A stretch of DNA of 64,000 nt, taken from NCBI RefSeq assembly GCF_006345805.1, contig NC_042999.1, positions 163,556,001 to 163,620,000 on the forward strand, written 5' to 3'. This DNA is from Octopus sinensis. Lineage: Eukaryota. The stretch's first letter is position 1. Each line of letters begins with the position of its first letter. Under the pieces are notes generated by a model. That model saw only the letters and a list, made by a program, of their open reading frames with translations, ran no database searches and was not told the DNA's origin. Of this stretch, positions 1-64,000 are shown in pieces. The translations under genes and the position numbers were made by a program.

Positions 1-416
1 TTCTATCTATAACATTCTTAACATGAACAAATACATCTTCAATGTATAAGAGGGGGCTTGTTTGGTCAGGTTAAATGAGATAAACAGAGTAAGATATCAG
101 GTAATCATCCTACTTTTCTCCCACCTGCTTCCCCCCTTTTGTCTGTGTGACTTATTTGAAAGCAATAATGAAATCATTTAAAGTTATCACAAATATAATG
201 GACTTGAAGTGTGTTATCTTGTATGCCTATTTGACCTTTGTAAAATACAGTAAGTTATGAGATACAACACCATTTGATACTGTTGGACATTGTTACTTCA
301 TTAGTAATTTGTAACACCACGTGTTATGGTGTTAAGTAAACTGAAGATGGAATAAGCATTAATATGTGCAATTACATTTTTTCTTTATTAATTTATTTGC
401 TTGAAAATGTTTTTAG

Positions 417-621
417 GTGTCACACATGTACACACTGGTGGATGAAATTGGCCCAGCTCACAAGAAAACATTTTTTGTGAAGCTGAAGCTTGGAGAAGAG
501 GAATATTCAGCTTCAGGACCTAGCATAAAAAAGGCACAACATGCGGCAGCAAGCATCGGTCTTGAAAAAACTGCTTACAAACATCCTCCTCCCAAACCTT
601 CGCCTAAAAAATTTAATGGAG
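417..621 (+). CDS. stau: staufen exon: dsRBD1 (beta strands and helix 2)
   Basis: ttttag|GTG...GGA G|gtatgt; VSHMYTLVDEIGPAHKKTFFVKLKLGEEEYSASGPSIKKAQHAAA matches Staufen dsRBD1. Helix 1 must be in an upstream exon. Confidence 0.95.
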
Positions 622-829
622 GTATGTGCCTTTTCTGACATCTTTTTTTACTTCCTCTAAATCTTTACTTTTGTAATGATAATTTATTCTTAATTTATTC
701 CTACCAAGTTGGAACTGATTAGAAGAGATACTATGTTGTAAGTGTTCAGTCATATTAGCCCTTTCGTTACTGTATTTCTAACCAATAAATACCCCTTATG
801 CGTTTCAATTAAATTTGGTCTTTCTGTTT

Positions 830-2875
830 GTCCTTGTATTTTTGCTAAACCTGCTGAGACCTGTGCTGGGGAAGTTACTTCTTGGATTTCCGCTGGTATT
901 AACACCTTCATACCATCTTGCAAATACCAGCTGAAACCGCATTCCTCAACCTGGTTTTCTCCTGCTTGTGCTACTACCCATCATAATCATTTTTTCCACC
1001 AGTTTCAGCGAGATAGTTCCGCAATGAATAAACAGCTTTTCACCAATGCTTGCAATCACTGTAGGGCTGTCTTTCGTGATGCTAAATCAGACAAGCAGCA
1101 CATTCATGATTATATAGCATCCCAGAAAATAGGCTCATGTGACTTCTGGAGAATTATTAAAAGTGTTAGAGGTAACAATAACACTTTATTCAACGGACCT
1201 GAGGTCTTGACTTCATCTAATAATAAAGCAGAGCTTTTTGCTTATTTGTTTAGTTCTTCTCGATGACTATGGTCATCCACTTCCTGATGTTTTTGTCAAA
1301 ACTGATAAATTGTTACACAGTTATCATATTACTTCTGCTAAGGTTGTGGCAAGGTTGGATCCATGTAAAGCAACTAGACCTGATGATATTCCAGTTATTG
1401 TTCTTCAGAAGTTCTCTCCTGAGTTGTCTGCTGTCTTATCTAGGCTCTTCCGAAGTGTATCTCAGAATCTTGTTTTCCCTCTTTATGGAAGTTCCCAACT
1501 GTTGTTCTTGTCTTTAAGAACTGCGGTGATCGATCTAATCCTTGTATTTATAGCAGTTGTTCTTGATATCTCTAAGGCATATTTGATAGGGTTTGGCATG
1601 CTAGACTTCTTTGGAAGCTCCAATCCTTTGATGTGTTAGGTTCCATGCTGAACATCATCTCCGCTTTCCTTTATCACCATAGGATCAAGGTTGTTCTTGA
1701 TGGTCAGTCTTCATCTAGTTATTCTTTTAATGCTGGGGTTCCTCAAGGTTCTCTCCTGGGCCCAACTCTCTTCTTTTTATCAATGATCTGCCTGATCATA
1801 TCATCTGTCAGCTAGTAATCTATGCTGATAACTCTACTTTGTACTCTTGTTTGGATAAATCTGATGACTTGTCTGATAAGGTTGAGATTGATGCTAACTT
1901 TGGGAATGATCTTCGATCTATTATTGAGTGGGGTAAAAAATGGCTTGTAACTTTCAATCCATCAAAAACTAAACTTCTTTCAATTAATGGCTTCAGATAT
2001 CCTTTTATGCTATCGGTTTTAATAGATGGTTTTATGCCATCGGTTTTAATAATTAAGGTGGCGAGCTGGCAGAAACGTTAGCATGCCGGGCGAAATGCTT
2101 AGCGGTATTTCGTCTGCGTTATGTTGTGAGTTCAAATTCCGCCGAGGTCGACTTTGCCTTTCATCCTTTTGGGGTCGATAAATTAAGTACCAGTTACGCA
2201 CTGGGGTCGATGTAATCGACTTAATACCTATGTCTGTCCTTGTTTGTCCCCTCTGTGTTTAGCCCCTTGTGGGTAATAAAGAAATAGGTTTTAATAGATG
2301 GTATTGACTTACCTGAGAGTTGTTATATTCGTTTCCTAGGAGTGACGTTCCGTAATGATTTTTCTTGGAGGACTTACATTGAATCTATTGCAAAATCAGC
2401 TGCAATGAAGGTAGGCACACTCCTTCATTCAAGGAGTTATCTCACTCCTGAGACTATTCTTTATCTTTATAAGTCTACCATTCGCCCCTGCATTGAGTAA
2501 TGTTGTCACATATGGGCTGGTGCTCCTGCAGATTGTCTAACTCTGTTGGACCGCATTCAATGCCGTTTTTGTAATGCTATTCGTCCTGAATTGGATTCAC
2601 TCTCTCATTGTTGTCATGTGGCTTCCTTGTCTCCTTTCTGTAAGTATTTTCATGGACATTGTTCAGCTGAGCCCTCTTCTCAGGTTCCCCATGCATCCAG
2701 TTCTCATCAGTATAGTATGCAACCTCCTAAGTGTCATAAAGCACTTTACAATACCAGTTTCTTCCCTCACACCTCTAAACTTTGAAATTCACTCCCACAG
2801 TCTGGTTTTCCTCTTCAATATTACCTCCAGTCTTTTAAGTCTAATGTACATTGTCACCTTTTGACTTCTGTCTAG
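830..2875 (+). mobile_element. Decayed CR1-type LINE ORF2 (reverse transcriptase) remnant, interrupted by a SINE
   Basis: Frameshifted RT motifs WFSPACA, FWRIIKSV, GVPQGSLLGPTLF, WGKKWLVTFNPSKT, FFPHTSKL. Ends are approximate. Confidence 0.85.
2052..2286 (+). mobile_element. tRNA-derived SINE family C (central domain recalls MetaSINE-type elements)
   Basis: A-box-like TGGCGAGCTGG and B-box GAGTTCAAATTCC; flanked by a 10-bp TSD ggttttaata (2042-2051 / 2287-2296). The family assignment is from memory. Confidence 0.8.
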
Positions 2876-3260
2876 CATCCATTTTATTCTAGTAGCTCTT
2901 ATGTTTTCGTTAGTCTATGGACCTTGTAATGAATGAATGCTTTAAAAAATTAAAAATTCTAAAATTATCGTATATTTAAATTGGTTTAATAAAACAACTC
3001 AGACTTGTTTTATTTATCAACATATTAGTGTGAATTTTGGAACACAGTTTAACAACAGGTTCTTAACTAAATCTATAATTTATATCTCAAAGGAAATCTA
3101 ATTACTGGTAAATACAGGAAATTCAACAAAATATAAAATTAAATTTTGTTTAAGCCTCAGCTTAGACAATGAGTTATTAGCTAATATTCAATGAGTATAC
3201 TGCGGCCTACGATAAATTTTTAGTCAAGGGAGTAAAACAGTAATCATATTAAAATTTTAA

Positions 3261-3920
3261 CCCTTTCGTTACTATATTTCTGACCAAAATACACCCCTCA
3301 TGAGTTTCAATTAAATTCAAAAATAATCATGAATTTAGACTAGTTTCATTAAACAACTCTAACTTTTTCTTATCAACATATTAATGTGATATTTAGAACA
3401 TAATTAAAGAAAGGGTTCTTAATCAATTCTATTGCATAACTTTTGTCTCAAAGTGGCTTTAATTACAAGTAAATCCAGGTAAACTGAGCAAAAGGTAAAA
3501 ATATTAAAATTTTGTTTAAACATTACAATAGAAAATGAATTATCAGCTAATATTCAATTGGGTTTGCAACAAAATTTTGATATAGAAGAATTGTGCACAT
3601 CGCTAGATCATCAGTTGAATTTAATGCACAACAGAACAGGTGTACCATAAAGGTGAAATAAACTGAAATACTGGAATCCACCTAAATCCACCACAAGTTT
3701 GACCGAACTAAAATCCACAGCAGTACCCAGTATTCTGCGTAACAGTTTGTTTCCACAGTGATCACTTCAAACAAGCATACTGAAAAAAATAAAAGTCTAA
3801 TGGTTTCGCTTCCTAAGAAAGACTATAGATAAACTCTATCTCCTCAGAAAAATTGTTAATAAAAACATTTTTAAAGTTTTTACTTCATTCCGATGTAAAA
3901 TTGTCTTTGCTGTCACTATT
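3261..3920 (-). mobile_element. piggyBac-like non-autonomous remnant, copy 1
   Basis: TTAA (3257-3260) followed by CCCTTTCG; homologous to 59288 onward. An older related copy lies at about 2960-3245 and a short end fragment near 759. Confidence 0.65.
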
Positions 3921-4683
3921 GGTCTGCTGCACTCCACAAGTTGTGCTTAGGAACTTTCACTTATCTTCTGTGCTACAAGTGTGTGACTCTTCCTCCTTCT
4001 CATCATATGCTTCATTTTGGATGATTTTAAATCTCTGACTAATCAAATGATCCTTAAGCTTTCATACCCTTTTCCAAACTGGTTTGCTTCTTGGAATCTT
4101 ATGAGCCAGTTGCTTGAAGTCCCCAACGAGTAACCTATGCTGTGAGGTACATTTTTATGCAGGAAAGGCCTTTGCATTTATAAGCAGCCATGAATCCTGC
4201 TTTCTAGTGAGGATGTAGTGAATCTGGCTTGCATAGTCACTGGATTTATAGGTTATCAAGTGACTGACTGGCTTTCTGAAGTTAGTGTTGAAGATCATTA
4301 GGTCATTTCTGTCACAGAACTCCAGCATTCTTATACCCTCCGCATTTCAATAACCAGTTGCATGTCCATCATGCACCCCATGCATGTGTATACACACACA
4401 CTCTCTCTCAATGTTCCTAAAAGTGCTTCTAACTTTCTTAAGCATATGTGGGAAACACCAAATTATTTCATTTTCCTCTTTAAGTTCTGTGTAATAATGC
4501 ATTCCGGTTGTAATCGGTTCAAAGAAAAAAGTAAACAAAATAAACAGTTTTTCAATTCTTACTATATTTGAGTGTAAATTCACTTTTTTCTTTATTGCTA
4601 TTGGAGCTGGTCAGAATTGTTTCACATTTGGAGAAATGTCTGATTCATACAAATTTGTGTGTGTGTCTATATATATATATATA

Positions 4684-5015
4684 GGTGCAGGAATGGCTCT
4701 GTGGTAAGTAGCTTGCTTACCAACCACATGGTTCTGGGTTCAGTCCCACTGTGTGGCACCTTGGGTGTCTTCAACTAAAACCTTTGGCCAACCAAAGCCT
4801 TGTGAGTTTGGTAGATGGAAACTGAAAGAAGCCCAGCATATATATATATATATATAATATATATATATATATATACTGAACTTTCCAGAAGTTCCTGACG
4901 ATGAATTTGTCATATTTACATACCGGAATTTTACCGGTAAATAATTGTTGGTTATATGAAAAACCACTGAAAAATTATTTACCATTTTTATTGTATATAT
5001 ATATATGTATGTATG

Positions 5016-5046
<31 letters not shown>

Positions 5047-5252
5047 ATGTTTGTGTGTCTGTGTTTGTCACCCCAACATCACTTGACAACCGATGGTGGT
5101 GTGCTTACGTCCCCATAACTTAGCAGTTCAGCTATAGGGACCAATAAAATACGTACTAGGCTTACAAAGAATAAGTCGTGGGGTTCATTTGCTCAACTAA
5201 AGGTGCTGCTCCAGCATGGCAACAGGCAAATTACTGAAATGAATAAAAGAAT
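4684..5252 (+). mobile_element. tRNA-derived SINE family A with internal (TA)n/(TG)n tract and a nested fragment
   Basis: Head GCAGGAATGGCTCTGTGGTAAG...GGGTTCAGTCCC and tail CCAGCATGGC...CTGAAA. An extra segment of about 115 nt sits inside the TA tract (about 4876-4992). Confidence 0.8.
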
Positions 5253-5264
5253 ATATATATGTAT

Positions 5265-6710
5265 ATATATTTTCTCCTTCAGTAATCACTCTAAGGCTAT
5301 TACAAGGAATTTAGTTAGAAATATTTCACTTAGACTTTCTAGATTATCTGCTAATGTTGATATCTTCAACAATAAAGCCAAATTTTATAACTCTGCTTTT
5401 CTTAAAGCAGGCTATAAAGAAAAAATTACCTATATTAACACTATTGACATTAATTCTACCTCTATTAATCAGGACATGAAATGAAGTTATAACGATATTA
5501 ACAATATAAATTTTAGTTCGAATAACGACACTAAATCAACTAATATAATTCTGCAGCATAAGGGAGATAACCATTCTTTAAGACCCTTTTTTCATTATAA
5601 ATGTACATCGATGACTTTGAAAGATAATTACCCTAATAGCAAGGTATGTCCCAGCAAAACACTTTGGTTGATAATTCCATATGGTAAGCAGATCAAATCC
5701 AACCTCCCTTACCAGTTTTGTGAAGGTATAGATAAGAATTTCCCCCAAAATTCAAAATACTATTTGATTATTAATTCACACCGAATCAGGAAAGGATTTT
5801 CCTAAAAACCTTTCGTAAATCATCTCTTCACATAATAATAAGTTGTTAAATACAAATCCACTTAATGAAAAGAATAACATTGATATTCCTGAAACTAACC
5901 ATTCTTTAAATAATAATAGTAACAATAAATTTCTGATATAAATTCCAATCACATTCATTTCCTTAGCAGTAATTCTAAGACTAGAAACTCTATTTATCAA
6001 TGTAAAATTACTTCAGGTTCTGACATCTTTTTTTATATATGTAGTTCTTCATCTCAGTTAATCATTACTCTACATTTAGACATATCAATAAATGTAACAA
6101 TACTGGGCTTAGTAAAATAATTTGGTCTCTATAAGAACATAATAAACAATTTGATTTGGAATGGAATATTCTATCCAAATCATTTCTGTATGATAAAGGT
6201 AAATCTTTTTGTTCGCTCTGTAACAATGAATTGTATTTCATCCTGTTCTCAGAGAATCTTCTTGTAAGCACATTTAAAGAATGTGTTTATTATTGCAAAC
6301 ATTGATAAAAACATACTTTAGTTCCTATAAGTGATTTCTACCAATCTATATAATTTGACCTTTAATTGTCTTCTTACATTTCAATTCCTATTCACCTATC
6401 GCACTATATTTCTCCATTTTTAATTTTCTGCTAATTTCTTTCTTCTTCCTCTTTCTATAAATTGCCTTTGATGTTATATATATTAATGTTTTTTATTAAA
6501 AAATAACGTACCAACATTCCCTTCATCATATATGCAGTAATCACATTTGGTTAAAATGTCTTATTGATGTGTTTCATTTCTCTTTTTTTCTTCGATGAGA
6601 AGATTGCATTGTTTTCTATCATTTTATTCCTTTTGGAATGATAGCAATGTTTTCTTCAAAACATGTCGGAATTATAAAGATTTGATTAACACCTGTGCGT
6701 AACTCCATTT
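5265..6710 (+). mobile_element. Decayed Penelope-like element (RT C-terminus / GIY-YIG region)
   Basis: Peptides ISLRLSRLSANVDIFNNKAKFYNSAFLKAGY and WLIIPYGKQIKSNL...IDKNFPQNSKY resemble PLE RT thumb/linker segments; many stops. Confidence 0.65.
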
Positions 6711-6719
6711 ATTTATTTA

Positions 6720-6768
<49 letters not shown>

Positions 6769-6785
6769 TATATATGTGTGTGTAC

Positions 6786-6888
6786 TTTATTTAAAAGCAG
6801 CAGAAATATAACAAAAGGTGGTACTCAGAGTTTCACGTTCCCGTTCGTCGGACAGTTTTTTGTTATATTTCTTCTGCTTTTAAATAAA
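6786..6888 (-). ncRNA. Degenerate hammerhead-ribozyme-like motif inside a 31-bp inverted repeat
   Basis: Minus strand reads CCGACGA-ACG GGAA CGT-GAAA-CTCTGAG-TA. Arms 6786-6816 and 6858-6888 have one mismatch. Confidence 0.45.
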
Positions 6889-6976
6889 ACATATTACTCT
6901 GCTTCTGGTATTTGAGTATTCATTTTTCCACCTTGTTTCACATTTATGTGCTTAATCCAGTATATATATGTATATA

Positions 6977-7250
6977 CTAGCAGAGATACCCGGCGTTGCC
7001 CGTGTTACATGCAATTGAACAATTAGATTTTTCTGTTATATTTTCTGTAATGAACTGGAATATCTATGTTTCGAAGTTCATCAAAATTGCAGATGAGGGT
7101 TATTTCCCTCTTTACACACCCTAAAAAAATTGTAATCGTGCCACATGTATCCCATACTACTGATTTTTATGCGCATATTCCAAAATTCCAGTCTTATTGA
7201 ACCTGTTAAAAAAATTTTTCTCCTGAAAAATGAAGGTCATGGAGCTCTAA
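6977..7250 (-). mobile_element. Helitron-like non-autonomous element 3' end
   Basis: CTAG terminus followed by CAGAGATACCCGGCGTTGCCCG, the same end seen at 53692 and 54097. The right boundary is approximate. Confidence 0.55.
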
Positions 7251-8274
7251 AATGTGAGAGTTAAGGCAACCTGTTGGGAGTGGGCATCTTAATGTCAACA
7301 AGTTGAATATTTGAGAACCTTTTTAACTTGCATCTTATATCTATTGTTTGACTTTCTTTGAAATAGGAAATATATGTTGACTGGGTTTGTAAAAGAGAGC
7401 AAAGCTACAGGAAACCAAAAGATGAATGATCACAATAAGCAGTCAGCTACCCTTCCCTAGTCATTAAGAACTCCCAATGTAGGATTCCTCACCATCCAGG
7501 TGACAGGCACAGCCGTAAGATGCATTACGAATCTATAGCAATTGGAAGGGCGTGACCCAACTGAAATAAACATTAACAACTGTGTGACGTGAGGGCTAAG
7601 GAGAAATGAAAGTGTCACCTTTGGAGTTTGCAAATGACCACTATACTGATACGTAACTGGACAGAATAAATTTACAATCTCTAAATGTCTTTGAATAACC
7701 AATCACTTATCTGGGAAGGCCTTGAAATCTATGTTACCATCTGGGGACTATGTGTGACCCAGTGATAATAAAAAGACTGAAAGGAAGTCTGCAATCAAAT
7801 AACTTTACTCAACACTTTGCAACTGAATCAGTGGAGGCAAAGATGCCTCTCATTTACTTGAAAATTTATGCAGCACATTGCAGAAATCTCAATGTATGTG
7901 TATATCAAAGCAAAGTGTTACGCTGTTGCACCACTGAATTACAAATGCTCATCTTTTATGCCTGGGTAACTCTACAGCTTCCAAGAGTACAACTGTATTC
8001 GTCTTTGCTTATAGAAAATGACAAAATTGTAGGTAAGTTCCCATGAAGGGGTCTTTCTAGCTTATAAGAAGATGAAATTTTATAAATATTACTTCATTTG
8101 TGTCTAATATCTGTGGTTAAAATTTCATCAACAGCAAAAATATATGAATTGTCATGGGGGTTATGGCCCTTATGCATAGAATATAATTCCCAAATTTCAT
8201 AAAGATCCATTCAGTACTTTTATGATCCAAAACTGGATCATAAAAGAAATGACTAAAATTTAGGAGTTATAGGG

Positions 8275-8376
8275 TGTTATATATATATATAATATATATA
8301 TATATATATTATATATATATATATATATATAAATGACTAAAATTCGGGAGTTATAGGGTGTTATATATATATATAA

Positions 8377-8451
<75 letters not shown>

Positions 8452-8480
8452 TATGGAGATATATATATATATATATATAC
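8275..8480. repeat. (TA)n/(GA)n microsatellite cluster (others at about 6725, 9105, 12156, 13786, 22985, 41850, 55860)
   Basis: Read directly from the sequence. Confidence 0.95.
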
Positions 8481-8678
8481 ACACTCACATACAAAGATAA
8501 CTTGATAGATACAATTGAGTGGGCAACAATAATATGAGCCTAGTGTTTTTTTTACATTGATAAGCCTGGTACTTATTCTATTAGTTTCTTCTTGTGAAAC
8601 CAGTAATTTATGGGGATGTAAATAAACGAACACCAGTTATGAAGCAGTGATGAGGGAGAAACACATAGACTTACATAT

Positions 8679-8709
<31 letters not shown>

Positions 8710-8875
8710 CAACTGATTTCTTTCAGTTTCTGTTTACAAAATTCACTGACAAGGTTTGGTTGGTCTGAGGCTATACCAGAAGACACATGCCAAGTTACCA
8801 CACAGTGGAACTGAACTGAGGACCATGTGTTTTGGAACCAAGTTTGTTAGCACACAGCCACACATGCACCTGTGT
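8470..8875 (-). mobile_element. Diverged SINE family A variant
   Basis: Reverse-complement head (...CACACAGCCACACATGCACC) and central AAGCCTGGTACTTATTCTA. A similar variant is at 37860-38058. Confidence 0.6.
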
Positions 8876-9097
8876 ATGTGTGTGTGGGTGGATGTGTGTG
8901 TATGGGTGTATATATGTATGCATGTATATATGTGTACATATTACATGTACATCTATATATATATACATCTACATATACATGTATACATATACATCTATAT
9001 ATATACATGTGGTGCAGCCTTCGGGCTCCCCAGACTCCAGTTGAACCGTCCAACCCATGCTAGCATGGAAAGCAGACGTTAAATGAGGATGATGATG

Positions 9098-9150
<53 letters not shown>

Positions 9151-9153
<3 letters not shown>

Positions 9154-12100
9154 ACTAGTAACAAGGACCTCATCTTTGTAGGTGGAGATTTTAATGGGCA
9201 TGTTGGGCGGGAATCGGGTATCTTCACTGGGGTACATGGTGGCTATGGTATTGGCACCAGAAATGATGAGGGAACTAGACTGCTGGAATTCTGTGATGCA
9301 TGTAACCTTTCAATCTGCAACACTAACTTCAAGAAGCCAGTCTGCCACCTTATAACTTATCAGTCAGGAGACTCCGCTAGCCAAATAGACTTCATCCTCA
9401 CCAGACAACGGGATGCAGGGTTGCTCTTGAATACAAAGACCCTCCCGGGTGAAGAATGTATCCCTCAGCATAGACTAATCATCAGTGACTTTAAGCTTGA
9501 GGCCAGAAGGACTCCAAGAAACAAACCAATCCAGAAAAGAAGGATTTGGAGGCTAAAGAACCCTTCGCATGGTCAGAAATTTAGGGACATACTCATCAAG
9601 AAATTTGATGAGAGGGAGGAGGAGCTTCAGACGTCAGACATAGAAGGTAGCTGGGAATTCCTACGGGACAGCTTGTTGAGTGCCACAGACCAAGTCTGTG
9701 GATGGTGCAAAGTCCCTTCCAGACCTAGAATTACGTGGTGGTGGAATAGTGCAGTAGATAAAGCCATCTGTGAAAAGAGATGGGCCTGGAAAGCCTGGAA
9801 GGATGGGGGCAGCAGGGAACTGTACCAGATAGCCAAAAGGGAGGCTGGGCGGCAGGTATACATTGCCAAAGATGTAGCAGAAAAGAAGAAGTTTGCCAAT
9901 GTCCAGCGTCGCGAGGATCAAAGAGCTGAAGTATTTCGGATTGCCAGACAGTGTGTCAGAGAAAATAGCGATGTTATAGGAGAGAAATGTGTCCGCATGG
10001 ATGATGGGGCACTTGCTTTTACTACTAGTGAAAAGAAAGAGGCTTGGAGAAGCCATTATGAAAGACTGCTGAATGAGGAGAATGAATGGGAGGAGGAGAG
10101 CCTGCCAAATGTTGACCCAGTAGAGGGACCAGCTACCCGAATAGACAGCTCCCTTGTAGATAAGGCAATTAAGGATATGAAACCAGGCAAAGCCCCTGGC
10201 CTATCAGGAATCACTGCTGAGATGCTTAAAACAGCTGGCTATGTGGGCTATGCCATAGTCACCCGCATTGTAAACCAGGTAGTTCACAATGGAGTCATAC
10301 CCAATGACTGGTGCAGCAGCACCATAGTCAACTGCTACAAGGGTAAGGGTGATGCTCTAGATAGAAATAACTACAGAGGTATCAAACTGTTGGACCAGGT
10401 GATGAAGGTCTCAGAGAAGGTCATAACCAATCTCATTAGGGAGAGAATTTGTTTAGATGAAATGCAGTTCGGTTTTGTACCAGGTAGAAGCACCACTGAT
10501 GCTATATTCCTGGTCCGACAACTGCAGGAGAAGTACCTAGCTAAAGATAAACCCCTCTACATAGCTTTTGTAGACTTGGAGAAAGCCTTTGACAGGGTTC
10601 CCCGTTCCCTTATCTGGTGGTCGATGCGGAAACTGGAGATTGAAGAATGGCTAATAAGGGCTGTACAGGCTCTATACAGAGAGGCTGTCAGCAAGGTTAG
10701 GATTGGCAACGAATATAGTGAAGAATTCCGGGTAGAAGTAGGTGTGCACCAGGGCTCAGCGCTCAGTCCCCTTTTATTCATCATAGTCCTTCAGGCAATA
10801 ACAGAGGAATTCAAAACGGGATGCCCCTGGGAGCTCCTCTATGCCGATGACCTAGCTCTCATAGCAGAATCACTACCGGAACTAGAAGAGAAATTTCGGG
10901 TGTGGAAGCAAGGGTTGGAATCAAAGGGCCTTAGAATAAATGTAGCAAAGACCAAAGTATTAGTAAGCAGCAAGAGGTACTCAGCACACATCCCCTCGGG
11001 TAGGTGGCCCTGCTCAACCTGTAGGAAAGGTACAGGTAGAAACTCCATAAGATGCACCCAATGTAAGTTATGGACACATAAGAGGTGCAGCAACATTAAA
11101 GGGAAATTAACAGATAAGATAGCTTTCATGTGCGGCAGATGCACAGGGACAATAGACACAACAGACACTCAGAAAACAGATTCCATCACACTCCAGGGAG
11201 AGAAACTAGAAGTAGTTGATAGTTTCCGCTACCTGGGAGACCAAGTTAGTAGCGGAGGTGGATGCACAGAGAGTATCACCACTAGAATACGAATAGCCTG
11301 GGCAAAGTTCAGAAAGCTCCTACCCCTACTGGTAACAAAAGGTCTCTCCCTCAGAGCAAAAGGTAGATTGTATGATGCATGTGTGCGAACTGCCATGCTT
11401 CACGGTAATGAAACATGGGCTGTGACTGCAGAAGACATGCGTAGACTTGAAAGAAATGAAGCTAGCATGATCCGCTGGATGTGTAGTGTCAGTGTGCACG
11501 CAAAACAGAGTGTAAGTATCCTGAGAGAAATGCTGGATATAAGAAGCATCAGATGTGGTGTGCAAGAGCGATGCTTGCGATGGTATGGTCATGTGCTGCG
11601 GATGGATGAAGAGAGATGTGTGAAGAAGTGCCACTCCCAAACAGTTGAAGGTATCAGGGGGAGAGGTAGACCCAGGAAGACATGGGATGAGGTGGTCAAG
11701 CATGACCTCAGAGCATTGGGCCTCACTGAGGCAATGGTGAAGGACTGAGATCTCTGGAGATATGCTGTGACTACAAAGACCCGGGCTGCTTTCTGCAGCA
11801 ATTCCACATACCCCCTACCCATTCTAAGTACCCCGGATCCCCAAAGTACCCCGATCCCCAAAGTACCCCGATCCCCAAAGTACCCCGGACCTCGTTGCCC
11901 CCGTGCCGCTGACACGTTAAAATGCTCGAACCGATCGTGACGATGCCAGACCCTCCGGCCCCTGTGCAGGTGGCACGTAAAAAGCACCCAATCCACTCAC
12001 GGACTGGTTGGCGTTAGGAAGGGCATCCAGCCGTAGAAACTCTGCCAGATTCAGACTGGAGCCTGGAGCGGCCCCTGGCTTCCCAGACCTGGTCGAACCG

Positions 12101-12155
12101 TCCAACCCGTGCTAGCGCGGAAAGCGGACGTTAAACGATGATGATGATGATGATG
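9151..12155 (+). mobile_element. RTE-clade LINE, subfamily A, 5'-truncated, young
   Basis: Frame open from 9151 to TGA at 11746-11748: APE C-terminus (GDFNGHVG, QIDFIL), RT (YRGIKLL, FVDLEKAFDRV, GVHQGSALSP, YADD), PHD-like finger, GRGRPRKTW. Then a 3' UTR and (GAT)n tail. Confidence 0.95.
11826..11890 (+). repeat. Tandem repeat of about 17-18 bp (AAAGTACCCC(G)GATCCCC) x ~4 in the RTE 3' UTR
   Basis: Read directly from the sequence. Only one unit is present in the homologous copy near 33805. Confidence 0.85.
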
Positions 12156-12172
12156 ATATATGTATATATATA

Positions 12173-12228
<56 letters not shown>

Positions 12229-12231
<3 letters not shown>

Positions 12232-13784
12232 CTGGCAAACTTCCAGGAAAACTGAAGGAAGGTAAAATATGCCCCATTCATAAAGGAGGTAGCAGAGCGG
12301 AAGCCAAGAACTATAGACCTATCTCTCTGACCTCACACATCAGCAAGGTCATGGAACGAATAGTCAGAAGGAAGCTGATCACCTTCCTTGAAGAGAATGA
12401 CTTGCTGCCCGACACCCAACATGGTTTCCGACCAGGGAGAAGCTGTTTAACTCAGCTCCTACAACACTATGACTGGGTGCTGAAACGGCTGCTCAACCAC
12501 TCAAATGTGGAAGTGATATATCTCGACTTTGCAAAGGCCTTTGATAAAGTCGATCATGGAATGATATGTCACAAACTGCGTGATCTCAACATAGTTGGAA
12601 AACTGGGAGAATGGCTTCATGACTTTCTGAAGGATAGAAGTCAGGTGGTAGTAGCCAATGGGGCCACCTCCATTAACACACAAATAGTGAGCGGTGTTCC
12701 GCAGGGCACTGTTCTGGGACCACTACTGTTCATAATGGCCCTCTCAGACATGCCCTCAGCCACGCAGAGAGCCACGATCACAAGTTATGCAGATGATACA
12801 AAAGTTTCACAGGCAATACAGAACCCTGAGGACACTAAACACCTGCAATGTGAGCTGGACGAAATATACAAGTGGGCTGAAAAGAATAGCATGCAGTTCA
12901 ATGCTGGAAAGTTTCAAGCTTTATACTATCAGCATGCAAAACTGAATGCAATACCCAATGAATACACTGGACCCGGAGGGATTGCAATCCCAGAGGCACA
13001 ATCAGTGCGTGACCTGGGTATTCACATGAGTGATGACGCGACCTTTCATGTACATGTTGCTAAACTGACAATGAAATGTAGACGGCTGGCTGGATGGATT
13101 CTTAGAACCTTTAGAACAAGAGAACAAGAAACCATGATGGTCCTCTGGAAGACACTTGTCCTAAGCCACTTTGACTATTGCTCTCAGCTATGGTCACCAT
13201 CCAGTGTCAAGTTGATCACAGAACTTGAGGCGATCCAACGAAGCTACACAAAGAAGATAGCCTCTATGCAGAATGTAAGCTACTGGGAAAGACTCAAGAG
13301 ATTAAAATTATATTCCCTGGAGCGTAGGCGGGAAAGATATGCCATAATATACATCTGGAAGATCCTGGAGGGAAGTGTCCTGAACTTTGGCATCGAGAGT
13401 TACGCAAATGCCAGAACTGGGCGCCACTGCGTGGTGCCTAGGACTCCAAACCTGCCATCAAGATGTAGGACAAGATTCTGTGATAGCTGGGCTTCCGAGG
13501 CCCACAGCTCTTCAATATCCTCCCGAAGAACCTGAGAGACCTGCATGGGGTGGATACAGATGTCTTTAAAATGAAGCTGGATCTCTTCCTGTCTGGTGTC
13601 CCAGATGAACCAACTTCACGGCAGGAGGGGCAGATGAGGGCAGTTGCATCGAACTCTCTTATGCACCAAATAGCAGTTGCTAGAAAGCCTCCATGAAGTG
13701 AAACCAAGTAGCAACACCAAATGGCGGTGCCCCAGCATGGCCACAGCTCATAAGCTGAAACTAGAATCAATCAATCAATCAATC

Positions 13785-13785
<1 letters not shown>
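12229..13785 (+). mobile_element. CR1-type LINE, 5'-truncated, with (AATC)n tail
   Basis: RT motifs NYRPISLTS, QHGFRPGRSC, YLDFAKAFDKV, GVPQGTVLGP, YADD. One frameshift near 13485; natural stop at 13694-13696. Flanked on both sides by (TA)n. Confidence 0.93.
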
Positions 13786-13848
<63 letters not shown>

Positions 13849-13893
13849 GTATATATATATATATGTATATATATATATGTATATATATATATG

Positions 13894-13941
<48 letters not shown>

Positions 13942-14029
13942 ATGTATATATATATATACACACACACATACATCCATATAAATACACGTATATTTATACA
14001 CACACATGTAAATTTAAATTTTAAATAAT

Positions 14030-14441
14030 AAGGGTGAAAAATTGAATATTAATTTGATTAATATGAATTGAAAACCAGTGGTGTAGCATATAAGACCATA
14101 GAGGATCTTCTAGCAAAATGGATGCCCACTGTTAATGGTTCATCCCTCTTACATAATAGTTTCACTTTAATAGTTTCAGTATTAAAGTGAAAACATTTGA
14201 CATTACCATAGAGAGATGTTTTTGTTTCACTTTTAACATGTAATACTGAAATAGTGGAGAAGATATGATATTGCTGTGGGCTTGCCCTAGGCAAGAAGTT
14301 AAAAAATTTTTTTGCCCATGACACTACATGGACCTTAACTAAGGCATGTGTAAAATTTTAATGGAATTGGTTGTGTAGTTCTCAAATTTTAAGGATTCAC
14401 ACAGACAGACAGACACATATTCTCAGTTTTATATATATAGA
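14030..14441 (-). mobile_element. Helitron-like non-autonomous element, family 2
   Basis: Minus-strand start TCTATATATATAAAACTGAG followed by (TCTG)n. About 400 bp is shared with 38159-38577. Confidence 0.6.
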
Positions 14442-16311
14442 TCAGGTGATAGAGAGAGAGTTAGTTTAGATGAGATGCAGTTTGGGTTCGTGCCAGGGAA
14501 AAGTACCACTGATGCTATATTCCTGGTAAGGCAGCTGCAGGAGAAATACCTAGCCAAAGATAAACCCCTCTACATAGCTTTTGTGGACTTGGAGAAAGCC
14601 TTTGACAGGGTCCCCCGATTCCTTATCTGGTGGTCAATGAGGAAACTAGGGATAGATGAATGGTTAGTGAGAGCTGTGCGAGCCATGTACAGGGACGCTG
14701 CTAGTAAGGTGAGGGTTGGCAACGAGTACAGTGAAGAATTCCGGGTAGAGGTAGGGGTCCACCAAGGCTCAGTCCTCAGCCCCCTCCTATTTATCATAGT
14801 CCTTCAGGCAATAACGGAGGAATTCAAGACAGGATGCCCTTGGGAGCTCCTCTATGCTGATGACCTTGCTCTAATTGCTGAGTCACTATCAGAACTGGAG
14901 GAGAAGTTTCAGGTGTGGAAACAAGGATTAGAATCGAAGGGCCTCAGAGTCAATCTAGCTAAAACCAAAGTCGTAATCAGTAGGAAGGTAGACAAATCAC
15001 AAACGCCTTCAGGTAGATGGCCCTGCTCGATCTGTAGAAAAGGTGTTGGTAGAAACTCTATAAGATGCACCAAGTGTAAGCTATGGACACATAAGAGGGG
15101 CAGCAATGTCAAAGGAAGGCTAACTAGGAAGATGGTTTTTGTATGTGGCAGATGCTCAGAAACAATAAACACTGAAAATGCTCTGAGAAAAACTAGAAAT
15201 AGTTGATAGCTTCCGTTACCTAGGTGACCAAGTCAGCAGTGGGGGCGGGTGTGCTGAAAGTGTAACTGCTAGAGTAAGAAAAGCTTGGGCAAAGTTCAGG
15301 GAGCTCTTGCCTCTGCTGGTGACAAAAGGCCTCTCGCACAGAGTAAAAGGCAGACTGTATGATGCGTGTGTACGAACAGCCATGCTACATGGCAGTGAAA
15401 CATGGGCCGTGACTGCTGAGGATATGCGTAAGCTTGCAAGAAATGAAACCAGTATGCTCCGATGGATGTGTAATGTCAGTACTCATACTCAACAGAGTGT
15501 AAGTACCTTGAGAGAAAAGCTGGACCTAAGTAGCATCAGTTGTGGTGTGCAAGAGAGACGTTTGCGCTGGTATGGGCATGTGGCGAGAATGGATGAAGAT
15601 AGTTGTGTGAAAAAGTACCACACCCTAGCGGTTGAGGGAACCTGTGGAAGAGGCAGACCCAGGAAAACCTGGGACGAGGTGGTGAAGCACGACCTTCGAA
15701 CTTTAGGTCTCACTGAGGAAATGACTAGAGACCGAGACCTCTGGAAGTATGCTGTGCGCGAGAAGACCCGGCAGAACAAGTGAGACCATAACCCGTGCCC
15801 TTCTACATGGGATGGAGCCAGCCTACGTATGCATACCTTCCCTTCTTGGGACATAAAACTCTACTTGTGAAGACCTGTTGAGGCAAGTGAGGATCAGAAT
15901 CGAAATCGATCAATGGAAATTGCAGCTGAGTTACCAGTGCCGGTGGCACGTAAGAGAACCATCCGTTCGTGACTGTTGCCAGTGCCGCCCCGACTGGCCT
16001 TGTGCCAGTGGCACGTAAAAAGCTCCATCCGTTCGTGTCCGTTGCCAGCCTCGCCTGGCCCCCATGCTGGTGACACGTAAAAGCACCATCCGTTCGTGGC
16101 CGTTTGCCAGCTCTGTCTGGCACCTGTGCAGGTGGCACGTAAAAAGCACCCACTACACTCACGGAGTGGTTGGCGTTAGGAAGGGCATCCAGCCGTAGAA
16201 ACACTGCTAGATCAGACTGGGCCTGATGCAGCCTTCTGGCTTCACAGACCCCAGTTGAACCGTCCAACCCATGCTAGCATGGAAAGCGGACGCTAAATGG
16301 TGATGATGATG
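14442..16311 (+). mobile_element. RTE-clade LINE, subfamily B, 5'-truncated
   Basis: ORFs 14475-15206 and 15307-15783 (RT, PHD-like finger, GRGRPRKTW; deletion/frameshift near 15190). 3' UTR has ~60-bp repeats and a (GAT)n tail. Confidence 0.93.
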
Positions 16312-17682
16312 TGTGTGTATATATGTATTATTGTTTGATTGAATGCCACGCATCCACTTCCAAGTAAGTTTATCTCTATCTTTTTGATGCAACTCTACTC
16401 TATACTGTTTTCTCCCTCATTGTTTTTTCTCTCATCCTTTTCTCTAATTCCCTTTTTCTCCCCTTCACTGTTTTCTATCTGTCAGTCTCTCTCCCTCTTT
16501 CTCCTTTTCTCTCTCTCGTTGCTCACATGTGACCATCAACCATCTTTCTTTTCCACACTTGATTGTCTTTCTTTTCTTTCAGGACTGTCCTAAGGACTGG
16601 GCGTATCCTGTCTCTCTCTTCTATCTTTATTCTTGTCAAAGAAAATATTTCTCGAGCGTTGGCTATTTTACCCTCATTCTGGTATAACGACCCTCCATGT
16701 TTGTTTTAAATTGGCTTCCTTGTACGTCTCCACTGTCCTGTTTTTGTTCCCAACTGTGATCCTCCCTAAATCCCAAATATTATTTTGGTACTTATCATTG
16801 TCTTGTGAGAGAGTGTGTGTGTGTTTATGTGCGCACGTGTGTGGTGCGTGTGTTTGTGTCTTTGTATCTGAAAGATACAAGGAGGACTGGTCAAGTTGTT
16901 AAGAGTAATCAGTGCCACTTTTGTTTTTATTTTTTTGCAACTGTAAATGGTTTTTGGTCTTTAGAAATTGGCCATTTCAATATTGTCTGGATTTCTTATT
17001 ATTATTGTTTTGTGAGGGTGTGCTTGCATGTGGGTGCCTGTGAGTTAGGCAGGGGTGTCATTGGAGAAGGGAAGAAAGAAGAGAAAGAGGAAGAAGAAAC
17101 AATTGTGTTGATATTTATACCACCAATGCTTGATTACAAAAACAGGTTTGTTTTATTTACATTTTAAAAGTCAATTTGCTTTGGTGATCAATAAGAATGT
17201 AGAGTAATATACAGTGTACTAAATGCTACACTATGTTTGTTAAATTATAAATTGTCCTTTAATGTATGATGAGCAAAATTTCATAAGGTCCGTACTTGAA
17301 ACAGAGACTTTCTTGTGTTGAAGTTACAAATGACAGAATATAAACTGACAACTACTGAGTCTGTTGTCTGATCTTCAATTGATTTAGTCTAATATCTCAC
17401 TGATTGACAGCTCAATAAATATTAAGTTTTATCATACAGAAGCAACTGGTTCCACAAATTAAAGTAAAATGGTTTCATTCATATATTAGAAGATCATTTG
17501 TTCAATGTTGTATTTTCAAAAACCAAAACATATGTGTAGAACTGTGTGTGTGCATGTGTGTGTGTTTAATACAATTTACTTTACAAATTTGGTCCTTCAT
17601 CTGGTACAGCTTATTATCGATATTTTCAGCCATTCAATTTGGCAGAGAACTTAGTTATGAAATATTTTTCCATATTCGACTT

Positions 17683-18206
17683 ACACATACCTTTCCTTCT
17701 TGGGACACAAAACTCCACTTGTGAAGACCCGTTGAGGCAAGTGAAAATCAAAATCAAAATCAAGCCAAATCAAATCAGAAAGCAGAACCAAAATCGAAGT
17801 CGATTAACATCAATGGAAATTGCAGCTGTGATACCAGTGCCGGTGACAAGTAAGCGAACCATCTGATCGTGGCCGTGGCCAGTGCCGCCCCGACTGGCCT
17901 CCGTGCCGGTGGCACGTAAAAAGCACCATCCGTTCGTGGCCGTTGCCAGCCTCACCTGGCCCCCGTGCCGGTGGCACGTAAAAAGCACCATCCGTCTGTG
18001 GCCGTTTGCCAGCTCCGGGTGGCACGTAGAAAGCACCCACTACACTCACGGAGTGGTTGGCGTTAGGAAGGGCATCCAGCCGTAGAAACACTGCCAGATC
18101 AGACTGGGCCTGATGCAGCCTTCTGGCTTCACAGACCCCAGTTGAACCGTCCAACCCATGCTAGCATGGAAAGCGGACGCTAAATGATGATGATGATGAT
18201 GATGAT
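17683..18206 (+). mobile_element. RTE subfamily B 3' UTR fragment
   Basis: Matches 15830-16311 and ends in CCATGCTAGCATGG...(GAT)n. Confidence 0.9.
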
Positions 18207-18930
18207 TCCTCCTGAAGGAGGTGTTATTCTTTGGACATTTGTAGAAAGGAAAGATCTTAAATTTTCCTTCTCCACATGTATCTAGGTGTTTACTCAGTGG
18301 TATCTTGCGCAGTTCCTCCTGTCGGACATGTTGTTGGTGAGTTCTGGCTCGTTGGCATAAAGAATTTCCAGCTTCACCTATATAATCCTCCTTGCATGTG
18401 GGGCAGGTTATGCAGTATATTACATTCTGCATCTTGCAGTTCATATCTGCATTTATTTTGAATATGTGACTACTTTTAAATTTCATTTCTATGTCTCCCT
18501 CTATGTGGGGTTACTGCAGATCTTTACAAAGAATTCAGTTTTAGTCTCCGATGAGTTAGTTGTTTCTTCAGGTTTTTGTCTTGGCATTTACTGTTTTTTT
18601 ATTTGTTTAATACGTTTCCCATTTTGGGGCTTTGTAGGACTATTGGTAGGTTTGAATGTATGATTTGGAACATGTTGGTAACTCCAGGGTTGTGTGTGTT
18701 TATGAAAGGGATGATGTTCTTTTTGTTTTTCGTTTTTGGAGTTCTGAGTTCTGTGATGTCCAGTTTCATTGCTCTTGTGATTCCATTTTTTATTAATTTC
18801 TGTTCTAGTAGGAAGTTTTTAAGTTCATTTAGTCTTATTTGGCGTGTTTGTGAGTCGGTCACTATGCTGCATATGCGTCTTGCCATACTATATGGAATGT
18901 TTCTTTTTATGTGGGATGGGTGGTAGGAGT
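18207..18930 (-). mobile_element. Penelope-like element GIY-YIG endonuclease remnant
   Basis: NVIYCITCPTCKEDYIGEAGNSLCQRARTHQ (GIY-YIG with Cys/His motif) and the upstream IPFINTHNP segment. Confidence 0.85.
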
Positions 18931-18989
18931 AGAAATTTATATATTGGTGTGTGTCGGTTTTTTTGTAGTGGATTGTATATATTTATATA

Positions 18990-19203
18990 TTTGTGTGTGT
19001 CTGTGTTTATTCCCCCACCCCCCCATCATCACTTGACAACCAGTGCTGGTGTGTTTATGTTCCCATAGCTTCGCAGTTTGGCAAAAGAGACCAATAGAAT
19101 AAGTACTAGGCTTACAAAGAATAAGTCCTAAGGTCGATTTGTTCAACTAAAGGCAGCCCTCCAGCATGGCCACGGTCAAATGACTGAAACAAATAAAAGA
19201 ATA
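18990..19203 (+). mobile_element. SINE family A 3' half
   Basis: CTTGACAACC...CCAGCATGGCCACGGTCAAATGACTGAAAC. Confidence 0.75.
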
Positions 19204-19577
19204 GTGAAGCCATGTATTTTCATGAACGCACTAATGAGATTTGTGCTGAAATGCTCATGAAAATATTGTCACTTCAGCTGATTTTGGGTAGTTTGGTAAC
19301 AAAGGGTTAAACGCTTATTTAAATATATGTGTCTACGGCAAACTTGCAAAACATTGAATGCTTACAATTGTTTCTCTTGCTTACAGCTAGAAACTGCAGT
19401 TAAGTAAATACACTGATGCACCCTATTACTATGTAGTATCTAAAAATTTATTAGAAATATATAAAATTAATTCATTTTTGTATTAGGTTTGCTTGATTCT
19501 TTATGTGAATTTGTGTGTTGAAACAAATTTTCTGTATCTTGGGAATGTCATTATAATAATAATGATAATAATAATAA

Positions 19578-20597
19578 TAATCATCATCATCATCATCGTT
19601 TAACATCCGTTTTCCATGCTAGCATGGGTTGGACGGTTCAACTGGGGATCTGGGAAGCCAGAAGGCTGCGCCAGGCCCAGTCTGGTCTGGCAGTGTTTCT
19701 ATGGATGGATGCCCTTCCTAACGCCAACCACTCTGTGAGTGTAGTGGGTGCTTTTTACGTGCCACCTGCACAGGTGCCAGACGAGGCTGGCAAATGGCCA
19801 CAGACGGATGGTGCTTTTTACGTGCCACCGGCACGGGGGCCAGACGAGGCTGGCAATGGCCACAATCGGATGGTGCATTTTACGTGCCACCGGCACGGAG
19901 GCCAGTCGGGGCGGTGCTGGCAACAGCCACGTTCGGATGGTTCTCTTACGTGCCATCGGCACAGGTATCACAGCTACAATTTCCATTGATGTTGATCGAT
20001 TTCGATTTTGATTTTCATTTTGATTTTCACTTGCCTCAACAGGTCTTCACAAGTAGGGTTTGTGTCACAAAAGGGAAAGGTATGCATAAGTGGGCTGGCT
20101 ACGTCCCAGGTAGAGGCCATGGGTTATGGTCTGACTTGTCCTGCCGGGTCTTCCCACGCACAGCATACTTCCAAAGGTCTCGGTCTCTGGTCATTTCCTC
20201 GGTGAGACCTAATGTTTGAAGGTTGTGCTTCACCACCTCGTCCCAGGTTTTCCTGGGTCTACCTCTTCCACAGGTTCCCTCAACCGCTAGGGTGTGGCAC
20301 TTTTTCACACAACTATCTTCATCCATTCTCGCTATATGACCATACCAGCGCAGACGTCTCTCTTGCACACCGCAACTGATGCTTCTTAGATCTAACTTTC
20401 CTCTCAAGGTACTTACACTCTGTCGAGTATGAACGCTGACATTACACATCCATCGGAACATACTGGCTTCATTTCTTGCAAGCTTACGCATGTCCTCAGC
20501 AGTCACAGCCCAAGTTTCACTGCCATGTAGCATGGCTGTTCGTACACATGCATCATACAGTCTGCTTTTTATTCTGAGCGAGAGGCCTTTTGTCACC
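19578..20597 (-). mobile_element. RTE subfamily B 3' fragment
   Basis: Reverse complement of the ORF end (GLSLRIKSRLYDACV...RGKTRQDK) plus 3' UTR and tail. Confidence 0.92.
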
Positions 20598-20704
20598 ATA
20601 ATAATAATAATAACATGCATGGATTCAATTCCACTTATTGTTAGGCAATTGGTTAAATACCTAACCAACCAACCAACTAATCAATCATTTGTTTACTATA
20701 CTGG

Positions 20705-21202
20705 TTAAACAATCATTCAGCTGTTTGTTAGTCAAAGTTCTTTCACTGCTGTTTGCAACCTTTTCAATGACTTAATGACTTCCCTTCTTGCTCCAAGGTC
20801 TGCTCTGAATCTGTCTGAAAATCGGTCTGATGTCTCTGTGTATGCATGCTTGTATGTGTGTTTGCTTAGAAGAGGAGGTAAGGATGAGAGTAAACAAAGG
20901 GTTTGTGTGTGTTTGCATGTGTACACCCATGTGACTGCTTATACGTGTGTTTGGGTGTATGTGCACTAGCCATCCATGACCTCTGTAAGTGGTTGGCCTT
21001 TTGTCCTTTCTGTTCTTGGTCAGTCTCTTGTTTGCTGAAGATTTATGGGTTTAGAGTGTGCATACACTCTCAGATATAATGCCAACTCTCAGACAGAGGC
21101 AGAGGAGACCTTGAAGTGAATGGGAAAGTTACTAAGTTACTGAAAAAGCCACAAGCAGCAACGAGAGAACTTCGACTAACAAACAACTGATTGATTGTTT
21201 AA
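20705..21202. repeat. Imperfect inverted repeat, 114-bp arms, about 78% identity
   Basis: 20705-20818 is the ungapped reverse complement of 21089-21202 with about 25 mismatches (hand count). Confidence 0.8.
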
Positions 21203-22212
21203 TGACCACATTAAACAAACAATAAAGGAGTGAAATTGAACCTATGCATGTGTTATTGTTGGCATAATGACTCTCAAGAAACAATAAAATAGATTAATGT
21301 ATATCATGTAACCGTCTAAATGTAATTTTTGTTTTTATTCTTATTTTAAAATTTTGCTTCTATCTTTTTAGATATTCTTGGTATACTTTAATTTCACATC
21401 TTTATGATTTGGAATATCTAGTTTGAGATATATGAGCATTATTGTGTGGTAATAAGCTCTTAGTATATTGTGTCTGTCTCAGTTTAATTTCTGTTTTTCT
21501 GGTTAAAGAAGTCAAACCTTTCTCAATAAACTGGAGAAAGGCAATAACTGCTTAATTGACTTGTTCTTCACACTGTTGTTGCAGTCCATATTTTATTGGG
21601 TTATAGAAGTACTGCTCAAAATAGTTTTCATGCAATGATTTCTTGTGCATATCAGCCTGGCCAAGTCCATTGCTCTATATTTCTAGCAGAATTTGAAGTC
21701 CATATTGTAAGTTAACAATGCAGTTGCTTTTCTTTTTTTTACATCTATAGGCTTTCTGTCAACTATATCCTTTACACTTAGTAGTTATTTTGCATGGTCA
21801 CGACATAGCATTTGTAGGATACAAATGTTTGGTTATTAGGTTGGTAAATTGACACACTATTGATTTGTCCATCTGTACCATTTCTTTGATGGCAAAAGTT
21901 TCAGTACTATTCCCTATAACTCAAGTTGTAGGACATTATTAATTTCATGTTTATAAATGCACAAATTGGACTAAGCTAAAAAATAAATAATGGACAAAAT
22001 GGAATAAGCAGGACAAGAGGAGACACATGGAACAGAGTTACTGATGGGGTCACAGAATGTGTGATGAAAGAAATTTGACAGATGTATAAACTAAAAATAA
22101 TAAAAGTAGAAACTAAAGTGAAGGTTGAATAAATAGTGTGTGTGTTTAATTGGCAAAAAACAAATGACCATCCACAAGTATAAAAAAATAATTTTTCTTT
22201 CAATATTTCCAG

Positions 22213-22357
22213 CTAACACCATCACACCCACTGTTGAACTGAATGCCCTTGCAATGAAAAGGGGTGAACCAGCCATTTACAAAACATTTGAACATCGCCA
22301 TCCATTTTATTCTCCTACGCCCCACAACTATGATTATAGAGGATATTACAATCAAAG
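22213..22357 (+). CDS. stau: staufen exon: dsRBD2 N-half and Pro/Tyr-rich insertion
   Basis: ttccag|CT...CAA AG|gtacag; ANTITPTVELNALAMKRGEPAIYKTFEHRHPFYSPTPHNYDYRGYYNQR. TPTVELNALAMK is the Staufen dsRBD2 signature. Confidence 0.95.
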
Positions 22358-22823
22358 GTACAGTTAAATGTAGATTTTCTTTCATTCAAAAACTTGGTTT
22401 CTGGTGCGGTATTGCTTATATATTTTATAATTTAGTACTATAAAAAGTAAATCTAGGTAAATCCTTTTTCTTAATTTTAATTCTAATGTCTTCCACTCAA
22501 CACTTTTTGTCTGAAGCATCTATTATGGTGTTGATGCATGATAGTAAAAATGTGAAAAACTCTATCTTTGGTCATCTAAATACATGTTCATTTCTTAGTT
22601 AGGAAGAGAATCATTCTTAATCAGCCACAATTCAAACCGTTTTACCAAACTCTTGCAACAAACCTTCTACTTGAGTATTAGAGGCTTTTCATATTTATTA
22701 TGACAAAAAGTTAATTTTACATTTAGTGAATAACTTCAAACTAAACAACACAGTATTTTTGGTTTATTTTTAAGGTTTGTTCTACATTTTTCAAACTTGT
22801 AAAAATGTATTCATACAGAATAG

Positions 22824-22982
22824 GCACAGGCGTGACTGTGTGGTAAGAAGCTTGCTTTCAAACCACATGGTTCTGGGTTCATTCCTACTGCATGGCACCT
22901 TGGGCAAGTGTCGTCTACAATAGCCTTAGGCTGACCAAAGCTTTGTGAGTGGATTTGATAGACAGAAACTGAAAGAAGCTTG

Positions 22983-23016
<34 letters not shown>

Positions 23017-23490
23017 CAAATTGGGGGTTGTGAGTGCAACCCACCATGGGATAACATGTATCCAATATACTGCTAGTAAAGTACCCAACAAAGTTAATAA
23101 GAATTGCGATGCAGTTAATTCATTCACTGTATTATATGGGCAAAGGTAAAATGTTTTACCACAAATTAATAATACAAAATAAGAAAATGGAGAAATACAT
23201 CTTAATCAATAATCAACTACCAGAAAATACCCAATCACATAATTTATTAACCCACTACATATGAACATTAAGGTCAAACATAATAATATAGAACAAAACA
23301 ATGTACATCAATGAGTAATATGTACATTGTTTTGTTCTATATTGTTATGTTTGACCTTAATGTTCATATGTAGTGGGTTAATAAATTATGTGATTGGGTA
23401 TTTTCTGGTAGTTGATTATTGATTAAGATGTATTTCGAGTCATTCAACTAAAAATCCAAGGCAGTCTAATGACTGAAACAAGTAAAAGGA
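22824..23490 (+). mobile_element. SINE family A copy whose centre is replaced by an unrelated AT-rich insert
   Basis: Head at about 22824-22985; tail fragment GGCAGTCTAATGACTGAAACAAG at about 23437-23490. Confidence 0.6.
23192..23436. repeat. Near-perfect inverted repeat: 117-bp arms, 11-nt loop
   Basis: 23192-23308 pairs with 23320-23436 with a single T/G mismatch; loop CAATGAGTAAT. Confidence 0.95.
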
Positions 23491-24250
23491 AAAAAGATAA
23501 AGATAAATGTTGATAATTTAAGCAATATCGTTCTTCCCTTCTTTTCATATTCAAGTATGCCATCATAATATTTCAAATGGCTTGTAGTATATATCTTTGA
23601 ATTAACTACAGTTCTTTCATAATCCCTGTTTTAATGTTGATTTTCTAATGCTAGAATGGTTTTGACATGGCTTTTTGTTTCTATTTCAACTATGAAAACC
23701 AATGTTCTCAGATCAGACCTCACCTCTTCTGTTCATGGGTAAAGTCCTCTGTTGGCTGAAAGCATATTTTCAATTCATGTTTTACATAATTTCATCCTAA
23801 TGGTTTTGAAACTGAAAAAAAAACAAAACCTTTCAAATTGTTATGACATCCTGCACCAGGGACAAAGGACCTATCATATGTAATGCATGCACTGCATGCC
23901 TTACTATTTTTCCAGGATAACTAATTTTTGTGTCATATAACTTATTGATAATTTTCACTATTCTCATTGTACTTGAATTTTTTTGTTTTTCCCATTCTTT
24001 CATTTGTAAGTATGAATTGTAAACAACTGATATTATTTAATAAGTATAAGTAAAGAAAATGGCTGTTTGCTTAGTGAGAAAAGAAGGAAAAGCCGTAAAT
24101 AATTGCTTTGCTGCTCCTTCTTCAAAAAGAAGAGGGAGTGTGAAAGAAAAAAACAAATGAGTGGTTAAGAGAGAGACAAACAGAGAAAGGCAACTATTTT
24201 TTTAAGAGAGTTCTATTATTCTTTTTGAGAAGGGAGTATTAAAAAGATAG

Positions 24251-24638
24251 GATGGAAGCACTCCGTCGGTTACGATGATGAGGGTTCCGGTTGATCCGAA
24301 TCAACAGAACAGCCTGCCCGTGAGATTAACGTGTAAGTGGCTGAGCACTCCACAGACACGTGCACCCTTAACGTAGTTCTCGGGGATATTCAGCGTGACA
24401 CAGAGAGTGACAAGGCCGGCCCTTTGAAATACAGGTACAACAGAAACAGGAAGTAAGAGTGAGAGAAAGTTGTGGTGAAAGAGTACAGCAGGGATCACCA
24501 CTATCCCCTGCCGGAGCCTCGTGGAGCTTTTAGGTGTTTTCGCTCAATAAACATTCACAACGCCCGGTCTGGGAATCGAAACCGTGATCCTATGACCGCG
24601 AGTCCGCTGCCCTAACCACTGGGCCATTGCGCCTCCTG
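24251..24638 (-). mobile_element. tRNA-Arg-like SINE family B (probably octopus OR-type)
   Basis: Head GGCGCAATGGCCCAGTGGTTAGGGCAGCGGACTCGCGGTC...GGTTTCGATTCC; 9-bp TSD aaaagatag (24242-24250 / 24639-24647). Confidence 0.88.
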
Positions 24639-24929
24639 AAAAGATAGACAAAACAAATGAGTGAGTAGTCAAGAGAGAGAAAGGCAGAGGAAAGCAAATG
24701 TTTTTACTGCTTGTTTTCTTGTTATGTTAAACCAGCAGACACACTGTCCACATATTTTCTCCTGAAGCACTGATGTTTTTACTGCCCTGTGTAACAGAGA
24801 TCAAAGGTTTGCCTATTCAAATGACTTAAACCTTTCCTCTTGGTTGGGCAGATTCAGATTTAGTCAATTTGCAAGTTTGCTTTATTGCTGATTCTGGTTA
24901 ATTCCATATGATTATTTGGTTCTGAAGAG

Positions 24930-25345
24930 TATACTCTTTTACTCTTTTTACTTGTTTCAGTCATTAAACTGCAGTCATGCTGGGACACTTCCTTGAAGAA
25001 TTTTTAATTGAATGAATTGACCCCCAGTATTTTTTTTTTTTTAAAGTCTGGCACTTATTTTCTCAATCTCTCATGCTGAACCACTAACTAAAGGGAACAT
25101 AAACAAACCAAGACCAGTTGTCAAGTGGTGGGCGAAGACAGACAAACATGCACACACAACTATACACACACACATACATGTATATATAATGGGCTTCTTT
25201 CAGTTTCTGCCTGCCAATTCCACTCACAAGGCTTTGGTTGGCCCAAGGCTGTAGTTGAAGACACTTGCTTAAGGTGCTCCACACTGATACTGAACCTAGA
25301 ACCATGCAATTGGGAAGCAAACTTCTTACCACACAGCCATGCCTG
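24930..25345 (-). mobile_element. SINE family A
   Basis: Reverse-complement tail (ACTCTTTTACTTGTTTCAGTCAT) through head (CCACACAGCCATGCCTGC). Confidence 0.8.
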
Positions 25346-26894
25346 CTTTTTAAAATAAAATGATTTAACCCATGGAGAGTATTCTGGGTCCTTTCTTAAG
25401 AACCGAATTCAGTCATGTAACCCTAAAATTTTCTCAATTAGTTCACATTTGAAACAAAGAAGCAGCTTACTTTTTTGTGATTAAAAAGTAAAATTTTCAT
25501 CTATTTATCCATGCTAATGCTTTAAAATGATTTTAAAATAGTTGTGTTTAAGTAAACAAGCACCTAAATGTTTTGTTAGAATAAAACTTCGACTCAATTT
25601 AAAAAGTAACCTTTTTTATGCCCAGGATGGCACAAGAGTCAACTAGCTCAGTTTCCTCTCTACTTTCCCAACCTTTGCAACAAAAAGTATATTATCATTC
25701 TCAGAAAAGAGAAGCCAAAGCTTGAAATGAAAATCGAAACCAAAGTGGGCAGAAAGGAATGTCATCATTATTTTTATTCCAAGTATTGTGAATAGTATGA
25801 GTGAATGATGTCTCATTCTTAGCAAATTTTTCTTTTTCCCATGTCTGTCATTTTGTCAGCATTTTGTCACATGGACAGCTACTGGCTACTGTGATTTGTA
25901 CAATTTGATTACAGCTTTAACAAAATACAAGCATCTCAGAACCTGAACCCTGTAATTACTCTGAAAACTTTGGTCAAATGAATTGATACAGCAATTAATC
26001 ACTGGCAAGCAGGTTTGATTCACCTCCATAATAGATCAGTTGAGAAAACTCATGATGTATTGAAAAGGTTAATTCATTGTATCAAAATTTTGGCCTGTCA
26101 AGAATTACTATTTGAAGGACACAATGAAACAGAAGAATCAAACTATAAGGGTAATTTTGTGGCTATACATGAAGCAGTAGCAGAATATAATGGTTGTTTA
26201 AGATAGTGTTTAGATCTTGTGAAGAAAACTGCCAACTGCACATTTTCTGGACTTTCAAGTGATAATCAAAACAAGATCATTTCATTATATAGCTGCTACA
26301 AGTGAAAGTGAAACTAAGCCAATGATAAAAAAAATAGCATTTGTTGCTGTTATGTCAGATGAGACTATAGAACTTCAAATGAAATCACAATCATCACATG
26401 TTTTGCAATTTGTTGATGCGAAGGAAAAGCCTCAAGAAAGGTTTTTGGGATACATCAATGTCAGCAGAGATAGAAAAGCTGCATTGCTGACAGAAGTTCG
26501 AAAATTTGTTAATTAATTCAACTGTGGCCAAAAATTCATCACACAAACTTAGGATGAAACAAATCTGATGGTTGGGTATTTGGACAGAGTGCAAACAAGA
26601 ATAAAGGAGACTTTTGGCGCAAAATCATATTTGTACATTGTTTATGCACATTCACTTAATTTGGTACTTTCTCAGTCAGCTTCAAGTATTCATGAATGTC
26701 GAGTTTTCTTCCAAATTTTACAAGAAATTTTGACTTTTTTCTCTAAGTTAATGGCTTGAATAGCCCTACTGGATGAAATTATTAGGTGATTTCCAAAGTT
26801 ACCTGAGACATGTTGGAATTATTCATCTCAACAAGTATCCATTTTGTCTAAACAAAATTACTGTTGTTTTCTGAGCTGTTTTCAACTATATTAG

Positions 26895-27306
26895 AATCAG
26901 AATCGAAATCGATCAATGGAAATTGCAGCTGAGTTACCAGTGCTGGTGGCACGTAAGAGAACCATCCGAACGTGGCCGTTTCCAGCGCCGCCCTGACTGG
27001 CCTTGTGCCGGTGGCACGTAAAAAGCACCATCCGTTTGTGGCCGTTGCCAGCGCCGCCCCGACTGGCCTCGTGCCTGTGGCACGTAAAAAGCACCATCTG
27101 TTCGTGGCTGTTTGCCAGACTCGTCTGACACCTGTGCCGGTGGCACGTAAAAAGCACCCACTACACTCATGGAGTGGTTGGCATTAGGAAGGGCATCCAG
27201 CCGTAGAAACATTACCAGATCAAACTGGGCCTGGTGCAGCCTTCTGGCTTCCCAGACCCCAGTTGAACCGTCCAACCCATGCTAGCTTGGAAAGTGGACG
27301 CTAAAC

Positions 27307-27339
<33 letters not shown>
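26895..27339 (+). mobile_element. RTE subfamily B 3' UTR fragment inserted in the hAT remnant
   Basis: Four ~60-bp units plus terminal hairpin and long (GAT)n tail; ATTAGAA-like sequence at both ends. Confidence 0.88.
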
Positions 27340-27340
<1 letters not shown>

Positions 27341-27590
27341 AGAAAATCCAGAGGATTGGAGTGCTTCAGAATTAGAACTGAATTGAGTGGCTCAGATTCT
27401 GTTTTCGATTCTTCAAAAAAGTCTACTTGACATTTCGAGATGTATTCATGAAGTTGAGAACTTCAAAAAACAGTTGGTTGGTACTGTTGCAGTAGGTGTA
27501 ATTGTATTAATTGTGGTGTGAGATTAGGCTGGCTACATATATTACAAACAGAAGCAAAGCTCTTGAATATTTAACTTCAGATTTATTTAA

Positions 27591-27811
27591 CCCTTTAGCA
27601 TTTAAACCGGCCATATCCGGCCAAAAGTATTCTGCCTGTTTTATGTTCAAACTGGCCAGATCTGGTCTCTCACACCAACCCTACAATATCGATTAAAAAA
27701 TTAACAGCTACCTCATCAAAATCTCATAGCACCAAGATAATGCCTGATTAGTTCAAGGCAATGTGGATAAAAAAGGATTAATTTTGGCAGAATAATGCGA
27801 ACACTAAAGGG
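27591..27811. mobile_element. piggyBac-type MITE (221 bp)
   Basis: TTAA|CCCTTTAG ... CTAAAGGG|TTAA (TSD at 27587-27590 and 27812-27815). Confidence 0.85.
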
Positions 27812-28584
27812 TTAAAGGAAGGCTGAACATGAATACATACATAAATTGTCAAATCCTCACTGGTATAGAAACTAAGATGTAGGGATCAACTTAACTGTGA
27901 CTACTAAACAATTAGTTATCTTCAAGATGTGAGCAACTGCTGGATCTTGTTGAAACTTTGTCTTGATTTGCTTAGTGAGAGCTGAGTTGTGTTCTCTTTG
28001 AATGCCATGAGAATTTTGGTAGGTATCCAGCACTAAACTGCTCAACAGGAGAAAATGTGTAATTCTCAATAACTCTTTAGGTAATGTTCTAACTGATATT
28101 ATGATTTCCTGCAAACTGGTGGGTTGAAAAAACCCAAAAAGGTTGTTCATATCAAGATTGCATGCCCCAACTGTGGCTCATTACACTATCAAGAACAAAT
28201 TTGAAGAATTTTACTGCTGGGTTATGGATGGTGCTGCTGAACCATCAGAGAAGCATGGTTACCATCAAGTGCCAGAAGCTGTTTTAAGAACTTTCTTTAA
28301 CAACATTTTGCATGAAGTTATTGCTGACATTGAGCAAAGATTTAAAACACCATTGTTTAAGATCTTTGAGTTCAGATTTTTACCATGAAAATTTTGGATG
28401 GAACCATTTTCATTTTTGGATATCTATAAAAACATATTGAATGAGATTTTACAAAGCAAGTGTCAAACATCCAAGAAGTTGCTGACATAATATGGAAGCT
28501 TGAATTAAATCAAACTCCGACCTAAGTAACAAAATTTTTATGCCTGATTGTGACCATACCTGCCATATCTACTTCCCGTGAGAA

Positions 28585-28745
28585 ATTTCTTTATCATCAT
28601 CATCATCATCATTTAGATGCCCTTCCTAACACCAACCACTCCGCAAGTGTAGTGGGTGCTTTTTACGTGCCACCCGCACAGGAGCCAGACGGAGCTGGCA
28701 AACGGCCACGAACGGATGGTGCTTTTACGTGCCACCGGCACGGAA
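28585..28745 (-). mobile_element. Internally deleted RTE tail fragment
   Basis: (CAT)n followed by GATGCCCTTCCTAAC...GGTGCTTTTTACGTGCCACC. Confidence 0.75.
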
Positions 28746-28934
28746 GACATAGATTATTATATGAAGTGTTCTCAAAGTGAAGAGAGATTGAGTAATTTGG
28801 TCTTCATTTCCACGAATGAAAACCTGTAGAAGATGAAAGTAGAGTGTGGTGTGTTTACATTTCATACCAAAGTGGTCAATGAATTTACCAAGAAGAAACA
28901 AAGAATTGAACTGGTTTACAAATAAATTTTAAAT

Positions 28935-29097
28935 AGCTCAGGAGTGGCTGTGTGGTAAATAGCTTGCTAACCAACCACATGGCTCCGGGTTCAGTCCCAC
29001 TGCGTGGCATCTTGAGCAAGTGCCTTCTGCTATAGCCCCAGGCTGACCAATGCCTTGTGAGTGGATTTGGTAGACGGAAACTGAAAGAAGCCTGTCG

Positions 29098-29138
<41 letters not shown>

Positions 29139-29341
29139 TTGTGTTTGTCCCCCTAGCATTGCTTGACAACCGATGCTGGTGTGTTTACGTCCCCGTCACC
29201 TAGCGGTTCGGCAAAAGAGACCCATAAAATAAGTACTGGGCTTACAAAGAATAAGTCCCGGGGTCGATTTGCTCGACTAAAGGCGGTGCTCCAGCAAGGC
29301 TGCAGTCAAATGACTGAAACAAGTAAAAGAGTAAAGAGTAT
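28935..29341 (+). mobile_element. SINE family A, near full length
   Basis: CAGGAGTGGCTGTGTGGTAA...GGGTTCAGTCCC, internal (TA)n(TG)n, tail GTAAAAGAGT. Confidence 0.9.
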
Positions 29342-29707
29342 TAGGTTTTATTATTTTCTCAGACGTCTCTTATAACCAATAACAGTCATCATGGCAAGCT
29401 TATTGCCAGGGTATTGCTAATGGAGGAACATGAAGTCCAGTGCAGAGCGAGTATCAAGCCCAAAGTGTGGCCTTTTGGTAGACATGCATTTTCTCACATT
29501 AAAATTAGTTCATATCACATTCATAGATGGTGTTGGGTGTGAATAGCTTTTAGTGAAGGGGAGACTAAGGCTCCACAACCCCTTGGTGATTGTCCTGCAT
29601 GTTCTGTTTCCAAGTCACCATTCACCACTGAATTGTACCCCTATTTTGAGATTATTTGTGCAAGTTATCTTATTATCAACTGATCATGAGAAATGTAGAA
29701 ATTTGTA

Positions 29708-31032
29708 TCAGGTCATTAAGACTAAATTGTTTATTTTATTTTACTTTATCTCATAAAGTTTATTTTACTTTATCTCATAAAGTTTATTTTACTTTATCTC
29801 AACAAAAAGCAATGCAGTTAATCAAAGTATGCACCTAAATTATCAACTCAATTTTGCCATTTTATCGGTATCTTATTTATGCTGGCAGCAAAGAATTCTG
29901 GAGAGCAAGAGATGATGAAATCACAAAAAACTCTTTTGCATCTTCATATTTGAAGTTTTTTCCTTGCGAAAAGTTGTCTAATGCTGGGAAAAACATGATA
30001 GTCACTTGGTGCAAGATCTGGTGAATATGGTGGATGACAGAGTACTTCCAAGTTCAGTTCCTGTAACATAAGTAGTGTTCTTTGTACTACATATGGTCGA
30101 GCATTGTTTTGCAAGAGAATTGGCCTATCTCTATTGACCAATCTCGGTTGTTTAATTGCAAGTTCACTCATCATTTCATCCATTTGGTTGATGTATACAT
30201 CTACTGTAATTGACTTACCAGGTCTCTTGAAGCTCATGAAGTAGTGGATGACACCAGTACTGGACCACCCAAACAGACATCATTAGCTTTTTTTGGTGAA
30301 TATTCTTTTTTGGATTGTGTTTTGGCATTTCATCTCTATCCAACCACCATGCAGAATGCTTGCTATTGTTGAAAAGAATCCATTTTTCATCACACATAAC
30401 AATATGATGCAAAAAATGGTTTGCTTTTATGCTGTGACAGCAAAGAACAGCAAGTTTCAGGATGATGTTTCATTTGATGCCTGTTCACTTCATGTGGTAC
30501 TCACTTGTCCAGCTTCTTTACCTCGTCGATTTGTTTCAGATGGTCCAATACAGTTGAAATTGAAACATCAAACCTTACAGCTAACTCACGCATAGTTAGA
30601 GATGTATCCGCCTTTCACTACAGTTTCCAGCTCATCATTATCCACCTTGGTCTCAGGTCTACCATGGGGCTGATTTTCAAGAGTAAAGTCACCAGGCCGG
30701 AACTTCTCAAACCATTGGCATACAGTGTGCTCATTCACTAGACCTTCATCAAACATCTCATTGATGTTTCGAGCAGTTTGGGATGCATTGGTTCCACGAC
30801 TGAACTCATATTCATAAACAACATGAATTTTTGATTTATCCATGAGTTTACAAAAATTGATTTACGTGAGAAAACTTGTAATATAATCAGACACCGTGGA
30901 TTGTATTTCAAAAAATGATGTTTTAATTCTTCAATGTTGTAAAATAAAGAATTGTCACAATAAAGCATTAAAGTTAACAACTGTCAAACTTGGTGCATAA
31001 GAAAATCAAACATTTAATTCTTAATGACCTGA
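29708..31032 (-). mobile_element. Full-length decayed mariner transposon (about 1.3 kb)
   Basis: TA-flanked TIRs of about 27 bp (TCAGGTCATTAAG / CTTAATGACCTGA). Transposase fragments MDKSKIHVVYEYEF, CDEKWILF, HPPYSPDLAPSDY in shifted frames. Confidence 0.92.
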
Positions 31033-31500
31033 TAGGTTGTTCATACAATTCTGTATTTCTGAAATGAGGACTTTTTGTATTACATATTAATTGTGGAGTG
31101 GTGTCTTCATCTTGGTTGTTTGTTAAACTACATTTATTTCATATTTTTTGTTGAAAAACGTATTCAGAAATATTAACAAATTTCAAGCTTTATGAAGTGT
31201 CTTTCTCATGAGCAATTGTTAGATTATTCTGTAAATCATAGCTCTTAAAGTGTTGATATGAACTACTTATGATATTCTTACGTATTTTGATTTTCCTTTA
31301 TGCTACTTTAAAAATCATATCCTTTGTCAATATGAATTCTTCTTAGAATTTGGGAATGAATCCCAAGCTATTTTATTTCTCTGCAGTTGTACAAATTCAT
31401 TAATAGTTAAAGATATCTTTGAGTTTAATGGAAATTAAAGCAGTTTCCAGCAGTTATTTATTGAAATCATAAAACATGCTCCTTTTGATTTTATTTGTAG

Positions 31501-31691
31501 GTATCATTTCCCCAGGGTTTCCAAAATGAGTTATGTCTCTCTAAAAGTTGGTCATCGTGAATTCAGTGGTGAAGGTTTAACCCGCCAAGCTGCCCGGCAT
31601 AATGCTGCTGCTAAAGCACTTCAAGTCTTGCACAATGAACCAATTGTTAACACAAAAAAGAAAGAAGTTATTGAGGAATCAAACACTGAAG
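31501..31691 (+). CDS. stau: staufen exon: dsRBD2 C-half
   Basis: ttgtag|G TAT...GAA G|gtattt; YHFPRVSKMSYVSLKVGHREFSGEGLTRQAARHNAAAKALQVL. Not listed in this frame in the ORF track, but phases fit both neighbours. Confidence 0.94.
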
Positions 31692-32499
31692 GTATTTCTA
31701 TGTGACAATCATTACCAGATTGTAATTCTAACTTTCCTTTGTTTATCTGTATGTCTGCATAATTTCAGTAGCATTGAAGCTGATACAGTATTAACGGTAT
31801 CATCGTAACTGATGATAATAGTAACATGGTTGTGGCTTGACATTTACTACTATAAATTATAAGGTTTACATTTCAATGCTTTGAGCTTATGTTAAGTTAA
31901 GAATTTTTGAAATGATTGTGGGCTGTTTTTATTTGAAATATTTTCAGACTATAGGAACTACATAACAAATCATGATGATACTTGTGATGAAATGAGAACT
32001 TAGAGCTCCCAGACGACATGGACAAAATACATAAAGCAATGCATTTTTCTTGATCTGTTCAACTAATGTCACCATTAGATAAAAAACATTAAGATGCTTA
32101 TAAGGATAATGATAATAAATGTTTCTAACATAAACACAAGACTAAAAATGTGTCAGGTGGGGTATAGTTGATTATACTGCCCCCATTACTTCCTGGCTGG
32201 TATTTTATTTTATCAGTCCTGGAAGGATTAAAAAGAAAGTGGACTTTAAAAATGGTTTTAACTCAGAATGTGAATAGCTGAAGCTAAACACTTACAAGAC
32301 ATTTTTGCCTGGCATTGTTGAATAATTTTAACCATAGACTAATGAATTAAACTCCTAATTCTGATCTGAAACATATCTCAGCCCAACTCATTATGAGTTC
32401 TCTTTCTTTACCTGCTTTTGTGAACTTGCATTGTTATATTCCAAAGTGGCAATGGAAGTAGATTCTCTAGAAGCAGTAGAATTAATCATGTAAGCATAT

Positions 32500-32705
32500 T
32501 GGTTTTAAATTTTGGTACAAGGCCAGCAAGTTCGGCGGGTGGGGGCAGGGTAAGTCAAATACTCAGCTGGTATTTATTTTATTGACTCCACAAGGATGAA
32601 AGACAAAGTTGACCCTAGCAGAATTTGAACTCAGAGTGTACAGACAGACAAAATGCTGCTAAGCATTTTGCCTGACATGCTAACGATTCTACCAGCTCAC
32701 TGCTT
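32500..32705 (-). mobile_element. Diverged SINE family C copy
   Basis: Reverse complement of the family C head (GAATTTGAACTC...CATGCTAACGATTCTACCAGCTC). Another weaker copy is at about 32120-32320. Confidence 0.55.
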
Positions 32706-32819
32706 GATATTAATCATATAGATATATCTAAAGACAAACTGATGATAACACAAAGTAATAAATATTTAGATTCCTGTCTCGAATCTTTTATGATTTAAGT
32801 TTTTTATTTCCCTCTTTAG

Positions 32820-32896
32820 ATAAAGACCAATTAAAATCTGAAATTAGTCTAGTCCATGAAATTGCTTTAAAGCGTAATTTGACAGTCTCTTTTGAG
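32820..32896 (+). CDS. stau: staufen exon: dsRBD3 helix 1
   Basis: ctttag|AT...GAG|gtaagt; DKDQLKSEISLVHEIALKRNLTVSFE (KSEISLVHEIALKRN signature). Confidence 0.95.
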
Positions 32897-33000
32897 GTAA
32901 GTTGACTTTATCTAAAGAGTTTGTAACCATTTGATGCTGGGACTTTTGAAAATAAAATTACAATTTCTGGAAAAAAAATCTTAAATGTATCTTAAATATA

Positions 33001-33037
<37 letters not shown>

Positions 33038-33324
33038 GAAATTTCAAATGTCTGTTAAACTCTATTATGAGTTGTTATCCTCTGAGTGTTATCAAAAACT
33101 AAAGTTAAAAAATTAATGCATACTGTTATAACTTCATTAGATATATACGCCAAAAATTTCTAATTAATTGCTCAGAATGTCTGTCTGTCTGTCACTTTGT
33201 ATCTGTCTTAATGCTCTTGCTCTCCATGGCATATTGGATAACTTTTAGTATTCACACATACATGCACACACACACACATGCACACACAAAAGTTATACTT
33301 AAAAATATCTTAACCAATTTCATT

Positions 33325-35243
33325 ATCATCATCATCATCATCATCATCGTTTAACGTCCGTTTTCCATGCTAGCACGGGTTGGACGGTTCGACCAGTTTC
33401 TGGGAAGCCAGGGGCTGCTCCAGGCTCCAGTCTGATCTGGCAGAGTTTCTACGGCTGGATGCCCTTCCTAACGCCGACCACTCCGCGAGTGTAGTGGGTG
33501 CTTTTTACGTGCCACCTGCACAGGTGCCAGGGGGGGGGTCCAGCATCGGTCACGATCGGTTGGAGCTTTTATTGTGCCAGCGGCACGGGAGCCAGCCAAG
33601 GCGGCGCTGGCAACGTTTGGATGGTCTTTTTATGTGCCACCGGCACAGGAGCCAGTCGGGGCGGCGCTGGCATCGGCCACGTTCAGATGGTGCATTTTAT
33701 GTGCCACCGCCACAGGCATCACAACTACTATTTCCATTGATATTTATTTCGACATTCATGTTCATGTACTTGACTCAACAGGTCTCCTCAAGCACAGCGG
33801 GACGTTCTGGGATCCGGGGTACTTTGAATGGGCAGGGGCTATGCGGAACTGATGCAGGAAGCAGCCCAGGTCTTTGCAGTCACAGCATATCTCCAGAGAT
33901 CTCGGTCCTTCGCCATTGCCTCAGTGAGGCCCAACGCTCTGAGGTCATGCTTGACTACCTCATCCCATGTCTTCCTGGGTCTACCTCTCCCCCTGATACC
34001 TTCAACTGTTTGGGATTGGCACTTCTTCACACATCTCTCCTCATCCATCCGCAGCACATGACCATACCATCGCAAGCGTCGCTCTTGCACACCACATCTG
34101 ATGCTTCTTATATCCAGCATTTCTCTCAGGGTGCACACTGACATTACACATCCAGCGGATCATGCTAGCTTCATTTCTTTCAAGTCTACGCATGTCCTCT
34201 GCAGTCACAGCCCATGTTTCACTACTGTGAAGCATGGCAGTTCGCACGCATGCATCATACAATCTACCTTTCGCTCTGAAGGAGAGACCCTTTGTCGCCA
34301 GTAGGGGTAGGAGCTTTCTGAACTTTGCCCAGGCTATTCGTATTCTAGTGGTGATACTCTCTGTGCATCCACCTCCACTACTAACTTGGTCACCCAGGTA
34401 GCAGAAACTATCAACTACTTCTAGTTTCTCTCCCTGGAGTGTGATGGAATCTGTTTTCTGAGTGTCTGTGGTGTCTATTGTCCCTGTGCATCTGCCGCAC
34501 ATGAAAGCTATCTTATCTGTTAATTTTCCTTTAATGTTGCTGCACCTCTTGTGCGTCCATAGCTTACATTGGGTGCATCTTATGGAGTTTCTATCTACAC
34601 CTTTCCTACAGATCGAGCAGGGCCACCTGCCCGAGGGTGTGTGTGCTGAGTTCGCCTTTCTGCTTACTATAACTTTGGTCTTTGCTACATTTACTCTAAG
34701 GCCCTGTGATTCTAACCCTTGCTTCCACACCCAAAATTTCTTTTCTAGTTCCGGTAGTGATTCTGCTATGAGAGCCAGGTCATCAGCATAGAGGAGCTCC
34801 CAGGGGCATCCTGTTTTGAATTCCTCTGTTATTGCCTGGAGGACTATGATGAATAAAAGGGGACTGAGGGCTGAGCCTTGGTGCACACCTACTTCTACCC
34901 GGAATTCTTCACTATATTCGTTGCCAATCCTAACCTTGCTGACAGCCTCTCTGTATAGAGCCTGTACAGACCTTATTAGCCATTTGTCAATCTCCAGTTT
35001 CCGCATCGGCCACCAGATAAGGGAACGGGGAACCCTGTCAAAGGTTTTCTCCAAGTCCACAAAAGCTATGTAGAGGGGTTTATCTTTAGCTAGGTACTTC
35101 TCCTGCAGTTGTCGGACCAGGAATATAGCATCAGTGGTGCTTCTACCCGGCACAAAACCGAACTGCATTTCATCTAAGCAAATTCTCTCCCTAATGAGAT
35201 GGGTTATGACCCTCTCTGTGACCTTCATCACCTGATCCAACAA
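33325..35243 (-). mobile_element. RTE subfamily A, 5'-truncated
   Basis: ORF 34041-35243 is nearly identical in translation to the 9151 copy. A frameshift near 34140 is followed by the C-terminus, 3' UTR and tail. Confidence 0.95.
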
Positions 35244-35248
35244 ACTAA

Positions 35249-35639
35249 TCTATATATATATATAAAAGTGAGGTTGTGTGGTGTCTGTCTCGTACGATTT
35301 AGATTCCTAACTACTCCCACATTTTGCGTTGCAGTGTAACCAAAAGCGGGTATCTTATAGTCGTGATTCATATCGAGCCCTTCTGGGTATTAGCGCATGT
35401 CTACGATGAGTCTACGATTTAAAAAAAAATTTACCATCATTTTTTCCCATTTTTAATGCATTTTTTTTGCTATTATATAAGGGAAGTAACTCTCTAAAAA
35501 TGTATTATTAAATCTCAGAACGTAACCCCCCCCCTTTGTGGTTAGCCATATTGAGATGGCTATTATACTTTACCTCTCTAAAAATGCTTATATAGTTATT
35601 TCCCTTACAAATCCGAGCAACGCCGGGCGATACTGCTAC
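35249..35639 (+). mobile_element. Helitron-like non-autonomous element, family 1
   Basis: Starts TCTATATATA...AAAA and ends GAGCAACGCCGGGCGATACTGCTA; homologous to 53692 and 54097. Confidence 0.75.
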
Positions 35640-36267
35640 TTATTCATATTTTCATGTTACTGTAATTTATAAATACAGAAAAATTTGTGTATGACACTAA
35701 ACTAGATGCTAATCTCTCTGCTGGCTGTTGAACAACTGCTAAATTAAATCCAAATGTTATGGGGTATGAAAAGAGGCTAGATTGCTAAGCTCATTCATCA
35801 TCATCATTGTTTAATATCTGTTTTCTATGCTGACATTTGTTGGACAGTTTGACATGGAACTGGGAGCTGTCCAGACTACACTTGTCTGTTGTGGCATGGT
35901 TTCTATAACTAGATGCCTTCCTAACACCAACCACTTCAGAGAGTGTGCTGGGTGCTTTTTTTTACATGCCATCGGCATGGTTGTGTTTATGCAGCACCAG
36001 TATAAGTGCTTTTATTTGATACCCGAAAAGAGAAGCCTGTATGTGTGAAAGTGATTTTACTTAGCTTGACGTGTCTTATCAAGTACAGGTAAATCCAAAT
36101 ATCCTTCTGCAGAATTTCAAGAAATTCAGATTATTTAACAACAAAAAATACACAAGAGAAAATTATATCTTAATATAATAAAGATCTCACCTCATAAAGT
36201 CAACAGTTGTTTTTATTGCATTAACATATATAATATGTATATGTGTGTGTATGTATGTATATATATA

Positions 36268-36655
36268 TCACCATCTGAACGTGACCGATGCCAACCCCGC
36301 CTCGAATGGGTTCTGTGCCGGTAGCACATAAAAAGCAACATCCGAACGTGACCGATGCCAGCACGGCCTTGACTGGCCTCTGTGCCGGTAGCACAAAAAA
36401 AAAAAAAAAAAAAAGCACCAACTGATCGTGGCCGATGCCAGACCCCTCTGGCACCTGTGCAGGTGGCACTTAAAAAGCACCCACTACACTTGCGGAGTGG
36501 TTGGCGTTAAGAAGGGCATCCAGCTGTAGAAACACTGCCAGATCAGACTGGAGCCTGGGGCAGCCCCTGGCTCCCCAGACCCCGGTCGAACCGTCCAACC
36601 CGTGCTAGCGTGGAAAACGGACGTTAAACGATGATGATGATTATGATGATGATAT
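36268..36655 (+). mobile_element. RTE 3' UTR fragment
   Basis: Repeat units, GGCGTTAAGAAGGGCATCCAG, terminal hairpin and (GAT)n. A diverged minus-strand tail lies at about 35795-36010. Confidence 0.8.
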
Positions 36656-38058
36656 ATATACATACAAACACACACACACATGTACATATACATGTATATA
36701 TATAGAAAATATTAGAATTAATATTAACATCCTTGTAAATATATGCTAACACAATGTTATCAAGGCTATCCAAAATTAGCGAAATTCAAACTGAACATCT
36801 CAAAATATTACCAGTTTGATAAATGCTAACATAAAGATTGTCTAAATTGAAGGTTACACAATCTGTGTCTGCATGTAAAAATTATGCTATTACATTCATT
36901 GAGAAAGTCAGTGGATTGTATAATAAAGACTTCAGCTATCCAAGATCTCACTTGTTGTTACAGCTGGTATATGGTTTAGCATGGATGACGATGGATCACT
37001 TTAAAGTGTAAGAAATTGATTTGTTCTTGAGTTTATGGATAAGCTGAGATAAAGACCTACTGCTGGATTTTGTTTCGGACTTGAAGCTGGAGTAGTGGTT
37101 GCCCACTCTAGCTTTGAAGGTGGGGCTGTAGAAGCTTATATATACATATAGTTATAGTTGACAGCTGCTACTGTGCATTTGTAAACAATGTTTTTAGTAA
37201 GACAGTAATTATCTAGGGCACCTGAAGCTGTATAGGTTCATAGGGGGTCTTTCTGGATGAATTTGTGAAGTGATTGTTATTTAGTGAAGGACCAATGTTA
37301 GATACATTTTAAGTAGTGGCATTAAAAATGGTATTTTTTCGAGGGTTGTGAGAGACGGTGGTGGGGTTGTAAATTACGATACTTTTCATGTCTGGTATTA
37401 TTGTCTACGTTGTTCTTTATTTCTGTATGAGGTATAGTTAGGCCTTGAGGTAAGTTTAAGGATCAGGTGTTAGTAATGGAACTATAGTAGGAAGTTTGAG
37501 GGTTAGTATTGGTAAGTTGGTTTATTGATGTTCTGGATTTATATGTATGGAGCTGAGGTTAGGGTGAGTTATGTTAGGGTTAGGGTGGATATAAGCGAAT
37601 TGTGAGCTTCTGAGTTTCTTCTTGTTAAAATGTCAGATTACTCTGGCATTGTTAGTGGTGATGGAGTAAAAGTTTTATAGATTGGGAGTTAAAGATTTTT
37701 CTAAGGGAGCTGGATTTAGGGAAATGTTTTTCAAGTAAAGCAAAGAGTTTAGGTATTCAGGTCTGATGATTAAGGGCGAAGTGGGGTTGGAACCAGATTT
37801 GTGAGGTTATTAGAGTGAGGATAGAGCTTTGGAGATGCACGCTGGTGTCAATTATATGCATACACACACATGCATACACAAAGATAAATTGACAGATACA
37901 ACTGAGTGGGCAAACAAAAATATGAGACACTGCCTAGTGCTTTTTTTTTATTTTGATAAGCCTGGTACTTATTCTATCAGTTTCTTCTTGTGAAACCAGT
38001 AAATTATGGGGATGTAAATAAACGAACACCAGTTGTGAAGCAGTGATGAGGGAGAAAC

Positions 38059-38158
38059 NNNNNNNNNNNNNNNNNNNNNNNNNNNNNNNNNNNNNNNNNN
38101 NNNNNNNNNNNNNNNNNNNNNNNNNNNNNNNNNNNNNNNNNNNNNNNNNNNNNNNNNN
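38059..38158. other. Assembly gap (100 N)
   Basis: Run of n characters. The true length is unknown, so additional staufen exons here cannot be excluded. Confidence 0.99.
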
Positions 38159-38577
38159 TAAAATAATAAGTGTGAAAAATTGAATATAAATTTAATTAAT
38201 ATGAATTGAAAACCAGTGGTGTAGCATATAAGACCATAGCGGATCTTCTAGCAAAATGGATGTCCACTGTTAATGGTTCATCCCTCTTATATAATAGTTT
38301 CACTTTAATAGTTTCAGTATTAAAGTGGAAACATCTGACATTACCATAGAGAGATGTTTTTGTTTCACTGTTAACACGTAGTACTGAAATAGTGAAGAAG
38401 ATATGATATTGCTGTGGGCTCGCCCTAGGCAGGAAGTCAAAAAAATTTTTGCCCATGACACTACATGGACCCTAAGTAAGACATGTGTAAAATTGGAATG
38501 AAATTGGTTTGTGTAGTTCTCAAGTTTTAGGGATTCACACAGACAGACAGACACATTCTCAGTTTTATATATATAGA
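38159..38577 (-). mobile_element. Helitron-like non-autonomous element, family 2
   Basis: Homologous to 14030-14441. Confidence 0.6.
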
Positions 38578-38742
38578 CAGTTTTATATATAGAGATTAAT
38601 ATAAACAGCTAGGCACAATATTAGACCTTAAAGGAAAAATGTTATCATCACTAATTGTGACTGCGTGTCCTGAAGCACCTATATTTCAAGAATTAAGAGT
38701 TAAAACCACATAACGTATGAAATGAACAATATATATATATAT

Positions 38743-38791
<49 letters not shown>

Positions 38792-39414
38792 ACACACACA
38801 CACCAACACACACACACACAGATATATTTTTTAAATCCTTTGGTAACTGCATTGTACTTCAATTGAACTTTTTGTTGCATCCACTTTAGTGTAGCTAGGT
38901 TTGAATTTACATACTTGTTAATTGCTGTTACTTTCACAAATACTTTTATTCAATTTGCTAAATATCTCTTACTTGCTTCAGTCATTTGACTCTGGGGTTA
39001 ACCAAACAAATCCACCCCAGTAACTCTGATACTTAGTGTATAAGTGTCTTTTGTTGAACCACAACATTACTGAGACTTACATCAGCCAACACCAGTTATC
39101 AAGCTGTGGTGGGGGAAGAAACACAATGCACACACGACACATACACAGATAGGCGCACACACACACACATACAACAGGATTCTTTCGGTTTCTGTCTTCC
39201 ATTTCCATTCACATGGTTATGGTCAACCCAGGGCTGTAGTAGAAGACTAGCCAAGGTGTTGCTCAGTGGAACTGAACCTGGAACCATGTTGCAAAATGAG
39301 TTTTGTAACCACACAGCTTTTTTTCTTTTTGCATTGTTTTAACTTTCTTACAGGTGTTCTATCGTGACAGTATGAACTATAATCATTAATGTATGCATGG
39401 AAATTCATATGAAA

Positions 39415-39500
39415 ATACACACATGGACATACAATACACACATGGACATACAATACACACATGGACATACAATACACACATGGACATACAATACACACAT
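39415..39500. repeat. 19-bp minisatellite (TACACACATGGACATACAA) x ~4.5
   Basis: Exact tandem units read directly. Confidence 0.9.
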
Positions 39501-39657
39501 AATTCACATTTGCAACATTCATTTCGTCTCCTGTTTTTTTTTTTTTGTCATTTCTTTTCAGTGTCTGTGTACATGTATCTTTTATTTACCTCTCTTCCTC
39601 CCTCTCCATTTGCAGGTTAAGTTTTTATTTTATTAGATATTGTTCTTTTATCTTTAG

Positions 39658-39882
39658 GTTACTCGTGAATCTGGTCCACCTCATATGAAAACTTTTGTCA
39701 CCCAGTGTTCTGTTGGTGAGTTTGTTACAGAAGCTGAGGGAAACAGCAAGCAGGTCTCTAAGAAGAGAGCCGCCGAGTCAATGTTGGAAGAACTGAAGAA
39801 TTTGCAACCTCTTCCTCCAACATCAGTACGCCCAAAAGCCAAATCAACCACTAGCAAGAAGAAAAATAGGAACCTCATAAAG
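39658..39882 (+). CDS. stau: staufen exon: dsRBD3 remainder and basic NLS-like patch
   Basis: ctttag|GTT...AAG|gtttgc; [43 protein letters not shown]...KKKNRNLIK. Confidence 0.96.
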
Positions 39883-40319
39883 GTTTGCTATTTGTTTTGA
39901 AAATTTTAAAGTCTCTTCAGGAATGGCATCTAATAGATGAGAATGATATTTTATTGATTTAAACAAAAAAAAGTGTTTATTCTAATGTGATGCTTATTCT
40001 ATGCAAAAATTTAAATTGGAAGAATGTTTTACATTTCAGGGTTAGTAAGATAATTTCTTGTGCAGCCATGAAACATAAGAATTATATGAAAGTGAGAACA
40101 ATGCATAGAGTTTAGATGAACTATAACTAGCTGGGAATTAAAATCATCATGGTCTCTATTCATTAAGAAATAGTTCCCCTGCAAAAGAATGAAAATCTGT
40201 AATAGTTGATGGATTAATTGTTAGGGCTGACCAACTCTCTCGCTGCTTAAAATTCTCTGCTCTTTATGAAAGAAAGGAAATGGGTTAAACATGAATAGCA
40301 TAGGTACAGATGTGGCTAA

Positions 40320-41860
40320 AGGTGTAGGCATGACTATATGGTAAGAAGTTTGCTTCATTCTATGAGTCTCTATTGCCAAACCACTAAGTTACAGGGATAT
40401 AGAAACTCCTTGTTACTTCCAGAAAGGAAGACTGGATTAATGAAAGGATATATATTCCAACTAGGTCACTGGCCTGAGCAGAATCATATGAGCCCATTGC
40501 TACATCAAATGAATTCGTCCTATCTAATCTACTCCATAATCTACCATCAAAATCTACTAGAGTGGCTTGCATATGAAGTATAATATCTATTTCACATCAG
40601 AACAAATCAGAATTTTTCATGCTAAAATTCTTGATTAAGAATGATTGGGTCAATAGTGGCATAATGGCTCTCTATATCTAGTTGCAAGAATTTACTATTC
40701 TTACTAATTTCTAGAAGCTTAAACCATCCAACAACCTCTTGGGTATCAGACCAGAGGACTAATCTAATTTTAGACTTAAGGACAGGTATTACCTATCAAT
40801 GATTTTTTTACTAATAGTGCCTATATTGGATTTAAGATAAATCAATGTAACAGAGGGGTTGATAAGAATGTTAGATTTATGGGTTTTTGAAGGACATAGG
40901 GTTCGGTTCTATCATCTATTGCTAGATCTCTGATGATTTGTAGCCCTGTATTGTTAAATCTTTTTAATACGTCATTACTAGCATGTCTATATTTACTGTG
41001 TCATTCCTTCCTAATCATAGACTTATATAGTTCAATATCAACAATGTAAATGTTACTTGCTTTGTCCACTGGTACAAGTATCCCTGGTGCTTTCTTGAAG
41101 TCAACAAGTAATTTCTGATTTTTTGTTGATGTATATTACACCTTCTAGGGTACTTCCTGAACTTCATGTTCTTAACTATACTCTTTTACTTGTTTCAGTC
41201 ATTTCACTGCGGCCATGCTGGAGCACCGCGTTTAATCGAGCAACTCGACCCTGGGACTTATTCTTCGTAAGCCCAGTACTTATTCTATCGGTCTCTTTTT
41301 GCCGAACCGCTAAGTGACGGGGACATAAACACACCAGCATCGGTTGTCAAGCAATGCTTGGGGGACAAACACAGACACACAAACATACACGCACACACAC
41401 ATACACACATATATATATATATATACATACATACGACAGGCTTCTTTCAGTTTCCGTCTACCAAATCCACTCACAAGGCTTTGGTCGGCCCGAGGCTACA
41501 GTAGAAGACACTTGCCCAAGGTGCCACGCAGTGGGACTGAACCCAGAACCATGTGGTTGGTAAACAAGCTACTTACCACACAGCCACACCTGCGCCTATA
41601 TTATACTATATAATTCTTCTTCAAACTTGGTTGGGTGTTGGTTAGTTCGTGGGTTCCTTCTGGATTTGAATACTTTTCTTAGTAGGTCACCATGTTTAGG
41701 TTTGTTATTTGGTTTAAGCTCCTTGTCGAAAAAGAAAGCTTTCCACCACATTCTCCATACAAATTGGTTGGTTTTCTTCAAAAGATCACATATATAATCC
41801 TTCCTACTGGATGGTATAGGTATGTCCTTTAGTGAAACATCCAGTGTTTTTTTATCAATC
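40320..41860 (-). mobile_element. Decayed Penelope-like element RT region, split by a SINE
   Basis: SFDVAMGSYDSAQASDLVGIYILS (PLE RT motif) and KDIPIPSSRKDY...MWWKAFFF (PLE N-terminal motif). Confidence 0.75.
41177..41597 (-). mobile_element. SINE family A, full length
   Basis: Reverse complement of the 47159 copy. Confidence 0.9.
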
Positions 41861-41862
41861 AT

Positions 41863-41898
<36 letters not shown>

Positions 41899-42764
41899 TA
41901 TCCTTGTTTCAGTCATTTGACTGGGGCCGTGCTGGAGCACCGCCTTTTAGCTGAAGAAATCAGCCACTGGGCTTATTCTTTGTAAGCTTGATACTTATTC
42001 TATCAATTCATTTTGTACATACCTTTGTATATTCAATTGCATTATTTTATATTTTGCATATAAGTTTCTCACCTCATAGTTTTATTGTAAACGTTTTCAC
42101 TACAATTGTGTTATTTCATTCACTTCTCCCACTTGTTCACTGGTGGGAGACTCATATAGTAAGACCTAGAATCAAAATCTCACATTTTCAGTTACCAGCT
42201 TAAATCCACACTTGAATCAGGCAATGTGCCCTGGTTTACCAACCAATCAGCTAGCAGAAAAATCATGCCACACAGTAAAACATTCTTCTCAAATACCTGT
42301 TACACCTTGTATATATTGAGAGAGAGAGAGAGAGAGAGAAATATATGCTTTGGTTTCCTACAAACTACTCTCTTCATTCTCTGTAGAAAAAAATGTTTTC
42401 ATTTATCTGGTTAAAATTATTTTTTTATTTGTCCTCTAAAACTGATAAGATTGATACATTTACTGTTTAGGTGAGTCAGTGTCAGTATAAATGTAGTTGG
42501 GAAGAAATTCTAGTAGAGGATTGATGATCTGGAGAAGATTTGCAGAAAGTATGGATCTGAGATGGAAGTGGAGTGAGAAATTAAGGTTGTCACGTGGTAC
42601 ATTTTTAAAAATTTGTTGTTGTTAAACCTCAGGTCAAGGCTGGTAAGCAAACATAAGTAAGACATTACATATTGTATATGTAATGTGTCCTGTTCTTATA
42701 TAAAACATGTTTATTCAATTGTTATGTTGTCATTCTAATTGTTTCCTCTTGCTCTATATTACAG

Positions 42765-42911
42765 ATGCAGAAGGCAGATCCTAACTATGGTGTTGGCATT
42801 AACCCTATTAGCCGTCTCATTCAAATCAGACAGGCTAACAAAAAGAAAGAACCTATATACTCTCTAATTGCTGAACATGGTCTCCCTTGGCGCAGAGAAT
42901 TTGTCATGCAG
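42765..42911 (+). CDS. stau: staufen exon: dsRBD4 N-half
   Basis: ttacag|ATG...CAG|gttaga; [49 protein letters not shown]. Confidence 0.95.
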
Positions 42912-43292
42912 GTTAGAGCATTTTTTCTCTCCCCACCCCCAAAGTAAAATGGTTGTACACTTAAAATACAGGACCACATCATCAGATCTTAATGCTATTA
43001 TTATGTGTTGTGGTTTCAGAATAAGGCATCTGATTCTGCAAACTTACCAACAAGTACAAAAAGTTTTAGTTTGTGGGAAAGAAGGAAGGATTCTACTCCC
43101 AAACAGGTAAAAGTAGATAGCAGTAATTGTATAGGGATGGCTGTGTGGTTGAGAAGTTTGTTTCTCAACCATGTGGTTTCAAGTTCAGTCCCACTTGTTG
43201 TACTTCGAGCAGGTATAGCTCCAGGCTGACCAAAAACGTCTTGAGTGAATCTGAAAGCTAGAAACTCAAAGAAGCTCATTGTGTGTGTGTGT

Positions 43293-44063
43293 CATCATCA
43301 TCATCATCGTTTAACGTCCGTTCTCCATGCTAGCATGGGTTGGACGGTTCGACTGGGGATCTGGGAAGCCAGAAGGCTGCACCAGGCTCCAGTCTTATCT
43401 GGCAATGTTTCTACAGCTGGATGCCCTTCCTAACGCCAACCACTCCGTGAGTGTAGTGGGTGCTTTTTACGTGCCACCTGCACAGGTGCCAGGTGAGGCT
43501 GGCAACGGCCACGGTCGGATTGGTGCATTTTACGTGCCACCGGCACGGAAGCCAGTCGAGGCGGCACTGGCTTCGGCCACAATTCGGATGGTGCTTTTTA
43601 CGTACCACCAGTCCAGGGGTCCTGGCATCTGCCGGGTGCCAGTCATAGGATTGGTTCAGTTTCAATTCCGATTTCGATTTCACTTGCCCCAACAGGTCTT
43701 CGCAAGCATGGGTGCCTGTCGTCGGATGAGGTTCGATATCGACTTCGCTTGCCTCAACAGGTCTTTGTGTGTCCAAGGGAGGAAAGGCATGCATAAGTGG
43801 GCTGGACTCACTTATCCTGCCTGGTCTTTTCACGCACAGCATATTTCCAAAGGTCTCGGTCGCAGGTCATTTCCTCAGTGAGGCCTAAAGTTCGAAGGTC
43901 ATGCTTCACCACCTCGTCCCAGGTTTTCCTGGGTCTACCTCTTCCACGGGTTCCCTCAACTGCTAGGGATTGGCACTTTTTCACACACCTATCTTCATCC
44001 ATTCTCGCCACATGACCATACCAGCGCAATCGTCTCTCTTGCACACCACAACTGATGCTTCTT
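43293..44063 (-). mobile_element. RTE subfamily B 3' fragment
   Basis: RSISCGVQERRLRWYGH...REKTRQDK plus a variant 3' UTR. It directly follows a SINE A head at about 43125-43285. Confidence 0.88.
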
Positions 44064-45051
44064 GTGTGTAAAATCATTATCATTTAACATCTATTGATTT
44101 GGGCCTTCTTGTTTTGACATAGTGTTATAGTTGTAATTGAGTAGTGTCATTTGTTTTGCATCTTGTGAAAAATGCTTGGTCATGGGAAATTATTGTTTTA
44201 CTGGGAAACAAATGGGGGTTGGCAACAAAAAGCCATAGAAATTCAGTCAAAATGAATACTATCTCATCCATACAAGCAGAGAAAAGTTGACATTAAATTG
44301 ATGATGATTATGTTGATGGAAGTGGTGACACTACACAAGACGTGTAGTGAGATCACAGGCAGACTGACATATCTATACAGATATGCATGAGTATATTTAT
44401 ACATATAAATAATCAGAAGTTTTGATGATGATGATGAAACAATGATAGATGTGTGTGTGTATAATATGCAACATATATCAATATCAATACATATATAGGG
44501 GAGAGTTCACGAAAATATCAAAAGATGAAGACAGGTTGTGTACAAAACAAACAGATCTATTAGTATAACGCTCAGGAATTGAAAAAGTCTTTTACGTTTT
44601 GAGCCTACGCTCTTCTACAGAAAGGGAGACACAAAAAAACAAGGAGAGAGAAAAAATGTATGTAGTGGCTACTGATCTATCATGTGTGTGTGTCATCATC
44701 ATTTGACATCTGTTTTCCAAGCTGGCATGGGTTGAATGGCTTGGCAGGAGCTGGCAATCCAGAGGACCAAGCTCCACTGTCTGCTTTGGCATAGTTTTTA
44801 CAGCTTCATCATCATCATCATTTAACGTCTATGTTCCATGCTAGCATGGGTGGAATTGTACCACAAGAGCCAGCTAAGCCAAAGCCTGCACCAGACTTCT
44901 GTGACTGTTATGGCAGGTCTTCTACAGCTGGATGCCCTTTCCTAACACCAACCACTCAGCAGAATGGATTTAGTGCTTTTTATATGGTACAAGCACTGGC
45001 AAGGTTTTTACAGCTGGATGCCCTTCCGAACCCCAGCCACTTTACAGTGTG

Positions 45052-45408
45052 GACCGCGGACTTGCGGTCGTAGGATCGTGGTTTCGATTCCCAGACCCAG
45101 CATTGTGTGTTTATTGAGCAAAAACACCTAAAAGCTCCACGAGGCTCCGGCAGGGGATGGTGGTGAGCCCCCTGCTGTACTCTTTCACCACAACTTTCTC
45201 TCACTCTTACTTCCTGTTTCTGTTGTACCTGTATTTCAAAGGGCCGGCCTTGTCACTCTCTGAGTCACGCTGAATATCCCCGAGAACTACGTTAAGGGTA
45301 CACGTGTCTGTGGAGTGCTCAGCCACTTACACGTTAATCTCATGAGCAGGCTGTTCCGTTGATCGGATCAACCGGAACCCTCGTCGTTGTAACTGACGGA
45401 GTTCTTCC
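45052..45408 (+). mobile_element. SINE family B, 5'-truncated
   Basis: Matches 57679-58067 from GCGGAC onward; preceded by RTE tail scraps (44695-45040). Confidence 0.85.
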
Positions 45409-45699
45409 AGGGATGAGAATATAAATTAGTTGAGCATTGCTAAAGGTGCATGTGTAGTGAGTCCATATGACTACCAAGAAGTTGGGAAGGAGGAGAATGC
45501 ATCACTTGGTAAAACTTGGGTATATTTAGGGATGGACAACAAGATAGCAATGATACAGTGGGAAAGGCAGTGAGCACTGGATTGGACTGCAGAAGTGGGG
45601 CAAGAGAGATAAGCATATTGCATGAAAAGAGAAGAAATGTGAGAAAGAGATGTAATTTGGTTTATTGAAGTAGGGTGTGTGAAAAACATTTGTTACATG

Positions 45700-46480
45700 T
45701 GAGTGGAAAACTGCGCTTCCTGAACTCAGTTTCACTGAGGTGGGTGGGTTTTCTCAAGAGCCTCATATTTCCAGACATCTTGGTCCATTGTCATCACCTC
45801 CATGGGGCCCAGCATCTTGAGGTTAGTCCTTGCTACTTCATCCCATGTCTTCCTTGGTCTCCCTCTTCCACACTTGCCATCTATTTTAAGCGGTTGGCAT
45901 TTTTTGATACAGCCTTCTTCATTCTTACTCATCTCATGTCCAAACCAGTGGAGTCTTCTATTTTGTATGCTGCATCTGATTCCTCTTATGCCCAATAATT
46001 CTCTCAGCCCATACACACTTATTCATACATGCACACTAATGTTGCATATCCATCAGAGTATATTAGCTTCATTCCTCTCTCGTCTATTCATGTTTTCTGC
46101 ATTCAGAGCCCATGTCTCATTACCATGGAGTATAGGCATTCATACACAAGCATCATACAATCTGCTTTTCACTCTAAGAGAGAATCCTTTTGTTGCCAGC
46201 AAAGGTAATATCTCTGAACTTCCTCTACTCTATTCTAATTCTGCTAACAATAATTTCTGAACATCTTCTGCCCACTGCTAATTTGGTCACCTAGGGAACA
46301 AACTATCTACAACCTCAAGAGCCTCCTGTGTATTTGGGAGAGTCTAATTCCCACATGTTCTTAGTGCTTATTGTTTCTGTGCATCTGCCACATACAAAGA
46401 TGGCTTTCTCTGCTAACCTACATGACATTCCACTACAGTTATGTGTCCATAGCTTGCACTAAGTGCAACAAACAGAATTT
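45700..46480 (-). mobile_element. Old RTE LINE fragment
   Basis: GIRCSIQNRRLHWFGH...GRGRPRKTWDEV plus upstream degenerate RT thumb. Confidence 0.75.
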
Positions 46481-46676
46481 CTTCCAACATGTTTCTTACT
46501 AACATCAACTTTGCACTGAAATTCTCATTTGAATATGACTTGGTTATTTTGGCTGTTTTGGTATCATTTGACATTGAAATTCTCAGCCAAATTCAGGTGG
46601 TTTGGTAGCAAAAGAGTTAAGCATTTCAATGGTCCAGAAACTTCCCCTGTCTTTGTATCCTTAACTGCCTTATTAT

Positions 46677-47700
46677 TGTGGTGAAAGCCCTGTGGGATAG
46701 CAAGTCAACAGTCCTAAACTATATAGAGGAGCATGTGCACTGTCAGTGAGGGACATTGTGGTGTGTGCAGGTGCTTTGTGAAGACAGTCGTTGAGAAGAG
46801 ATATTGTTTGTTACAGGTTATTTCTGCTTTATATTTGTATTGTTATAACCTTGTTATAAGTCCACGTTATAAAGTGGCATATTCAGTGATTTCAAAGGAC
46901 ATAAGTGTTAATAAGACACAATAGTGGCGATGAGACATTCAAAGTTCACAGTCGATGTTCTTAGAATGGAAGACTTATTAGCTTCTATGGCTCAGTTGCA
47001 ATGGCAACTACAACAACAACAACAGCAACAGTTGCAAAAGCAACTACAGCAGCAACAACAAGAACAGGTACAACAGCAAAATCAATGGTTGTTGGAATTA
47101 TTGTTACAGTCAAAAAATACTTCAGGTTCATTTTCGGCAGAATTTACATATAATCCAGGTGCAGGAGTGGCTGTGTGGTAAGTAGCTTGCTAACCAACCA
47201 CATGGTTCCGGGTTCAGTCCCACTGCGTGGCATCTTGGGCAAATGTCTTCTGCTATAGCCCCGGGCCGACCAATGCCTTGTGAGTGGATTTGGTAGACGG
47301 AAACTGAAAGAAGCCTGTCGTATATATGTATATATATATGTATGTATGTATGCATGTGTGTTTGTGTATCTGTGTTTGTCCCCCTAGCATTGCTTGACAA
47401 CCGATGCTGGTGTGTTTACGTCCCCGTCACTTAGCGGTTCGGCAAATGAGACCGATAGAATAAGTACTGGGCTTACAAAGAATAAGTCCCGGGGTCGATT
47501 TGCTCGACTAAAGGCGGTGCTCCAGCATGGCCGCAGTCAAATGACTGAAACAAGTAAAAGAGTAATCCAGAAGAAGGGATTATGTTTTCTGCATACTTCA
47601 GAAGGTATGAAGGAATTTTCAAAGAAGAGTGTAAAAGCTGGGCAGGTGAAAAGAAGGTGTGTCTTTTAAGGAAATTATCACCAGCAGAACATGTATGGTC
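46677..47700 (+). mobile_element. Ty3/Gypsy remnant: LTR, PBS and start of poly-Gln gag, split by a SINE
   Basis: Candidate LTR TGT(46677)...ACA(46920) and PBS TGGCGATGAG (46925-46934). Removing the SINE and TSD gives MEDLLASMAQLQ..Qn..EFTYNPEEGIMFSAYFRRYEGIF...KKVCLLRKL, a gypsy gag N-terminal pattern. Confidence 0.75.
47159..47562 (+). mobile_element. SINE family A, full length
   Basis: 8-bp TSD taatccag (47151-47158 / 47563-47570). Confidence 0.93.
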
Positions 47701-48305
47701 ATGTGATGCATATGGACAATGACAGCTGTGTAAAGAAGTACTGATCTCTAACTGTGGATGGAACCTGTGGTAGAGGTAGATCCAGGAAGACATGGGACGA
47801 GGTGGTTAAGCATATTTGATCTTTGGGCCTCACAGAGGCAATGACTAGTGACCGAGATCTTTGGTGATACACTGTGCTTGAGAAGACCCGTCAAGCGAAG
47901 AGAAATTGTAGTCAAGGCTGATGCTAGTGTCGCATAACTGGCCCCCACGCCAGTGGCATGTAGAGAGTATCATACGAGCATTGGGCCTCATGGAGGCAAA
48001 GTGGCTGAGTTCCTTTCAAATGTTGGGCCTCACAGAAGCAATGATTGAGACATTTGGCATTATGTCATGCTTGAGAAGACAACCCATCAAGCCGAGCAAA
48101 ATGGCAGTCATGGCAGATACCAGTGTCACACAAATAGCCCCCATGCCAGTGGTACATATAAGCACCCATTACACTATCAAAGTGGTTGGCATTAGGAAGG
48201 GCATCCAGCCGTAGAAAAACATGCCAAATCAGTCTGGAGTCTGGTGTAGGCTTCCGGTTCCCAGCCCTGGTCAAAGCGTTCAACCCATGTTAAATGATGA
48301 TGATA
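47695..48305 (+). mobile_element. Fragmented old RTE 3' end
   Basis: GGTAGAGGTAGATCCAGGAAGACATGGGACGAG and tail motifs. Confidence 0.7.
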
Positions 48306-48355
48306 GATGTGTGTGTGTGTGTGTATAAATATATGCAATGTAATACTATTATGTA

Positions 48356-49485
48356 CAGAGGGATAGGGATAATATTTATCGGTATAATACTCTCTTTGAA
48401 CAAGTTGAAAGGTTTTTATTTCTTTCAGATCTAGGCAGGTAAAATGTTCGTACAAGAAATGAAAAGACATGCAGTCATTGTTGCCACATGTGCAGAACAC
48501 AGTAATTTAGAAATTGCTATGTTTCTAAATGTTGCAATTCAGATTGAATTGTAACCCTTTGATGGGAATATTTCAGCTGAATCAAAGTGATAAAACGACA
48601 TTCTAAATGTTCAAACATTGTAATTTATCCTGTGAGTTCAAAACATTATTGATGATGCCCCTGAAAGAACTTCACATTCAGAGTGGACTATCAGAACTGT
48701 ATTGTATGAGGACGTTCATATAAGTCATATGTACTAAAAGAAAGGCCAATTCATTTCTGGAAAGACATAGGTAAACCATTTCCTGCATCAAATTGTTACT
48801 TAACTAGGTTAAAAACCTTTTCAGACATAGCATAATAACTTCAACCAAGACCAGAATTCTAACAGAAGAAAGGACATGGTTAGGTGTACATCTTTCTGAT
48901 GTCTCCAGAGTGATGCATACTAACTGCAATTGTTTTAGGAGTGGTGAGTAAAGGAGGTCATGTCATGTCACCTTACATCTTTCCACAGGGTCTTAGAATT
49001 AATGCAGCTGGATACATTGAGGTGCTGGAGACTTGTGTATCCCTGGATCAATGGAAGTCCATACATATTTCAACAAGACATAGCACTTCACAAAGCCCAC
49101 AAAATCCAAGAATTGATCTCAAACAATCTTTACGATCACATGCCATTAAACTTGTGACTTCCAAACTCACCAGATTTAAATCCTATGGACTACTATGTTT
49201 AGAACATTGTTGAAAGGGAGATTAAGAGATGTCTTCACAATATCATACTTCACTGGAGACCATTATTGTCCAGATGATATCCAAAATGTATAAGGACTAT
49301 TTGATGCAGGCATGTCATGGATTTCGGTCCTGCATTGAAGCAGAAAGCAGATTCATAGAATAATCTTTCTTATCAGAAGGCTTATTGAGGACATGCATAC
49401 AAATTTATATTAAAATTCTTTTTGCTTTTGAAAACTTGAAGTTGTTTTATTAAATTACCAAATATATCCTGAAATACCCCTTTCA
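48356..49485 (+). mobile_element. Decayed IS630-Tc1-mariner transposon (possibly DD37D/maT-like)
   Basis: VSKGGHVMSPYIFPQGLRINAAGYIEVL, FQQD and PDLNPMDY-like segments; degenerate TIRs. The subfamily is uncertain. Confidence 0.7.
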
Positions 49486-49587
49486 CTTCGGACATACACA
49501 TACATGCACACCTGCACTTGTACATGTAACAAGTGCAGGTGTTCTTTGTCAAAATGTTTATAGATTGCTAGATAGTCAAATTTTTTA

Positions 49588-51782
49588 GTCATCATCATCA
49601 TTTAACATCCGTTTTCCATGCTAGCATGGGTTGGATGGTTCAACCGGGGTCTGGGAAGCCAGGAGGCTGCACCAGGCTCCAATCTGATCTGGCAGTGTTT
49701 CTACAGCTGGATGCCCTTCCTAACGCCAACCACTTTGAGAAAGCCAATTTGTATCTAACTTACCCTGTACTAAATTAGTTTCATATCAATTATGTGGCAC
49801 ATTATCAAACTGTTGGATCAGGTGATGAAGGTCACAGAGAGGGTCATAGCCCATCTCATTAGGGAGAGAGTCTGCTTAGATAAGATGCAGTTCGGTTTTG
49901 TGCTGGGTAGAAGCACCACTGATGCCATATTCCTGGTTTTTATTTCTTTCAGATCTAGGCAGGTAAAATGTTCATACAAGAAACGAAAAGACATGCAGTC
50001 ATTGTTGCCACATGTGCAGATCACAGGCATGTAGATCTAAAGATCTACACTGATAAAAGGGTTACGATTCAATGAGTGTAGTGGGTGCTTTTTACATGCC
50101 ACCAGCACAGGGGCCAGAGGAGGCTGGCAACAGCCACGATTGGCTGGTGCTTTTTACGTGCAACCGGCACAGATGCCAGTCAAGGCGGCATGGAACACGT
50201 TCAGATGGTGCTTTTTACGTGCCACTGGCCAGGATATCACAACTACAATTTCCATTTGAGTTTTATTTTGATGTTGATGTACTTGACTCAGTAGGTCTCC
50301 TCAAGCACAGCATGTCACCCAACGATCCAAATTAAGCACAGCAGGCCGTCCTGCGAGCCATGAACTCACTTCATTTGTCAGGTCTTCGCAGTCACAGCAT
50401 ATCTCCAGAGGTATCAGTCTTTCGTCATTGCCTCTGTGAGGCCCAGTGTTCGATGGTCATGCTTGACCACCTCGTCCCATGTCTTCCTGGGTCTACCTCT
50501 ACCCTGGATTCCTTCAACTATTTGGGAGTGGCACTTCACTCATCTCTCCTCATGCATCCATAGTAATTGACCATACCAACACAAACGTCTGTCCTGCATG
50601 CTACATCCGATGCTTCTTATGTCCAACATTTCTCTCAGGGCGCTTACACTCTGTCGTTTGCGCACACTGACATAACACGTCCAGCGGATAGTGCTAACTT
50701 CATTTCTTTCGAGCCTACGCATATCCTACGCAGTCACGGCCCATGTTTCACTGCCGTGAAGCATAGCAATTTACACACATGCGTCGTACAATCTACCTTT
50801 CACTCTGAGCAAGAGACCCTTTGTCGCCAGTAGGGGAAGAAGCTTTCTAAACTTTGCCCAGGTTATTCTTATTCTAGTGGTAACACTCTCTGAGTATCCC
50901 CCCCCACTACTAACTTGGTCACCTAGGTAGCTGAAATTATCAACTACTTCTAGCTTCTTCCCCTGGAGTGTGGTGGAATCTGTTTTCTGAGTATCTGTGG
51001 CGTCTACTGCTCCTGTGCATCTGCTGCACACGAAAGCTATCTTCTCGGTTAATTATCCTTTGCAGACTGGAGCCTGGTGCAGCCTTCTGGTTTCCCAGAT
51101 CCCCAGTCGAACCGTCCAACCCATGCTAGCATGGAGAACGGACGCTAAACAATAATGATGTTGCTGCACCTCTTATGTGTCCATAGCTTACATCTTATGG
51201 AGTTTCTACCTAAACCTTTTCTACAGATCTTTTTTAGTTCTGGTAGTGATTCCGCTATGAGGGCCAGGTCATCAACATAAAGGAGCTCCCAGGGGCAACC
51301 CATCTTGAATTCCTGTTATTGCCTGGAGGGCTATGATGAATAAAAGGGGACTGAGGGCTGAACCTTGGTGGACCCCTACCCGGAATTCTTCACTATACTC
51401 ATTGCCAATCCTAACCTTATTAACGACCTCTCTGCATAGGGCCTGTACAGCTCTTATTAACCATTCGTCAATCTCCAGTTTCTGCATCGCCCACCAGATA
51501 AGGAATGGGGGACCCTGTCAAAGGCTTTCTCCAAGTCCACAAAAGCTAAGTATAGGGGTTTATCTTTAGCTAGGTATTTCTTCTGCAGTTGTCAAACCAG
51601 TAATATAGTATCAGTGGTGCTTCTACTTGGGACAAAACCGAACTGCATGTCATCTAAGCAACCCTCTCTCTAATGAGATGGGCTATGACCCTCTCCGTGA
51701 CCTTCATCACCTAATCCAACTGTTTGATAATGTGCCACGTAATTGATATGAAATTAATTTAGTACAGGGTAAGTCAGATACA
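49588..51782 (-). mobile_element. Rearranged RTE subfamily A copy with internal inversion and inserts
   Basis: Minus-strand tail, 3' UTR and RT are interrupted by a plus-strand RT piece (49750-49939), a Tc1-derived piece (49935-50020) and a plus-strand tail (about 51063-51160). Confidence 0.8.
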
Positions 51783-52260
51783 ACATTGATATAATTTTGA
51801 TGGGACCCAACATCGAATGTGTAAGTAATGTACCATCAGAATGTAAGAAAATAATGTCTAAAGATTATCTTTTATAATATAAATGTTATCAGTTTGTATA
51901 CATTTATGATCAATGTATTTAAAAGTAAAATCCATGATGAATTCTATGAAATGAATTGAACAACTCCTCTTTTGTTTATGATGGACTTGTATGCTTAGTT
52001 CAAATGTAAAATTATCGATGTTCCCAATGTGTAATAGCTAGTGTATTTGGTTTCTCGGTAGAATATAATCTGATAAATTTCTTTTTGAACTTTTTATAAT
52101 TTGAACCATCAGATGTGTTTATGAAATAGGGAGTAAGTAGACATTATAAAAGATAACTTTAAAAATATGATTATTCATGTAATTTTGAATTGAAACTTGT
52201 TTAACCCTTAAACTTTTTTAAACTGAAGCTTTTTTAACCTTTAACATTTTGTAACAATAG

Positions 52261-52413
52261 GTAACTGTTGATGACCATGTATATACTGGTGTGGGACAGA
52301 ATAAGAAATTAGCTAAACGGAACGCTGCTGAAGGTATGCTTCAGTTGCTTGGTTACAGTCGACCAGCACCTCAGCCAGCAAAGCCTGCAATCAAAACTGG
52401 AAGTAATTCAGAG
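52261..52413 (+). CDS. stau: staufen exon: dsRBD4 C-half
   Basis: caatag|GTA...GAG|gtaaag; VTVDDHVYTGVGQNKKLAKRNAAEGMLQLLGYSRPAPQPAKPAIK. Confidence 0.95.
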
Positions 52414-53691
52414 GTAAAGTTTAAAGCTCTTAACTTTCACTTAATTTTAGTAAAAACTTGTATTTGTCTAAAAAATTTTCCCTATTGCCCTAAGTTCCTT
52501 CCATATACTAATCTGTGATGTTTCAAGGTTCTTATAATTGCTGTAACTCTTACTCAGAATCTTTATCATTTTTAAGTCCTGTTTCCTTGTAACTTAAGGG
52601 AGATTTAGCTCTTGTTTCTAATACATCTCACAACCACTCTTTATCTTTCTCAGAATTGCATGTAGATCTAGATTAAAAAACAAACAAAATCTAAAAACTA
52701 ATTCCTTGATTTAGCATTAAAAGTATAAATTAAAGATATTAAAAACAAACACGAGATATAGTGTTCAAATTCAGGATGTTTTTGAAAGACACTATATTTT
52801 ATAATCATAGTATATATACTTTCTCACACAACAATTACAATATATCTATTTTAAATCATTTATTTATTTTAAATTGTTCATCTTTCTCCCCCCCTCCTCT
52901 CTCTCACACACATTACTTTGGGTGCGAAAGAGTTTTGTTTTTATTTTATGCCGAGTAAAAACGGGTTTTTACTCAATGAATTTTGAAGAGACTGAAGCAG
53001 GTGGAAATCTGAAGGCATAATATATGTCTACTTATTTCTTGAAATTCTGGCACAGATTCGATATTTGAAACTTTGGATTCATATTCTGACCTCTTGCCAT
53101 GTGGGGACATGTCAGTTTGACGAATAGCATCAGTATACCACCTTCTTTATTGACATTGCGCTTTTTTGCCATACTATGGCCAAATTCAGCAATGACCATT
53201 TTGAATTTGCAAGAAAATAATTGAAAATTAATAAAATTTTCACTTTTATATTTTATAATGATTATCTGACCTATCCCCATCGATTTTATATCAAAATAAA
53301 GCAAAAACAGTCCTCTTCAAGACTATGATTTGAACTAGAGTGAGGACTACTATTCAGATGTCAAAAAAAAAAAAAAAAAGGGATAAGCTTTATGAATGAG
53401 TGGAAATATCAGGGTGATTGAGAGACCCTAGCATGATATGTAAGTGTCAGATTTTGATAAAAACGATATGAGAAGAAAGTTTACATTTAGAACTTTCAAA
53501 TGATGTATAATTTCTGTGGAAAATATGTATTTTGACATGAAAATGATCAAGCAAAAAGTGTGTTTTTTGTGTGGTCAAACTATGTTTGTCTTCCTTCTAT
53601 GGCACTATATATATATATATATATGGATGGGCTATGTGGCTGAATTGGGTGCGTACAGAGACATGTTAAACGATGATGATATATATATATA

Positions 53692-54083
53692 CTAGCAGTA
53701 TCGCCCGCCGTTGCTCAGGTTTGTAAGGGAAATAACTATATAAGCATTTTTAGAGAGTTATAGCCAAAAAATAGCAAAAAAATGCATTAAAAATGGAAGA
53801 AAAATGATGGTAAATTTTTTTTAAATCGTTGACTCATTGTAGACATTTTTAGAGAGTTACTTCCCTTAATAGCGAAAAATGCATTAAAATGGGAAAAAAT
53901 TAAGGTAAATTTTTTTTTAAATCGTAGACTCATCGTAGACGCGCGCTAATACCCAGAAGGGCTCGATATGAATCACGACTATAAGATACCCGCTTTTGGT
54001 TAAACTGCACCGCAAAATGTGGGAGTAGTTAGGAATCTAAATCGTAGGAGACAGACACACAACTTTAGTTTTATATATAAAGA
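53692..54083 (-). mobile_element. Helitron-like element family 1, tandem copy 1
   Basis: CTAG 3' end with GC-rich subterminal motif; TC-(TA)n-AAAA 5' end. Confidence 0.75.
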
Positions 54084-54096
54084 TTATATATATATA

Positions 54097-54609
54097 CTAG
54101 CAGTATCGCCCGGCGTTGCTCGGGTTTGTAAGGGAAATAACTATATAAGCATTTTTAGAGAGTTACTTCCCTTATAGATGCCAATTCGGGCTTTCTTAGC
54201 CATTTCTGTTTTGGTGTCTTCAAGCCATGAAGTCGTTGTTCTAAAAGAACGCTGGTCTCCTTGACAACGCTTTACGACGTTGATTTCCTTACACTCCCTT
54301 CCCCACAGCTTCACGAAGGAGAGAAGAAGGGGGAGAAGCAAACAGGTGCAGGTGTGACCATGGACGCCAACTCCGCCGCCATCGACACACGAAAAATTAT
54401 GCATTAAAATGGAATAAAAAATGATGTTAAATTATTTTTTTAATCGTAGACTCATTGTAGACGCGCGCTAATAGCCAGACGGGCTCGATATGAATCACGA
54501 CTATAAGATACCCGAATTTGGTTAAACTGCACCGCTAAATGTGGGAGGAGTTAGGAATCTAAATCGAAGGGGACAGACACTCACACAACTACAGTTTTAT
54601 ATATATAGA
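54097..54609 (-). mobile_element. Helitron-like element family 1, tandem copy 2 (longer)
   Basis: Same termini, with an extra internal CpG-rich segment at about 54177-54400. Another Helitron-like head begins at 54620 on the + strand. Confidence 0.75.
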
Positions 54610-54799
54610 TATATATATATCTATATATATAAGAAAGGATGTCTGTGTGTAATACGTATGCATTTTTACAGTTTTTAACTGATTTTCACCAACCGTTACA
54701 CATTACTTATGTGCTAAGGATGGTCATGCACCATAATTTTTTGTCCTTAGCTCCTGCATAAAGCAAGAAACATGGATAAAAGGTTTTTCTCTAAAAACT

Positions 54800-55140
54800 G
54801 CACTTTTCAACTGATTCTCTCCTTTTTCTCATTCTCTGTTACTCTCACCCTCTCTAATAGTTCCTCTCTTTTAGTCTGTCTTCCTTCTTTCCTGCTTTCT
54901 TTCTTTCTTTTCCACCCTCCTTTCTTTCTACTGATTTCTCTCTTTCTCCATCCCTCCCTCTTTCTTTCTTTCTCCCTCTTTCCTTCCTTCCCTCCTTCCT
55001 TCTTTCCCTCTTTTTCTGTTCTTTCCTTTCTGTTTATTTCTCCTTTTCTTTCCCTCTTTCTTTCGTTCTTTCCTTCCTTTCTTTCTCCCTCTTTTTCTTT
55101 CTCCCTCCCCTCCCTCCATCTTTCTTTCTTTCTTGTCAAC
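54800..55140. repeat. Polypyrimidine (CT-rich) low-complexity tract
   Basis: Almost exclusively C/T on the + strand. Confidence 0.9.
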
Positions 55141-55645
55141 TAAAGGCAATGCTCCAGCATGGCTATGGTCAAATTTCTGAAAAAGAATAAAATAACGATG
55201 CCATTTTAATCCTGAGCATCACCAGGTGTCTCTGCTAGTACCTGCTAAAACATCTTTGCTGTGCTTACATTTTAGACTTCTTTATTCTAGATTTTTTGTC
55301 CATGTTTGGAACCTCCTGTAATTCTTTTAGTAGTTATCAACAGACAGAAGTTCCTACTGGTTGCCAATTTTGAACTACTGTAATGACCTAGAAGAAAATA
55401 AAGAAGAGGAGACTAAAACTAAGCCCTGATATGAAATTCCTTACTGAACATTTTGCTAAAACTCATTCATCTACACTTAATTTTTGTAACAGCTACCAAA
55501 CTGAATTCTGCCAATGACCCTCTCTAGCTTCTATGAAAGCTAGGTAAAGTGATTTGCTCTGAGCTAAGAACTTGTACAATTAGATGTCTCATGACAAGCT
55601 GCATCTCATCTGAATAATGCTTTTCCTATTTAAACTTTTTAATCT

Positions 55646-55849
55646 TTACTGTTTTACTTGTTTCAGTCATTTTACTGCGGCCATGCTGGAGCACCACCTT
55701 TAGTCGAGCAAATCGACCCCGGGACTTATTCTTTGTAAGCCCAGTACTTATTCTATCGGTCTCTTTTGCCGAACCGCTAAGTGACGGGGACGTAAACACA
55801 CCAGAATTGGTTGTCAAGCAATGCTAGGGGGACAAACACAGACACACAA

Positions 55850-55914
<65 letters not shown>

Positions 55915-56080
55915 TACGATAGGCTTCTTTCAGTTTCCGTCTACCAAATCCACTCACAAGGCATTGGTTGGCCCGGGGCTATAGCAGAAGACACTTGCCC
56001 AAGATGCCATGCAGTGGGACTGAACCCGGAACCATGTGGTTGGTAAGCAAGCTACTTACCACACAGCCACTCCTGCGCCT
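55646..56080 (-). mobile_element. SINE family A, full length
   Basis: Reverse complement of the 47159 and 56669 copies. Confidence 0.92.
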
Positions 56081-56668
56081 ATTATTTTTTTCATTATGGA
56101 CCATTGATTTGATTCCTCTGTAACTGCTATTTTCTAGAGCATCTTTATCTTTATCGCAGTTAATAATGCTACACCAATCATTTGGGGTTGACCCCCCCCC
56201 CCATTGTATCTGACTGAGTAGTTTGTGTCTTATTTTATTGATTGATCAGTTGCTTTCTTTGCCTTGTAATTCTTGATGGCTCTTTTGGCTGTGCAGCTCT
56301 TAACTTTTTTGTTTACTAAATTGTACTCACAAGTACAATGCAAAGCTGTTTCTAATAGGGTTATGAGATTTATATAGAGAAACCAGGAATTTAAGAGTTG
56401 AACGAATTTATCAGTTATGACGCTATTGTCGTAATCTTTTGTGATCTACAGCAGAGTGCATGAACAATGTGCCATTATTATTATCTCTTCATTCTGATGA
56501 TGAGACTGGGAAGTCCTTGAAATGCTAGTGAGTAATGTAGAATGTAGGAACACTATGGCTCCAAACTAAATAAAGGATCAATGAAGAAATATGAAAAATC
56601 TTAAGTAAAAAGGATTGAACTTGGATGTAGTTGTGTCTTTAATGTTAAAAAAATTGAAAGAAAACTTT

Positions 56669-57047
56669 GCTGTGTGGTAAGTAGCTTGCTAACCAACCAC
56701 ATGGTTCCGGGTTCAGTCCCACTGCGTGGCATCTTGGGCAAGTGTCTTCTGCTATAGCCCCGGGCCGACCAATGCCTTGTGAGTGGATTTGGTAGACGGA
56801 AACTGAAAGAAGTCCGTTGTATATATATGTGTGTGTGTGTGGGTTTGTGTGTCTGTGTTTGTCCCCCTAGCATTGCTTGACAACCGATGCTGGTGTGTTT
56901 ACATCCCTGTCACTTAGCAGTTCGGCAAAAGAGACCGATAGGATAAGTACTGGGGTTACAAAGAATAAGTCCCGGGGTCGATTTGCTCGACTAAAGGCGG
57001 TGCTCCAGCATGGCTGCAGTCAAATGACTGAAACAAGTAAAAGAGTA
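56669..57047 (+). mobile_element. SINE family A, slightly 5'-clipped
   Basis: GCTGTGTGGTAAGTAGCTTGC...GTAAAAGAGT. Confidence 0.92.
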
Positions 57048-57416
57048 TACTCAAACATACAATGATATGTGCTTTGTGTGTGTGTGTGTGTGTGTGTGTG
57101 TATAAGTGGGTGGGAGTCTGTGCTTATGTTTCTGCTCTGTTGTGTCTCTTTATAGTCCCATAACTTAGTGATTAGAAAATAAAAAGAGATTAAGTACTAA
57201 ACAGGAGTCATAATTATTGTGGTTTGATATGAAGTTGGTTCCCTTGCATTGTTTTAGTTCAGTGACTAAAACTAATAAACTAAGAATAAGAATTGGAAGT
57301 TCGGTTCTGATTTCATGATCTTGAATTAAAAGAAAAAAGATTTTTTGCTCTAGATTTAGTATTTAGTATTCTGGTAATGGAAATCTAATCATTTGAAAAC
57401 CCTCTTCTTTGTCCAG

Positions 57417-57477
57417 GGTTCCAACTGTGATAAAAAAGTTACATTTCTGGATACAGAAGTTTCATCATCATCTACGG
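57417..57477 (+). CDS. stau: staufen exon with KKVTF (RVxF-type PP1 docking) motif
   Basis: gtccag|GGT...ACG G|gtaaat; GSNCDKKVTFLDTEVSSSST. KVTF is conserved in Staufen proteins. Confidence 0.88.
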
Positions 57478-57678
57478 GTAAATAGAATTATACACAATTA
57501 TTTTATTTCTTCTTTTGTTTATCTAATTTTCCCTAAACTAGTCTTCTTGATTTATCCTTATTCTTTTAAAAAGTTTATTGAATAGTAGCAAATAGTTAGT
57601 GTACGTAACAGCCTCTGAAAGAATGCAGAGTAACAAAATACCACCTTGTAGATCATTGACATGGTACATTCAACACAG

Positions 57679-58067
57679 GAAGCGCAATGGCCCAGTGGTT
57701 AGGGCAGCGGACTCGCGGTCATAGGATCGCGATTTCGATTCCCAGACTGGGTGTTGTGAGTGTTTATTGAGCGAAAACACCTAAAAGCTCCACGAGGCTC
57801 CGGCAGGGGATGGTGGTGATCCCTGCTGTACTCTTTCACCACAACTTTCTCTCACTCTTACTTCCTGTTTCTGTTGTACCTGTATTTCAAAGGGCCGGCC
57901 TTGTCACTCTCTGTGTCACGCTGAATATCCCCAAGAACTACGTTAAGGGTGCACGTGTCTGTGGAGTGCTCAGCCACTTACACGTTAATTTCATGAGCAG
58001 GCTGTTCCGTTGATTCGGATCAACTGGAACCCTCATCGTCGTAACCGACGGAGTGCTTCCACCCACC
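57679..58067 (+). mobile_element. SINE family B, full length
   Basis: 13-bp TSD acattcaacacag (57666-57678 / 58068-58080); tRNA-like head with A and B boxes. Confidence 0.92.
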
Positions 58068-58349
58068 ACATTCAACACAGTTCACTGCTTCAGAGACTTA
58101 TTATTCATGCTTACCTTTAACTTAACACTTGAGTATTACTCTACTGGCATTGTGTTCTTTCTAAGCTTAAGAATGTGGACAACTCCTAGAGTTGTATGTC
58201 AAATTTAAGATAAGCTCCTTGTTATACCAAATAGCAATTCATTGTACATATAACTATGGTTATATGATTGAATGTCAATGATCTTAAGGTATAAATGTTG
58301 GTAGAAGATCAGAAGCTCAACAATGAAAGAATTTGAATCTTTGCTTCAG

Positions 58350-58451
58350 GAGGTCCTGTGAATGGGGCCGTTAATGGCCGTGTTGGTTGTCAACTAATGC
58401 CTGGTTTGTTGCTTGTACCAGAAGCTAATTTGCATGCTACCAAGTCTACAG
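58350..58451 (+). CDS. stau: staufen exon: linker with QLMPGLLLVP motif
   Basis: cttcag|GA...ACA G|gtaaga; GGPVNGAVNGRVGCQLMPGLLLVPEANLHATKST. Phase 1-1 fits both neighbours. Confidence 0.85.
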
Positions 58452-59082
58452 GTAAGAATATATTTTGTATATTTCTTGGCCTTGTGCATGTACATTGTGA
58501 ACTGGCTTCTTTCTGTTAATTAAAGTATCTCTAATAAAACTATGTCTAAATTTGATTTCAGGTTGTCCTATGCAGTTATTATTTCATAACGAACATAATT
58601 GACTTTATAGATTTTTCTTGCATACATTTTTTTCCCATTCTCTTAACAGTTTGAGATACTTTTATCTGCATATGCAAGGCATAATTTTAACATTTATAGT
58701 TTTTATAATTTTTTAATGTCAAAACATTTCAAATTGATCCATATGTATTTATATACATTGTGGACAGGTTATTTTATGTGGATCTTTTAGAAAGACAAAG
58801 AAAATTGTTAAATGGCAAAAATAGTTCAAAATAGTTACAAATAGGTTAAGAAAATCAAATTTCTTTGTGTTATTATAGGCACAGGTGTGGTTAAGAAGTT
58901 TTACTCTACAACCATGTGGTTCCATGTCTTGTCCCTCTGCACAGCACACTGGGCAAAAATATCTGCTTTAATCTTAGGTTGACTGAAGCCTTGTAAGTGG
59001 ATTTGGTAGATGAAAACTGAAAAGAAGCCTATTATGTGCATGTGTGTGTGTGTATGTATATATATATACATATATATATATA

Positions 59083-59283
59083 CAGGGGTTGGACAAAATA
59101 ATGGAAGCATCATAGCATCATAATTTTGAAATATTTACAAAACCATCAAATTATCGATGTTCCCAATGTGTAAATAGCTAGTGTATTTGGTTTCTCGGTA
59201 GAATATAATCTGATAGATTTCTTTTTGAATTTTTTATAAAAGGTTGTTTATTTTTATGTTTTTTGATTTATTATTAGTGTTTC
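59083..59283 (+). mobile_element. Tc1-type MITE end carrying a ~91-bp insert
   Basis: TA|CAGGGGTTGGACAAAATAATGGAA is a Tc1-like TIR. The element is cut on the right by the piggyBac remnant. Confidence 0.5.
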
Positions 59284-59287
59284 TTAA

Positions 59288-60290
59288 CCCTTTCGCTACT
59301 ATATTTCTGACCAAAATACACCCCTCATGAGTTTCAATTAAATTCAAAAATAATCATGAATTTAGACTAGTTTCATTAAACAACTCTAACTTTTTTCTTA
59401 TCAACATATTAACGTGATATTTGGAACATAATTAAAGAAAGGATTCTTAATCAATTCTATTGCATAACTTTTGTCTCAAAGTGGCTTTAATTACAGGTAA
59501 ATCCAGGTAAACTGAGCAAAAGGTAAAAATATTAAAATTTTGTTTAAACATCACCATAGAAAATGAATCATCAGGTAATATCCAATTGGGTATGCAACAA
59601 AATTTTGATATAGAAGAATTGTGCTCATCGCTAGATCATCAGTTGAATTTAATGCACAACTGAACAGGTGTACCATAAAGGTGAAATAAACTGAAATACT
59701 GGAATCCACCTAAATCCACCGCAAGTTTGACCGAACTAAAGAAATTGGTCAAAAAATAATATACGGTTATGGTATGGAAGTGATAAATTCCAGACCACAT
59801 TGTACACTAGGCCATGGTGACTTACATTATTTTCCCTGTATTAAAACTAAATCCACAGCAGTACCCAGTATTTGCTTCTCAAATTTTCTAAACTTTGATC
59901 CCCCATTTCATGGGCTTTCCTGGCATATACTGTTTGTTTACATTCTGCGTAACAGTTTGCGCAGTGATCACTTCAAACAAGCATACTGAAAAAAATAAAT
60001 GGTTTCGCTTCCTAAGAAAGACCCCATCTCCTCAGAACAATTGCTAATAAAAACATTAAAAAAGTTTTTACTAAATTCCAATGTAAAATCGTCATTGCTG
60101 TCGCTATCGCTGCTTTCGGTTTTGGATACAGAAATATCCCATTCATTCTCGTACACCACGTACTTTTGTACCTCATTCATTTTTTTTCTCGATATCTCCA
60201 TATTTTCCATTGAAAAACCTTTAAATTCAGAATCACTGCTTGATAGCATGAAACTCCTATCCATTTTCAAAGTTGTGCTTTCCCAAACAT
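59288..60290 (-). mobile_element. piggyBac-like remnant, copy 2, with acidic transposase N-terminus
   Basis: TTAA|CCCTTTCG end. The minus ORF 59968-60270 has an acidic Ser/Asp/Glu tract (DISVSKTESSDSDSNDDF) typical of piggyBac transposase N-termini. Confidence 0.65.
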
Positions 60291-60514
60291 GGAAAAATAG
60301 ATGTTAAAACAATGATGATGATTTATTTTGATAATATAACTCAGATTCATGGAAATGGGATCAAGCATTAGAAAGTAATTTCACATGCTTTACAGCACAC
60401 TCCAACTTGCTGCAGCTAGAATTTTCCAAAAATGATTGTATGACTGGAAGTGAACAAGATTAAAAATAATTCAACAATTGTTTTTCATTGTTAATAATTT
60501 TATTTTTATTTCAG

Positions 60515-60672
60515 GCGAAGATAGTAGCAATGTGATTGGATTAAATGGCCGTCCTATCACTGCAGTAACAAGTGCACTAAGACCTGAACAGCAACTACGG
60601 GAACTTGCACACAAGCATCAGATTGAGGTGCACTTTCAGAACTATGCAGTTCAGCCAGACTTTAGTGGCAAG
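60515..60672 (+). CDS. stau: staufen exon: dsRBD5 N-half
   Basis: tttcag|GC...AAG|gtaata; GEDSSNVIGLNGRPITAVTSALRPEQQLRELAHKHQIEVHFQNYAVQPDFSGK. Confidence 0.9.
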
Positions 60673-60704
60673 GTAATAAATTCATTTTTATTGCATTATT
60701 CTTG

Positions 60705-60815
60705 GAGTGGTTGGTGTTAGGAAGGGCATCCAGCTGTAGAAACACTGCCAGATCAGATTCGAGCCTTTTGCAGCCACTGGATCTCCAGACCTCAGAAAGC
60801 ATGGAAAACGGACGG
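60705..60815 (+). mobile_element. RTE tail fragment just downstream of a staufen donor site
   Basis: GGAGTGGTTGGTGTTAGGAAGGGCATCCAGCTGTAGAAACACTGCCAGATC. Confidence 0.75.
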
Positions 60816-61478
60816 GCAGTGGCAGCTCCTCCTCCTTACTATGTTTTGGAATTCCTAAGCAATCTATTTCAATCATTAAAGAAGTAAAAATAAAATTTCA
60901 TATTAAAATACCTTTTAAGCTTTCATGTGTGGAAAGGAAAATTTACACAGCTTATTTGGAAAATCTCTCCAGTTGTGACATTGACTAATTCATGAGTGGC
61001 AACAGCGTGGGTGGCAGATACATCAAATCTAATCAATTTTGGGATATTAACATTGGTATATAACTTATTGCTATTAGTTTGAAAATTTAAAAATCTTTGC
61101 TATCAGCAGTCAAATGTAAATAGAATGGATTTCTCTGAAGCAAAATACAAAATATATTCATTTACATTTTCAAGATTAGAGATGACAGTTTTGATTCCAG
61201 CAAATGTATCCCTTTGAAAAATAGTTCCATAAGGCATGGCCGCAATCAAATGACTGAAACAAATAAAAGAATACAAGTATGTAGATTATTTCTTAAGTAA
61301 AACTCAAGCATAAAATTCTGAGTAGCTTGTGATTTCTAATATTGCAAAAATGACTAAGTCCATATAAATTAAACATTACTTTTATGGTTTTATAATTGAA
61401 TAAACTGAATTTTTGAGATGTAAAGAATCTACTTTAAAAAAACATGAATTTTTATTTCAATTTGTTTTATAAATATTG

Positions 61479-61637
61479 AGGCGCAAGAGTGGCTGTGTGG
61501 TAAGTAGCTTGCTAACCAACCACATGGTTCCGGGTTCAGTCCCACTGCGTGGCATCTTGGGCTTCTACTATAGCCTCGGGCTGACCAAAGCCTTGTGAGT
61601 AGATTTGGTAGACGGAAACTGAAAGAAGCCTGTCGTA

Positions 61638-61678
<41 letters not shown>

Positions 61679-61880
61679 CTGTGTTTGTCCCCCTAGCATT
61701 GCTTGACAACCGATGCTGGTGTGTTTACGTCCTCGTCACTTAGCGGTTCGGCAAAAAAGAGACCGATAGAATAAGTACTGGGCTTACAAAGAATAGTCCC
61801 GGGGTCGATTTGCTCGACTAAAGGCGGTGCTCCAGCATGGCCGCAGTCAAATGACTGAAACAATAAAAGAGTAAAAGAGT
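61479..61880 (+). mobile_element. SINE family A, full length
   Basis: Head, internal microsatellite and GTAAAAGAGT tail as in the 47159 copy. Confidence 0.92.
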
Positions 61881-63622
61881 AATGCTTAAAAAAAAAGGCT
61901 TTGTGTTCTTTAATTGCTTTAACTTGCAAAGTTTCTGTGACTTACCATTTATGTATAATATTGCACTGTGTTAATCAAACTTTAATGTTTTATGTTTCTT
62001 TTGAACAAATGTTTTTTGACAGTTTACATTGATTTTGAGGAAAATTTCTGTAGGGATGTGTTAGTATGTGTGTATATGTGTTAACTGGTATTTGAGTTAT
62101 GTTTGTGTGTAATAGTGTATGTGTATAGTTGTTGGATGGTGTGTACATATTAAGTATATAGTCATGTTTGTGGTAGATTAGTAAGTCATCTGGGTCTTTT
62201 CTACTCCTCCGCCTCAAGATCATCTATCAGTCTGTCTCTCTATCTATCAATCAATTTAAATTTGAATAGAAGGCTATTCTGTCGTGTTGGTATCTCAACT
62301 CATGTGAACTCTGTTTTTTTATGTTTTCTATGATCTACTGGAGTCTAAATAAGTATTTAAAACTTTTGCGATAATAGGTTCTCTGTAAATTGAATCATGG
62401 CTTGGTTTCAGAACCCTATTAAAACAATTTAAATAAAGCCTTTTTTTTTTGTGCTAAAGGTGTTGTTGGTTTACATCCATTACACAGATAGATTGTTTTC
62501 TTTTCACTAATCATTTCAGCTATAAAGTATAAATAGAACCCAGTCTTGTTGTTAATGAGGAAGTGAGAATTACACTTTGCCAACTCTGAACAACTGTAGG
62601 AATTTACAAGCTGAATTGGTACCAAACATCAGTATTTTAAATCTTGTCATCATATGGCATTGTGTCTTTTAATGGTTTGGTCTAGAAGAAAGAGAAACTG
62701 TGCTTGTGGCCTTCACAGGTCCTCTTAGACCAGTGAGACTGAACAGTTATTGGGAAAACAAGTTGGGAGAGAATTCCAGAGGGCTTCTGGGAAATGCCAT
62801 TAGTGCTGGGATTGGGGTGGACTACAGGTGATCTAAGACACTAAAATCTCAATTCAAGCCACATAACTATCTAGGTACTGTAGGAGTAGAGCAATGTCTG
62901 TGTGTTAACAGTGGGAGTGTTGTAACTTAATTGAGTGTTTCTTTCACTTGCAAAGTTCAATTCATTTTGTTTGCATCTCAGATAGAAGAATTGGATCTCA
63001 ATAATCTCTTGATTATATATATGAATAGAACAGATTGTGTATTAATATATATCTTTGTGAAAATTGAAGTAACTTCATCTTTTTAAACTACAAATTGACT
63101 GATTAACAAAATATTTTTCTTTTACATCTATAATTCTATGCTATTATGAGTAAAGTGGTGTTTTCTACAAATGGATGCTCTCCTACTGCTAACCACTCAA
63201 TTGTAAGATAAGCAATTTAGATCTTACACAGTTCTGTTTCCTACTCAGATGCACAATATAATGATTGTAGCGAAATTTGAACACATTACGATATGATCAG
63301 TAGTCTAACCCTAACCTCAAATCCATCAGACTCTTGTATCAATCAAGCAATCAATCAGTCAATCATTCATCCATTCATTCGTGAAGATGAACTTTTTCTT
63401 GCACTACTACCGGTCAGTTTATTTCTGTTTGTCTTTTAGGTGTCAAAACAGTCTTATTTTAATTTAAAATAGCTTAGGAATAAAATAGCCTTTTAGGAAA
63501 ATTGTGATTTAATTAACTGCATTTGAAAGTAATTAAATAGTTGTAGTGGGATTGCCTATTGTCTAGTAGCGTAATGCAGTAATTTGGTGCATTAACCATT
63601 TTATCTTGATGTCTTATTTCAG

Positions 63623-63810
63623 AATACTCCTAGTGAATGTTTGAGTCGAGTGTCTTTGTCCACTGACCCTCCACAAGTCCTACATGGTACAGGGCCTACA
63701 CTGGAATCTTCTCGTGATGCTGCTGCTCTTCAAGCTCTCAAGATGTTGGCCGAGAAAGGTCTTTCTGTTGTGGTGAATGATATAGATAAAAAAATGAATA
63801 GTGGAGATCG
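63623..63810 (+). CDS. stau: staufen exon: dsRBD5 C-half
   Basis: tttcag|AAT...GAT CG|gtgagt; NTPSECLSRVSLSTDPPQVLHGTGPTLESSRDAAALQALKMLAEKG. The frame continues into an exon beyond the window. Confidence 0.93.
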
Positions 63811-64000
63811 GTGAGTCATTCTTGAGGCTGCTGCTTTTTCTTTTCTTTTTCCTCCCTTCTGTCAGTGTGAATGACTTCGATGTTTATTCTACATTCTGCG
63901 TGGGAATTTTATCTTGAAATTTATCTCTTGATGCCTTTTGTTAGTATATTTATAACTAAAATACAGCCTTGATGTGTTTCAATGAAATTCTAAAAATTTC

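What the first reader, a model, noticed from the sequence alone, without database searches (positions are those of the whole stretch)
23192..23436. Near-perfect 117-bp hairpin inside staufen pre-mRNA
Seen: arms 23192-23308 and 23320-23436 are exact reverse complements except one position, which is a U-G wobble on the sense transcript, with an 11-nt loop. It lies about 835 nt downstream of the dsRBD2 exon and is embedded in a disrupted SINE. Established: perfect duplexes of more than 100 bp are substrates for Staufen, ADAR and Dicer, and long perfect palindromes are unstable in DNA. Inference: a recent fold-back event that gives a dsRNA-binding protein a high-affinity site in its own transcript (possible autoregulation, hyper-editing or endo-siRNA source). 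A fold-back assembly artefact is possible.
Basis: partly seen in the sequence, partly recalled or inferred. Interest (0 to 1): 0.7.

Follow-up and report, generated by a model that had tools for sequence, protein, structure and literature searches.

The report
Young 245-bp palindrome in Staufen intron
A near-perfect 117-bp hairpin really is present in an intron of a mollusc Staufen gene, but it looks like a recent, probably neutral, local inverted duplication, and nothing shows that it regulates the gene.

Summary
Arms 23192-23308 and 23320-23436 are 116/117 complementary around an 11-nt spacer. The one mismatch (23284 T / 23344 G) is a U·G wobble on the + strand. Predicted RNA folding energy is -185.8 kcal/mol (z = -31).

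The gene is Staufen, on the + strand. The hairpin lies 835 nt into a 9,143-nt intron (22358-31500) that splits dsRBD2.

The arm has no other copy in the window and no abutting target-site duplication. It reaches no Rfam gathering score. It does not resemble the SINE-like repeat whose head (22822-23014) and tail fragment (23461-23488) flank it. The arms end sharply at unrelated flanks, 14.6 kb from the only assembly gap, which does not fit a typical fold-back assembly artefact.

My best reading is a young local inverted duplication made by template switching or snap-back synthesis. Its pre-mRNA would carry a long duplex that ADAR-type enzymes would probably edit before the intron is degraded. 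Autoregulation of Staufen is unsupported: the element is intronic, and the same pre-mRNA already holds several longer TE-derived inverted repeats.

No orthologous or independent sequence could be retrieved, so age, polarity and reality in other individuals remain untested. Interest is low to moderate.

The parts
23192..23308 (+). Left arm of the palindrome (117 nt; A-rich on the + strand: A58 T29 C23 G7)
23309..23319 (+). 11-nt spacer / loop, CAATGAGTAAT
23320..23436 (+). Right arm, the reverse complement of the left arm except at one position
23284..23284 (+). T that pairs with G at 23344: the only mismatch (U·G on the + RNA, A·C on the - RNA)
23301..23308 (.). ATGTACAT, a self-complementary 8-mer at the inner end of the left arm. 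It recurs at 23320-23327 and is a possible snap-back priming microhomology.
   Evidence: sequence read directly
22213..22357 (+). Staufen exon encoding the N-terminal half of dsRBD2 (…ITPTVELNALAMKRGEPAIY…YYNQ), followed by donor GT at 22358
22358..31500 (+). The 9,143-nt intron that holds the hairpin (GT…AG; 36% GC)
31501..31691 (+). Staufen exon encoding the C-terminal half of dsRBD2 (RYHFPRVSKMSYVSLKVGHREFSGEGLTRQAARHNAAAKAL…)
22822..23014 (+). Head of a ~400-bp SINE-like interspersed repeat plus its (TA)n microsatellite (profile positions 3-195, E = 1.8e-55)
23015..23191 (+). Unique AT-rich stretch upstream of the palindrome. It has no match to the SINE body or to anything else in the window.
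23461..23488 (+). 28-nt fragment of the SINE-like 3' tail (profile positions 373-400), in the same orientation as the head

Best explanation
This is a genuine, evolutionarily young local inverted duplication. During replication or break repair, a nascent strand that had copied the left arm and spacer folded back on itself. It may have primed at the self-complementary ATGTACAT that flanks the 11-nt spacer. It then copied about 109 further nucleotides of the left arm in reverse, and returned to the original template. The result is a 245-bp AT-rich palindrome inside repeat-rich intronic DNA of Staufen.

Shown: the structure, its position in the intron on the sense strand, its uniqueness in the window, and the lack of transposon hallmarks.

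Inferred: the template-switch mechanism, that the left arm is the source copy, the young age, and neutrality.

Consequence (inferred from established dsRNA biology): each pre-mRNA briefly carries a 117-bp perfect duplex. It folds co-transcriptionally, is a good substrate for promiscuous ADAR editing and other nuclear dsRNA-binding proteins, and is lost with the excised intron. It is a passenger, not a regulatory device for Staufen.
For: - The two arms are 116/117 identical with an 11-nt spacer, and the arms end sharply at unrelated flanks.
- The arm has no further copy in 64 kb at word size 7.
- No target-site duplication abuts the arms beyond a 2-nt GA.
- No similarity to the flanking SINE-like repeat.
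- It is the only short-spacer, near-perfect inverted repeat in the window that is not a microsatellite.
- The innermost 8 nt of each arm are self-complementary. That gives an 8-bp stem with an 11-nt loop from which fold-back priming could start.
- Both flanks and the left arm are A-rich on the + strand, while the right arm has the opposite skew. This hints that the right arm is the inverted copy.
- Template switching is documented to create perfect inverted repeats and hairpins in one step in animal genomes (PMC5453318, PMC8794818, PMC10710096).
- With the octopus transposon clock (JC 0.09 ≈ 25 My, PMC13282606), one difference in 117 gives about 1.2 My, 95% range 0.03-6.5 My. This holds only if that rate applies to this organism and arm-to-arm correction is ignored.
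Against: - No ancestral (pre-duplication) state was available, so the mechanism and its polarity are untested.
- 117 nt is long for reported short template-switch events. The largest pattern in the rRNA study was 59 bp (PMC8794818).
- The ATGTACAT and GAGT junction features were noticed after the fact.
- One 64-kb window cannot exclude a dispersed repeat family elsewhere in the genome.
- No read-level evidence excludes an assembly error.
Confidence: 0.6

Rival explanations
1. It is one copy of a hairpin-like non-autonomous DNA transposon (a MITE or foldback-type element) that recently inserted into the intron.
For: The unit is inverted-repeat over its whole length, 245 bp, AT-rich (74% AT) and non-coding. 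It sits in transposon-rich DNA. MITE-like units, many of them single-copy calls, are reported in an octopus genome (PMC13282606).
Against: No target-site duplication longer than 2 nt (GA) abuts the arms. Shifting the ends inward to a TA or TTAA leaves unexplained complementary bases outside them (read directly from the sequence). No second copy, even diverged, is present in the window. No exact match to two arm segments was found in metagenome or viral contigs. MITEs normally have an internal non-repeated segment and diverged arms.
Confidence: 0.15
2. It is an assembly or sequencing artefact: a fold-back chimeric read, or a graph traversal that turned round, giving a palindrome absent from the real genome.
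For: Perfect palindromes are a known failure mode of assemblers and of some library preparations (established knowledge). The window is scaffolded, with a 100-N gap at 38059-38158. The single mismatch could be a heterozygous site or a consensus error.
Against: Complementarity stops abruptly after 117 nt on both sides and continues into different, collinear sequence: a SINE-like head upstream and a tail downstream, in the same orientation. An artefact would therefore need two switches. Missed-adapter or duplex chimeras give read-length arms. The nearest gap is 14.6 kb away. The arms are not 100% identical. No other such palindrome occurs in the 64 kb.
Confidence: 0.12
3. It is a selected cis-acting dsRNA element. 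Candidates are a Staufen autoregulatory site, an ADAR-dependent switch, or a precursor of small RNAs.
For: The host gene encodes a dsRNA-binding protein. The duplex is extremely stable on the sense strand. If the intron were retained or cleaved early, a stop codon follows 4 codons into it, and the hairpin would then sit in a 3'UTR.
Against: It is intronic in the exon model supported by homology. Rfam gives only sub-threshold, strand-symmetric matches to generic miRNA hairpins, 23-42 bits against gathering scores of 68-97. A 117-bp perfect stem is not the shape of a miRNA precursor. Near-identical arms indicate youth, not long-term conservation. Other long inverted repeats lie in the same pre-mRNA. 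No paper was found describing Staufen autoregulation through an intronic hairpin.
Confidence: 0.04

Closest known systems
Template-switch mutations that create perfect inverted repeats or hairpins (Ripley model; four-point model of Löytynoja & Goldman, PMC5453318; Mönttinen & Löytynoja, PMC8794818, PMC10710096)
   Same: A reverse-complement copy lies directly beside its source, separated by a short spacer, is perfect at birth, and can fold as an RNA hairpin.
   Different: At 117 nt it is longer than most reported events, which are tens of nt. The ancestral state needed to prove the event is missing here.
Palindromic AT-rich repeats (PATRRs) of human chromosomes 11, 17 and 22 (recalled from established knowledge)
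   Same: An AT-rich (74% AT), near-perfect palindrome with little or no spacer, predicted to extrude as a hairpin or cruciform (DNA dG -125.5 kcal/mol) and therefore expected to be unstable.
   Different: PATRRs are several hundred bp per locus and are defined by recurrent translocations and polymorphism. Neither is known here.
Inverted-repeat Alu pairs and other intronic dsRNAs edited by ADAR and bound by Staufen1 (human dsRNA map, PMC11838218)
   Same: An intramolecular long duplex in a pre-mRNA. In human protein-coding loci about 96% of predicted dsRNAs are intronic, as this one is.
   Different: Those duplexes come from two separate transposon insertions with mismatches and long loops. This one is non-repeat-derived, perfect and has an 11-nt loop. 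Known Staufen1 sites act in 3'UTRs, not introns.
MITE-derived hairpins (for example Made1 / mir-548) and Drosophila hpRNA endo-siRNA loci (recalled from established knowledge)
   Same: A long, nearly perfect fold-back transcript of non-coding DNA.
   Different: No target-site duplication and no family copies were seen, and no small-RNA data are available. Rfam thresholds were not met.
dsRNA-binding or dsRNA-processing proteins that act on a duplex in their own transcript (ADAR2 self-editing in an intron, Drosha cleavage of DGCR8 mRNA, RNase III cleavage of the rnc leader; recalled from established knowledge)
   Same: The gene for a dsRNA-binding protein carries a strong duplex in its own primary transcript.
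   Different: Those elements are conserved and imperfect, and they sit where processing changes the mRNA. Here there is no conservation evidence and no obvious route from an intronic duplex to a change in output.

Membership tests
Template-switch / snap-back inverted duplication | A reverse-complement copy lies adjacent to its source, with a short spacer | tested here: met
   Arms 116/117 complementary, 11-nt spacer
Template-switch / snap-back inverted duplication | Microhomology at the switch point able to prime fold-back synthesis | tested here: inconclusive
   The self-complementary ATGTACAT on both sides of the spacer would serve, with a chance of about 1/256. But it was noticed after the fact and the ancestral sequence is unknown.
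Template-switch / snap-back inverted duplication | The ancestral or orthologous sequence has one arm only | not testable with these tools
   No orthologous or independent locus was retrievable
MITE / foldback transposon | A target-site duplication abuts the terminal inverted repeats | tested here: not met
   Only a 2-nt GA is shared by the flanks; no repeat of 3-10 nt
MITE / foldback transposon | Multiple dispersed copies | tested here: inconclusive
   None in the 64-kb window.
miRNA precursor families (Rfam mir-2804, mir-5879, mir-4703, mir-2985 and others) | Score at or above the family's gathering threshold | tested here: not met
   Best 42.1 bits against a threshold of 86. Matches on both strands are nearly equal, so they reflect generic hairpin shape only.
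Staufen-binding site of Staufen-mediated decay | The duplex lies in the 3'UTR of the mature mRNA | tested here: not met
   It lies inside intron 22358-31500 between the two dsRBD2 exons
Staufen-binding site of Staufen-mediated decay | Bound by Staufen in vivo | not testable with these tools
   Needs CLIP or RIP
Fold-back assembly artefact | The mirror symmetry runs to a contig, read or gap end, or the flanks are mirrored too | tested here: not met
   Symmetry ends after 117 nt; the flanks are unrelated and collinear; the nearest N run is at 38059
Fold-back assembly artefact | No independent reads span both arms | not testable with these tools
   No read data available
PATRR-like unstable palindrome | AT-rich, near-perfect palindrome able to form a hairpin or cruciform | tested here: met
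   26% GC; DNA hairpin dG -125.5 kcal/mol, z = -35
PATRR-like unstable palindrome | Size polymorphism or rearrangement hotspot in populations | not testable with these tools
   Needs population data

The most novel reading that the evidence does not exclude
The palindrome is maintained, not merely young, and feeds back on Staufen. In an intron-retaining or prematurely polyadenylated isoform, translation stops 4 codons into the intron and the 117-bp duplex sits in the 3'UTR. Staufen protein, or ADAR editing, could then tune the output of its own gene. This would be a newly born autoregulatory loop in a lineage with very heavy RNA editing.
Probability: 0.04. Interest if true: 0.6.

Novelty: new member of a known kind. 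Interest (0 to 1): 0.2.

Why it matters
If it is real, it is a clean and unusually long example of a perfect hairpin created in one step in an animal germ line. Such events are the raw material from which new structured RNAs can arise, and at the DNA level they are potential fragile sites.

Its location in the gene for a dsRNA-binding protein is striking, but on present evidence coincidental. It would matter more only if population, orthology and RNA data showed that it is retained and acted on.

Tried and rejected
- **Looking for the same locus or other copies elsewhere.** Four exact-product look-ups of ORFs in and beside the arms found nothing. Three exact-pattern scans with two arm segments of 22-25 nt, two of metagenome contigs and one of viral contigs, found nothing.
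- **Reaching an orthologous Staufen gene.** The best database proteins are only 66% identical over the dsRBD2 exon and 84% over the dsRBD1 exon, and all sit on short contigs. No orthologous intron could be fetched.
- **Naming the organism from a LINE ORF.** The hits were about 50% identical and almost all unnamed. A literature search for two SINE strings found nothing. 'Cephalopod' therefore stays a memory-based lead. 'Mollusc' rests on the best named Staufen hits, Biomphalaria and Potamilus.
- **Testing whether the arms or the upstream stretch are diverged SINE body.** Local alignment, global alignment and a profile search all stayed at shuffle level. Rejected.
- **Target-site duplication search.** Negative.
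- **Rfam.** Only sub-threshold generic hairpin matches.
- **ARAGORN.** It finds no tRNA in the SINE-like heads, so the SINE label rests on size and copy number.
- **Treating the sense-strand wobble as meaningful.** Rejected: any transition gives G·U on one strand and A·C on the other.

Full report
**Observation**

The arms are 23192-23308 and 23320-23436, 117 nt each and 99% complementary, with 11 nt between them. A base-by-base comparison finds one mismatch, T at 23284 against G at 23344. The spacer is CAATGAGTAAT, and complementarity does not continue into the flanks.

Folded as + strand RNA, the whole stem pairs, the mismatch forming a U·G wobble. The energy is -185.8 kcal/mol, against -47.5 ± 4.5 for dinucleotide shuffles (z = -31). 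On the - strand the same position is an unpaired A·C. As single-stranded DNA the hairpin energy is -125.5 kcal/mol (z = -35). This cannot be chance.

**Gene context**

Peptides from + strand exons retrieve proteins that their sources name Staufen. The best named hits are molluscs (Biomphalaria 63%, Potamilus 61%), and the best overall hit is 66% identical. Pfam finds dsrm and Staufen_C domains.

tblastn with the best hit lays out the exons:
- dsRBD1 C-half at about 417-620
- dsRBD2 N-half at 22213-22357
- dsRBD2 C-half at 31501-31691
- dsRBD3 at about 32819-32902 and 39658-39894
- dsRBD4 C-half at 52261-52414
- the Staufen C-terminal domain from about 60454 and about 63596

The donor GT is at 22358 and the acceptor AG at 31499-31500, and the reading frame joins correctly (…YYNQ-R-YHFPRV…). 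The hairpin therefore lies in a 9,143-nt intron that splits dsRBD2, 835 nt past the 5' splice site and on the sense strand.

**Repeat context**

The window is full of a roughly 400-bp SINE-like repeat, with at least 12 copies in both orientations. A profile built from six of those copies finds the head plus (TA)n at 22822-23014 (E = 1.8e-55) and a 28-nt tail fragment at 23461-23488. It finds nothing for the 177-nt body.

The 446 bp lying between head and tail includes the palindrome. It scores at shuffle level against the SINE body in local and global alignment. The palindrome is thus flanked by pieces of a SINE-like repeat but is not derived from it. The 175 bp upstream of the left arm is also unique in the window. 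ARAGORN finds no tRNA in the heads, so the SINE label rests on size and copy number only.

**What the palindrome is not**

- The arm has no second copy in the window, even at word size 7.
- No direct repeat longer than GA abuts the arms. Redefining the ends at an internal TA or TTAA leaves complementary bases outside them unexplained. The transposon signature is therefore absent.
- Rfam returns only generic miRNA-hairpin models at 23-42 bits, against gathering scores of 68-97, and about equally on both strands.
- Among 54 inverted-repeat pairs in the window, this is the only one that is not a microsatellite and combines a short spacer with near-perfect arms. The others are transposon pairs at 74-96% complementarity, separated by 236-2,907 nt.

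**Artefact?**

Fold-back chimeras from missed adapters or duplex read-through give mirror symmetry over the rest of the read. Here symmetry stops after 117 nt on each side. The flanks are different sequences that are collinear with each other: the SINE-like head upstream and the tail downstream, in the same orientation.

The only N run is 14.6 kb away, and the arms differ at one base. An artefact would need two precise switches. I consider it unlikely (about 0.12), but it cannot be excluded without reads.

**Most likely origin**

The anatomy fits a one-step inverted duplication by template switching or snap-back synthesis. This mechanism is documented to create perfect inverted repeats and RNA hairpins in animal genomes (PMC5453318, PMC8794818, PMC10710096). 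Three details fit, but all were noticed after the fact.

- The innermost 8 nt of both arms are ATGTACAT, which is its own reverse complement. A nascent strand ending in the second copy could pair with the first, forming an 8-bp stem with an 11-nt loop, and then copy the left arm backwards.
- GAGT occurs both in the spacer (23313-23316) and as the first four bases after the right arm (23437-23440). This could be a junction duplication.
- Both flanks and the left arm are A-rich on the + strand (AT skew +0.18 to +0.38), while the right arm has skew -0.35. This suggests the right arm is the inverted copy.

At 117 nt the event is long for this class. The largest pattern in the rRNA study was 59 bp (PMC8794818).

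One difference in 117 corresponds to about 1.2 My (95% range 0.03-6.5 My). This uses the octopus transposon calibration of JC 0.09 ≈ 25 My (PMC13282606). It assumes that rate applies to this organism and that no arm-to-arm correction has occurred.

**Likely behaviour (inferred from established knowledge, not tested)**

The duplex forms co-transcriptionally in every pre-mRNA. Perfect duplexes longer than 100 bp are promiscuously deaminated by ADARs and can be bound by any dsRBD protein present in the nucleus. The intron is then excised and degraded. At the DNA level, an AT-rich 245-bp palindrome with an 11-bp spacer belongs to the class known to be unstable, which fits its apparent youth.

**Autoregulation idea**

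Nothing supports it.

- The element is not in the mature mRNA, where Staufen-mediated decay sites act.
- The same pre-mRNA carries other long inverted repeats. Examples are 55647-56067 against 56669-57047 at 94-96%, and 17710-18207 against 19576-20061 at 86-93%.
- In human protein-coding loci about 96% of predicted dsRNAs are intronic (PMC11838218), so intronic dsRNA is commonplace.
- A literature search found no report of Staufen autoregulation through an intronic hairpin.

One loophole remains. Read-through from the exon meets a stop codon 4 codons into the intron. A retained-intron or early-polyadenylated isoform would therefore carry the hairpin in its 3'UTR. I give a selected function about 4%.

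**Limits**

No orthologous intron, second assembly or read set could be reached. The organism could not be named beyond mollusc. A cephalopod origin is my recollection of the SINE sequence and was not tested. Polarity, age, copy number in the genome and presence in other individuals are therefore open. They are the decisive next steps.

**Verdict**

This is a new instance of a known kind of event, of low to moderate interest.

Noticed in passing
window 17710-18207 and 19576-20061: A large inverted repeat in four blocks (arms about 500 nt in total, 86-93% complementary, about 1.4-2.2 kb apart). It carries a 66-nt tandem unit (GTGCCGGTGGCACGTAAAAAGCACC…), and the same unit forms a 3.4-copy array at 26940-27158 in the hairpin's intron. 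It looks like a foldback-type or composite repeat.
   Followed up: partly
window 55647-56067 and 56669-57047: Two SINE-like copies in inverted orientation, 94-96% complementary (arms of 158 and 228 nt) and 601-945 nt apart, in the intron before the Staufen C-terminal exons. This is another strong dsRNA former in the same pre-mRNA.
   Followed up: partly
window 24253-24638; 57676-58061; 45056-45409: A 386-bp repeat is 96% identical to an inverted copy about 33 kb away and 93% identical to a third copy. It is an unclassified, fairly young interspersed repeat.
   Followed up: no
window 9064-11745 (+) and 12135-13532 (+): A long open LINE-type reading frame (894 aa without a stop; reverse transcriptase, endonuclease and PHD domains in its relatives), about 50% identical to hundreds of database proteins. 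A second 466-aa RT-like frame follows it. Both lie in the intron between the dsRBD1 and dsRBD2 exons.
   Followed up: partly
database protein P0177: A close relative of the window's LINE protein is labelled as a protein of a bacterial metagenome-assembled genome (Candidatus Thiodiazotropha from a lucinid clam). This is probably host retrotransposon DNA binned into the symbiont genome.
   Followed up: no
window 38059-38158: A run of exactly 100 N (a scaffold gap) inside the intron between the two dsRBD3 exons. It is the only gap in the window.
   Followed up: no
window 20688-20835 and 21072-21219: An inverted repeat of 148 nt at 74% complementarity with a 236-nt spacer, just upstream of the dsRBD2 exon. 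Origin unknown.
   Followed up: no
window 39895-52260: The exon for the N-terminal half of dsRBD4 was not located by tblastn with the available relatives. The exon map between 39894 and 52261 is therefore incomplete.
   Followed up: no
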